Shown here one piece after another: positions 1 through 64,000 of a stretch of 64,000 nt of DNA (the first letter of the stretch is position 1; each line of letters opens with the position of its first letter). The notes under the pieces are model-generated. The model was not told where the DNA came from. It saw only the letters and a list, made by a program, of their open reading frames with translations, and made no database searches. This DNA is from Chara braunii (taxonomy: Eukaryota; Plantae; Charophyceae), in assembly GCA_003427395.1 (NCBI GenBank), contig BFEA01000030.1:1471499-1535498 (forward strand), read 5' to 3'. The position numbers were made by a program, and so were the translations under genes.

Positions 1-54
<54 letters not shown>
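1..54. repeat. (GA)n microsatellite
   Basis: Perfect GA dinucleotide run at the start of the window. Confidence 0.95.
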
Positions 55-56
<2 letters not shown>

Positions 57-531
57 GGGACGAGTCCGAAGAGAGTCGGAATTGGAGGGGGAGGGCAATC
101 GGGGTACACATTGGGAATAAGTCAGGAGGGGGAAAGAGTCGGCATTGGCATAAACTCACGATTGGAGACAGAAGGTTCAGAGAGGGTCGGGATCGGGAAA
201 GGAGGGAAAGAGAGGAGGAGCATCGCAGGGGTGGAAGCATCCTCGGGATCGCAAGGAATCAGGATGAAATTCGATCGTTTTTTTTTTTTTTTTTTTCCCT
301 GCTGTCTGAATAAAATACTAACGACTATCAACTTTCAAACTGGCTCAATTCTGTTTGCCTTTTTTACATGTCTCCGTCGGACCAAGTTTCATTTCATGGA
401 GCGCTGTATGTGGCATGCAAAAGCGGCAAGATGCCCTTCGAAATATCATTATCCAATCAATCAATGAATCCATTTAAAAAAAAAAAAAAAAACCCGAATA
501 AAATCTCTTTCGAGCCTAGAGCAAATAAGTG

Positions 532-533
<2 letters not shown>

Positions 534-579
<46 letters not shown>

Positions 580-692
580 TGTGCGTGCGACACTCACACA
601 CGCACACGCACATGCACACATACATATCGCAAGTTTGGGGGGAGCCGCAATCAGAGGAGGAGAGAGATCAAAATCGGGGAGAGGGGGAGGTT

Positions 693-769
<77 letters not shown>

Positions 770-790
770 CATACACACACACACACACAC
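534..790. repeat. Compound (GT)n/(GA)n/(CA)n microsatellite cluster
   Basis: Directly visible runs; these explain the CVCV/ERER/HTHT ORFs. Confidence 0.9.
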
Positions 791-885
791 TTACTTCCGC
801 CGAATCGTTCAGAGACAATGCATGAATCAGAATGAGAAATTGTTTTTTATCGGAGCACATATCTTTGATGGCATTCTAAAAGCTA

Positions 886-2472
886 TGGTACTCCTGGACA
901 TCGAAAGCCGCCTGCAAAAAGAAGGAAAAGAACTTGAAGACTTTGGTCTTAACGCACCCGCTCCCATGGATCGGAACGAGGCAACTCACATTTCACAAAG
1001 CTCACGTCGGGAAGGAATTCCTAGGTTAATAGACGATGAGATATGATACGACAAACAAGAACTACAACGTACGCTTGATACAAATCTGCCACGACTCACA
1101 CCGTCGCAGCATGCGATATTCCAACGTGTCGTTAATGCTACAAAAAATGTCGAGCCCCTCTGTCTGTTTGTTGATGCACCTGTAGGAACCGGCAAAACAT
1201 TCTGCATCAACACCATACTGGCACACATACGCCTCCATAACCAAATTGCACTTGCTGTTACGTCCAGCGGCATCGCGGCCACACTTTTGGACGGCGGCTG
1301 TACTTTTCACTCTCGCTTCAAAGCACCGCTCACACCTACGGAAACATCGACTCTTGACATTCCCAAACAGAGCACCTTGGCACAACTCATAAAAATGGCC
1401 GTTACCATCGTCTAGGACGAAGCCCCGATGATGCACAAACACCACATAGAGGCGCTTGGCAGGACTTTGCAAGATATCTGTTCATCCGACCAACCATTTG
1501 GAGGTAAAATTACAGTTCTCGAAGGTGACTTTCGACAGATTCTCCCTGTCATTACAAAAGGAACCCGTGCACAAACGATCGACGCATGTATGAAGTCCTC
1601 TAAACTGTGGTCTTGCTTTGATACAATGCACCTTTATGAAAACATGCGTGTGCTCACTCAAACCAACACCGGCGAAGCACATGACTACGCCACGTGGTTG
1701 CTGTGTCTCGGCAATGACAAACTTCTTTCCCCACATAACACAACACCTGACACCGTCGAACTCCCCCCTCAGCTGTGCCTTCATGGGGGAACAGCAGAAC
1801 TCATTGGATGGACCTTTCCTGCCCTTTCGACAAATTCGAACAACCCTAAGTGGCTCGCTGAGCGCCTGATCCTGGCACCCAAAAACAAAACGGTCGCCAC
1901 ACTCAACGATATCATATTAAACCAATTTCCAGGGCCGCTGATCACATCTCTAAGCGTTGATACTCTCCTTCCCAGTGATAACTATCCCGATATCTTTGCA
2001 GACACTCTCAACACCCTATACCTCCCCTCACTGTCGTCACACGTTCTCCGCATAAAAAAAAAAGGCACCCAATATTGTTTTGCGAAATATCGCTATGCGC
2101 AATGGTCTGTGCAACGGAACACACTTGATCGTTGACGAGATTACCAACAATAAGCTCCCCCATGTATGCACCCTTCCTTCACTACGACCGGGTTTCCTTC
2201 CTTGCATTTCATTAACTGTCACTGACCAAAGCATCCCTTTCCCCTGGCAAAGAAGACAATTCCCTGTCCAACCGACATTTGCAATAACTGTCAACAAATC
2301 GCAAGGTCAATCCATCAAACACGTGGGAGTTTATCTTCAACAGCATGCCTTTGCCCACGGCCAATTATACGTCGCTGCCTCTCGTGTTGGGGACCCATCC
2401 CATATTCGATTCGCACTTCCCAATGATACTAACCGAACAACAAACATCGTCTACAATGAAATCCTCGCATGA
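886..2472 (+). pseudogene. Helitron Rep-Hel, C-terminal PIF1-like SF1B helicase (stops and a frameshift)
   Basis: LFVDAPVGTGKTF (Walker A), SSGIAATLLDGGCTFHSRF, *DEAPM, PFGGK...GDFRQILPV, LAPKN, RNGLCNGT, RRQFPV..FAITVNKSQGQS, FAHGQLYVAASRV, TNIVYNEIL*. In-frame stops near 1045 and 1414; frameshift in the A-run near 2060. Confidence 0.92.
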
Positions 2473-2515
2473 TACTCACATGTTTCTTTCCCTCTTTCCA
2501 TTGTTTTGTGTGCAG

Positions 2516-3495
2516 GTGCATCAACGACATTGCCACCAGCAAAAAAAACAAAAATTGTGCCTAACAAAAATGACGCACCTTCCTCCACATCTCCCCTTGC
2601 CACAACATCGCCGCCTCCGACACCCACAACTTCCCTCACCGCTTCGCTTCAATCTGCATCTCACACATCATCCCTACTAACTAATCCATCTTTTCTTCAT
2701 CAACAAGGCTTGGATTACGTAACTCTCAACCAACTTGATATTCCGCTGCCTACTCCAACAAACGCACTTGCAACTGTCGTAACACCTTCCACTACTCACA
2801 CAACCCTTCAGCCACATTGCCAACCGCAGTCTACTCAAGAAGACGACCCCCACGAGTACACCGAATGGGACGTGTGGCACCATGTACTCCATCCTGACAC
2901 TATAGAACACATAATTGACCAAATTCTTTAGGAGGATTTCCTGCCAACAGATCACGCTGCTTTTTTACACGTTCTTCGCTTCATACAAGCACAAGCGTGA
3001 ACAAGAACTCAATCGTCTGCCGCCTCATCCTCTCCAAATACAACATTCACCCGCTTCAAAATATTTCTCTTGCAACTACTGCAGCGTCACCATTACCGAT
3101 CTACGGGATCTCACACAGGCCTCGCAAAGTACCAACACGATCGCATACTGAATGCCCACCACAAATATGCCTTCATCACTTCTGCACAACCTACACCGCC
3201 TCCCCTCCTCCTACCCACACACGAAACAGACCCTCACTGGTGGAGACCGCTCGAACGATGGGGATGCACACATGTGTCGGCAATGATCCACGACATACTC
3301 ACTTCCCGCCACACCGTCTCCATATACAACATTCCCCACTACCCCCGAACTTGGGAATACCTCAACAATCTCATCGCCGTCCACCACCGCGAGAAACAAC
3401 CTCAACAACCACCCTTTCATATCTACAGGGCAAACATCGTCCGAAGAGCAGTTTCCTTCCTACAACGACCAACATCCTCTGGCCATCCAGCATGA
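2516..3495 (+). pseudogene. Cryptic ~325-codon accessory exon/ORF inside the Helitron, function unknown
   Basis: Pyrimidine tract plus TGCAG acceptor at 2511-2515. ORFs 2506-2931 and 3070-3495 share one frame and are separated only by TAG (2929) and TGA (2998). NLS-like PPAKKTK. Confidence 0.45.
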
Positions 3496-4063
3496 AGACT
3501 GCCACAAGCTTCACCGGAGACACGCCTATTGTGACACGTGCGACATCCTCCAATTATCCAGCATGACGACTGCAGCGAGACTCGCCCATGACACAAGTGT
3601 TGCAACGACAAACAATCAGCGATGAAGAAGATGTACAGAAGCTGAAGAATACAGACATGGAGGCAAAAGACCCGCATAAAAACTATGACTGTCACTGAAG
3701 GAGAGAAAGAGAGAGAAAGGAAGAGAGAGAAAGACAGAGAGAGAAAGAAGGAGAAACAAAAAGAGGGAGACAGAGAGAGAGAAAGAGAGAGATATAGAAA
3801 GAGCGACAGAGAGAGAAAAAGAGTTGCGCTCAAAGACACAACGCAAAAAAGGCAGTTGCAAATTGTCCTCTGCATTCGTTTTCTCTTTGCGATTGACATT
3901 CCTCTGTACAGATTCGCCATCGTTTTCATTCCCTGTTGTTTTTCGAATCATTGTTACATTCTTCACTGGTGCGATGCATACTTCTTTCTTTCTCGCTGTG
4001 AGTTCTCAACTTCCACTTCTCCTTCATCCTACCCTTTCACTTCTTCCTCACTCCTTCGACTCN

Positions 4064-4094
4064 GCCGCAGGCGCAGCCGCGGCGGGTCCCCTTG
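4064..4094 (+). other. Helitron 3' subterminal hairpin and terminus
   Basis: GCCGC-A-GGC-GCA-GCC-GCGGC stem-loop, then GGGTCCC, then CTTG followed by T (a variant of CTRR). Confidence 0.7.
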
Positions 4095-4815
4095 TTTTTA
4101 TATAGATGGTAGGTATCACACGATACCTTTCAGATTTTAGCTGAGATTTCCGAGTTTAAAGATGGGAATAATTCAATAATCAGATATATTACTTATGGAT
4201 AGTAATTTTGGTTAATATTTTGGTTAATATTTTGGTTGTTAACCGTTGTTAATTAGATATGATTACATATGATAGTCAAGATAATATTCAGAGCTGATAA
4301 AAGTGATGATGAAGATGATTATAGTAATGATGAAGATACTAAAAATTGAAACCATCAATATTAAGAAATACAAGATTTTCGCCTCCTCCCCCTCATCTCT
4401 CTTTCTCCCTCTCCTAATGAAGCCCTCCCTCCTCCTCCCTCCCTTCTTACTCTCTATTCCCTTCTTTTCTCACCATTTCTTTCATCCCTACCATCCCCCA
4501 TCTCCTTCCCCCACATCTCTCTCCCGCAATACACGTCCTTTTCCGCCGCTCTAACCCTCGCCAAGTCATCCATTATGATAACACACCTATTTTAGGTGCA
4601 AGCGAATCCAACGAACGAGACAGCTATCGATTAGTACGGGAAAAATGAGAGTGCACAAAAGATGATAAGTGAGGGAAGAAGGAAAAGGGCGCGAGAGTCA
4701 GAAAGAGATAGATCAGAAAGAGGATGTGATGTGACAAATGAGATAATGATTGTATGTCGTGATGACGTTATTGATGATTCTACCATTTGTAACCCATTGC
4801 TAATGATATCGACGA

Positions 4816-6189
4816 TTGTGGTGGCCTGATATGCTTGACAATGCGAAAAAATATATCCAAACTTTTCAAGTCTGTCAACGGGATAAGCCACGAGCTCAAA
4901 CCCCTCTTGGTCTACTCAAGCCCTTGCCCATTCCTGCAAGTCCGGGACAGAGTGTCTCCATAGATTTCATGGACACCTGTGTGACTAACAAAAATGACAA
5001 GAGGCTCGTCTTCATCATAGTGGACATGTTTACTAAGTACGCTAGATTGATCCCCATGCCAGAGAAGACTGAGCACGCCATCAAGTTGTTCATGGATAAC
5101 TGGGTGTGTGACTTTGGACTGCCTAAGACTATTGTTAGTGACAAGGATGTCCAGTGCACCAGTGAAATATGGAAGAAGGTTGTTGAACAACTGGGCAGCC
5201 AACTCCAATGACTTCGAAAAATCATCCCAAAGCCAACGGCCAAGCGGAACAGATGAACCGGGTGGTGTACCATCTGCTGAGGCACTGCATTAAGTCCAAC
5301 CAACATGACAAGGATGAAAAATTGCCTCTCATCGCCAACCTGTACAACGATGTTGTACATAGCACTACCGACGTCAGTCCCAATCAGCTGCATTTGGGGT
5401 GGAAGCCTAGATCTGCACTAGACTGCCTCCTTCCTGAAAACTGACCTACTCCAACTCCTGAAACCATTGAATTTGGTGTCCAGTATGAGAATTTGTTGCA
5501 GCAGGTTGTCGAGCATATCGTAAAATCTCAGGAGACAATGATTGCTTCTGAGAACAGACATCGTCGACAGTCCACATTTCAGGTAGGGGAACGAGTCTGG
5601 GTAAAGGCTAGTGAACTAGGGCAGAAATTCAGCGTCTCTAAAAAGCTATTGTAGGTAGCTCGTAGGATGGAAATAGGGTACAGCAGTTGCGGAGATGGTC
5701 TGTTGCAGTAAGTCTTGCCGGAGTGAGGTACAAAGGATTGATGGGGGGTTTCTGAGTCGTTTCTGAACTTTGCCTATCTCTGAAGTTTGCCGTACTAATT
5801 TTCTAAGTAGCTCGATTTTTTCTTAGCCAAAGCCGGGTAATGGCCCCGGTATCTCAAACTTTCGAACGTCTATGTAAATTTTCATATGGGACGCTGGGCC
5901 CGGTTCCCAGCACGTGCCGCTCCCCACGAACAGATTGGAGCTTTGTTCCCATTATTTATATAAAAAAAAAGAAAAAAATTGGATGGTCTCTCGTACATGA
6001 CAAGAATCCTTGGTCATCTGCGCACCTACCCTGTATTTCACGCTTCAAAGCTTGCACCTTTCGCTGAGACTGATCAGTTTCCATCAACGAGATCAATGCT
6101 GCCCCCAACTATGGATGGCCATGTGGACGTCGGCGACATCCTAGAACATAAAGACTTGCCTGTTCCCAGGCATGTTGGCAGGGGAAGAC
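4816..6189 (+). pseudogene. Gypsy integrase fragment up to the chromodomain
   Basis: Integrase core motifs with frameshifts. About 330 bp of unrelated sequence ending in an A-run (5650-5980) replaces the GPW region. Confidence 0.88.
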
Positions 6190-6381
6190 TGTGACGCCCA
6201 ACCTCACGCCCGACACGACTTCCTGATCGGAGTGGGATGGGGGCCCGGAAGTGTGAAAAAAAAGGGGGGTGTGCCAAGGATTTTGGGAAAGTGGGGGTGG
6301 AGTCCCAGGTCGGAACTGAGATCTTCGGTGGCAAGTTTAGGGATAATGGTGCAAGATGGTACGTGAAGATCGTGGCTGGAA

Positions 6382-6999
6382 TTATCGTCTTTGTCTGTCG
6401 CGTTGCTGTGGTCGATTTCTCATCTGGTGAACCCGTGGGTCGTGATGACTGTCGTGCAGTTCGATCAGTTGTCGGCGCCGCTTGACTTCGGTTCGGGTTT
6501 GCCGGGTAATTTTCGAGTCTCGATACACCTGATACCGCTGGCACTTTTCGCACGGTGTGCGGGGCCAATAGCAGGCTATGGAATTCCATGGTCCTACTGT
6601 GCGTTGGTGATATGGGAGGAGGAGGCGGAAGGGCGGGAAACTGGTGGTAATAACGACGAAGCCTGGGGATATGTAGTATTGCGTGTTGTAAGTATCCGGG
6701 TAGTCGGGGCCCCTAGGATCGTTAGTTACGACACAGTGAAAGTCCCTTGCACACAATCGGTCGTTCTTCGTCAGACAAGGGAACTTCAAGTTTACAGCCA
6801 TGTCCGATTGGGGAACTTGGTTTCCCGCATCTTTATAATGAGTCCGGATCGGGGTCGGCTCTTGCAAACGCACTCGTACGCTGCGACTCGGTTTTCTCGA
6901 GATCGTGGTCGTGTGAGGTCGTGCTCTTAAGCGAAAGTGGATCCGTCTTGGGTTCGGTGTACGGATTGTGTTTATCCTGCATGCAACTATCCTACCCAT
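6382..6999 (-). CDS. LTR-internal ORF with a conserved Cys/His-rich ~80-aa domain (6541-6783), function unknown
   Basis: 53/81 aa identical to the LTR copy at 29951-30190; 31 of the identical residues use different codons; one in-frame 3-bp indel. The true start codon is uncertain. Confidence 0.75.
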   Translation of the reverse strand: MGRIVACRINTIRTPNPRRIHFRLRARPHTTTISRKPSRSVRVRLQEPTPIRTHYKDAGNQVPQSDMAVNLKFPCLTKNDRLCARDFHCVVTNDPRGPDYPDTYNTQYYISPGFVVITTSFPPFRLLLPYHQRTVGPWNSIACYWPRTPCEKCQRYQVYRDSKITRQTRTEVKRRRQLIELHDSHHDPRVHQMRNRPQQRDRQRR

Positions 7000-7438
7000 G
7001 CTATGTTGGGTGAGATCCCGACATTACATTCACATCCATGCCATTCGTGTGACGAAAGGAGAGAAAAGGGAAATGACAATCAACACCTCACAACATTCTT
7101 GGTGATCTGATGACGATCGAGGACTAACGATTAAACCCAGACATCCGTAGCGAGTGCTTCCAATCAGATTTGAGACTATTGCTCATGCAGATGGATAATA
7201 GAAGGTGGCGAAATTTGAATTAAACAGGCATCGCAAAACATGATTGGAAATCCGAAAAGATCACTAACGAAAAAAAGTTCACATCCATCCCATGCATACA
7301 CACGAGGCAAAAGCGACAAAGAAAATCCAAGACGATTTACAAGGAAAAGTCCAAAAAGGCCGCAACAAAATCGGCCATATTAGAAACCTAAATTATACAG
7401 ATAAGCAAAAGAAGGGACCACATCCCATACACACAGCT

Positions 7439-7505
<67 letters not shown>

Positions 7506-8366
7506 TCTACGCCCCCGATAAGGGCAGTCCGTCGCCGTGTATCAACACAGAGTTGTCACCCCACTTGGTTCGAGCATGCAAGCCAGGTTCGCCTGTGCAC
7601 CACAGTCCTTCGCGGCCCGCACGTCAACCCCGCATACCTGATACCAGCTCGTCGGATCGCCCAACTCCCTCGTCGACTCACCTTGCAGGCTGACTCGTTA
7701 GCCGACCCTCACTGATCACGCTAACTCCAGACTCGTTAGCCGACCCTCACTGATCAGTGATCGCACTAACTCCAAGGTTCATAGAGAGCAATCTAGTCAC
7801 GCTTGCGAAATTTATAGCATGCATGCTTGCGCGAAGAATACGGGATTAAGCCCATGGAAGAAGAGGAGAAGAGAGGAAGTGCCTGCGTTTGCATGACCAG
7901 GCCGCGGCGTGGGGATCGTAGCCACACTCCATGCATCGATCCGTTCATGCAGGCGTTCAGGTCAATTAGAACAGAGTATGCAAGGCGAAGAAGAAGGAGA
8001 AGACGGTAAAACACGAGGAAATCAAGAAGGAAGGAGGATACAGTTACACTCGCCCTCGCCAAAAGCGACAGTTACACAAGATTGAGGGCGCGCCCCAGTC
8101 AGAACCCAGTTCTCCGTGCAACAAGATGTGCGCGAATGAGAAGAGTGGAGCAACGAAAATTCAAAGTGCCTAAATTCCTAGTCTAAATCCTAATTGCAAA
8201 AGGAAATTCCGAAAAGCCTAAAAACAATTCCACGAGCCCGTGAGGCTCGACATCAGTTTAAAATTAAAAAAAAAAACAAAACGATATTCCCGCGCGAGGA
8301 TCACGCCAAAAATTCCTAGTGCTCACAGCAGAACAAGAAAGAAGCCATGACAACCGTCGTCTATTG

Positions 8367-8662
8367 AACTGACATTTCGTTAAAACTGACATTTTTTTTT
8401 TAATTCACGAAATTGAGCGTACCAAAAAACAACATTTTTTAGTGTTTTTTTGTCCCCATGATGTCGGATGATCCGATCATCGGGTGTCGTGGCGACTCCC
8501 GATGATCTGACCATCGGATGTATGTTAACGGTACTTTACGTTGAGGTACATCAGATGGACAAAGTGAGATAACCACTTTCTCACCCGATGGGCAACAAAA
8601 TTTTAACTAAGTCCACTTTCGTGAATTTAGAAAAAAATGTCAGTTTTAACGAAATGTCAGTT
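8367..8662. mobile_element. MITE with AACTGACATTTCGTTAAAACTGACAT TIRs, nested in the solo LTR
   Basis: More than 30 bp of perfect TIR; TSD ATTG/ATCG; absent from the second LTR copy. Confidence 0.9.
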
Positions 8663-8882
8663 ATCGCGCTCGCTAAGGCGCGGTTACCCAATTGTCGGCG
8701 CGGGACCTTCCCGACATCGACCCGACAAATTCTCACAGAAAACAAAAAGAACGAGGGTATCCATGCAACTTGGCCCGACCAACCCATCTTCTCTGCAGCT
8801 CCCCCATCCGACCCGTCTCACTTCCCCAAGGCAGCTTCGAGCAGAAAGTCGCGCGATTACAAAAAATGGTTCGTCACAGGAC

Positions 8883-9063
8883 CGCCAAAACCTATGAGGG
8901 AGTAACCGGTCAGATTCAGGCATCATACAGATCCAAAAGAAGATCGTTGGTTCACAAGAGAGGAGGTTGTCAAAACAGCGCCTCAGGTCGTGGCAGAGTA
9001 CGAAGGAAAGTTGAAGGGGGAAGCACCTGCATAGAAACATCTCAGCGGACTTTCGAAGCTAAG
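8883..9063 (+). pseudogene. Remainder of the integrase chromodomain
   Basis: PPKPMRE*PVRFRHHTDPKEDRWFTREEVVKTAPQVVA matches 55650-55770. Confidence 0.88.
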
Positions 9064-9074
9064 AGGATGGAATA

Positions 9075-10572
9075 TGAGGATTGAGGTCTCAAAAGGCCCC
9101 TTTGGTGCACACAAACGTTCTGGGCTGTGGCCCCCGCAAGCCTCGTGCCTGCCCTAAGTGAAGGTGGGCCTGCATATTCACATGAGGCCTATTTTCGCCA
9201 TTTTTCGTATGTGGTGTAGTAGACAGTTGCAGCATGCCAGTTGGTTACACAGCAACGTAAATCTTCCCTGGCTCGCTCCAGAGGCAGCAGCTGCGTCGTA
9301 TGGTTGAGCCCAGGGCTCAATCAGTTGAGGCCGCCGGCGCACGAGTTCAGTGGCCGACAAGTCACGTAGCGGCCACGGACCAATGAGGAAGCTGCTCCAG
9401 TGTCACACACATGCCACGAGCCAATGAGATCGCTCCGAACACCTGGCGCCTTGTGGGCTACCTGGACGTGCCTAAGTGCATGCGGCCCAGGCCAGTATCT
9501 GAAACTCGGCCTGGGTGCAGATACTTTGGGCCAACCTGAAGCTACTGGGCCCCTACACGGCAGGCCCAGACCAGCCAGCGGCCTGGTGCACTTTCCATAA
9601 AGGAAAGTGAGCGCACAGGGGCACGGCATTCTGGACTAGGCAGGCATAGCGGCCACATTGCTGCATTGCCGAGCGCTGCTGCGATAGCGATAGCCGGCCA
9701 GACGGGTGCACAGACGCAGAGGTGGAAGAGGGGCGCTGCTGAGGCAGCGGGCGCACGGTGGCCATAGCTGGGCTGCTGGGCGCAGGCGCGGTGATGGTGA
9801 TGGTGGTATTCGGGTAGGAGGCACATGCAGTGGGGGAGACAGGGTGTGATGAGGGGAGGAGAGAGTAACATACCTGGTGTATGCTGGTTGTCTGTGTTGG
9901 TGATGACGTCACGTACATTGGTCTTCAACTTCGATGTGATCTGGATGCATGAACGAAGATAGGCTAGATAGGCTGAGTAGTGTAGGCTGGGTGCTGGGCG
10001 CCAATCAATAGGAGCGACATTGGACACTATGTTGGTATGATCAGCGAGCTTTGACATTGACATTTGAGTTCATTGTATTGCTCTTATTTGGATGGTATCG
10101 TGGTCCATTTGGTATCTGCTTGCTCCATGACTATCTGGACGCACCCTGCCGAACGATCTGCCCCATCCCCATCCGGAAAAAGAAAAAGGGGACCAAAAAC
10201 CAGCTCTGCACGCACCTTGCCCAAAGATCTGCCCTCTCCCCCATCCGATGGCCCGCCGGCATTTCACCGTCCTCCCCCCGCGGCCAATGCCTCTTGAGGG
10301 GTGGGACAGACCAAATTATAACATGTTTGTCTTTCCCGCATAGGTCTCTCTCCACCACTCTTGTTGTTGTTGTTTTTTTTTTTTTTTTTTTTTTTAAGGA
10401 CTGCTAACAATTGTTGTTGGTCATTTTAGTGCAATGTATTCTACTGTTCTCCTTGTACTTGGTGATGCAGTGCACCAATCGAGCCATAGTTATATGCAAT
10501 TCTGGTCTGTTTATCTTTGCTGCTGCTCCAAACACTGAGGATGTTGTTGTTGTTGTTGCACTCCGTCTTTCA
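9075..10572 (+). repeat. 3' LTR of the truncated chromovirus (right end approximate), with an internal insertion at ~10139-10395
   Basis: Follows purine tract AAGAGGATGGAA (9061-9072); shares blocks (CATACCTGGTG, TAGGCTAGATAGG, TCTTATTTGG, GACTATCTGG) with LTR 47558-48496. Confidence 0.65.
10307..10363 (+). repeat. Dispersed ~57-bp motif (second copy at 22642-22697), probably a retroposon 3' end before a (GTT)n/T tail
   Basis: CAGACCAAATTATAAC.TGTTTGTCTTTCCC..ATAGG..TCTCTCCACCACTCTTG occurs twice. Confidence 0.7.
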
Positions 10573-10738
10573 TTGATACCCGACCCCCGGCCGGCCACCG
10601 GGATTGTAAGNNNNNNNNNNNNNNNNNNNNNNNNNNNNNNNNNNNNNNNNNNNNNNNNNNNNNNNNNNNNNNNNNNNNNNNNNNNNNNNNNNNNNNNNNN
10701 NNNNNNNNNNNNNNNNNNNNNNNNNNNNNNNNNNNNNN

Positions 10739-10792
<54 letters not shown>

Positions 10793-10857
10793 GGTGAAGG
10801 TATTATGAAGTCGTAGATCAGCCAGTTGGATAAAGCTGGGAGTTTTCTGAGAAGCAG

Positions 10858-13800
10858 CTATGACTGTGATATGTCAGTGGGGTCGGGTACGAGGACAAAG
10901 TCGGTTGGTTGAAAGGGGATGACGAAATGATCTTGAGGGAGGAATTCCCAAGCGGACTCGGTCGACATCCACGGTTGCCATTGCAAGTTTTCAGGACGGT
11001 GAAGTGTGCAAAGTCTACCTTTCGGGTCCACCCACGTCGTCCGGAAGTTGTCTAGCATCTGTCGCCTCTTAGGTTCTTCTGATTCTTTACGTAGGTCAGA
11101 TTGAAGCTCCTTCCATGCTGCTTGTGTCTGACAGACTATTGTGTCTGCGATCGTTGCTCTTGCTTGCATAAAGGTGAAGGTATTCTGACCTCTCTCGTGG
11201 GCACATCTCATCCGCCATGCTGTCATGAGCAGTGCCANNNNNNNNNNNNNNNNNNNNNNNNNNNNNNNNNNNNNNNNNNNNNNNNNNNNNNNNNNNNNNN
11301 NNNNNNNNNNNNNNNNNNNNNNNNNNNNNNNNNNNNNNNNNNNNNNNNNNNNNNNNNNNNNNNNNNNNNNNNNNNNNNNNNNNNNNNNNNNNNNNNNNNN
11401 NNNNNNNNNNNNNNNNNNNNNNNNNNNNNNNNNNNNNNNNNNNNNNNNNNNNNNNNNNNNNNNNNNNNNNNNNNNNNNNNNNNNNNNNNNNNNNNNNNNN
11501 NNNNNNNNNNNNNNNNNNNNNNNNNNNNNNNNNNNNNNNNNNNNNNNNNNNNNNNNNNNNNNNNNNNNNNNNNNNNNNNNNNNNNNNNNNNNNNNNNNNN
11601 NNNNNNNNNNNNNNNNNNNNNNNNNNNNNNNNNNNNNNNNNNNNNNNNNNNNNNNNNNNNNNNNNNNNNNNNNNNNNNNNNNNNNNNNNNNNNNNNNNNN
11701 NNNNNNNNNNNNNNNNNNNNNNNNNNNNNNNNNNNNNNNNNNNNNNNNNNNNNNNNNNNNNNNNNNNNNNNNNNNNNNNNNNNNNNNNNNNNNNNNNNNN
11801 NNNNNNNNNNNNNNNNNNNNNNNNNNNNNNNNNNNNNNNNNNNNNNNNNNNNNNNNNNNNNNNNNNNNNNNNNNNNNNNNNNNNNNNNNNNNNNNNNNNN
11901 NNNNNNNNNNNNNNNNNNNNNNNNNNNNNNNNNNNNNNNNNNNNNNNNNNNNNNNNNNNNNNNNNNNNNNNNNNNNNNNNNNNNNNNNNNNNNNNNNNNN
12001 NNNNNNNNNNNNNNNNNNNNNNNNNNNNNNNNNNNNNNNNNNNNNNNNNNNNNNNNNNNNNNNNNNNNNNNNNNNNNNNNNNNNNNNNNNNNNNNNNNNN
12101 NTGGGACCACAGTCCTCTTGGGGCCGTAGTCTCTCCATAGACGTATCATCGCTGGCCACATGGGATCCGTGCGCAGATCCCATCTTGCTTGGCCGGCGGG
12201 AGACCTGTCCGAATCCGCACGGGGGTAGGTGGGGATAGACCGGGTTGGATCAGTTAACCAATAGAGGGGGTGCACCGGGCTATCGTGAGGTGACAGCGGG
12301 GCAAGGCAGGCGATCTGGATCAGCGCGTAAGGGGCCCATGGGATGTCATTGGCCAGGAGTAATCTGATAATGAACTTGAATAACAGTGCCTGGATTTCCC
12401 TGCCCGGGTCGATTATTCCCAGCCCCTCCCTAGTCCTTGGTTGGACAAGTGTATCCCAGGGTACTCGTTTTAAGCAACAAATATCGTTGTGGTCATTTTT
12501 CCACAGGTAGGTCGTTGCCGCCTGTCTCTGTTTGGTAAGTTGTTTGTCAGTGAGTAGCCAAAAGGCCACTTTATACCATATTGAGGCGAAGATGGAGTTA
12601 TTAATTGCAAGAGCCCGACCCACCAGGGAGGTTGGTTTTGTGTCCCATCTTGCCATGCGTTGTATGGCAATAGTCACTATTGCGTCCCCGTGATTTGGCG
12701 GTGGGCCCAGGGCCGTGATGTTGACTCCCAGCACAGTTATGGCAGCATTCTTTTCCTTCCACTCTACCGGGGGATGTGTAGGTGGTTGGGCATCCTGCCA
12801 GTTGAGCCACCAGCCTTCCGTTTTGGTCCCCCAGTTGACCTTCATGTCTGCTGCGATCTCAAAGAGACGTATTGTGTGTGTTAAAGCTTGAAAGCTCTGT
12901 TAATTGGTCATGAACAGAACTGTGAGATCGTCAGCGAATAAGGATGTTGTGGGGATAAGGTGTGTCGGGATCTCAGGCACACAAATCTTTTGTATAACCG
13001 GGTTCGATCTTATCATTGTTGCCAAGGTCTCCATGACTAAGACAAACAGCATCGGTGCTATGGGATCTCCTTGTCTCACCGATCGTTGAAGGCGGAACGG
13101 GGCTGCGAGGTGTCCATTAAGCATGATATTGGTGGAGGCCGTTCTATGGAAGATGTTGACCCATATGCAGAATCGCGGCCCGAACTGCATTTTATTTAAG
13201 CACAGTTGCAGAAAGTCTCAATCGACGTGGTCATACGCTTTTTCAAAGTCAATAAAGAGTATGGCGGCGTCGACCTTCCTTTGGCGTGCATATCGGATGG
13301 TCTCATTGACCAGCAAGATATTGTCCTGTATGTTTCTGTTGGGCATGAAGCCTGACTGATCTGGGTGTATTAGATGCGGCAAGGTCGGTAGTAGCCTTTT
13401 CGCCCATGCTTTGGCCACTATCTTGTATGGGACAGGTAAGAGGGTTATCGGGCGGTAGTTCCTTATCTCCTCTTTGTCACCCTTTTTATCCAGCAGGGTG
13501 GTTACCTCTTGGCCGATCATCTCGCCAAATGTCTCCTCATGAAACACTGCATTTACATACCCTAGAAAGTCTTCCTTGAAAGTTTCCCCAAAAAGAAGCC
13601 AGAATTCTTTGGGGAAGGCGTCCACCCCGGTGTTTTTTCGTCATCCATGTCCTGCAGCGCCTGCAGGAGCTCTGTCGGGGTAAGAGAGTTATCCAAGGTA
13701 TGTCTTTGTTGTGTTGACAGCAGGGAGGGGAGGGCGTGTAAAAGCTCCTCTCTCTCCTCTTCCAGGGCCTGGGGCTGTCTCTGGCTAGTCTCAGAGGTGC

Positions 13801-16800
13801 ATAGGTGGTTATAATAGGTGGAGGCGTAGTCCACAATTTGATAGGCATTTGTAGCCTTTGGTTGTGTGACATCGAACGAGTGTTTTAGGGATGGCACCAC
13901 ATTCTGTCTGGCTCTTGCCTTCGCTTTGTTAAAGAAAGTCTTGGTCATCATACCCTCAGATGCATCTTTTTTTATCTTCGCTTGGATCCTCCATTTTTGG
14001 GCCTGGTTATCAAGAAAATCCTGTAGCTGGGCCCTTGCTCTTTGAAGCGCGTCGTACGTGGGAAGGTCCAAGGGGTTATNCATGAGGTGNCNGTCCNAGT
14101 CCTCCAGTTGGAGCAGCAGACGGTCCAGAACAGCCTNACNATCCCGTGCTATTTGGATGAAGANCCTTTTAACTCTCTCCCTGAGTTGAGCTATCCCGTT
14201 ATTGAACCAGTCTACCACAGAGCCTTCCTGCGGCCTGGTTGTGGTCCAAAAACCCCAGAAATCCTTTACCAGTTTTTCCAAAGCCNTTTTTTTCAGGAGG
14301 GATGCGTTGAATTNGAAAAAACTNGGGCCTTTAGATANGTGGGTGTGAAACGAGAGGCCTATGGCAATCATACGGTGGTCAAAGGAAGTACATGGAGNNA
14401 ATGGGAGGATGTCAGNCACCGTTAGTAAGCCCNTCAGGTCCTCTNACACCAAGGNCAGATCTATGCGTGAATTCGATACCCCTCCCGGGCCTCTAGAGCG
14501 CACGCATGTGTATGCCCTTTTACTCGGGTGGAGATGTCTCTAGGAGTCCAGTAATCCTAATTCTGTCATCATGTGGTCTAGAGCCAGACTGTCCTGTCCC
14601 CTTTCCCTGAGACCATCTTGTTGAGATGATGACCGCCTGTCTAGATTAGGATCCAGAGTGGTGTTAAAGTCCCCCATCATGATGATGGGAACATTCCTTG
14701 GTAGTGCTTGAAGCAGACTGTTGAACAACCGCACCCGATGGGCCGGGTCATTGGGGGCGTATACACTAACGAGGCAGATTTCCTCTGCCTCGAAGGATGC
14801 TTTTACCCATACCCATCTGCCTTCCACCTGGTCCCAACCTGACTGTACCGGTATTAATCTAGATGCAGGGTTGAGCCATATGGCCACACCCGTCGAGGCC
14901 GCTGATTTGGCCGGGGCAGCAAAGGATGTGTGTGGCTGTCGCGCTCGGACTTGGTGTGTGGGAGAGGTTGTGAGATGTGTTTCTTGCACTGCAATGACGT
15001 CAGGCCATTTGCCTTTCAAATCCCTCGTTATAAGGTTCCAGAGTGCCGCTGTTTTTTGTTCGCTTGTCTGTGATAGGTCATTTGCGTTCACTGATCGAAT
15101 GTCCAAGTCAGTCTCTCCTAGCTTTTGTGCCCACGCCGGCTGGCGGCGGATCGGTGGTGGGGGACGAGGGGGGCTGGGGCAAACCGGGTCTGGCGGCACG
15201 GCGGGACCCTGGTGGTGCACATTGTCACCTTCATCCGAATAGTCTGGGAGCTCGTCAACTTGCTCTCTCCCCCGAACTCTCACCATTTCTGCATGTTGTT
15301 GTTGCTGCGCCATTGGCTGTTTGGGTTATTGTCTTGTTGGAACTGCCTAATCATTCCCCGCTGCCCCAGCGGATAGGCTAGCGACGAATGGGGGATCATC
15401 CCATGTTCTGCTGGCGTCCAACGTCTCATCGTCCAGTAGGCACCGTATGAAGAGCACCTGGTCTTCCGCAGACCACACATTGTTTGTGCGCATTCGAGAA
15501 ATTGAGGTATCCAACAGCTGTTGTTGGGACAGCCAGTTAAAATGGTTGTCATGTTGTACTTGCTGTTGGTTTTGGCCGAAGAGGACGAAGACTGGTGTGA
15601 CATTTTTGGGAAGCGGGATTCCCTGCGGTAAGACTGTCCCGATGGCTCCCTGGTCCCCCTGCTGGATTATATGGTTTCTCAGCATGTGACGGGTGAGCCT
15701 TTGCGGGTTCGGGCCTCTCCATCCCTGTATCGTAAGGCTCGTAGGGGCGTTCTGCGTTCCTTTAAGAGTACGCGTCGCCAATCTGGGGACCCGCGGCGTG
15801 GTCAATCTAAGGCCTAGCTGCCAGGGTTCATCCTGGTTTGTTCTTCTAATTGGAAGGATCACCACCCCTTCATGAGCTGCCTCTCTCGGGAAGGGCATCG
15901 CAGTTGGGGACATACAGTCAGCGAAGAGGACACGTTTGGGGAGCAGTCCCTCTTCTTTGTCTCCAGTGTTCGATGAAAGGGTAATAGCAGGGTATGTGGG
16001 CGTTTGTTGTTGTGGCTGTTTCTGTCTTACGGTTGTGCTCCTCAACAGAGGTAGATCCCACTCAAATTCTGAGTAAGAGGTCCAACACTCTTCTTGCTAT
16101 TCAATCTCGTTTTGTAGCAGGGCCTTTGGGGAACCGGTCTCAGAGTCAGTTTCAGACTCCGATTCCGAATCGGACGTTGAGGTCTGTGCTGTGCCGTTTT
16201 GTAGCATGAGAGTTTGCTGTGGACCGAGGATGAGGGCAGTTGTTACTAGTTCCTGAGATACTGATGATATTCCTTGAATGTGTAGGATTGGTCGGAGAAG
16301 GTGTTGAGGGACACATCCGAGTACATTGGTTGCCCCCTGAACTCCTTCCGTCGACCGCACCCCAACTGTGTCCTCCAGCTCTTCTATTATGATGTCTGGC
16401 CAGCATATGCCGTCATGGGACAGACCCTGCCTGCTCAATTCTTCTGTATCATTGTCCAACAAGAGGCTTTGATTTTGCTGTAGCAATGTCTTTTTCTCTG
16501 CCATTTTCTGAAGAATTCTGTTGAGAAGACCATGGACAAATGCCATGATTTGTGCCGCCACCGCATTCCAGTCAATTTCAGCAGGATTTCGGGCAGAATC
16601 CAGAAGTGATTTGACCGATTCTGTATTCATAAAGGCTCTTCTGAGTTTTTCCCAGTGCAGCGGCGGTATGAGGGAGTGTTCACCCCCTTTGGCAGATTTT
16701 AGTAAGTTCAGTAACACTGTGTCTGTTATGGCTTTCAATCTCGCGCGGACCCTTTTGTCTCTGGAGGCTCTTTTTGGTGCCCTGTGGTTCCTGCCTCTTT

Positions 16801-17191
16801 CCTTTTCCGGCGAAGAGTCTCCCTGGTTTTCCCCCACCTGCCTCATGTCCACCTCCGTTCCCGGGGGAGGGGGGGAACCTCCTCCACTGGGGGGGNNNNN
16901 NNNNNNNNNNNNNNNNNNNNNNNNNNNNNNNNNNNNNNNNNNNNNNNNNNNNNNNNNNNNNNNNNNNNNNNNGGGGTGTCCCAGAACTGTGTTGAGATGT
17001 GGCCTGGCCTGGGCTCGAAGAATTGCTGCCACCTCCGGTAGGACAGTGAATGTCGGGGTGGGTGACATACCCAGGGGCTGCTGCATTATTTGCAGTCCAA
17101 TGTCTTTTGGAGGCATAGGGGGAGGGGGGCCTGACAGATCCATTGGGAGGTGGTCCATGGGATCCTGTGTTGTCCTCTCTACTCCTTCCAT
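10858..17191 (-). pseudogene. LINE ORF2: long N-terminal extension + APE endonuclease (from ~15110) + reverse transcriptase
   Basis: IAVQETH, SVYAPND, MGDFN, SRIDL, FDHRMI (APE); KTPG, NYRPITLL, QSGF, IDFEKAYD, VRQGDPIAPMLF, LFADDL (RT). ORFs starting at 17191, 16045, 15313 and 14503 are all in one frame, separated by point stops. Confidence 0.9.
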
Positions 17192-17221
17192 GTCTGTCAG
17201 CGAGTTGTCTGGCCGTCTCAG

Positions 17222-19442
17222 CTAGGACGCTGCGAAGGCATTTGCCTTTTCCTTCCATAATCCCATTGTTTTCTGGCAGCGCTCTATTCTTTCCCAGTTG
17301 TTTGATCCTTTTTTTCTTATTATAGAGGCATGCGTCCCCAAGTACAGCCCTTTTTTGGTGCCTTTTGTGGGGCAGGGTTTGCCTTGCGCATGGGGAGGGG
17401 GAGGGAGGGGTAGGGGGTAGGGGGTCGAGGCCGTGGAGGATCCTTCGTTTGACAGTCGCTTTTCAAATCCAGTTTTTTCACCGTTGTCAGCTTGGGGCTC
17501 CTCCTCGCTGTGTCTCTCCTCCATCCTCGTTTTTTCCTTCAGCTCATTCTGTCGTTTGATCTCTCTCTCCTTTTCTCTCACTCGTTCTTTTTCTCTCTCC
17601 CTCTCTCCCTCCCTCTCTCTCTCCCTTTCCTTCTCATTGGCCCTCTCCTTTTCCCTTTGTTTTTCCCTTTCGGTTTCAGCCTCTTTCTCTCTCAGTGCCA
17701 GTTGTCTTTCCCTGTCCTGCTCCTGCTCCCTCTGCCGTTTCCTCAATTCTTCGTATTCTCTGTGTTTTTCGACCTCCCTTTGTTTCTCATCCTGTCTCTC
17801 CTTCTCCCTTCTCCTGCCACTCTCTTTGCTTCCCTCGCCTTGTTTGTCCTTAACAACCCATTGTTTGCCTTTCCCGTCTGTTCTAGTCATGCCTGTTTTC
17901 TGAGTGGATCCCATTTCCCTGTTTGGGGCACTTGGAGCCGTCAGTTGGGATTGCTGTGTATTGCTCCGTGGCATTGTGTTATTGGCAGGAGATCTCCCCG
18001 GCCGCCCCTGACCTTCCCATTCCCAGGTACCTGGTTGCTTGATGGAGGTCCGTCGAAATACCCATCCTTCAAATGCTGGGTCTTCAGGAACCCACCGTCC
18101 CGGCCCTTCCGGGTGGGGCTGCACCAGCCCTTTGAGCTGGCGTCCCTTCATGTTGGGGCATTGGGGGTCTATGCATAAGTGCCCCCTTGTGTTGCATGCA
18201 TAGCACCAGGGGTCCTGCGGGTGGTTAACTTGTACCGCATGGGTTCGGCCGTCGTGGTGGAAGGACCACTGTCCACTTACCGGAAAACCTTTTGAGGGGT
18301 CCCAGTCAACGGCGACGAGCAGGGTATCGTCCATCGTCCCTTTTAGGGAGAAATTGCGGCTGGTCTGTGATATATCCAAGGATCGGCGCAATTTGTTGTA
18401 GATCTGCTAGGAATGCTCCTTGTACCGCGAGCGGGGCAAAGCAGAATTCCACCCAGAAGTGACTCCTCATCAGTTGCTCTCTCCGCTGGTCTGTGGTGAA
18501 GGGTGTTGCCAGTTGCCAGCGTCGAACCTTAACCTAGTGATTTTTGTATCTGAGCTCCTGCATTTTCATTAGATTAATCCTATCTTTAGGATGGATGGTT
18601 ATGACCGTTATACTGTTCGGTCCGGCCGTCTCCACCAGGAAGTGATCTTCCACAGCCTGGTCGTCTGTTTTAATGGTCCTCAACTTTCCTTGCACCCACC
18701 TTAATTTGTCATTGATGGGTGAAGCCCCGAACACTTGGGGAAAGATGAATTGCACTGCATTGTGCGAGTAGATATGGTTCCTGTTTGCCACCGCCTGTGA
18801 GGGGAATATGACATGAGGATAGATGTATCCATCTTTCTCAATATACTTATTACCGGGGCGGATGTGAGGTTTTTGAATGAAGTGCGCTTTCATCAGTCCG
18901 ATGGCATCGAGTGAGATCACCTCTCCTGGTGTACTCGTCCCTGCTCCAGCCAGGGCTTGCCTGAGAGCTTGGGTGTCCCTTGAGGGCTTCTGTCCCAGAT
19001 CCTGCTGTTGCACCGTTTGCAATGATTGTGACAGTAATCTATCCTCCGTACCAGGAGGTGGGGGTTCCGGTGGTGGGGACGTGTTCCCTTGAATCAGTTT
19101 GTCCTTATATGAGCCAGCCGTCGTGCTAGTCCTGCCCCCCTCCCCCTGATTACCCTTCCTTCCTCTCTCGAGTTGTTGAACCTGGTCATAGGGTGTGGCC
19201 AGATTCATCGAGGGAGAGTCTTCCAGCAGCCCCCTATCCGTCCCTGGTGGAGGCGGTTCCGGGGAGCAAGGCGGGGTGCTATGGGGATCTCGGTCTCGAT
19301 CCTGGTCAGACTGCGCAGGGCACCTATCTAACCCATTTGTGCACCCATTGATTTGGTTATGATCCCTAAGCCCTTGCCTTGTGTCATCTTGTTTCTTCCT
19401 TTTGATTTTGATTCTCCCCCGGCCCTTGCTAGCGTAGGTCAT
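17222..19442 (-). pseudogene. LINE ORF1 (RRM-like region, CCHC zinc knuckle, charged coiled coil)
   Basis: PWCYACNTRGHLCIDPQCP; REQLMRSHFWVEF matches KEQLMSSYYWVEY of LINE-B; one stop (18534) and one frameshift (~18335). Confidence 0.85.
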
Positions 19443-19592
19443 CCTGGTGGCCGGAGCACGGGATCAGGTGCACGCGTGATTCGAGTATTGGTATTGAGAC
19501 CGTAAGAACGATTATACAGATGGTGATGTCAGTAGTCCCTGGTGTTGGGAGTTCAGCGGTNTGTGTACGCGCGCTTCGAGTGTCAGTATTGC

Positions 19593-19830
19593 GGTCATAG
19601 GTACAATCAATCATACATTGTAAGCCAGGGGGGGGGCGGTAGAGGGGTCAGTTAGGGAGAAGCAAGGGGGGAGTGATCGTGTAGGTTTGAGCGGGGGAGG
19701 GAATGTCGGTAATGTGGTCATGGGTACAATCCATCATACATTGTACGGCAGGGGGTTGGGGGGGGGGGGGTTGGTAGAGGGGTTAGTCAGGGAGAAGCAG
19801 GGATGGAGGGAGCAATCAGGTAGGTTTGAA
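19593..19830. repeat. Tandem ~123-bp duplication at the 5' end of LINE-A
   Basis: GGTCAT.GGTACAATC.ATCATACATTGTA...G-run...GTAGAGGGG..AGT.AGGGAGAAGCA...GTAGGTTTGA occurs twice. Confidence 0.75.
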
Positions 19831-22334
19831 CGGGAGAGGTAAGATGGGGGCGCCGGCCAGGGTCGGTCTCACCCGCCACCCGTCTAAGGTGGTTGTCGAT
19901 AACTCCGATCGCTTCTGCTCCCTCCCTGATTCGCTCATCATGCCTTGCAGGGCCGAGTTGTCATATTCCGCCGTAAGCCGATCTCATCGTCGTTCCTGCC
20001 TCCCTCGCCCCAGCTGCCTTGTCGTCCCGCTTCTCTCTCTGTCCCCTACCACCTTGTCTCCCTTCCCCCCACACAGCCCTCACCTTTCCCTTCTCCCCCC
20101 CCTTTTCCACCCTTTGCGTCCTTCTATTCTCTGTTGAGGTGCCGTTCTCAATCCCCCCCCTCACCTCCTCCATCCCCCCATTTTAGTATGTGTTGCCTCT
20201 TTCATAACTCCCTCCTGTTGGCGAGACACATCAGTCACTAGCGTGTTTTCGTATCTCCCCTATACGCAACTTGTGTAGGCTAATCTCGTCAGCCGCNGGC
20301 ACTGTCTTCAGCTTTCTCTTCGTGCTTCCTTTCNGGATTCTCTCCCTCTTTGTGCCCTCTCCTCTCCCTCCCTTCTCTCTCACCGTCAGTCTCACCTTTC
20401 CCTCTATCGTCTATCTGCCACCGCTTGTCACTATACTTCAGGCCACGTGGACGCATCCGAGGGGGGTGTCCTCAGCCACNCATGCATGCTATGGCGACAG
20501 GGTCCCTTCGCCCAACTCGGTCGTTTCGAGTTAGTCAACGGGAGTGCGGTCGGGCCTTGCCGTACCGGTCCCGTTAGCGCGTCACNNNNNNNNNNNNNNN
20601 NNNNNNNNNNNNNNNNNNNNNNNNNNNNNNNNNNNNNNNNNNNNNNNNNNNNNNNNNNNNNNNNNNNNNNNNNNNNNNNNNNNNNNNNNNNNNNNNNNNN
20701 NNNNNNNNNNNNNNNNNNNNNNNNNNNNNNNNNNNNNNNNNNNNNNNNNNNNNNNNNNNNNNNNNNNNNNNNNNNNNNNNNNNNNNNNNNNNNNNNNNNN
20801 NNNNNNNNNNNNNNNNNNNNNNNNNNNNNNNNNNNNNNNNNNNNNNNNNNNNNNNNNNNNNNNNNNNNNNNNNNNNNNNNNNNNNNNNNNNNNNNNNNNN
20901 NNNNNNNNNNNNNNNNNNNNNNNNNNNNNNNNNNNNNNNNNNNNNNNNNNNNNNNNNNNNNNNNNNNNNNNNNNNNNNNNNNNNNNNNNNNNNNNNNNNN
21001 NNNNNNNNNNNNNNNNNNNNNNNNNNNNNNNNNNNNNNNNNNNNNNNNNNNNNNNNNNNNNNNNNNNNNNNNNNNNNNNNNNNNNNNNNNNNNNNNNNNN
21101 NNNNNNNNNNNNNNNNNNNNNNNNNNNNNNNNNNNNNNNNNNNNNNNNNNNNNNNNNNNNNNNNNNNNNNNNNNNNNNNNNNNNNNNNNNNNNNNNNNNN
21201 NNNNNNNNNNNNNNNNNNNNNNNNNNNNNNNNNNNNNNNNNNNNNNNNNNNNNNNNNNNNNNNNNNNNNNNNNNNNNNNNNNNNNNNNNNNNNNNNNNNN
21301 NNNNNNNNNNNNNNNNNNNNNNNNNNNNNNNNNNNNNNNNNNNNNNNNNNNNNNNNNNNNNNNNNNNNNNNNNNNNNNNNNNNNNNNNNNNNNNNNNNNN
21401 NNNNNNNNNNNNNNNNNNNNNNNNNNNNNNNNNNNNNNNNNNNNNNNNNNNNNNNNNNNNNNNNNNNNNNNNNNNNNNNNNNNNNNNNNNNNNNNNNNNN
21501 NNNNNNNNNNNNNNNNNNNNNNNNNNNNNNNNNNNNNNNNNNNNNNNNNNNNNNNNNNNNNNNNNNNNNNNCAGGCCCTGACACCACTGCCACCCGTGAG
21601 TTACAAACGCCTTTTCGAACTCAGGCCCTCCCACAGACGCCGAAGGCTGTTTTAAGTGCCCATTACAAACTTCCATGTGACATAAACATACTTCCCCCTT
21701 TTTTATATTATTATTTTTCAATTACCTGTCGAAACTGGACAGGACGGCCTTATTTCCTGATTTTTTCTCACCTTCGGATCTGGCTTTAGTCGATCTTCAA
21801 TGGTATGGGGTGGAAGCTGAGTGAGAAGGCTTCAATTGCTGATGATTATTCTATTATCTAAGTAGTAAGAAGGAGAGCAAGGGGCAACTAGCTTGTTGTG
21901 TCATGTTTTGATCTGGCGACTCATAAATTGCTGAAGAGGCAGTTATCTTGCTCTTGATAGATTAGGTTGTTTTCCTTCAAGTTGGTTCCCGGGTCCCTTC
22001 GGATCTCGTTAAAAGCAAAACTGGGTAAGGCTCCCAGACATGTTACATATCCGGGTAGACTGTGAGGACCCCGGCCTCATCCTTATCCTTTGGAATTGAT
22101 GCCTTGGGCACTGGGCCCCTTTTTTTTTTTTTTTTTTTTAAAGGCCTTTTTTATTGTCATCATAGTATTACAGGGAACCCTGTAGCAGCCACATCCGTGC
22201 GCAAGCCTCCAAAGAGGGAATATGGGGGAGCTGCACCCACCAGCAGGTGGTCGATACTGGCAAGGAGCATCAGGACCGAGCTTCTTCGATGGGCCAGTCA
22301 CTGTGCCTCCCCTCCGGGCAGTTCTGTTTGTGAC

Positions 22335-22336
22335 GA

Positions 22337-22367
<31 letters not shown>

Positions 22368-22466
22368 CGTCATATATATATATATATATCGTCACATATA
22401 TATATATATATATATATATCGTCACAATATATATATATATATATCGTCATATATATATATATATAT
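22335..22466. repeat. (AT)n microsatellite punctuated by ATCGTCA
   Basis: Directly visible. Confidence 0.9.
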
Positions 22467-23210
22467 GTTAACTGCCTGGCCTGCATAACGAACCAGGAGG
22501 TCCTACAAACGTGTCCTGACCCACGTACTCTCCCATGCTAGTTTGTACACCCCCCCTAATCTTTTCTACAGGCTAGCCACATAGTCTGTGGGACCCGCAT
22601 GATGAGTTGAAAGGTCCTGGGGAACCAGGAGAGATGCATCGCAGACCAAATTATAACGTGTTTGTCTTTCCCCTATAGGGTCTCTCCACCACTCTTGATT
22701 TTACGTTTTTCCAGAGTGGTGCTCCACTCCACCTGACTCTCGATTGAGTACTCTATATAACTGATTGAGTGCTGTCAGCCCTCAGGCTGCACACTCTCAA
22801 AAAATCCAGTGCTCTCAATTTTTGCGAGTGGACCACGTGTTGGCACCCAGCTGTCAATTTTTCTCTTTCTCTTTTGTTTTTTTTTCGTCGTTATGTGTAG
22901 AGATGAAAGGAAAAAACAAAAGAAGAACAGTGCATCCTCCGAGAGAAGAGAGAGAGAGTAGATGGAGTGCAGAAGAGGAAATGCTATTTTTCGAGGGTCC
23001 AGAAAGTCTCAACCACGGGCCTCTCTGCTGTATTCACGAAAAGTGCGAAATGAGAATGAATCTTCCGCTAGAGCATGGAAACATACACCGCCACATTTTT
23101 TGCCATTTGTGCATGGGGTGAGTAGTGGAGCCAGGCCCCAACTCTCCATTTTCTGGTTGAGTCCAGAGTGGTGGAGCGCCTCACTACTCCCACAATGTGG
23201 AGAGTGAGAC

Positions 23211-24338
23211 TGAGGAGCTCGTTAGACACTCCTCGGGCGCGTAAATCCCCCGAGGAACGTTTCGTTCCACCTATCCTCGGGGATAAAAACGAAAAAGAAT
23301 TGTGAAAACATTTCCTTGGGGAGTCCTCAGGGCGTCCTCGGGCTACAGCTATTTGGTGGCATTCCCCAAGTGTTACATGCTGCGCCTTCACACGGGCCCT
23401 GTTTGAGGGGCCCGGCGGTTGCTAAGGGGCCTCCAGGCCGCGTGCCATCCAGCATGCACCCTGGAGGCCCACGGCGGCCTTTTGGCCGCAGGTACCGGCA
23501 GTTGTCCGTTCGGACGTCGTTTCGGACTGCAGGTCCCAAGGCGAAGCCTTGGGCCAGGTACACAGGGATGAGGCCTTTTTGAGGCCAGGCGCGTTTTGGT
23601 GCCTCGCTGCATCAGCGGCGCGGTCTGGACACCCGGTAGGGGCCCAGACCAAGTAGGCCGTTTTGAGGCCAGTACCTGAGGACGCCCAGCAGGCCCAGCG
23701 CTACTTATAGCTGGGCTGAAGCTGGTCTGAGGACAGTTCGTGTAGCTCACTTCTTGAGCGACATGCTGCTGGTTGGAGGCTGCGCTATTTTGGTGCTGCG
23801 CTGTGAGGCTGGGAAGGAGAGGCATAGGAGGTAGAGAGAGGCAGAGGCCATACCTGTAGTGGCGAACTTACCTGCCGCCATACTCGGGGCTCCGCGCGGT
23901 ACCTGCACAGGACAACCACGACGGTCAGTACGACAGCAGTTACCTGCAGCTGAGGCAGCGAGGAGGGCGACATCTTCTTCTTCCTTCTCGCCCTCCATCT
24001 CGTCTCCCTCCCTCCTCCTCCTTCCTCCTTCCTCCTTCCTCCTCCTTCTTCATATTCTTCATTAGATACGAGAGTGAGAGAGGTCACATGCAGAGGATAC
24101 AGGCAGAGGTTACTGTGGGCAGAGCGCCCAAGATTGATTGGACATCGGCAAGGGACTATTTTTGGACTTCGCTATTGCGATCTTGGTCTTCTCCCCCGCA
24201 TCCATCTTCAGCTCTCCTCTCCCCATCTCTCATCTGTGGTATCTCCCCATGCGCGCGTACAAAGGAGGGACCTTTCTTCTATGTGTGTGATCCCTCCTCC
24301 TCTCTCACATCTGTGATGAGTGATGGGGTCTCGCCTCA
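23211..24338 (+). repeat. Putative solo LTR of another family
   Basis: TGAGG...CCTCA termini; GGCCC-rich block followed by a CT-rich block, as in the other LTRs; no clean TSD. Confidence 0.4.
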
Positions 24339-24339
24339 G

Positions 24340-26391
24340 TCCCGGTCAGGTCAGGACTTACCTTAAAGTCTTCCACTGCTTCACTAAGTGTCATTTGTAT
24401 GTATCGGGATGCACATTGCCTGTTGATGTTCCACTGACATTGCATTGTCCATTCGGTCCTTTTCATCACATTGCGGATCCTTGGCTCTACATACATTGCC
24501 CAACTGGGCATGTATCACCAAGGGACCTCACAGGATCCCTTGGAGGTCAAGGATCCGCGATAATCGGAGCGGCGAGGGCACCCGTCGTCGGCATGAAATT
24601 TTCGTCGGCTGGTCCATTGGAGTTCCTACCAGGCAATGCACATACATCTTGGGTCTTCAACGTTCGGCTTCCAGGAACCTTACGCCAACGATGACCGTTG
24701 GTGGCCGGCCGACCCCCGCGGACATCGTCGACCAGTGTTCTCCCTCGCAGTGTGTGCCGCCAAACGGAAAGGGGTCGAACGGTCGGCAAATTTGAATACT
24801 TCAGCCGATACCCCTTGCTCCGATCGCCCACTGTATCCGCGAAGAGAAACGTTACAAGGCGTTTGTCCCATGCTGCGGTCTGCCGTTTGCAGCCGTCTTC
24901 ATTGCTGTTTGCTAGAGATGTACCGTCGTCATCTAGCTACTATCGTTCCCCACTTGCCTTTCATGGCCGACGTCTTTCGAAGGATGCTGCTGTTGCACCG
25001 GGTCATCCTTTTGCTTGTCCTTGTGGACTTCTTCCACATCTGCATCCTCAGCAGGGTGCCTCGGCGTACACGTAAGAGGTGGTCTGCGAAGAAGGATGTC
25101 AACATGGACAGGCGGCAGGTGAAGAGCAGGTTTTCAGTGGACCACTCTAGAAGCCACCGTGCAGGCTATGGCCCGACTCGCAGTGCAAGGGCGTACGACC
25201 CGTTAGAGTGCGTGTACTGTATGCTGTCCTCTACCGTTTGCTCCCTTCATCGTCGCTGTTCGGTGGACCTTCACCGTCGTTGTAGAATTACTACAGCCCT
25301 GTCGTACATATTGTGATGGCCGACCTTTCATGAAGGTTGCCACTGCTGCTCCTTGCATCTGTCGTCAGGCCTGACTTCAAACGGTTTTTAGGGTACGTAA
25401 GTTCCTAGGCTTGCCAGGTTGCTGTTCAGGATGTGCACTTTTCTTTGCCTAAGTGCCGGACCAGGTGCATATAATCTCAGGTTCGTATAGTGGGGTACCA
25501 TGGCTTGTTGTCTATTTTCCGTCTCAGTATGCTCTGCCCGGTACAGTTTGCTGGGGACTCTTAGGCTTGGGTACCACGGGAATCAGTTCCGACATCGCTA
25601 TATACCTGCGCCGCAAGGCATTCTGCCTCTCACTTCGCACGATTGTACGAACATGCGCTTTCGGTTGTGTTTTTCGGTGGCGATGCCAGAGGACCCGGTA
25701 GTCACTGCGTGTCGGATGAGCTGTTCCATCGCTGCTGCACGATCTGTCACGGTATTGGGTTCACACACGCTGGCACACGCTGCTGTTGAAGAGATCAGCC
25801 ATCGTCAGGCGATTACGAGGAGGTGCTGAGATCGTCGGTATCTTGTGAACCTGGCTTGTTCTTTGTGTGTGTTTTTTCTGTGTTTTCTGTGTGGTGCAGG
25901 CATTCGACTCCATACCAGTTTCAGCGTCGACATGGGTACTTCTCGATTTTGTCAACTCTTCAGCTCATCGGCGACGTCCTGTGTTTCGCGGTTGATTTGG
26001 TCGGATCTGCTCCGGGCTTTGATTGGGTTCTGACGACTGATAAGTGTTACCATGACACGGGTTGGGATACGGACGGGTAGGTGTTGGCTAGCTATATATG
26101 AGGCAAGGCATTAGGAATGGCCTCCATTATTAGTATGGGGTACATGTTGATTACCTCCTGATGAGTCTGCGTGCGGGGTAGACAAAACGTCGTTGAGGGT
26201 GACCGCATTGTCCAGTTCAGTGCAATTATGTACTACTTTTTCGGAAGATTTTTCCATACTTTTGCATGCGTAACGGTGTGGTTTTCTTGCTGTATCTTCA
26301 TCTTGCCGTTCTCATGCTGTCTCTGTCTTTGCCGGACAGTCTTTCCTCGTGAGCAAAACACCCGTGCACGTTATTTCAGCATTCGGAGGGG

Positions 26392-26434
<43 letters not shown>
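24340..26434 (+). mobile_element. Probable Penelope-like element 3' remnant
   Basis: Minimal type I hammerhead ~60 nt after TATATA (26093); possible degenerate GIY-YIG start TYLKVFHCFTKCHLYVSGCT at ~24355-24415. Confidence 0.45.
26151..26202 (+). ncRNA. Type I minimal hammerhead ribozyme, CpG-decayed
   Basis: CCTC-CTGATGA-GTCTGC(GTGCGGG)GTAGAC-AAAA-CGTCGT-T-GAGG. Stems I and II pair; core GAAA reads AAAA and the cleavage triplet reads GTT, both consistent with CpG deamination. Confidence 0.78.
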
Positions 26435-26436
<2 letters not shown>

Positions 26437-26684
26437 CTCTATATATTTTTGGGTGTAACCAGTGTGACTACGTGCAGTCCTGTGAGACACAAATGTCAAG
26501 GCTGCTACTCTGTCCTTTGAGGACACAGAACTTGTGTGTGACCGCACGGGCACCCATGGGGACAAATACATTGTACCAAACGCCCCAGATATTTGTGACT
26601 TTAGGTCCCGGTGTCAGTATGCCCTCATTGAGACTGATGTGTGCACAGACTGTTCACCTGAACTGGGTGGAGCCTATTCTGTGG

Positions 26685-27094
26685 CATCCCCTAGGCATGC
26701 CTCGCATACGAAAAAATTGAATTTTTGTACGGGCCTTGTACTCCGTTGTACGGAGGTTGTGCGCCGTGTTGTACTCCGTTGTATTCTACCCGCAGCACCA
26801 CTTTTGTAAAAAAGAACAAAACATATCAGAAAATTCTGGAAAACAATATGTGTGATAGAACTTAGAAGACACTATTTTGAACAACTTTTCCCTCAGACAA
26901 AAAGTGAAATCTAAAAAAATAAAAAAATAAAGTGAAATCTGCAACCAATTGTGAGATTAAAATAAAAAAAACACAAAAAAAAAGAAGAAAAAAAAGCTGT
27001 TCTGTACGCACGTACAAACGCGTACAAAAAACAAATCATGCATAGTGCGGGGGGCGTACGACGCATGTCCACGTACATCGCGTACAAAGGGATG
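26685..27094. mobile_element. MITE with CATCCC...GGGATG ends and GTAC(G)-rich subterminal repeats
   Basis: Short TIRs and an AT-rich core; flanks TGTGG/CGCAG are both derivable from CGCGG by CpG decay. Confidence 0.6.
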
Positions 27095-27342
27095 CGCAGG
27101 AGCCAAATGTGCCGTCGCACAGATCAACTCTCTGTTGACGGGGGCCTCACAGAAACTGTCACATGATGGCGTTAGTGAGCGTCTGTCTTCCTTGTCTTGC
27201 TTGGACTCCGAGGAGTTCTCATTGTCTATGAATGAACAGCTGGCAGTGCTCCTCATATTGCTGTTGCGGTGATTACAGCTGTCCGCAGTGTATCGCCAGC
27301 AACATGTACACCAGGGGGTAGATGTATAGGCCATCCTTCTTC

Positions 27343-27444
27343 GTCTTCTTTTTTTTTTTTTTTTTTTTTTTTTTGGAACTTACGAGTTGCGGATACCACT
27401 TACGGAGGTGATAAGAGCAGCCTCCCTAAGTTGGTCTCCCGTTG
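27343..27444 (-). mobile_element. Short retroposed insertion with poly(A) tail
   Basis: Perfect 17-bp TSD ATAGGCCATCCTTCTTC at 27326-27342 and 27445-27461; poly-T at the left end. Confidence 0.85.
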
Positions 27445-27999
27445 ATAGGCCATCCTTCTTCCATCATGTCTCCCTCTTTAGTGTGATCCCAGATTATGTC
27501 AATTATGAAAAGGTGCTGGGATGCCAGATCAACTGCGGCTTGGAGCGATCTCCTTAGGTAGTGAACATGCAACAAACCTGACAGGTTGTCCTGTTCAATG
27601 ATGACCGACGATAAAAAAAGACTACCATTTCTATCCTTGCACAGTGGGCATGCTAATCTTCTCTGTTTGCCTGAAGGACGTCTTATGGAGCCTGAATCAT
27701 GGACACCCAGAATGCATTATCCATCTCAATGAGCCTGAGGGCATACTCGCGTGAGAACCTAAAGTCTCAAATTTTTGTAGCATTTGGTACCGGGAATTTG
27801 AGACTTTGGGTACCCGTGTGGTCACACGGGTGGACTCTGTGCAGAAAGGACAGAGTAGAGGCTCACCCAGTTGGCCACCGTGCCAAGTGCACTTAGTCAC
27901 ACAGCACCCCACCCCCCAAAAAAAAAGGTTTTCTTTTTTTCAATGCTAAAATAACAAGCAGGCCGTCTTCTTCTTTTTTTTTCCTTTTTTTTTTTTAAC

Positions 28000-29416
28000 T
28001 CGCCCCCACCAGTGTTATTGGTGCTGATAGAGCAGACACCACTAGCACCTGGAGAGAGGCTCCATCTATTGGTGGGGAGCATCACCTGCTGGAAAATGGG
28101 TCCAGCGTCCCATATACAGACTGAATTTGAAGTACATCAGAAAAACATTGTGGGGGTTCCTGCCAGCATTGATTACCTTGGGATCCAGGGGATTGACTGA
28201 GCAGTTCACTCTGAATCCGGCGCCAGATGCCTACTGCCACACTAGTTCCTACCTCCCCCTACCAGCCCCAGTCCCACATCATAAAGATATGTTGTCCCTT
28301 ATGAGAATATACATGCATTGATGTACTGGAGCCATTTTCTGACTTCGGCTGAAGAAGTTCTAAGAGCACTTTTGAACTCAGTACTAATGAGCCCCTTCCA
28401 GGAGCCTACACCGCCCAGGGCCACACTTCTCCTACTGAATCCACACCAGCATCACCCTGCTGTTGGGCGTCAGACTTCAATTAGCCCTCCTCATGTTTCT
28501 GTTGTCGTCCCTCTTGGTTATTTTTTTGTTGTTGCTTTGAAAAAAAAAAAAAAAAAAAAAAGTGTTTCTGCTGTCGTCCCTCCAAGCATTATGCTCTCGT
28601 TGTTCCTTTTTGCTTTCCTGGATTAGGCTAATTAGCGTTTTGGTCAGTTCCAAAATGGCGGTCGATTCATTCGACCTTGCAGGGTTCTCAATCGGTGGCG
28701 GGGGTGCCGTCATTACAGGTGTTGGCATCACTGGGACAGGGACGCTTGTGATCACACTCGGGGCCGGTCGTTTAGGGGCTATCTGTTCCAGATAGGTAAC
28801 AGGGCCTGATACGAACCCCATGTTTTCGAACTTATTTTGCAACGCTGCCAACTCAACTTTTGCCCTCGCAAGTTCGGACGAGTCTCCTTCCTTAGGAATG
28901 TCTTCTCCTTCTAGGAAACTCGCCGCGAACTTTCGTTCCATTTCTTCTGCAGCCGCCCTAATCTGTTGCAGTGTGTGATTGATGGGGGAGAACTGTTTTC
29001 ACAGTTTCGCCCTTATCGTTCGGCTGCGAAGTTCGGTAGAACTGGTTTCGATATTCTGCAATGGACTCGAGAGGTTTTTTAACTCGGTCCTTGATCATGA
29101 AGAGCGCTTGCTCTGGATGAACATAATCAAATCGATTCAAAAAATCTCACTTGAAAGTCGGGAGATCCACCCATACATAAGTGTTGAACCAATGATGAGC
29201 GTCCCCTCCTAATCGGGCGGGAATATTCGCCTGAGTTTCGTTATCGTCAAACTGCTGCGCCCGGAGCGTGGACAACCATGCTCCAGCGAGATGATGTGCA
29301 GGGTTAAACAGATAGAGATCAGGTGGCGTCATGGGAGCCCGTGCTCGTGGGGCGGGTTGATTAGGATTTTGCTGGGGATTCGAGTCGTGTAGGGGGTTCT
29401 GCTGATTAACATTCAT
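28000..29416 (-). pseudogene. gag (retrotransposon capsid-like), disrupted
   Basis: ARLGGDAHHWF...FK*DFLNRF...KKPLESIAEYRNQF (Retrotrans_gag-like pattern), then coiled-coil and Pro-rich segments. Confidence 0.7.
28514..28562 (+). mobile_element. 49-bp poly(A)-tailed micro-insertion in gag
   Basis: 20-bp TSD TGTTTCTG(T/C)TGTCGTCCCTC at 28494-28513 and 28563-28582. Confidence 0.8.
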
Positions 29417-29556
29417 GTTGACGGTCCGCCGATTAGCCGATCTGCTTCTAGTGACGACGGGGTCGCGTCTATGCGCGTTCCGGGGTCGAGGTCGCCCTCG
29501 GTTTGCCAGATCGCTTAATTATCGTGCTTTTACTCCTATAACCCGGCCACGTGTCA

Positions 29557-29569
29557 GGCTCCGATACCA
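29557..29569 (-). promoter_or_regulatory. Primer-binding site (tRNA-iMet type)
   Basis: Minus strand reads TGGTATCGGAGCC, adjacent to the LTR. Confidence 0.85.
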
Positions 29570-29950
29570 ACCTCACGCCCAGCGCGACTTCCTGATCGGA
29601 GTAGGTTGTGGGCCTGGAAGTGCAAAAAGGGGTGTGCCAAGGATTTTTGGGAAAGTGGGGGTGGAGTCCAAGGTCAGAACTGAGATCTCCTGTGGCAGAG
29701 TTTTTCGGGGGCACGAGTGCAATTTGGTTGAGAGGACGGATCGGTTCCGGTCGTAAGGCAGATGGCATGCGCAGATCATTCAAGGTCATCCGAACCGTCT
29801 GTTTTGATGACGGCGGTTCGACGAAAGGTCCATCCGGGGTGGGTGTGATTCTGATGAGTTAGGTCGTCGGATGTCGCCTCGTGGCGTCGGTCGTCGCACG
29901 TTCGGGTTAGTCCATCGGGTCTCCGGGGCTCTCTGGTTGCTGCGTTGCCG

Positions 29951-30190
29951 GCAATTTCCGCAAGGCGTGAGGGGCCAGTATGGGGCTATGGAGTTTCACA
30001 GGACGACCGTGAGTTCATGATACGGGAGAAGAAGATGGAAGGGAGGGAATTTAGTGGAGATAACGACAAAACCGAGGGAAATAAAGTAGTGTGTGTGGTC
30101 AGAAGTGGGGAAATCAGGGCACCGTGGATCGCTGGTTGTGGCACAATGGAACTCTCTAGGACACAGTCGATTCTCGGTTAAACAGGGGAA
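29951..30190 (-). pseudogene. Second copy of the LTR-internal Cys/His domain (one TGG>TGA stop)
   Basis: FPCLTENRLCPREFHCATTSDPRCPDFPTSDHTHYFISLGFVVISTKFPPFHLLLPYHELTVVL*NSIAPYWPLTPCGNC. Confidence 0.75.
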
Positions 30191-31581
30191 CCTCTGTCGG
30201 AGACACTCTTTTATCCAAGGGGTGAGGTACTCCGGATCCCACGACGAATCTGAGTTCCTGGAGTGTGTCATTTTGTCATTGCGAAACCGTGGAATTCCTT
30301 ACCACGTGGTTACCCGGCTGGGGAATTTTCGAGCTTGGCGTTCATAAATTTCGTGTTGATCCCGATATTCGACGATTGCGATCACCGCGTGTGAGTACGT
30401 GTAGGCTGCACGAATTGAATCGCACTTACACGTGTTCACATGGCATGATCACTTCGTTGCAGACGTAGAATGGCCGCCGGACACACCCAATCAGTCACTC
30501 TTCCCACAATCGACAGCCCTTCCATGCCTAGGTGGTTACGAATCGACGTGCGTGGACACGTGTAAGTGCGCAGATCGGATCGTGCTTACACGCATCCCCG
30601 CGAGTTTCCGGACAAACAACTACCCAATCGTCTAATCATTCTATGCACGCAACCTTTCCCGATCATGCAAGGTACTACTACACATTCGCAGTAACAACAA
30701 CAGATCAAAAAGGACAAACAACAATAGTGAGGATTACGTGAACTTTCCTACTATGCTCATGAGGGTATCAAGACAATAAGCAAAGGCAAAGATCAGGCAT
30801 AAGGAAAAGCAAGCAGACATAACATCCATTCATCCATTCATTCGGCATAACACACAATATCCGAGATTGAAATCGCAAAAACGAGTGTGGGCCGAAACCA
30901 AGTCAAGATTCCGAAAAACAAACGAGAACGGGCGACTCGCCCTGTGCCGAGATCAAAATTTATATACAAAAGCAAAGAGGGAGAAAAGACAAAAGAAACA
31001 GCAAATCCGCGTCCATCAACCTCAGCTCTCTCTTCCTCTCTCTCTCTCTCCGATGCGGATAGTCCGTCGTCGTGCACCAACTCACAAAGTCGTCACCCCG
31101 CTTAGTCCTCCCGCACCCGTCAGGTTCGCCCGTGCCACAGTCCGTCGTGGCCCGCGTCAACCCTGCGCGTTTGGCACCAGCTCGTCGGGTTGCCCGACTC
31201 CCACTTCAACTCACCTCTTGCTTCGCTCGTGAGCCGACCCTCACTGATCGCGCTACCCCGAGCTTCCACCAGTTGGTTAAGAGAGCTATCTAATCGCGCA
31301 ACCGAAATTTATAGCGCGCATGCGTGCGCGAAGAACACGGAATTGCAAGGACTAAGAAAGAGATCAGGGGAGGAAGCGCCTACGTTCTTCATGGCCAGAC
31401 CGCGGCATGGGAGACGTAGCCTCGCTCCACGCATCGATCCCAGTATGCAGTCCGCGGGCTGGCTAGACACAGTAGGAAGAAGCGAGAGCGGGAAAGACGA
31501 AGCACAAGAAGAAAGGATACAATTACAATGGCGCCCGCCCAAAATTACAGTTACACACACGATTAAAGGCGTCAACTAATC

Positions 31582-31782
31582 CTATGTAGAACCCCGTACG
31601 AATACGGGCCGTCCGTACGTACGGGCTCATGTGGTCGTACGGGCCGTACGTATGGAAAAAAAAGCAAAGAAAAAAAAATGAAAAAAATCTGAAAAACAAA
31701 TATGTTATGCAGAAAAATAAACTCAAACAATTTTGCCTCATGGGCATATTGAAATTCGTTGCCAAATTTGAGATAAAAAAAA

Positions 31783-31856
<74 letters not shown>

Positions 31857-31916
31857 CTGTACGGGGTTGTACATACGGCCATACGGCCCCCGTATGTCAT
31901 ACGGAGTGTTACACAG
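31582..31916. mobile_element. hAT-like MITE nested in the family-B LTR
   Basis: Imperfect TIRs CTATGTAG.../...TTACACAG; 8-bp TSD AACTAATC/GACTAATC; CCGTAC/TACGG subterminal repeats; absent from the solo LTR. Confidence 0.8.
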
Positions 31917-33360
31917 GACTAATCAGAGTTCCGTTGCAGCCGCAAAGAGAAGCGCGTAAGCAAAAAACGCTGCGCGGCAAGGAAAAACTCCTAATTGCAA
32001 AATTTTTAAATTCTTGTCTAATGCAGAAAAAAATGAAAAACACAAATCCCGAAGAGAAGTTTGAAATTCCGAGAGCCATAGTGGCTCGACAAGATTCGAC
32101 AAAGAATTCAAAAAGAAATTTCAAGAAGAACGAAGCAAAATTCCCGCGCGATGTCTGCGCCTAAAAAGTCCAAAATCGAAACAGAAGAAGCGACGTCAAC
32201 ATTTATTAATCGCGCGCATGGCAGTTCGCCACTCACACAACCAATCAACCAATCGATCGTCCCGGGGCTCACCCGGGACCGAACCCAACCATCCGGAAAG
32301 ACGACGAAAAAGGACTAAGAAGTGGGGACACTGATGCAATTTCCTTTCCATCCCAATCTCCCGTAATCGTCCCATCCTTCCCAGCTTAGAACCCCTCGTT
32401 GCTACTGCGCAGAAAATCGCGCGGTGCAGAAATCGATTCGTCACACTCCACTCCTCCTCCCCTTCTTCGTCATCTTCTTCCTCCTCCTCCTCCTCCTCTT
32501 CTCCTCCTCGTTCGTTAGCCATAGCCAACGTATCAGCCGGTTTTTTTTTTTTCCTCCCGAACATCCATCTTCCCTGTGCGCTGCTTCCTCCTCCTCCTCC
32601 TCCTTGTCTTCTTCTCCTCCCTCCTCTTCTTTTTTTTCTTCCTCCACTCCTCTTCTTTGTCATCTTCTTCCTCCTCCTCCTCCTCTTCTCCTCCTCCTCC
32701 TCTTCTTCTCCTCCTCGTCCGTTAGCCATAGCCAACGTATCAGCCTCTTCTCCCTGCATGATGTTGTTTGCAGACCTGCAAGCCCTGAAAGCAATGCCCC
32801 CCTCGCAACTCTCGACCTCGCCCTCCCCCACCCCCCCTCCCACCCCCCCCCTCCCGGTACACCCCTAAAAAAAAGTCCAACCTTCAAAGTTTTATTGAGG
32901 AATCCGACATATCTCGGCAAGCGCAGTCGGATATGATATGAAACAGACTGCACGGCAGACAGCCTATGCATGAGGATAGCATTCAGAAGATACACCCAAT
33001 ATATGTCAATGCTGATCACGCACACAAAATAGAGCAAGAAACCAAACGCAAAGGCCACCCATCATACCATAACGAAAAGTGGGATTACAAAAATGCTCAT
33101 AACTTAGAATAATCGAAAGATATGTTCACGAGCACCTTGCATAATCCCAAACCCTTCCACATCACCTTGCGGCCATTCCCCGAACTTCAAAAATGCTCAG
33201 AACTCAGAACCAATCGGTCTCAAATACTCACAAGGGCCAGGATGCGTCCACAGAGTAACACCCTATGAGAACCGATCCCGAACCTCAATCGAAAGACGAC
33301 AGGTACGTTCACGAGCACCTTGCATAATCCCAAACCCTTCCACATCACCTTGCGGCCATT

Positions 33361-33473
33361 CTCCGACCGGTTTCGACTACCCCGCGACCGGTTTGCCGGT
33401 TGACCCCCCCTAGGCCGGTCCGGACCCGGTAGGACCGGGTCAGCCCGACCGACCGGTCGCCGGCCCAGCCCTG
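33361..33473. mobile_element. Orphan hAT-like terminus
   Basis: (G)ACCGG-rich subterminal repeats ending in CCCAGCCCTG (reverse complement CAGGGCTGGG). Confidence 0.55.
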
Positions 33474-33479
33474 TTTCTA

Positions 33480-36400
33480 AGTGACATTGTCTCTTTATAT
33501 GGTGGCAGCACCGGAGTTCGTCCCGGAGCTGAGCGGTTGTCTTCCAGTCTTTCTGTCATGGTCCCATAAGTGTCCTACCCAAAGCACCCCGTGTTTGACC
33601 CATCCTTTCCATGGGGCCGCCGAGCTGCATAGCACCTGACCATGGTGTAGGGTACTCCACCGATTTCCAAGGAGAGGCTGCCAGCACACCTCTTCCCATC
33701 GGTCCGGTGTTAGTTTGTCAGGAAGGGAGAGTCTTCGCCAACTCTTCAGGATTGTAGGCCAGAACGTTTCCGTGGGCTGGCCTTGGATTCCACGCAGAAT
33801 CGACTAGTAGGCCCGAGTAGGGGTCTTCCAACCACGTGAGGGGATGTACTTTTGGTGGTACAGACGGGGCCAGACGGGCTATGTGTTCAAGAGTTAGGGC
33901 CCTCCAAGGGCTCCTAATGGAGAGGATCAGCTTTTTTAGTCACTTCCGGCGAAGGGCCTGAACCTGTGTCGGCGGATCAATAATGCCTAGTCTTCCTGTT
34001 TGTTTCGGTTGGATGACCAACTCCCATGCCACTCCACTGATCACATTTGCGCGCTTGTCATCGCCCCGCCATAAGAAACCCGCCACTTCAGATTTGAGGG
34101 ATTGGAAGGCCGCACTACTTATCGGCCAGAGTACTGACTTATACCGTAGGGTGGCAAAAAAACACATTATTGAGTGTCAGTGTCGTCCCCATGATGGATG
34201 TTTGTTTATTGCGCCAGTCGGTCAGTTTGGTCAGGGTCAGGGCACTTATCCAGTTGTCACTGGAAGGTGGGCAACCCTGGACTGTCATAGATACCCCCAG
34301 GACACGCACCAAAGCCTCGTGGGGGAGCCAATGTATTGCGGGGTAGTGTGGTGGGCGCACCCCTTGATGGTGGATCCACCATCCTTGTGTTTTGCTTTCC
34401 CAGTTCACCACCATGTCGGGCATTGAGGCAACCGAAGATGAGGGTCGCGTTCTGCTTAGATTGCCGAGTGAACTGATTTACCTCGTGGACTGATAGGATA
34501 TTCTCTTGGATATGTCTGTATTGCATAAACCCCGTCTCCGAAGGGTGTATCAGATCCTCCAAGGTCGGGATCATCCTGTTTGCCAAAGCTTTAGACAACA
34601 TCTTGTAGACCATCTTGAGTAGGGTAATTGGTCGATAGTTCCTTATGTTAAAGTTATCCCCTTCCTTTTTTATATAATGCGGGCAGGACCCCTTGGCCCA
34701 ATAGTTTCCTCATCTCTCCAGTAAGTCAAATGTTCGTGTAGTAATCCATAAGATTCGAGTTCAGGCAATCCCACATTGTCTCTCAAAATTCATTTAGGAG
34801 CCCATCCGACCTAGGGGTCTTCTCCTCATTCATTTGCAGGAGAGCCATCCATATTTCATCCTTGGTTAAGGGTGCCTCCAACCTGTCTCTCTGTTCTGAG
34901 GAGAGTGCTCTGTTAATAGGTTGGAGGAACTCGTCTATTCGTTGTGCCCATTCTCCTTCATCGCACGGGGGTATGTGGGTGGCGAAAAGATCTTTGAAAA
35001 AGTCCCGGGTTATTTTAACACATTCTGCTGTGGTGAGGACCGGGTGGGCGTCTTCTCCCCATGGCCCATATAGTGCCTCCACAACTGTGCGTTTAGCCCT
35101 TGCACGGATGAGGCTAAAAAAATTGTGTCTATTGTGCCTTCAGTGAAATACTTGGATAACTTCCCTCGGATTCTGGCTCCTTGCCAGCGGTAGTGACCTT
35201 GTTGTAATATCTGGTCTTTTACTGTTTGTATCGATTGTGTGAGCTGCTCTGGGTTTTGCGGATCGGTTTGCTATTCTAGTTCTTGGAGCTGGTTCATAAG
35301 GTCAATTTCTTGTTGGTTACGTTGTCTGGCCAGTTGCTAGGAAAATTCACTGCATTTTTTGGCGAGAAAAAGGAGTCCATTATTGAGCCATGTCAGGTCA
35401 GAATCCAGCTCTGACTTACGTTCCTTCCAGTCTGCCCATGCTTGAGTGAGGTACTGCTGGAACGTGGTTAGGCGAAGCAACGAGGTATTCATCTTGTAGA
35501 AACCCGGTCCTTGGTCCGGTCTTTTCCTTAAAGGTCAGTGCCGCCATACACATCTTATGGTCCAACCCTGGATAGGGGTTGGACGGGAGGATTGCTGCTA
35601 ACGTGAGGCTGCTAGCGAGGGCCTCGAAGATTAGGATTAAATCGATTTTAAATTTAGAGAATCGGAGCGGTTTATTGTTGCGGAGGTACGTAAAGCAGAG
35701 ATGAGCAACGGGTACCCAGACACACACTCACCTGCCCCCATCCCACCCATGAGGCATTGGGTCAGGTGTAGGTCTTGATAAGTTGGCACGGGTGGGATGA
35801 GGGTGGGTCAAGGCGAGCCAGCCTGGGTGGGTGATGGGCGTGTCAATGTTAGGTCTGGGTCACCCGAATGGGTGGGTGACAGGCGGGTGAGCGCTAGGCC
35901 TGGGTCACCCGACTGACAGACCTAAGACAACCCATAAGAACACCCCCCCCCCTCTCTACCCCCCTCATACTTATTTTCCAGCTAGGGTCCACCTGTGGAC
36001 TTCAGAAGTTGTAGGCCCACGAAACGGAAAGTCTCTACCTTGGGGCCCCCTGGAAAAAAGAAAGTTGTGGTCCTTGTAAAACAAATGAGCGACCAGTGGA
36101 AAATTGAAATTTGGGATCCTCCTTGGAAAAATGTGTCGCGCTCTACCGATGGCAGCATGACCATGGCCCAACAATGAGATTTTTGCTCCCATTAAAACAA
36201 CGGGGATTGAACCTAACCACGACAGGTGGTAAGGTTTGCTCCCAAATTTCAAACTTGTGGAGCGCTTCGAATTTTTGTACTATCATCCAAGGACAGCACA
36301 AGGTGGAGATGCTTCAAATTTTTTCGCCGTCATCTAAGGATGTCATATTGTTGTGGTGCATGTAAATGTTCAAAGGGACTGAGGCAATGGGGAGCGGGCG

Positions 36401-38385
36401 GGTGCAGGTGGAAACTAATTAGGTATCGGGTGCGGGCGGATTATCTTGTTATCGCGGGTGTGGGTGGGTCAGGGTGAAGGTTTTTTACAGGTGACATGCA
36501 GGTTGGGCGTGGGAGGAAATTTTCGAAAAAACACGGGTGGGTTGGGTCACCTTGAGATTTATTTTTTTTATTTTTTTTAGGGCGGGCTGTACTAAGTCTT
36601 TTAAAAATATGGGTGGGTTGGCCCTGTTGGGTGAAGTGCCAATTAAAAAAACAAATGTTCATCTCTGATGTAAAGGCACGTTCCATGGGGAAAGTGCGTC
36701 AGAAGGTATCGAAGAGGGAAAGAGAGCCACATAGGCAGTTAATCATTTCTTCATCCTCTTCAGCCTCTCACAAGGTGGCAGGGAGAACTTTCCAGTGGTT
36801 TAGCCATTGATCAGGGGCTGCATTGAAGTCCCATGCCAAGATGACTGGGATGCCTTGCCGTACTTTGCTTTGGATTGCCTCGAAGAGCTCTTCCCTTTCT
36901 CGCGCAGTGTTGGGTGCATAAATGCGAAATATACATATCACTTCCAACTCCAATGCTCCCAATATTGATACCCAACGGTCTCCCTCTTAATCGCGCTCCC
37001 AATGTAATACCTCTAGGCGAGAGTCCGGGGCTACCCAAATTGTCGTTTCGGCCTTTGTCGGGCTCGGTGCATGCACTCGGTATGACTGGAACGGCCAGGT
37101 TGCCTTGTGCGTTTTATTGTGTTCCGGTGTGTCCAGCAGGTGTGTTTCCTAAACACAGACCACATCCGGCCAGCTCCGGCCTCCCACTTCCCTGAGTTGA
37201 TCCCATATTGCTTGAGTTTTGTCTGGATTGTGGGTGGTCAGGCCATTAACGTTAATGGACCGGAGGTCCAGGTCTGCGCTCCGAAGGGTGCACCTCCAGG
37301 TTCAGTTACGTCTATACATGGCCTCAATTCAGTCCATAACTGCTGCCAACCTTATTCTCGATCGTGATATTTAGTTCTTATAGTGGGTGTCATGAGTGCA
37401 TGCCCCATGCTACTCCATCGTTAACTATACTCTTTCGGATCGTGAAGCATAAACAGATTAGGATCTCTGTGTCAGACCAGGCGCGGCTGGGTCTTACCTT
37501 ATTTTGCTGCAGATCTTGCAACGAGTTGTGTGAGGCCCATATGAGATCCGCCTCTTTCCTTTCATCAAAGAGGACGCATAGGTCGTTGCCTGCTATCCTG
37601 CCAAAAAACAGAGCCAGAGTCTGCCCTCATTATGGCCTTTGCTCCTACTTCGTCCTTTACTCTGAACATGCCTCGCCTCTGCCCATCCTGCTGCAATCTC
37701 CATCCGTGTAGAGTGACCGCCCCCTGACAGGGGGCGTAATAGCATTCCTCTGCCAGGGAAAGACCCGCTGCCCATTGGTTGTTCTTTCTCCGGATTGGGA
37801 TCACTAGGACCTTATCCCCCAAGGGGAGAGGGACGTGCATCAACCCCTTCTCAATGAGATGTCACAGGCATGGTCGGCTCGACATCTCCATCTCCCTCTT
37901 GCCGTCTCTTTGATCAGTCGACAGCGCACCCGGTGGAGGTCCTTGCTAGGGGCCGGGGGGAGGGGTTTTTAGGAGGGGAGCAACAGGGAGGGTTGTCGGT
38001 GTTGTCGATGCTGAAGGGTTTGTGAAAATGGAAACAATATCCTTGGTCTGGGTCGTGTTCGCTCCCACTGCGGGGAGTGGGTGCTGGAACTGACTATGGA
38101 CAATACCCCAAACCCGGAGCCAAGTTTCTTGTGAGCTGGTCACTTGCGGTAACCCGTGCTCCAGGACCTACTTGAAGCCTGGACTGTTGTCTAACAGTTC
38201 GAACAGGTCGACATATACCTGGTCCTAGAAGCTCTCGAGAAGACGACTGTCGTGTGCATATTGGGACTTCAATAGTTTATGGAGCCATTCTGCCAGGGCC
38301 TTCATTCTATCCCAAATATCCCCTTGTGCCTCCGGTGCCAGATCATTCATGGTCACGTCTGGTGGAGGCGGGGAAGATGTCGAGG

Positions 38386-38456
<71 letters not shown>

Positions 38457-40350
38457 GCCTCCACTTCTATTGGTTGTGGCCCGAAGACCTGCTAGAATGG
38501 ATCTGTTGCCTGCGAGAGATTGAACGATTGCTGCATATTAGCCTGCAGCCCCGGTTCCTGCTCTTCTTCTGCTCTCTCCTTCTGAATCCTCGGGTGTGCT
38601 ATTGTCCGTCTGTGACTCCATTGTCCCTTCTCCAAAGATTGGCACAAGTCTGGGTTGCTTTGCATGAATCTCCTATCGCCTGTACAGGTCTATGCCCCCC
38701 AGCTGTTCGGGCGGAGTTGTGCTTTCTCCAAATTGTGTGTCGACCCCTACTGGTGCTGCTGCTGCCGCTACTATAACCTTTATCCCTCCCACAAGCACGC
38801 TTTGGCTCTCCTGTCGCCCGTACAGGTCTGTGCCCCCCAGCTGTTCGGGCCGTGTTGTACTTTCTCCACGTTGTGTCGACCCCAGCTGGTGCTGCTGCTG
38901 CCACTACTACAGCCTTTATCCCTCCCTTAGGGACGCTTTTTGATGCCCTTGTTGGTGTTTGTGCTCTTGCTAGCTTTTCCTATTTGTTTGGGGAGTGGGT
39001 TCTTTTTGGGGACTGTTTGCCATAGCTCTGTTGTATCTGTGTCCTTCAGGAAAGGGCCCGGTTGAGGTTCCTGCAGCAGTCTCGTGTCTGTGAAGGTCTG
39101 ACCCCTCTGTTGTGCCCCCAAATGCTCTTCGACTGAATGGGGAGGTATCCAGTGGTCCAGGGGCCTACTGTCCAGGTTCACAACCTCCTTTGTTTCCCAT
39201 TCCCACCCTCTAACTCCCCCACCCTCCTTGGGCTCATCAAGGTATACCTAACCTTCATGGCCCGGATCCAGTGTCCGCCAGCGTGTGGCTTAAAATGGAT
39301 CTTGAAGGAGGCGGCCTGTGGCCTTTATACGTCTACCGGGGTGGTGTGGGCATTTAGCTTATGAGACACTGTGTCCATACTGTTGACATTTGAAGCACCA
39401 AGGTCGTCGCTTATAGGCTGTATGTATCTTAAAGTCCTTGTCCCCGATTCTAAACGGGATTACGTCATCAATCTGAAAAATGTGGTCTGCTGGTATGTCC
39501 AAGGCCACCATCAGGTAATCGTCTCGTGGCGCCATGTGTGCAGGCAGGGGGTCAATGAAGTTGACAATATCATATTTTTGGGCAAGATCCTGAACAAACG
39601 CAGCTTGGATCTCCATCAGGATGTGGCTGTACTCTACCCAATAGTAGCTAGACATGAGTTGTTCCTTCTTTTCCTCCCTGCTCTGCCGCCGTTGGGGGGA
39701 CCATGGGTAGATTCGGATTTCAGATCGCCCACGGCGTACGCTTCGCCAAAAGTCCATCAATCTTTTATCGGCGTCAAACATACTAATGACTGTAAAGACC
39801 GATGACGAGACAGGCTGGATCATGAAAAAATCGCATGCCCCATCCTAACCGCTTTGAAGCACCACGAGTCTTTTCCGTATCCAGCCAATTTTGTCGTTGG
39901 AGGACTTATACGCGCCGACCGCAGCGTCGTCATAAAACACCCAATTGCTTGCTTGACGAGTGTATCGTTCATTTTGTTCTGCAATTTTGGCGTTCGGCAG
40001 CGCCAATTGCTTGCATGACGAGTGTATAGTTCATTCTGTTCTACAATTTTTACGCCCGACAACATTTTGACTTGACACTTCTTCCTCCCTTGATTCACCA
40101 AACGGTCCTCAATTTTGGTAAGAAACTTTGAAAGGAAAAAAACACCGGCAGTCGTTAGATTGTCCAGCGGAGTCTGGCAGGTTCGATATGTCGCTCTGTC
40201 ATCTCCTCGATGAATTGTCAGGGATTCCCCGTTGTCGAGCGCATCGGTCCCGTGAAGGGTGAGACCCTCCTGACCGCGTCACACAGGAGTTGGTAATTTC
40301 GCGATACTAATGGAGCTTCCGCAGCCACTCCGGCCAAGTGCGCCAACCAT
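33480..40350 (-). mobile_element. Second, divergent L1-like LINE (LINE-B), heavily decayed and 3'-truncated
   Basis: PWCFKCQQYGH knuckle, poly-Pro, IYAPN...AWDFN, KIDL, LDHKM, EKTPRSDGL, NYRPITLL, VNWESKTQGWW; RT core deleted at ~34435. Confidence 0.9.
35696..36667. mobile_element. Non-autonomous hAT (Ac/Ds-like) element inserted in the LINE-B endonuclease
   Basis: TIR CAGAGATGAGCA/TGTTCATCTCTG; 8-bp TSD ACGTAAAG/ATGTAAAG; GGGT/ACCC subterminal repeats. Confidence 0.92.
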
Positions 40351-41984
40351 ACCTCTCTCGCGAGCCCCTACCACAGGATAGGGCCTATGAGAGGTACAAC
40401 TTACTTCCACCTGCGGGAGAAGTCACCTCCCTTCGGTGGGCGTATCCCCGTTGAACTATTAGTCCACAATACGAAAGCTAATCAGTTGCAATCGCAGAGG
40501 TGGGTCAGCCGATGGCGTTTTTCATACGTTATAGCATAGGGGGTACGCGCGATCCCACGCCTCTATCGGACCCGCACGCCAACCGACACATTGGGGGGTT
40601 GAAGTCCCAAGCGTGACTCGTCGCCGGTCGACTATGACGCATCTCACTTTTCACGCGCTACAACACACAAAAAAACATAAATTAAAAAACGCACACTCAA
40701 ATAAACACAACAACACTCCTAGTCCCTTTAGTATCCAACCTTCTGATGCAGAAACCGGTTAAGCGACACGCAAAAGACTTAGCATAAAACCGCGAGGACG
40801 CAGGGTCTTCTCATATCGACTAGCAATACAAGCTTACGCTAGCAGTCACAATGATGGCGTACTATGTAGTACCCATAATCATGTAATCCTCGATGATCTC
40901 GAGTGCTGCATTCGACACTCAAGTGTCGGCTGATACGCGCCTTGAGGGGTTAATCGTTCGACGGTAGACAACCGCCTAAGGAGGTTGAACACCACACCCT
41001 CTTGTGCACCCTGCGAAGAGTGAGTGATACACAAGTTCATACATGTAGTGATAGTCGTCTCTTATTGCCCTGGAGACAAGCTCCATCATCTAGGGATTTG
41101 AGAGAAATCAAGGGGTCTGACTTTGACGGCTGCCACATACTACAACGTCCAACTATAATAATTCTAAAAAGCATAAGGGTAAAAGAGGATCTCCCTTTTC
41201 TCTCAAAGCATAATCTGTTTAACCCTTAAGCGTGGTTACAATTGGTCATGCAAATACTCATAACATATATATATATATATATATATATATTCGTATATAA
41301 AGGGTTATAAACACGAGACGATCACTTCTCACAGTTACAGTAAGACTCCCTAAAATCATATATATGAGATCGCATATAGACAAATTCAAAGTTCGAACCA
41401 CAAATATACATGTAATCCCATCAAAGATTCAACCAAAGGTCAATGCACTACACGGGGTCAACTTCAACCATTCTTTGCGCTCACACCCCTCACTTTAGCC
41501 ATACAAGCTTCACTCTTTGTGTAACTCCTCGAAATAAAATACTCATTATTTTTATTAAATGATCATTCAATAAAGTCCGGTTGGAAACTCAACAAAACAA
41601 TTCAAACCACAGGTTAAAGCCTTTAGGTTGAGTGACAAGAGTGAATTGGAGTTGAGTCGTAAACCGACGAATCGACAACCGGTTTGTTATCAGTGATAAC
41701 AAAAGATGATTCTCGTGGATTCAAACTGAATCTAATCTCAATCTTGAATAGAAATGACCAAGAGGATATGTAATACAAGACAGGTCAACGCGCAAGACTA
41801 AATTATCAGTGCATGAGAATAATTTTTTATAGCACATCCTTGTTCAAGATTCTCCTGTTAACTAAGTTTAAATCTTCCTCTAAGCAAGTGCCCAAAGAAA
41901 GGTAGGATTATGACAGAATCTTCCCTATTCAGGGTGGATGACCATAATCACCACCTGTTAAAATATAATTTATTTTTTTTTAAG

Positions 41985-42545
41985 TAAGAAAATTTTGGCA
42001 GTGCTTCCCATAGAAAAGATGCCTTTTCATAGTTTATATTAACTCTAATATGAAAAACTGAAATAATTTATAGCTCTAGACAGTTAAATTTTGTCTAACT
42101 TCCTTGATTAGTAAAAATTTGGGCAGCATCTCCTTTAGAGACGTAGACTTCCAAATTTATACCGACTCGGATATCAACTCAAACATAAGACTTGAGTTTT
42201 ATCAAGACAAAATTTAACTAACTCTTTAGATTTGTAGAAATTTCGGCAGCGGCTCCCGTATAGAAAATAATTTTCTAAAATTTATACAAAGCTAAGTTCA
42301 GAACCTGAAATAATCTTGACTTTTCAAAGTTAATTTTTGTTTAACTCCCTGAATTAGTAAACATTTGGACAACACTTCTCCTAGAAAAGAAGGTTTTCCA
42401 AATGTTTACTAAGCATGATAAAAAACTTAGACAAAAAGTCGAACTTTGAAACTTAGATTCGACTAACTCTTTGGTTTCGTAGAAATTTCGGCAGCGCTTC
42501 CGGTAGCGAAGTAGCTTACTAAAATTTATAGAAAGCCAAGTACAA
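41985..42545. repeat. Diverged AT-rich tandem repeat, ~122-125 bp x5
   Basis: A.AAATTT.GGCAGC core at about 41987, 42113, 42236, 42359 and 42481. Confidence 0.7.
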
Positions 42546-42803
42546 AAAATGATCCCAGAAAATGCGAGAATTAACCTACGTTGAAAAAAAGTTTGCTCAG
42601 AAAATGAAAAAAATTGAGTTAACTCCTATGACTCTGACACGTGGTGAGCAACTAAAGTAACTACCTGTCAAATTGAAACTCAGACTAAGCTCAACCACAT
42701 GCAATGCCAGAACCACAGCCCTAAGGTCAAACCTTGTCAAACAATAGTTCATATTTTTTCAATGATTTTTCCCTTATACCCAGCTTACATATGGCGTAAA
42801 GCT

Positions 42804-43475
42804 AGACCATCCAAACTTATGGAACCATGTCTAGCTCAGTCATTGGATATACACAAACATAGGGCACCATAACTTTTCTTAACTTTTCTCTTCTTTGGGC
42901 ATATGACTAGGCTATCCTGCCTTGTTGCCTAAACTATTTAAAATATCGAAGTTATATATAACTTTATGCACCTTAGTCTTTTAAGACAATATATGACTGA
43001 ACCGTTCAACTTAGAAACAAGGTTCAACTTGCCCCTTCTTACCACAAGTTTATTTTTAATTTATACTCTTTTCAGTTTGTGATAAGCTAAAGTCAGACCA
43101 TCCAAACTTATGGAAACATGTCTGACTAACCTGTTCATGAGTAAAATTGTATAAAAGTATAATCAAAATTTACTCTTTCTTGTTCCAGCATGTGCGTGGC
43201 TCCAGACCATACCATCCAAACTTATGGAAACATGTCTGGTCCTTCGCCCGATCCTCCCTCAGAATAAACAGAAAGAAGTTAGGGTCATCCAAAATTATGG
43301 AACAAGTGTTCAACTCCTTCTTTCAGAAACCAATGAATCTTAGAAACCCCAAATAAAACAAGGCAACCAAGTCATCCAAACGTATGAAAATTTGGCTGGT
43401 CCCTGAAAAACAAACACATGCAGCCCTAAAAAATTAGAGCAACCAAATATTCAAACTTATGAAAATATGTCTGGT
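42804..43475. repeat. Six irregularly spaced copies of ACCATCCAAACTTATGGAAACATGTCTGG
   Basis: Copies near 42805, 43096, 43211, 43284, 43371 and 43446. Confidence 0.75.
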
Positions 43476-46400
43476 CCTCCAGGCAATCAAAATAGACATA
43501 GCACTGGGCCGTTTAACTTAGTACAATGTCCAGTCTTTGGTTGACCCGGTCAAATGCAAACAATATTATCTTTCTCCCGCCTTTACTCCAGATACAAACC
43601 CTTTTCACAATCCGACTTCAGGCAAAACAACAAAAGCGAAACTGAGATTACTTACGCATTATTTTACTCAAGTCTGATTTGTGTCCTAAAAATTAAACTC
43701 AAAGCCAAATAGGAATGCATGCAGTACACTCAGTCAAACTGTAGCAAGATGTACAAATATGTGTTATAATCGGGTTTATAAAGGGAGATGAAGGTTTACC
43801 TCTCAGTTCCCTACCTCCAAAACTCCTTCCGAGTTCCCTCAGAGCTCCCGCAATCGATGGGCAGACTCTTCACAGAGCCTTGATGCGGTCCTACGGGTTG
43901 CAAGTCCGCCTGTCGCTTTCCTCTCTTAACCTCAGACTAGACTTAGAGTAAGAAGGATAGAATGAGGGGCTTCAGACTCTCGAGATACAGAAGGGGGACA
44001 ACTCAACTCTCAGGAGAGGGCCTTGATACCTTCATGCGCCGGAGGGGCCTGCAATGATGGTCAAAACGCGCAACAACTTGGTCAACTGAGGTCAAACTGA
44101 AGTCAGCTGTCTACCCCTGACTTTCAGGCGACTCTTCCATTCACCGCAATAGCTCCCTTTGTAAAGTTGGATCACTCCCCAAAGCCGCAATATCATTACC
44201 TCTGACCGAAACCTCGCTGTGCAGCCTTAAAGAGTCACGTTCGAATAATGCATAACCCTTGCTCTATTCGAATCTGACTTGCACTAGCTGCACATAGACC
44301 AATTGCAGTCACCGAGACACCGCAAAATCTAGCCCCTTAGACTGTAGGTGAGCTCCCCTCCGGATACCAGCTTCAATAGCAGGACATGAGCAGACCATGC
44401 ATGCCACTATCGTCCGCCTCTTCCGTCTCATTCGATTTGCTGCGAACAACACTCACTCACTCGAAGAGAGTGGGTGATAGTGAAATGATAGAAATCCAGA
44501 ACTTGAAATTCACTTTGGAGGTCGGAGGCCCAACGCCTTATTCAAAGCAGAAGTATACTGGTATTCCACCAGTCAGAAAACCGAGGCACCAAAATCAATT
44601 GTTAATGAAAAGATACTCTCACCACCATCAACACAGATATTTGGAGTCCTTCCTCCTACTCGGCACTCAATGCCCAGACTGGTATTACACAACTACTCGT
44701 AGCCTGCAAGTTGACATAACATCATGTTGACACCTACAACAACAACCGAAGTACATGAAGATGTTGACCTTGCATCCCAGTCGCCAAGACATAAGTGTAC
44801 ATGCCAGCGTTTATCTCGCTTTCTCCCCATACGCATCTGACTGTCGATCGCCCTTCCCTCTACCACGCTAAACATGTGAGCTCTTCAATAAACATTGAGT
44901 CGACATTAGCAGCAGCAACCGATGACCGCTCATACATTCTAGCCAGGCAAGTCTCTGCTCTTACTCCTTCTCACGCCTCTCTCTTTTTCTTTCTTCATGA
45001 TAGTAAAAACTCTTTCTCCTTGCCTCTTACTCCCCCTACCCGCTACCCTTCTCTTAATGCACCGGACCGACTATTTGGCCAGGTTCACATCATTCTTTCT
45101 GCTCTAACCGTATGGAGTCCGTCCCCACGTCCACATTCATCCTAATCCTTTCCCTCTCCTTTCTCTACTGCACTCGTTTCGCTCGCTGCCCAACCCTTAG
45201 TTTATGAGTGCACCTGGTCATCCTATATGCCAGGTTCGTTCAAAACTTTGAAGAATGACGATTACGAACGGGAAGGAAACGGAGATGAGGACAATGACCG
45301 CTGTAGGGCCGTACCCTGTTAGACTTTCGAGCCTGTGTCGATCTCATTGCGGGTCCCAGTTGGCTTTGCTCCGTCCACACTTATGCTCAGGGCGCAGAGT
45401 GTTCGTCACAGAGACACCCCTACCTAGTGCTTTGAGATGGATGGGGGTGAGCCATGTTGCGAGAAAGCTTTGACATTGGGGATGTAGCTCCGCCCTCTCG
45501 CTGGATGGTAGTCTCGCCAATCTTTTCGTCACACGCGGTTTTCTTGATACTTTGAGGTGTTATCATGCAATAGCTCCTTCTAATACTCAAGCAGTTCAGA
45601 GAGTTTATTGAAAGTTTGTCTTCTTTTATGCGTAGGCCAAGCGTTCTCCTTGGGCCGCGCATGCCTTCACTAAGCGGGGAGTCCTCAAAACCTTGTTGAG
45701 CCTGCGGCCGCCCTTCGGCCATCCTACGCATGCCGTTCATTGTCGCATACATCATGCATGTCTTTCTTTTGTCCAGCCTATGCATTTGTCCTATACACCC
45801 CTCAGTCTTTTCGGGGCCCCATCTTGCATATACGCTCAAATTTTTCATTTTAGTCTAGGCGGTCTTCTCGACCGCCTCATATCTTTGCAATTTGCTATAG
45901 CCGACTTTGTTTTGCACAAACATACTCAATAACTTATTCAAGTGCAAGGGTTGAGTCCACAACCCATTTGACCTCAGTCCCACTTTCTCTTTGCCGCCCG
46001 GCATACCCGGGACTCATTCCTGCTCAATGACTCTTTATGCTACTTACCTGCACATCCAACACAATTTATGCCCCATCCCCCACATGGGGTCAACACATCA
46101 TCCCTCCCACAAGCCTAAGTTCACTTTTCCTTAGCTCTTTGTGCTTTCCTTTCCGTTCCTTAGTCCAGGTCAATCTCTTCCCTTAGTCATGCAGTCGGGG
46201 TAATGATTGAGTCAATTGACCTTGCTTTAAGTACCAACTTTTTCTAGTCTCTTTTCGCACTTGCCTCCTTCCAATTTCGCAAGTGTCTTTTCCTTTCCTT
46301 CTTGGCGGCACAAGGGACCGATAACCCTCCCCTTGCCCCCTTTCTCCGCCAAGTAAGGACAAATTCCTTTCACCGTCACGGCGGTGGAGGAGGAAGACAC

Positions 46401-46573
46401 TTGCGAAAGGGGAGGGTTATCGGTCCTTTCACAGGACGAGGGAGGCGGCGGTGGAGGAGGAAGAAGTGGAAGAAAGAGAGAGAAAGGAGAAAGAGGATAT
46501 GGGAGGAGGGAGCGGAGAGGGAGTAAGAGAAAGGGGGAGAGAGAGAGGGAGAAAGAGGGACAGAGATAGAAAT

Positions 46574-46637
<64 letters not shown>

Positions 46638-46729
46638 CCTACTCCTAATCAACTTAACCCCTACTTGTCCCATCGTCCTATCTAAGGTTCTCTTTCTACA
46701 CCTTGCTTTGGTTATGGTATTTGGTTGGT

Positions 46730-47375
46730 GAATGAGATGGAGGGGGAAGTAGGGTGTGAGGCGGTTAGATATGGGGGATGGGTGAGGGAGATGGAGGAGG
46801 AAGATGGTGTGAGGTGGTTGGCTATGGCGAATGGGTGAAGAATATGGGGGAGGAAGATAGTGTGAGGTTGTTGGCCATGGTGGATGGGTGAAGGAGATGG
46901 AGGAGGAAGATGGTGTGAGGTGGTTAGCTATGGAGGATTGTTGAAGAAGATGGAGGAGGAAGATGGTGTGAGGTGGTTGGCTATGGTGGATGAGTGGAGA
47001 AGATAGAGCAGGAAGATGGTGTGAGGTGGTTGGCTATGGTGGATGGGTGAAGAAGATGGAGGAGGAAGATGGTGTGAGGTAGTTGGCTATGGTGGATGAG
47101 TGAAGAAGATGGAGGAGGAAGATGGTGTGAGGTGGATGGGTGAAGAAGATGGAGGAGGAAAATGGTGCGAGGCGGTTGGCTATGGCGAATGGGTGAAGGA
47201 GATGAAGGAGGAAGATGGTGTTAGGTGGTTTGCTATGGTGGATGGGTGAAGAAGATGGAGGAGGAAGATGGTGTGAGGTGGTTGGCTATGGAGGATGGGT
47301 GAAGAAGATGGAGGAGGAAGATGGTGTGAGGTGGTTGGATGAAGAAGATGGAGGGGGTAGATGGTGTGAGGTGTC
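46730..47375. repeat. 53-bp minisatellite, ~12 copies
   Basis: Unit GATGGAGGAGGAAGATGGTGTGAGGTGGTTGGCTATGGTGGATGGGTGAAGAA. Confidence 0.92.
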
Positions 47376-47557
47376 TGATGCTTCGTCCTACCCTAAGCGT
47401 CCGGCTTCGTCTCCCTAAGTTTTCCCTAGTTCCGGACTTCAAAAAAGTTCAGACTTGCAACATTAATCCTAGAGCAGATATGCAGAAAACACAGATTTCA
47501 GAAAACGCAGTCTTCGGGGATTTGCAGATTTTACAGATTTTTGTCGTTTTTGCCTAA

Positions 47558-48496
47558 TGCGAGGCACAAGGCCTCGATAAGCCCCACTGGGCCCTATTTG
47601 CAACAACGTCGGCCGCCCTAAGCGAAGGCAGGCCCAACAGACCCTGAAAGGCCTATTTTGGACTACTTCGCAGCTGGGGTAATTCAGGCAGTTGCGCTGC
47701 GCAAGTTGGTTGGACGCGCCCAGGCCCTGGCTTCCTTTATCAAATGCATCTGAGTCAGGCCCTGAGCGAGATTCGCAACATAGGCCCAACTCAGGATTGC
47801 GGGCAGTCGGCACAGGTACCTGTCGGCAGCCCTGGGCCAATTCGTTTGGTCTGGGCCTCAACCTACCGGGGCGTACCGGAAGCTTCTTGGGAAAGGCCCA
47901 GTGCAGCCTGGGACAGAACGCAGGCAGGCCACTTCCATATAGCAAAGGGTCTGCCTCCGCATTGGACATTCGGGTGCTGGCTGCATGCTGCACAAGCCCT
48001 GCTGCGCTGAAGCTGGCTGACACTCACGCACTCACGGGCGAGCAGGAAGGAGCGGTCAGCCATAGCCGAGCTGCTCCGATGTGAGGTGGGTGTGGCACAG
48101 GGTGGTCCTTGGGTGCATGTGGCATCTGTGTGTTGGGGAACGAGGTTGAGAGTGATACGAGAGACATACCTGGTGCTAGAAGCGACGACATTGTCCGAGA
48201 TTTGCTCGTACTTTGGTGAAGCTGTTGATGTCATCCTGTGGCATTGTAGACTAGGCTAGATAGGATCTGCCATCTGTAGTCTGGGCGCCGAGCGCCAGAT
48301 AGGATATCAACATTGGTTCTTCGTTGATGATGATGATGGGACTATTTCAACATTGCCAATTATGAGCTCTTGGTGTGTTCTTATTTGGTGAAACTCGTGA
48401 TGCAATTCTGTTGTTGGTTCGAGATCACGACTATTTGGTCTTATGTGTATGATGTTGTTTGATTGCTGAAGTTCGCTATCGTTCATTTTCCTTGCA
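47558..48496 (+). repeat. 5' LTR (939 bp)
   Basis: TGCGAGGCAC...CCTTGCA; 7 substitutions against the 3' LTR in the first ~130 nt. Confidence 0.95.
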
Positions 48497-48499
48497 ATT

Positions 48500-48510
48500 T
48501 GGTATCAGAG
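48500..48510 (+). promoter_or_regulatory. Primer-binding site (tRNA-iMet)
   Basis: TGGTATCAGAG, 3 nt after the LTR. Confidence 0.92.
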
Positions 48511-49770
48511 TTGTGGTACGTTGCGCTCGTCTCGCGCTTGTCTTCTGCCTATGCGGTACATACACGCGGTCTACTTGGTGAGTGAGGTCGTAGGTGGTGT
48601 GTAGTGAGGAGGGCGGAGACAAGGTGTGGTGACCCAGGAGGAGAGGGGAATCGCCAGGAAGGCTACGGTGTGTATATTGGGTGTTCGCAATGTGATAAGA
48701 ACTATCTGGTGGTGGATTGATGCTGAGGTGGAATGGCGAGACAATACTGGTTGTGCCGCTGCAGTGACTGGTCATCGCAATCGCCATCAGGTCATCTGGT
48801 GAGAATATCTGTGGTTGGGGGCAGCTATAATGAGGTACGTTGCTCTTAACCTTATCTACCCTCTTTATCACTTCTTACCGTGAGGTTGTGAGTTCCTTCT
48901 TGAGAGTCCTCTCATTGTGAGGTGTCGTGTGCGCTCAACCTTGAGAGTCAGCATTGTTCACGTGGAGCATCTGGAAGGAGAGGGCGGTGCTTTTTGAAGG
49001 GCCCTGGATGGAGCACTGGGTTACGGTCACCATGCCAACCCACCAGGAGTAGAGCACGCATGCTTTGCTGCTTTGTCCTTGCTGCGCCCATAGAAGGGGT
49101 ACTGAAGGGCAGGCTAGCCCTATGGGAAAGACGAGTACCGGGCGTCTATAAATAAACACCGGCTGGGGAAACCGTTGGCTGTGATCGTCGTCCGGCTGGG
49201 ACGTAAAATAATTCCTGGAGACACTTGGGGGCGGTCGTTAAATTGCCTCTGGATCAACCAGTTGGTGTAAGGCTCGCTGCACGCGAGGATAAACATGGTG
49301 TAGGGCTGGCCAGCTCAGCAGCTGCTCGGGGCACAGGGGTGGGCCGTGTGCACACCTTTAGTCACGCATGCCAAACTGGATTGCTCAGGGACGGTGACGT
49401 CAAGTGACATTCAAGGGGAATTGGGGAAAGGGTAGATTCCTGGTGACATGTTTGAGTAAGATACCATGCTGTGAACAAACCAAACAAACGATTCTATTTT
49501 TATTTTGATTAGTTAGATGTACAACCATTTAACATCTGACAGACATCATTAGTTAAAACTGTTTTTTGTTCCTTGTGCTTTCTGTTTGCGGACTAATCAA
49601 AGTGAAATAGGTTGCGTTTATAGGAATATGAACTTACCTGTTGACCCCAAATGTATCTACTCCGAAATAGCCACCAATTAATTATTTATTTATTTTGAAT
49701 TGGTCTGTGCACTACACTGTGGTAGGCATCCAAAGTGCACTAGTGCAGATTCAGTACAATGCTGTAGCTT

Positions 49771-52167
49771 ATGAGCGATAGGGAGGACACTCGAGAGGAC
49801 GACCGGATCCTGCGATCGGCAAGGCGCCCAATTGCCCATTTGGCACTAGGAGCAGAGGGTGACAGATATTTGTTCCGCCAGCGTAGGGAGAGGCAGCAAC
49901 AAAAGAGGAGAGCTAGAGCAACAGAGGCTAGCAGGGCATTCGTAAGCGAAGCCGCAACTTCGGTAGCCATGGCCACTTCTGCGCAGCAGAGTTCCCAAGC
50001 TAGCAGTTCAGGGTCTGTAGGATCAATGGTCGCGTAGACCCAGAGTCAGTCCACTGGCGTCATGGCAAGCCGGCCATTAGTGTTGTCACCCGAGGAGGTC
50101 GCCATACAGTAGGCTGCCCTGCAGGAGGCACAACTACAGAAGGTTGTAGGAGATATTAAAGCGGAGAAAGAGAAAATGATTAGAAGAAGAGTCAGGATGC
50201 AGCGGACAAAAGCAGACGTTAGTGAGTTAGAGGAAATGGACCCTGCAAAGATGGAGGATGATATGAGGACCATATGGTCGGTCTTGTTAAGCGTAGTAGA
50301 GATGCAAGATCACCAAATGGAGATCTTACAGGATATCCAACAGAGTCCGGCTGTGTTAGTCAGGCGAATGCAGGTGGCATCATCACCGTCTGGGCCCGGT
50401 GCCTGACCCGTTGTACATCCTCATCCTTTTGTCCCACCGGTGACTGGGGTATCCCCATAGACATCTCCAGCATCGGTCCAGACCATTTCCCTGGGTATGC
50501 AGCTATCAGGAGGGTTCTCAACAGGTCCTAGTTTACAGGTTCGTGTACAGCCAGTGTATTCCCAACCTCCATTGCAGATTGCAGTTACCACACAACCTGT
50601 TGTCTCGCAGCCTGCACAGCAGCAGGGTACACAGCCCCAGCAGCCAGTGCAGCAACCTGTATCACAGGGTCCACAACCCAGTGTAATGCAGGGACCGAGA
50701 CAAACTCAGTGGGTGCCAAAGACGGCCATCGCCGCTCTCAAAACCTTTACAGGGGATAAGAGAGGCGAAGACCTCGACACTTGGTTGAGGGCAGTGTCGG
50801 TATATGTCAAGTGTAAACTTACCTTACTGCATGAGGAAGTGCTTGTGGCTGCATCCTAATTAGAGGGTAGTGCAGCACGATGGTTGAGCAGTTTAGTGCA
50901 ACTACTACAGGGGTACGGTCATGATTCTGCGCTTGGGCAGCCCACCAGAAACTGGAGGACTTCCTCAAGATGGTGGACAGGTGACATGATCCTCACGAGG
51001 CTCAAAAAGTCACTGATGCGATCCTGGCACTGCACACAAGGCAGTTTAAGTCAGTTACGGAGGCCACTGACGATGTAGAGCGTCTGATCTGTGTCCCTGG
51101 GGTGCGCTATGACCCCCAGGTATTACTCACCTCCCATGTGCGATGCTTTCTTATGCCTCTCAGGAATCAGTTGGCAGGTGAGGCCAACATCAATGTGCAC
51201 AACTTCCCCTCGTTCAACAAGAAAGCCCTAGACCTTGAGGCGAAGATAGGGCATGGACATAATCCCACAACGGATGGTAGGAAGAAAACATTGTCTCCCA
51301 ACTGGAAGGCGAAGGGTCGCATTATGTTTGTCGATAACGACGGTTAACAGCCATTTCGTCAAAACGGACATATTATATTTTTTGAACGAAATCAAAACTG
51401 ATTTTTTTTGCCAAAATCCGGTCGGAATTTTTTGCTCTTGGGGGTCCGGCGTTCCCAAAATGCCGGACCCCCCTGGTCTATGGTTGAGACCAGATACAAA
51501 AAAANNNNNNNNNNNNNNNNNNNNNNNNNNNNNNNNNNNNNNNNNNNNNNNNNNNNNNNNNNNNNNNNNNNNNNNNNNNNNNNNNNNNNNNNNNNNNNNN
51601 NNNNNNNNNNNNNNNNNNNNNNNNNNNNNNNNNNNNNNNNNNNNNNNCCGGCGTTTTGGGAACGCCGGACCCCCAGGATTAAAAAATTCTGACCGGATTT
51701 TGGCAAAAAAAGTCAGTTTTGATTTCGTTCAAAAAATATAATATGTCCGTTTTGACGAAATGGCTGTTGGTTCAACCATCGAGCTAGATAACAACTTCCA
51801 GGAGGGAGTGGGTTGAAAGGCTGGCATCGTAGAAGCTTCAGGGGGTGGAGTAGTCGCTGCCATAGCACAGAAAGGTAAGGCGACCAGTAGACGCCATGGA
51901 GGCTCCTGGTCTAGGAGTCAAGTTGACCCCAATGCTCCCCCATGGGAGAAGGCAGGTCTCACTGAAGACGTGTGGAGAGATCGGTACACACGGCAGACTT
52001 GTATCCGTTGTGGCCAATATGGCCATAATCAATTCAAGTGCCGAAATAAGAAGGTGACCGAGAAGATCCCGCCTACGATGGGGCAGGCGTTGGGATCCTC
52101 CCCTCCCGTTGGTAGCAATGTGGCTAGCACTTCTGGCATTGCTCTCGAAAACACGTCGGGCCAGTAG
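49771..52167 (+). pseudogene. gag (coiled coil, Q/P-rich linker, capsid, CCHC knuckle), disrupted
   Basis: KTFTGDKRGEDLDTWL, AAS*LEGSAARWL, CIRCGQYGHNQFKC (52000-52041). Confidence 0.88.
51346..51768. mobile_element. MITE with >100-bp TIRs (AACAGCCATTTCGTCAAAACGGACAT...) inserted in gag
   Basis: Near-perfect long TIRs; 4-bp TSD GGTT; removal restores DNDGSTIELD. Confidence 0.92.
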
Positions 52168-55100
52168 GAATGGTAGATTTTCCTGCTAGGGTCGAGGTGG
52201 TGGATACATCCTCACCATCTCGAGAGATGGCCCAAACTACTGACTCCATTGTCATCCCGCAAACACATTCAGACCAATCGAGCCTCTGTTCGATGAATGT
52301 GTTTGAGTCCTTAGAGGAGCTAGAGGAGGAGTGGTCTAGATGAGACCCGCTAGCTTATTGGACGACATTATTCAAAGCCCCTAAGGGTGAGATGTTCGTC
52401 TGTGAGGTGGTCATTGGCGACCACAAGGTCGGGGCCTATTATGACACTTGCTCGACTAGGAACTTTATCAGCCGCGCGTGCGTTGAGAGGCTACGTTTAC
52501 AGGGGTGAGTGCAGCGCCTGAGTCGACTTGTGGAGTCGATCTGTGCCAATAAACAGCGCATGGTAGTCAGTGACTACCTCCAAGATGTTGAGTGTTGTTT
52601 CCCGTACGCGGGAGGGGAACTGAGGCATCGCGTCTCGGTCCTAGTGAGCGAAGAACTCCCCATGGATATATTGTTAGGTATGTACTACCTCTCTGTGGCA
52701 CAACCCCAGTTTGACTGGGACCGAAACGTGGTCAAACACACTTTGCCAGGTGGAGGGACCGCCATATTACGTAAGTTCAAAGCTAGTAGTCTGGTCGAGT
52801 CCCATGGATGCATGTGTGCGGCCGCGTTCTATAATTATTATAAGCAAAATCAGGAGGAGGGTATGTATCTAGTTTATGTCTCGGCTGCAGGCGAGCCGGT
52901 GAAAATGTCGCCAGAGATAGAGGGAGTAGTCGCTAAGTACCCTGATCTATTTGAAGAGCCGATAGGGGTTGTTGAGATGGAGGTCGTCCACGCGATAGAG
53001 ATTATCCCAGGGTCTAGCATCCCAAAGGGTAGGATATATCGGATGTCTCCAGGCGAGCTTGACGAGCTTCGCCGACAACTCAAGGAACTCGTAGAAAAGG
53101 GTTGGATCCGATCGAGTGTTTCTCCTTATGGGTCTCCAGTCCTATTTGTACCCAAGAAGAAGGAAGGAACACTTAGGATGTGCATTGACTATAGGGGCCT
53201 CAATGCCATCACTGTCAAGAATAGAGAGCCCCTACCACGCATGGATGACTTGCTAGATAGAGTGCAAGGGTGTCGGTACTTCAGTAAGATAGATCTGAAG
53301 TTCGGGTACCATCAAATTGCAATCCGGCCCGAGGATCAACACAAAACTGCTTTTCAGACCAGGTACGGCCTGTACGAGTTTGTGGTGATGACTTTCGACC
53401 TTTGCAATGCTCCTGGCACCTTTCAACACTATGAATCGGATATTTCATTGCTACTTGGATAAGTTTGTCATCGTGTACCTCGATGACATACTTACTTTTA
53501 GTAAGACTGTCGAGGAGCACGTTGCGCACTTGGACAAAGTCCTTAGTCATCTACGATAACACAAGTTCACGATCAACGTTGAGAAGTGCGAGTTTGGCCG
53601 CCCCCGTGTCTTGTACTTGGGTCATGAGATTTCTGCGGAGGGACTGAAGCCCGATGACGCGAAGGTGGGCAGCATTCGTGACTGGCCGCGTCCTTAGTCT
53701 GTGACTTAGATGATGTTTTTTCTAGGGATGACCGGCTACTATCGCAACTTCGTGAAGAACTATAGCATAGTTGTCGCCCCTTTGTCTGACCTGACTCGCC
53801 TCGACACCCCACGGGAGTGGATAGACAGATGCGAGGCTTCTTTCAGACATCATAAGCATGCGTTGACGCATCATGAGGTCTTGAAACTTGCAGATCCTTA
53901 CAAGCCATTTGTAGTAACTACGGATGCCAGCCAATATGACATAGGCGTTGTACTTGCACAGCAGGAGGGGAAAAAGTTAAGGCCAGTAGAGTACATGTCC
54001 AAAAAGATGCCCTCTCAGAAGTTGGCTAAGTCCACCTATGAGAAGGAACTCTATGCAATCTACAAGGCGCTCACCTATTGGAGACACTATCTCTTTGGGA
54101 GGTTCTTCTACGTCAGGACTGATCATCATACCCTGAAGTGGATGAGAACCCAGCCTGTGCTCTCTGACGCTCTGAAGCGTTGGATTGAAGTCATAGAGCA
54201 GTATGACTTTGAGCCCCAGTACATCAAGGGTGAGTGTTGATCCGTTGTCGCGTAGACCTGATTTCTCTGGTGCGCTGATCACTGAGTTTGGGCTTGCGAA
54301 CGATGTTACTCAGTCTATGGTGGAGGCCTATCGCGAGGACCGGTTTATGTCTGAGATCATACACAGACTCGAGACGAAGGACAAAGCGACTTCTACCGAG
54401 TTTGAGTTGGTCAACGGACTGTTGTTCCTTGAGAAGGCAAGGAATAAACGTTTGTGTGTACCAAATAGAGAGTCTTTGCGTAGTTTATTTTTAGGTGAGT
54501 GTCATGATGCCACCGACCATTTTGGTTTCAAAAAGATTGCAGCTAATCTGCTGCAGCGGTTCTGGTGGCCCACGATGATGAGAGATGCTAAGCTGTACGT
54601 GGAGACTTGTCAGGTCTGTCAGAGAGACAAGCCCTGTACACAGGCCCCTCTTGGGCTCCTCAAGCCCCTTCCAATTCCGAAAAGGTCCGGTGAGAGTTTG
54701 TCCACGGACTTCATGGATACGCTGGTAAACAGCAAGAGCGGAATGAGATACATCTTTGTTATCGTGGATAGGTATAGTAAGTACGCTAGGTTAGTTGCAA
54801 TGCCAGAGTCAACGAAGACTGAGCATGTGATTAAGTTGTTAAAAAAGAACTGGGTTAGAGATTTTGGATTGCCAAAGACTATAGTCAGTGACCGTGATGT
54901 GCGCTTCACAAGCGAAATGTGGAAAGCCGCAGCTGCAGAACAGGGAATGCAGTTGCAGATGACATCAGAAAACCATCCTGAGGCGAATGGACAAGCAGAA
55001 CAGTTCAACCGCGCCGTACAACACCTGTTGAGGCATTACATCAAGCCAAATCAGGTAGACAGCGATGAGAAACTTGCTCTCATTGTCAGCCTATACAACA

Positions 55101-55818
55101 ACGCGGTCCACAGCGCAACGGGCGTGATAATAGTCTGCTATTAACCTTCAAACCTAGACTTCCCTTGGATTTCTTACTACCCGAGAACCAGCCCTCTGCT
55201 GCACCAGAGACTTTAGAGTTTGCTTATCGATATGAGAAGCTGATGCAGGCTGTGGAGCAAATGCAGAAGACACAGGCGGCGATGATAGAGTCTGAGAACA
55301 AACACCGTCGTCCATCCACGTTTCAGGTAGGAGAGAAAGTCTGGGTCAAGTCCTCAGAACTGGGACAGGAACACGGAATCTCCCGTAAACTCATGCCACA
55401 GTACTTTGGACCATGGGAGATTCTATATGTTGTTGGGAATGAGCCAGATGGGTCATCTTATGTTGTCCGCATCCCTGGTCACTTACGCACTTACCCTGTT
55501 TTCCACGCCTCTAAGTTTGCACCTTTTAAAGAAACAGATCAGTTTCCGTCTCGTCGCTCGATGCTGCCCCCAACCATGGATTGAGAGGTCGACATCGATG
55601 ATATTGTTGACCACCGGGAGATGCCAGTTCCAAGACTAACAGGCAGAGGACGTCCTCCGAAACCGAACCTGCAGTATCGAGTTCGGTTCAGACATCACAC
55701 TCATCCAAAGGAGGACAGATGGTTCACAAGGGAGGAACTGATGCAGACCGCTCCACAGGTAGTCGCCCACTATAAGAAGTCTTTACGAAAAGGAAAGCGC
55801 CAGATTATTGAAGAATGA
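52149..55818 (+). pseudogene. pol: protease, RT, RNase H, integrase, chromodomain
   Basis: YYDTCSTRNFIS; [39 protein letters not shown]; TDASQ, YEKEL, RTDH; CHD..HFG, CQVCQ, DFMD, SDRD, GQAE, YFGPW; multiple stops and frameshifts. Confidence 0.95.
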
Positions 55819-55843
55819 ACTTCTCAGAGGACTAGCGCAGTTT

Positions 55844-55854
55844 GGAGGAGGGAA
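55844..55854 (+). promoter_or_regulatory. Polypurine tract
   Basis: GGAGGAGGGAA immediately before the 3' LTR. Confidence 0.9.
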
Positions 55855-57401
55855 TGCGAGGCACAAGGCCTCGATAAGCCCCACTGGGCCCTACTTGCAA
55901 CAACGTCAGCCGCCCTAAGTGAAGGCAGGCCCGACAGACCCTCAGAGGCCTATTTTGGACTACTTCGCAACTGGGGTAATTCAGGCAGTTGCGTTGCGCC
56001 AGTTGGTTGGCCGCGCCCAGACCCTGGCTTCCTTTATCAAATGCATATGAGTCAGGCCCTGGGCGAGATTCGCAACACATGCCCAACTCAGGATTGCGGG
56101 CAGGTGGCACAGGTAACTGTCGGCAGCCCTGGGCCAATTCGTTTGGTCTGGGCCTCAGCCTACCGGGGCCTATCGGAAGCTTCTTGGGAAAGGCCTAGTG
56201 CAGCCTGGGACAGAACGCAGGCAGGCCACTTCCATATAGCAAAGGGTTTGCCTCCGCATTGGATATTCGGATGTTGGCTGCATGCTGCGCAAGCGCTGCT
56301 GCACTGAAGCTGGTTGGCACTCACACGCTCACGGCCGAGCAGGAAGGAGCGGGCAGCCATAGCCGAGCTGCTCCGCTGTGAGCTGGGTGTGGCGCATGCC
56401 CCTATGTTGCACGGTGGCCGCGGCCTGGTTCGGCCCAGGCCGCGGCTGGGCCGGCCGAGTACTTTCGGTTGATGCCGCCGCGAATCAGGGAAGGGGGTTG
56501 GGGGGCGGGGAACGGGTCTCGAGTCGGGGGTGGGGCCCTACCTCCTCGCAAAAAAAAAAACATAAGAATTTCAAAAACGGGGGAGGTGGATTTGGAAGAC
56601 NNNNNNNNNNNNNNNNNNNNNNNNNNNNNNNNNNNNNNNNNNNNNNNNNNNNNNNNNNNNNNNNNNNNNNNNNNNNNNNNNNNNNNNNNNNNNNNNNNNN
56701 NNNNNNNNNNNNNNNNNNNNNNNNNNNNNNNNNNNNNNNNNNNNNNNNNNNNNNNNNNNNNNNNNNNNNNNNNNNNNNNNNNNNNNNNNNNNNNNNNNNN
56801 NNNNNNNNNNNNNNNNNNNNNNNNNNNNNNNNNNNNNNNNNNNNNNNNNNNNNNNNNNNNNNNNNNNNNNNNNNNNNNNNNNNNNNNNNNNNNNNNNNNN
56901 NNNNNNNNNNNNNNNNNNNNNNNNNNNNNNNNNNNNNNNNNNNNNNNNNNNNNNNNNNNNNNNNNNNNNNNNNNNNNNNNNNNNNNNNNNNNNNNNNNNN
57001 NNNNNNNNNNNNNNNNNNNNNNNNNNNNNNNNNNNNNNNNNNNNNNNNNNNNNNNNNNNNNNNNNNNNNNNNNNNNNNNNNNNNNNNNNNNNNNNNNNNN
57101 NNNNNNNNNNNNNNNNNNNNNNNNNNNNNNNNNNNNNNNNNNNNNNNNNNNNNNNNNNNNNNNNNNNNNNNNNNNNNNNNNNNNNNNNNNNNNNNNNNNN
57201 NNNNNNNNNNNNNNNNNNNNNNNNNNNNNNNNNNNNNNNNNNNNNNNNNNNNNNNNNNNNNNNNNNNNNNNNNNNNNNNNNNNNNNNNNNNNNNNNNNNN
57301 NNNNNNNNNNNNNNNNNNNNNNNNNNNNNNNNNNNNNNNNNNNNNNNNNNNNNNNNNNNNNNNNNNNNNNNNNNNNNNNNNNNNNNNNNNNNNNNNNNNN
57401 N

Positions 57402-57434
<33 letters not shown>

Positions 57435-58107
57435 TTGCACGGGGTTTCGAAGAGGTTTTTTTTTTCTTTTTCTTTTTTCTGTTTTTAGTTTTTGTTACGC
57501 AATTGAAAACAATAATGCCCCCCCCAAAAATATGGGCGTTGAGGGTTTTTTTAGCCCTACACGCCCATATATATATATATATATATTTTCATGCGTTAAA
57601 AAAAAAAAAATTGCTGCACGCAACTCGGCTGGTCGGCCTAGGCCGAACCGAGCTGATTCGGCCATCGGCCGAGGCCGCGGCCGATTCGGACCCCCCGGCC
57701 GCGGCCGGGCGTGCAACATAGGCGCAGGGTGGTCCTTGGGTGCATGTGGCATCTGTATGTTGGGGAACGAGGTTCAAAGTGATACGAGAGACGTACCTGG
57801 TGCTAGAAGCAACGACATTTTCCGAGATCTGCTCGTACTTCGGTGAAGTTGTTGACGTCATCCGGCGACATTGTAGATTAGGCTCTGTAGTCTAGGCGTC
57901 GAGCGCCAGATAGGATATCAACATTGGTTCTTCGTTGATGATGATGATGGGACTATTTCATCATTGTCAATTATGAGCTCTTGGTGTGTTCTTATTTGGT
58001 GAAACTCTTGATGCAATTTTGTTGTTGGTTCGAGGTGACGACTATCTGGTTTTATGTGTATGATGCTGTTTGATTGTTGAAGTTCGCTATCGCTCATCTT
58101 CCTTGCA
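55855..58107 (+). repeat. 3' LTR, interrupted by a hAT-like insertion
   Basis: Matches the 5' LTR at 55855-56396 and 57722-58107. Confidence 0.93.
56402..57721. mobile_element. hAT-like non-autonomous element (contains a gap)
   Basis: Perfect TIR CTATGTTGCACG/CGTGCAACATAG; CGGCC subterminal repeats; duplicated GCGCA with an imperfect left TSD. Confidence 0.85.
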
Positions 58108-58672
58108 CTGAGGAGGGAGGGCCGAAAAACACAGGTTTGCGTTTCCTAACCCAAATGTTGTCAGAATCAGTCCTAATTTGGTGGGCTTTCTGTCTATACC
58201 CTATGGAAGAACCCCACCAAGTCTGGTCGGAGTCCGTCGTCGTTTGCCCCTACTTGCCTGTTTCGAGCACTGCCCGAGGCTCTAGGCGAACAGTTCGGCA
58301 AAGTCTATTTTCCGTTTTTGCAGGAAAATGGACTCGGATGGCCTGAAGGTTTTGCAGGTCATCTATCTGTGCCTATGATATGGGGTCTGTGAAGTCACAA
58401 CCCCCGTATCCTTATTTTGATGGTCTTGGTTGCCGGTGGCCTTGGGCCGTACCGATGACTTGACGTTTTTCGGACCATCCTTTGCTCCAGGGACCAGCTC
58501 GTGTTCTCAGCAGCAGCAGCAGCCTGGTTTGGTCAGGCGTCAACAGAAACAGTAGCAGGACCTTTCTTACTAGCAGCAGCAGCAGTAGTATATGTTTCCT
58601 ACCTACCTTTCCCTACACGTTCGATTAGTGCACAGGGGTCTCCCTAGGCCACGTATGTGTCAAGCTGATTAA

Positions 58673-60066
58673 CTAGGGAAGAAGCAGGCTATCACCAAGT
58701 GCAAGAACTGGACAAGGCATGGGCAGGACAAGGAAAAACACATGCATCTCACACTGGAAACGCTAGGAAGGAATCAGGCTATCACCAAATGCAAGAAATG
58801 AACCAAGCATGAGTGTGACAAGGGAAAACACATGCATTTCATAAGTTGTACAGCTAGGGAAGAATCAGACTATCACCAAGTGCAAGGAAAGGACAAGGCA
58901 TGAGAGTGACAAGAGAGAACATATACTCCACACAAAGTTGAATCACTAGGGAAGAATCAGACTATCACCAAGTGCAAGGAATGGATAAAGCATGCGCATG
59001 ACAAGGGAAAGCACATGCTCCACAAAAGTTGAACAGCTAAGGAAGAATCAGACTATCACCATGTGCAAGGAATGGACAAAGCATGAGTGTGACAAAAGAA
59101 AACACAGACATATCCCAAGTTGAATAGCTAGGGAAGAATCGGACTATCACCAAGTGCAAGGAATGAACAACGTATGAGTATGTCAAGACAAAAAACAGAA
59201 ATATCATAAGTTGAACAACTAAGGAAGGAATAGGCTATCACTAAGTGTAAGGAATGAACCAAGCATGAGCGTGACAAGGAAAACTTCATGCATTTCACAA
59301 GTTGAAAAGCTAGGGAAGAATCGGGCTATCACCAAGTGTAGGAATGGATAAAGCATGAGTGTGATAAGGGAAAACTCATACATTTCACAAGTTAAACAAC
59401 TAACGAAGAATCGGACTATCACCAAATGCAAGGAATGAACAAAGCATGACTGTGACAAGGGAAAACACATGCTCCACACAGGCTGAAAAACTAGGGGAGA
59501 ATGAGACTATCACCAAGTACAAGGAATGGACAAAGCACGAGTATGACAAGAGGAAACACAAGCATATTACAAGTTGAACTGGTAGGGAAAAATCGGGCTA
59601 TCACCAAGTGCAAGGAATGAACAAAGTACGAGTATGACAAAAGGAAACACAGACATATCACAAGTTGAACAGCTAGGGAAGAATCGGGCTATCACCAAGT
59701 GCAAGGAATAGACAAAGCATGAGTATGACAAGAGGAAATACAAGCATATCACAAGTTGAACATCTAGGGAGGTATCGGGCTATCACCAAGTGCAAGGGAT
59801 GAACAGAGCATGAGTGTGTCAAGGGAAAACACATGCATTTCACAAGTTGTACAACCAAGGACGAATCGGACTATCACCAAGTGAATGAAACAGACAAAGC
59901 AAGAATGTGACTAGTGAGATCACATGCATAAGACTAGTGGAACAACCAAGGATGAATCGGACTATCACCAAGTGCATGACATAGACAAAGCAAGAGTGTG
60001 ATTATTGAGAACACATTCAAATGACCAGTTGAACATGCAAGGGTGAATCGGACTATCACCAAGTGC
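58673..60066. repeat. 91-bp satellite, ~15 copies
   Basis: Unit CTAGGGAAGAATCGGACTATCACCAAGTGCAAGGAATGGACAAAGCATGAGTGTGACAAG...AAGTTGAACAG; starts at 58854, 58946, 59037, 59128 and onward. Confidence 0.95.
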
Positions 60067-61809
60067 ACCAATTGACAAGGCATGCGTGAAAGATCATCCA
60101 AACACTTCAATGAGCACAAATCAAAATTGCGATTTACTACCAAGTTAAGAAATTGAGAGAAAGTGAAGGGGGGGTGAGTGAAACTCACTCTCATGCATGA
60201 AATCACAAAATGGAAAATGAGGATTCACATGGGAGTGAAGACGTGGATAAAACAAGAGTGAAAGATTATTAAAAGCAATAGAATGAGCATAAACCAAAGT
60301 TGTGATTTACAACCAAGTGAATAAATGGAGAGAAAGTGAAGGGAGAATGAATGAAACTCACTCTCATGCATGAAATAACAAAATGGAAAGTGACGATTTA
60401 CATGGGAGTGAAGGAACGGGCAAAACATGAGTGAAAGATCATCCAAAACACTAGAATGAGCACAAACAAAAGTTGCGATTTACTACCAAGTGAAGAAATG
60501 GAGAGAAAGTGAAGGGATCACGCATGAAATCACAAAATGGGAAGTGACGATCCAGATGAGAGTGAAGAAATTGACAAAACAAGAGTGAAACATCATCCAA
60601 AACATTAGAATGAGAATAAACCAAAGTTGCGATTTACTACCAAGTGAAAAAATGGAGAGAAAATGAAGGGAAAGTGAGTGAAACTCACTCTCATGCATGA
60701 AATTAAAAAAAAATGGAAAGTGACAATTCACATGAGAGTGAAAGAATTGACAAAACATGAGTGAAAGATCATAAAAAATACTAGAATCAGCACAAACCAA
60801 AGTTGCGATTTACTACGAAGTGAAAAAATGGAGAGAAAGTGAAGGGAAAGTGAGTGAAATTCACTCTCATGCATGAAATCACAAAATGGAAAGTGAAGAT
60901 TTACATGGGAGTGAAGGAATGGACAAAACATGAGTGAAACATCATCCAAAACACTAGAATGAGCACAAACCAAAGTTGCGATTTACTACTAAGTGAAGAA
61001 ATGGAGAGAAAGTGAAGGGAGAGTGGGTGCAACTCACTCTTATGCATGAAATCACAAAATGGAAAGTGGCGAGTAAAACATCATCCAAAAACACTATAAT
61101 GAGCACAAACCAAATTTGCGATTTACTACTAAGTGACGAAATGGAGAGAAAGTGAAGGGAGAGTGGGTGCAACTCACTCTCATGCATGAAATCACAAAAT
61201 GGAGAGTGACGATTCACATGAGAGTAAAGGAATAGACAAAAAATGATTAAAACATCATCCAGAACACTAGAATGAGCATAAACCAAAGTTGCGATTTACC
61301 ACCAAGTGAAGAAATGGAGAGTGAATGCAACTCACTCTCAATCATGAAATCACAAAATGGAAAGTGACGATTCACATGAGAGTGAAGGAATGAACAAAAC
61401 ATAAGTGAAATATCATCCAAAATACTAGATTGAGCATAAACCAAAGTTGCGATTTATTATCAACTGAAGAAATGGAGAAAAAGTGAAGGGAGGGAGAGTG
61501 AGTTTCACTCACTCTCATACATGAAATCACAAAATGGAAAGTGTCGATTTCCATGGGAGTGAAGGAATGGACGAAACATGAGTGAAAGATCATCGAAAAC
61601 ACTAGAATGAGCACAAACCAAAGTTGCAACTTACTACCAAGTGAAGAAATGGAGAAAAAGTGAATGGAGAGTTGGTGAAACTCACTCTCATGCATGAAAT
61701 CATAAAATGGAAACTGACGATTTACATGGGAGTGAAGGAACGGGCAAAACATGAGTGAAAGATCATCCAAAACACTAGAATGAGCACAAACAAAAGTTGC
61801 GATTTACTA
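60067..61809. repeat. ~173-bp satellite, at least 10 copies, running into a gap
   Basis: GATTTAC anchor at about 60131, 60304, 60477, 60631, 60807, 60980, 61120, 61293, 61451 and 61801. Confidence 0.95.
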
Positions 61810-63829
61810 NNNNNNNNNNNNNNNNNNNNNNNNNNNNNNNNNNNNNNNNNNNNNNNNNNNNNNNNNNNNNNNNNNNNNNNNNNNNNNNNNNNNNNNNNNN
61901 NNNNNNNNNNNNNNNNNNNNNNNNNNNNNNNNNNNNNNNNNNNNNNNNNNNNNNNNNNNNNNNNNNNNNNNNNNNNNNNNNNNNNNNNNNNNNNNNNNNN
62001 NNNNNNNNNNNNNNNNNNNNNNNNNNNNNNNNNNNNNNNNNNNNNNNNNNNNNNNNNNNNNNNNNNNNNNNNNNNNNNNNNNNNNNNNNNNNNNNNNNNN
62101 NNNNNNNNNNNNNNNNNNNNNNNNNNNNNNNNNNNNNNNNNNNNNNNNNNNNNNNNNNNNNNNNNNNNNNNNNNNNNNNNNNNNNNNNNNNNNNNNNNNN
62201 NNNNNNNNNNNNNNNNNNNNNNNNNNNNNNNNNNNNNNNNNNNNNNNNNNNNNNNNNNNNNNNNNNNNNNNNNNNNNNNNNNNNNNNNNNNNNNNNNNNN
62301 NNNNNNNNNNNNNNNNNNNNNNNNNNNNNNNNNNNNNNNNNNNNNNNNNNNNNNNNNNNNNNNNNNNNNNNNNNNNNNNNNNNNNNNNNNNNNNNNNNNN
62401 NNNNNNNNNNNNNNNNNNTTTCCACTCACCTCCTCTGGTATCTTGAAGTTGAAGTACCAATCTTGATGATGCTTATCCTTTACTTGGCTATGATTCTCTT
62501 TTTCCTCAAACCCTTCTCATCCCTCCTTCTCAGTCTCTTCCAGATGATGACAAACTCCTATCACTATTGTTATAAAGTTTTCCCCTCTTAATGAGACTCT
62601 CTCTAGCCTTTCCTTCTTCCTCACAGGTTGGGGCTATGGCGGATCACCTTCCTAGGCCAGCCTCACTACCACCAGCCTCTAAAGCTCCTCCTTTTATCCC
62701 CTAGTCTCTTCTAAGTGCCCCAACTGGCAGGGGTTCCCCTCTTTTCACTTCAAGTAAGAGTGGTATTTTTTTGGGTTCATGCCAACAGCATGTGCTTGCC
62801 TCATGCAAATGGGAGTGTTGCGGACTGTTTCCTCATCTTATGAAGGTTGAAACCAACAGACCAACCAGCCCATAGGCCTCCCCATGTGCCTCCAAGTGAA
62901 CTGAGGTACGCCCAAGGCCAATTTTCACCACTAGGCCTCTCCGGGGGCACCTGAACCTCATTTTGGCCAAGTACATGCAGTCCGAGTGGTTGGTACTAAC
63001 TCGGACTGCCTCTTGGGCCTCCTCATGCCTCACCCCCTTCTCCAGAAATTACCCCTTTGAACAAAAATGTCCAAGGGCAGCCTCACTTGGGAGAAAAATG
63101 CCTAGAGAGTTTTTTTTTCGTTTTTCTTAATTTCTACCCCATTTTTTGTAAGCCGAGGTATTTTCTCATGCCTCGGTGCTTTTTCAGCCTCGGATATGGC
63201 TGAGATCCAAGACCAGCAATATTTTGAGCTTCGCCTTGGTGATCCTTGCTTCAAATTTGAGCCCCTAAGCTCACTTTTTCAGTTTTTGGTGCATCTGACC
63301 CTCCGTTTGGGCCAAATGGACAATTTTGTCTTTTTCTTTTTTTTGTTTCTTTCCGTTTTGGGCTGCCAACTCATTCCGGAGTTGGTCGTTTGAGTTGACC
63401 TGATAAAAACGACCATATTCCCTCCTCCATGGATCTGAATCTCAGATCCATGACCCAAAAGAAAACCGGTCATTTTTCTTTTGCATTTTCTCTCAATTTT
63501 TTCTTTTTAATTCAGATTTCGCAGAGATATTGCCCCAAGGGCCACATCTTTGCAATCCGGATTTCCCTCTACTAAATCTGGAGGGATGAGGTCATAGTAG
63601 GGAGCTGCCAGTCTCTACTGTGTAAGTCCCAATAGGCTGACAAATTCCCCTTCACTCTTTTCTCCCCCTTTGTCTCATTCCTCCTTCAGTTCCTCTCATT
63701 TTTCTTTTCTTTTCTTTTATTTCTGATGTGACAATGTCAAGTGGCTGTTGAGTCTTTTTCTAGGTCATGGATCTTTATCTATGACCATATTCAGACTCAG
63801 CAGTTGACCGTTATATCTCGGATTACAAT

Positions 63830-63862
63830 AATGACGCCCCCATGCTCAGGGGGGGCGTCATT
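63830..63862. other. Perfect 12-bp stem hairpin
   Basis: AATGACGCCCCC-ATGCTCAGG-GGGGGCGTCATT. Confidence 0.7.
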
Positions 63863-64000
63863 TTATCTCCATTAGTCTCAATTTTGAATCCTCATTTGCT
63901 TTGATTTTCTTTTAACAACCTTTTTTTTGTGTTGAGTTCCTTGGGGCTCTATTTTCTCATGCCTAGCTAGTTTGAGCTATCCCGGACTGCTGGGCAGCCC

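Follow-up and report, generated by a model that had tools for sequence, protein, structure and literature searches.

LTR copies of the window and the features that they carry

The stretch of Chara braunii DNA analysed here, referred to as the window, comprises 64,000 nucleotides and harbours two copies of a family-B LTR, a solo LTR and the 5' LTR of a decayed element, both of which encode an 81-residue peptide on the minus strand, at 6541-6783 in the solo copy and at 29999-30240 in the 5' LTR. The features that matter for the following account are distributed along the window as follows.

6190-8878, minus strand: family-B solo LTR of 2689 nt, bounded by the 7-bp terminal inverted repeats TGTGACG...CGTCACA and recognised from its ends, from the pol region that it interrupts and from a skip in RNA reads
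7806-7818, minus strand: conserved TATA box (GCTATAAATTTCG) of the solo LTR, with a putative transcription start about 30 nt downstream
6382-6999, minus strand: intact ORF of the solo LTR, 205 codons (the end coordinate takes in the stop codon), the upstream frame being closed just before the ATG
6541-6783, minus strand: conserved core domain of 81 residues (FPCLT...CEKC), with omega of 0.09-0.17 within clade B, the sole block with a 3-base periodicity
6385-6540, minus strand: Arg/Lys-rich C-terminal tail of 52 aa with 16 R+K and a pI of ~11.8
29570-32445, minus strand: 5' LTR of a family-B element now truncated and decayed, with the TGTGACGAA start and ...GGGCGTGAGGT end of the solo LTR, followed by the PBS and gag remnants
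31303-31315, minus strand: TATA box of the 5' LTR, with the exact motif of the solo LTR
29804-30271, minus strand: second copy of the ORF (MTHSR...), with an in-frame TGA at 29996-29998 and a start that matches protein P0001 (MTRSR...)
29557-29569, minus strand: PBS-like TGGTATCGGAGCC, directly after the 5' LTR
28477-29416, minus strand: decayed gag remnant of the family-B element, containing stops, assigned from motif resemblance and from its place after the PBS, and devoid of any Pfam match

The solo LTR is inserted in the integrase/C-terminal region of an older gypsy element of the plus strand. A family-A-like pol protein alignment covers 4810-6203 and resumes at 8882-9016, on either side of the LTR, and RNA reads derived from uninterrupted paralogues join position 6186 to position 8880, skipping 2693 nt, i.e., the 2689 nt of the LTR plus a putative 4-bp target duplication. 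The flanking bases, GTCC and GTCT, match at three of four positions. The earlier note had described 6190-8878 as a solo LTR, with an internally deleted element as the reading that would undo it, and this clean 2689-nt insertion into pol speaks for a solo LTR. The possibility that it represents the 3' LTR of the element starting at 29570-32445 was rejected, since family-A pol lies on both sides of it and the two copies are unalignable outside the conserved blocks. That element is truncated after ~28477, and a self-BLAST of the 64-kb window revealed no partner for its 5' LTR. On the flanking older element, immediately adjoining the solo LTR, many RNA-seq reads with poly(A) ends at ~5941-5951 occur at a depth of 20-80x (window 5900-5960), and this region is the end of an expressed, polyadenylated transcript.

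The LTRs of this lineage, 2.3-2.9 kb in length, share a common layout. A TGTGACGAA start opens a U3 of ~900-1100 nt which ends in the TATA box, and a leader of 780-1050 nt separates the TATA box from the sense ORF, after which 250-400 nt of non-coding DNA lead to the conserved ...GGGCGTGAGGT end, with the PBS and gag coming next in the case of a 5' LTR. The TATA motif matches the window exactly twice, once per LTR copy, where 0.05 matches would be expected by chance, and the ORFs of the window start ~780-1000 nt downstream of it; the clade-C LTRs introduced below possess related CTATAAATTCC motifs at the same relative place. The leaders of both clade-B LTRs also contain a (GA)n microsatellite at corresponding positions (7440-7505 and ~30960-31000, minus strand). 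The earlier note had located the coding block ~380-620 nt upstream of the PBS, which is about right, the distances being 351-593 nt to the end of the solo LTR and 430-671 nt to the PBS in the 5' LTR.

Depending on their context, the LTRs terminate differently. The 5' LTRs are without the final 11 nt, which bear the CA end, and run from ...GGGCGTGAGGT (...GAGGT) straight into the PBS (window 29557-29580), and the solo and 3' LTRs display 11-12 extra bases (TGGGCGTCACA, TCGCGCGTCACA, TGCACGTCACA) ending in CGTCACA (window 6190-6210; locus L002, 2530-2568; locus L006, 21140-21165). In L006, a palindromic junction GCGCGTCACA-TA-TGTGACG is found just before the 3' LTR (18370-18400). The PBS-like motif which follows the 5' LTRs consists of TGGTATCGGAGCC in the window and in L005, TGGCATCGGAGCC in L003 and TGG[CT]ATCGGAGC in L007, and we take it to resemble the usual initiator-tRNA-Met PBS (TGGTATCAGAGC), as a prediction.

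Coding signal, relatives and selection

The solo block 6541-6783 and the 5'-LTR block 29999-30240 were aligned codon by codon over 80 codons, with a single 3-bp indel. Identical residues occur at 53 of the 80 positions and 31 of these 53 are specified by different codons, so that the hand counts of the earlier note (53 identical residues, 31 with different codons, a 3-bp indel as the only one) were reproduced exactly. Its sequence pattern requires a single amendment, the tryptophan of the WNSIA motif being specified by TGG in the solo copy but replaced by TGA (29996-29998) in the 5'-LTR copy. Substitutions at codon positions 1, 2 and 3 number 14, 15 and 41, respectively (chi-square ~20 with 2 degrees of freedom), and the Nei-Gojobori method gives a dN of 0.19, a saturated dS of ~2.1 and an omega of ~0.09 in the coding frame. 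The remaining five frames exhibit either an omega of 0.9-1.9 or 4-9 stops, the antisense frame with the wobble position in common having 7; the six-frame dN/dS comparison called for by the earlier note thus yields, for the two window copies, a low omega only in the minus-strand frame that it had proposed. A tblastn comparison of one window copy with the other returns E = 1e-31.

This coding signal is sharply delimited. A global alignment of the LTR tails contains a gap-free island at 6783-6541, in which 40-45 of every 60 bases match, and on both sides of the island the matches drop to a near-random 19-29 of 60 and the flanking DNA becomes unalignable. The 3-base periodicity of substitutions was looked for in ungapped LTR blocks of at least 60 columns with at least 60% identity, a scan that leaves out an indel-bearing conserved block after the TATA region; among the blocks scanned it is confined to 6541-6783 (p down to 7e-5), no second coding block being detected. 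The conserved non-coding blocks, namely the TATA region and the LTR ends, are devoid of periodicity.

A search with the 81-residue query among 1.84 billion representative proteins retrieved three real relatives, and a second database supplied one more. A further candidate, P0004 (E = 7e-4), was discarded because its similarity consists of four short stretches in a repeat protein, taken as chance. P0001, a protein of 164 aa that is 60% identical to the query, shares its MT[HR]SR start with the 5'-LTR copy of the window. P0003, P0005 and a stretch of P0002 make up a separate group, clade C, which is ~30% identical to clade B, the group of the window. P0001 and P0003 come from assembly GCA_003427375.1, P0002 corresponds to Chara braunii GBG61242.1, and P0005 originates from a metagenome contig. 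In the protein databases searched, homologues were confined to the Chara braunii assemblies and this one metagenome contig. In addition, a clade-C gag query matched 12 Chara braunii proteins, the loci of three of which were taken for analysis. The complete set comprises eleven copies of the ORF at eight loci, distributed between the two clades.

The metagenome homologue (locus L004; ENA ERZ27272674, contig k141_2797453) belongs to clade C, consists of 175 aa and is ~48-50% identical to the Chara copies, with a saturated dS. The gene family therefore exists outside both reference assemblies, and this member perhaps comes from another charophyte. The gene model GBG61242.1 (L003, 10001-88218) is of another kind, since it spans 78 kb and encodes 1077 aa in which the LTR ORF (residues ~431-560) is fused to a DCP1/WH1 decapping domain and to other pieces; it is probably a chimeric prediction that took in TE exons.

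The location of the ORF within the LTR can be observed most directly at locus L005, where a direct repeat (7298-8530 versus 18378-19628, 94.8% identical over 1251 nt and cut by N runs) flanks gag, protease, RT-RNase H and integrase, in the order typical of Ty3/gypsy. Pfam domains of the interior comprise zf-CCHC (1.3e-8), an aspartyl protease (4e-6) and RT_RNaseH (2e-23), followed by Integrase_H2C2 and rve; the RT palm domain gave no match among the L005 ORFs, an ORF-free stretch occupying its place. Both repeats contain the LTR ORF, from 8273 onward in the first and from 19371 onward in the second, where it is cut by an N run at 19629. In L003 and L007 the ORF lies within the 5' LTR, before the PBS and gag, and L003, L005 and L007 share an LTR-PBS junction made of GGGCGTGAGGT followed by TGGyATCGGAGCC. 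In L006 it lies within the 3' LTR (18388-21165) and in L002 within an LTR of solo or 3' type; no 3' LTR of L003 was found within 50 kb. The claim of an ORF inside the LTR is thus upheld in both LTRs of L005, in 5'-LTR contexts (the window, L003 and L007) and in 3' or solo contexts (the window solo LTR, L002 and L006). For clade C the location is shown directly. For clade B, of which no two-LTR element occurs among the loci examined, the shared architecture, the homology and the finding of the ORF in a solo LTR as well as in a 5' LTR point to the same location.

With respect to selection, omega amounts to 0.09-0.17 for every within-clade pair of clade-B domains and to 0.11-0.28 for the clade-C elements compared over 172-177 codons, with dS values of 0.4-1.0 or saturated. 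The basic tail of clade C, taken separately over 69 codons, gives 0.17, and all the comparisons between elements fall in the range of 0.09-0.28. The two LTRs of L005 serve as an internal control, their ORFs differing at 3, 3 and 2 sites for codon positions 1, 2 and 3, with an omega of ~2, which is neutral decay after insertion, as expected. The claim of a protein-coding region under purifying selection is therefore sustained by the low omega (~0.09) in one frame only, by the 14/15/41 distribution and by the low omega between elements. As judged from these codon comparisons, purifying selection is shown to keep the gene while the elements propagate, the inserted copies decaying neutrally.

Because inserted copies are free to decay, several of them contain a single stop, namely the window 5' LTR (29996-29998), the 5' LTR of L005, L006, and L003, in which the stop occurs early. 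In the clade-B copy of L002, two stops precede the domain and one Cys has been lost. The 5'-LTR copy of the window (29804-30271) is a pseudogene, and among the copies examined none combines a young age with proven integrity in a two-LTR element.

Predicted protein and its expression

Depending on the copy, the ORF comprises 164-205 codons, the core being its conserved block. This core of ~80 residues is built around a hydrophobic centre (GFVVI.T.FPPF.LLLPY..L.V.PW..IA.YWP.T.C..C) and is followed by the basic tail, which occurs in 7 of 7 copies with a pI of 9.9-12. The ORF starts with MT[HR]SR in clade B and with MWT[ND] in clade C, and three clade-C copies (L005, L006 and L007) have the end ...ARWEARQYFLD* in common, the positions of start and stop being kept within each clade. 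The earlier suggestion of a small accessory protein agrees well with these conserved starts and stops and with the selection acting over the whole ORF in clade C, and we infer that the product is an accessory protein of the element.

Its biochemical role is more conjectural. The earlier note had envisaged zinc binding through a C, C, HC, H, CxxC array. Three cysteines (RxC and CxxC; domain positions 11, 78 and 81), and only these, are invariant across both clades, the FPC, FHC and PYH ligands turned out to be clade-specific, and no zinc-finger family was matched; each clade possesses at least four Cys, the fourth at differing positions. Zinc binding by the protein, though possible, is weakly supported. 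Since the tail is strongly basic, its composition suggests a binding to nucleic acid, perhaps to the element's own RNA or DNA. This function is a guess from composition because structure prediction failed, two AlphaFold2 runs on 8-row alignments having given unusable models (mean pLDDT of 46.1 and 46.7). Searches for known folds and families were equally negative, Pfam yielding no match at the curated cutoff for the ORFs and all the aligned members (best Toxin_7, E = 0.21), a profile search against PDB sequences nothing better than E = 5.4, and an ESM Atlas feature search no usable match.

RNA-seq coverage of the ORF is almost nil and offers no convincing signal for the solo copy, defining neither the start nor the end of a transcript. 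In three oligo-dT RNA-seq runs, no read at least 90% alike was found over 6756-7290 of the solo LTR, and the domain is covered 1-4x in one of the three, by reads which are 90-95% alike. Both strands are about equally covered in this run, so that a carry-over of DNA is possible.

The leader, from the TATA box to the ATG, contains 19-24 upstream ATGs, which makes it likelier that the protein is made from an LTR transcript that is spliced or internally initiated than that the full-length genomic RNA is translated. In clade B the TATA box is followed, at ~100-130 nt, by a GGTGAGT-like motif, in place of which clade C has a weaker GGTGCGAGT. Within the LTRs a canonical poly(A) signal is missing downstream of the ORF, the only AATAAA or ATTAAA found there being an ATTAAA at 2288 of L002, in the AT-rich insertion of that copy, so that the assignment of R and U5 is tentative. 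Two clade-B copies also display a mini-ORF of three codons (ATG ACA nnn TGA), the TGA of which overlaps the main ATG (ATGA), at 30269-30283 of the window (minus strand) and at 61-74 of L001; the solo LTR is devoid of it. Such an overlap of stop and start could regulate initiation.

A probable LTR-borne gene, its rivals and its nearest known counterparts

Taken together, the conserved block is best explained as the core of a real protein-coding gene located inside the LTR of a Ty3/gypsy lineage in Chara braunii, to which we assign a probability of about 0.8. The gene would be needed during the replication of the element and, after a copy has become fixed in the genome, would be free to decay, and the accessory protein with its basic tail would bind nucleic acid, perhaps the RNA or DNA of the element. 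With the LTR promoter upstream of the ORF, any complete LTR, even a solo one, would represent a potential promoter-plus-gene unit.

A tentative extension, to which we give chances well short of even, considers the LTR as a self-contained gene, made of a promoter, a leader possibly containing an intron, and the ORF, for a factor acting in trans on the whole family. Such a factor could, for instance, activate its own LTR in trans, serve in the export or packaging of RNA, or suppress host silencing. If this were true, scattered solo LTRs could continue to provide all family members with the factor, and the system would constitute a counterpart, in the plant lineage, of the accessory genes of complex retroviruses.

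Other explanations would deprive the block of a gene of its own. The earlier note had left room for an N-terminal extension of Gag beginning inside the LTR, a reading that does not hold in its simple form, since the ORF has its own stop in every copy and is followed by 250-400 nt of closed frames before the LTR end and the PBS; in L003, moreover, gag is in a different frame from the ORF. In a modified form, the ORF would be the N-terminal exon of a longer Gag, spliced across the LTR end and the PBS. The ORF does precede gag, the two being on one strand, GT dinucleotides are found towards the end of the ORF, ~28 codons of open frame precede the gag ATG of L003, and the P0002 gene model uses a donor right after ...SKRRV. 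This same model, however, spans 78 kb, fuses the ORF to a DCP1 gene and is probably an artefact of prediction, the stop of ...ARWEARQYFLD* is conserved in L005, L006 and L007 with selection reaching the end of the ORF, the differing frames of the ORF and gag in L003 are separated by ~380 nt containing stops, and RNA-seq, with its almost nil coverage, reveals no splice joint. A Gag exon thus appears quite improbable.

The chance is also very small that the block is a relic, i.e., a captured fragment of a host or foreign gene that is no longer functional and owes its codon pattern to an earlier history. Stops in most of the copies examined and the lack of a convincing RNA-seq signal for the window copy would suit a relic, but dS ranges from 0.4 to more than 2 between elements with omega still at 0.09-0.28, in two clades that are ~30% identical. 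Such a large dS with a low omega in both clades therefore indicates a selection exerted throughout the diversification of the elements, beyond the capture. The starts and ends of the ORF are conserved as well, and no host homologue occurs among the 1.84 billion representative proteins. Finally, retroelements harbour cis-acting RNA structures in the part of the leader that immediately precedes the PBS. The block is situated there, and its conservation might serve a nucleic-acid signal for packaging, dimerisation or reverse transcription instead of a protein. This is extremely improbable in view of the strict 3-base periodicity, the different codons used for 31 of the 53 identical residues, the indel of exactly 3 bp and the open frames of 164-205 codons in several copies; the conserved non-coding blocks at the TATA region and the LTR ends, in turn, have no such periodicity. 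A dual role of the block, as both a protein and a nucleic-acid signal, is possible.

LTRs are normally non-coding control regions. By analogy of layout, the nearest known case is the sag gene ("LTR ORF") of MMTV, which similarly forms a complete sense ORF within the LTR and consequently occurs twice per provirus and also in isolated LTRs. In MMTV, a vertebrate betaretrovirus, sag is located in U3 and its product is a type II membrane glycoprotein, whereas the Chara ORF lies 780-1050 nt downstream of the LTR TATA box, on the putative R/U5 side, and belongs to a Ty3/gypsy element of a streptophyte alga, where it encodes a small basic protein with no detected similarity to sag. Accessory proteins with coding sequence in LTR DNA are also represented by HIV nef and foamy virus bel/bet, which start in the internal region and overlap U3 only; unlike them, the Chara ORF has both its start and its stop within the LTR, downstream of the LTR promoter.

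With respect to plants, the Chara ORF, conserved in eleven copies at eight loci with an omega of 0.09-0.28, resembles the additional ORFs (aORFs) of other retrotransposons. These aORFs, such as Ogre ORF1, the env-like ORFs of Athila/Tat and the antisense ORFs of Grande, RIRE2 and Retand, are extra, lineage-conserved ORFs of unknown function that most members of a Ty3/gypsy family from the plant lineage possess (PMC7264820). The aORF review assigns all of them to the internal region, on either side of gag-pol and mostly between pol and the 3' LTR, and does not mention any ORF inside an LTR (PMC7264820). The Chara ORF differs from them in lying wholly inside the LTR and has no detectable sequence similarity to them. 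The literature on LTR-borne ORFs mostly deals with MMTV, and in our search of it, incomplete in coverage, no plant or algal retrotransposon was described as having an ORF within its LTR.

Owing to the masking of LTRs as non-coding by annotation pipelines, an LTR gene kept by selection would mean that the coding repertoire of retrotransposons is undercounted. Each element would carry two copies of the gene, one in each LTR, and recombination between LTRs would leave a potential promoter-plus-gene unit where a dead scar would otherwise be expected. In addition, the Chara elements would have strong-stop and leader regions far longer than those of the textbook model. The protein is an orphan, and its involvement in retrotransposition or counter-silencing could be tested in an alga whose lineage is close to land plants. 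On the annotation side, the Chara gene model GBG61242.1 has already taken in the LTR ORF as an exon.

Other elements share the window with the two family-B LTRs. A family-A gypsy element occupies 47556-58107 of the plus strand, with an LTR pair (47556-48496 and 55853-58107) that is 89-93% identical and a 3' LTR split by an N-run assembly gap of ~1.3 kb (56396-57721). A LINE-type element on the minus strand (13200-19442), rich in N and ambiguous bases, encodes an endonuclease/exonuclease/phosphatase domain (Pfam 1.6e-7), and long N runs extend over ~10700-12130 and 20580-21580.
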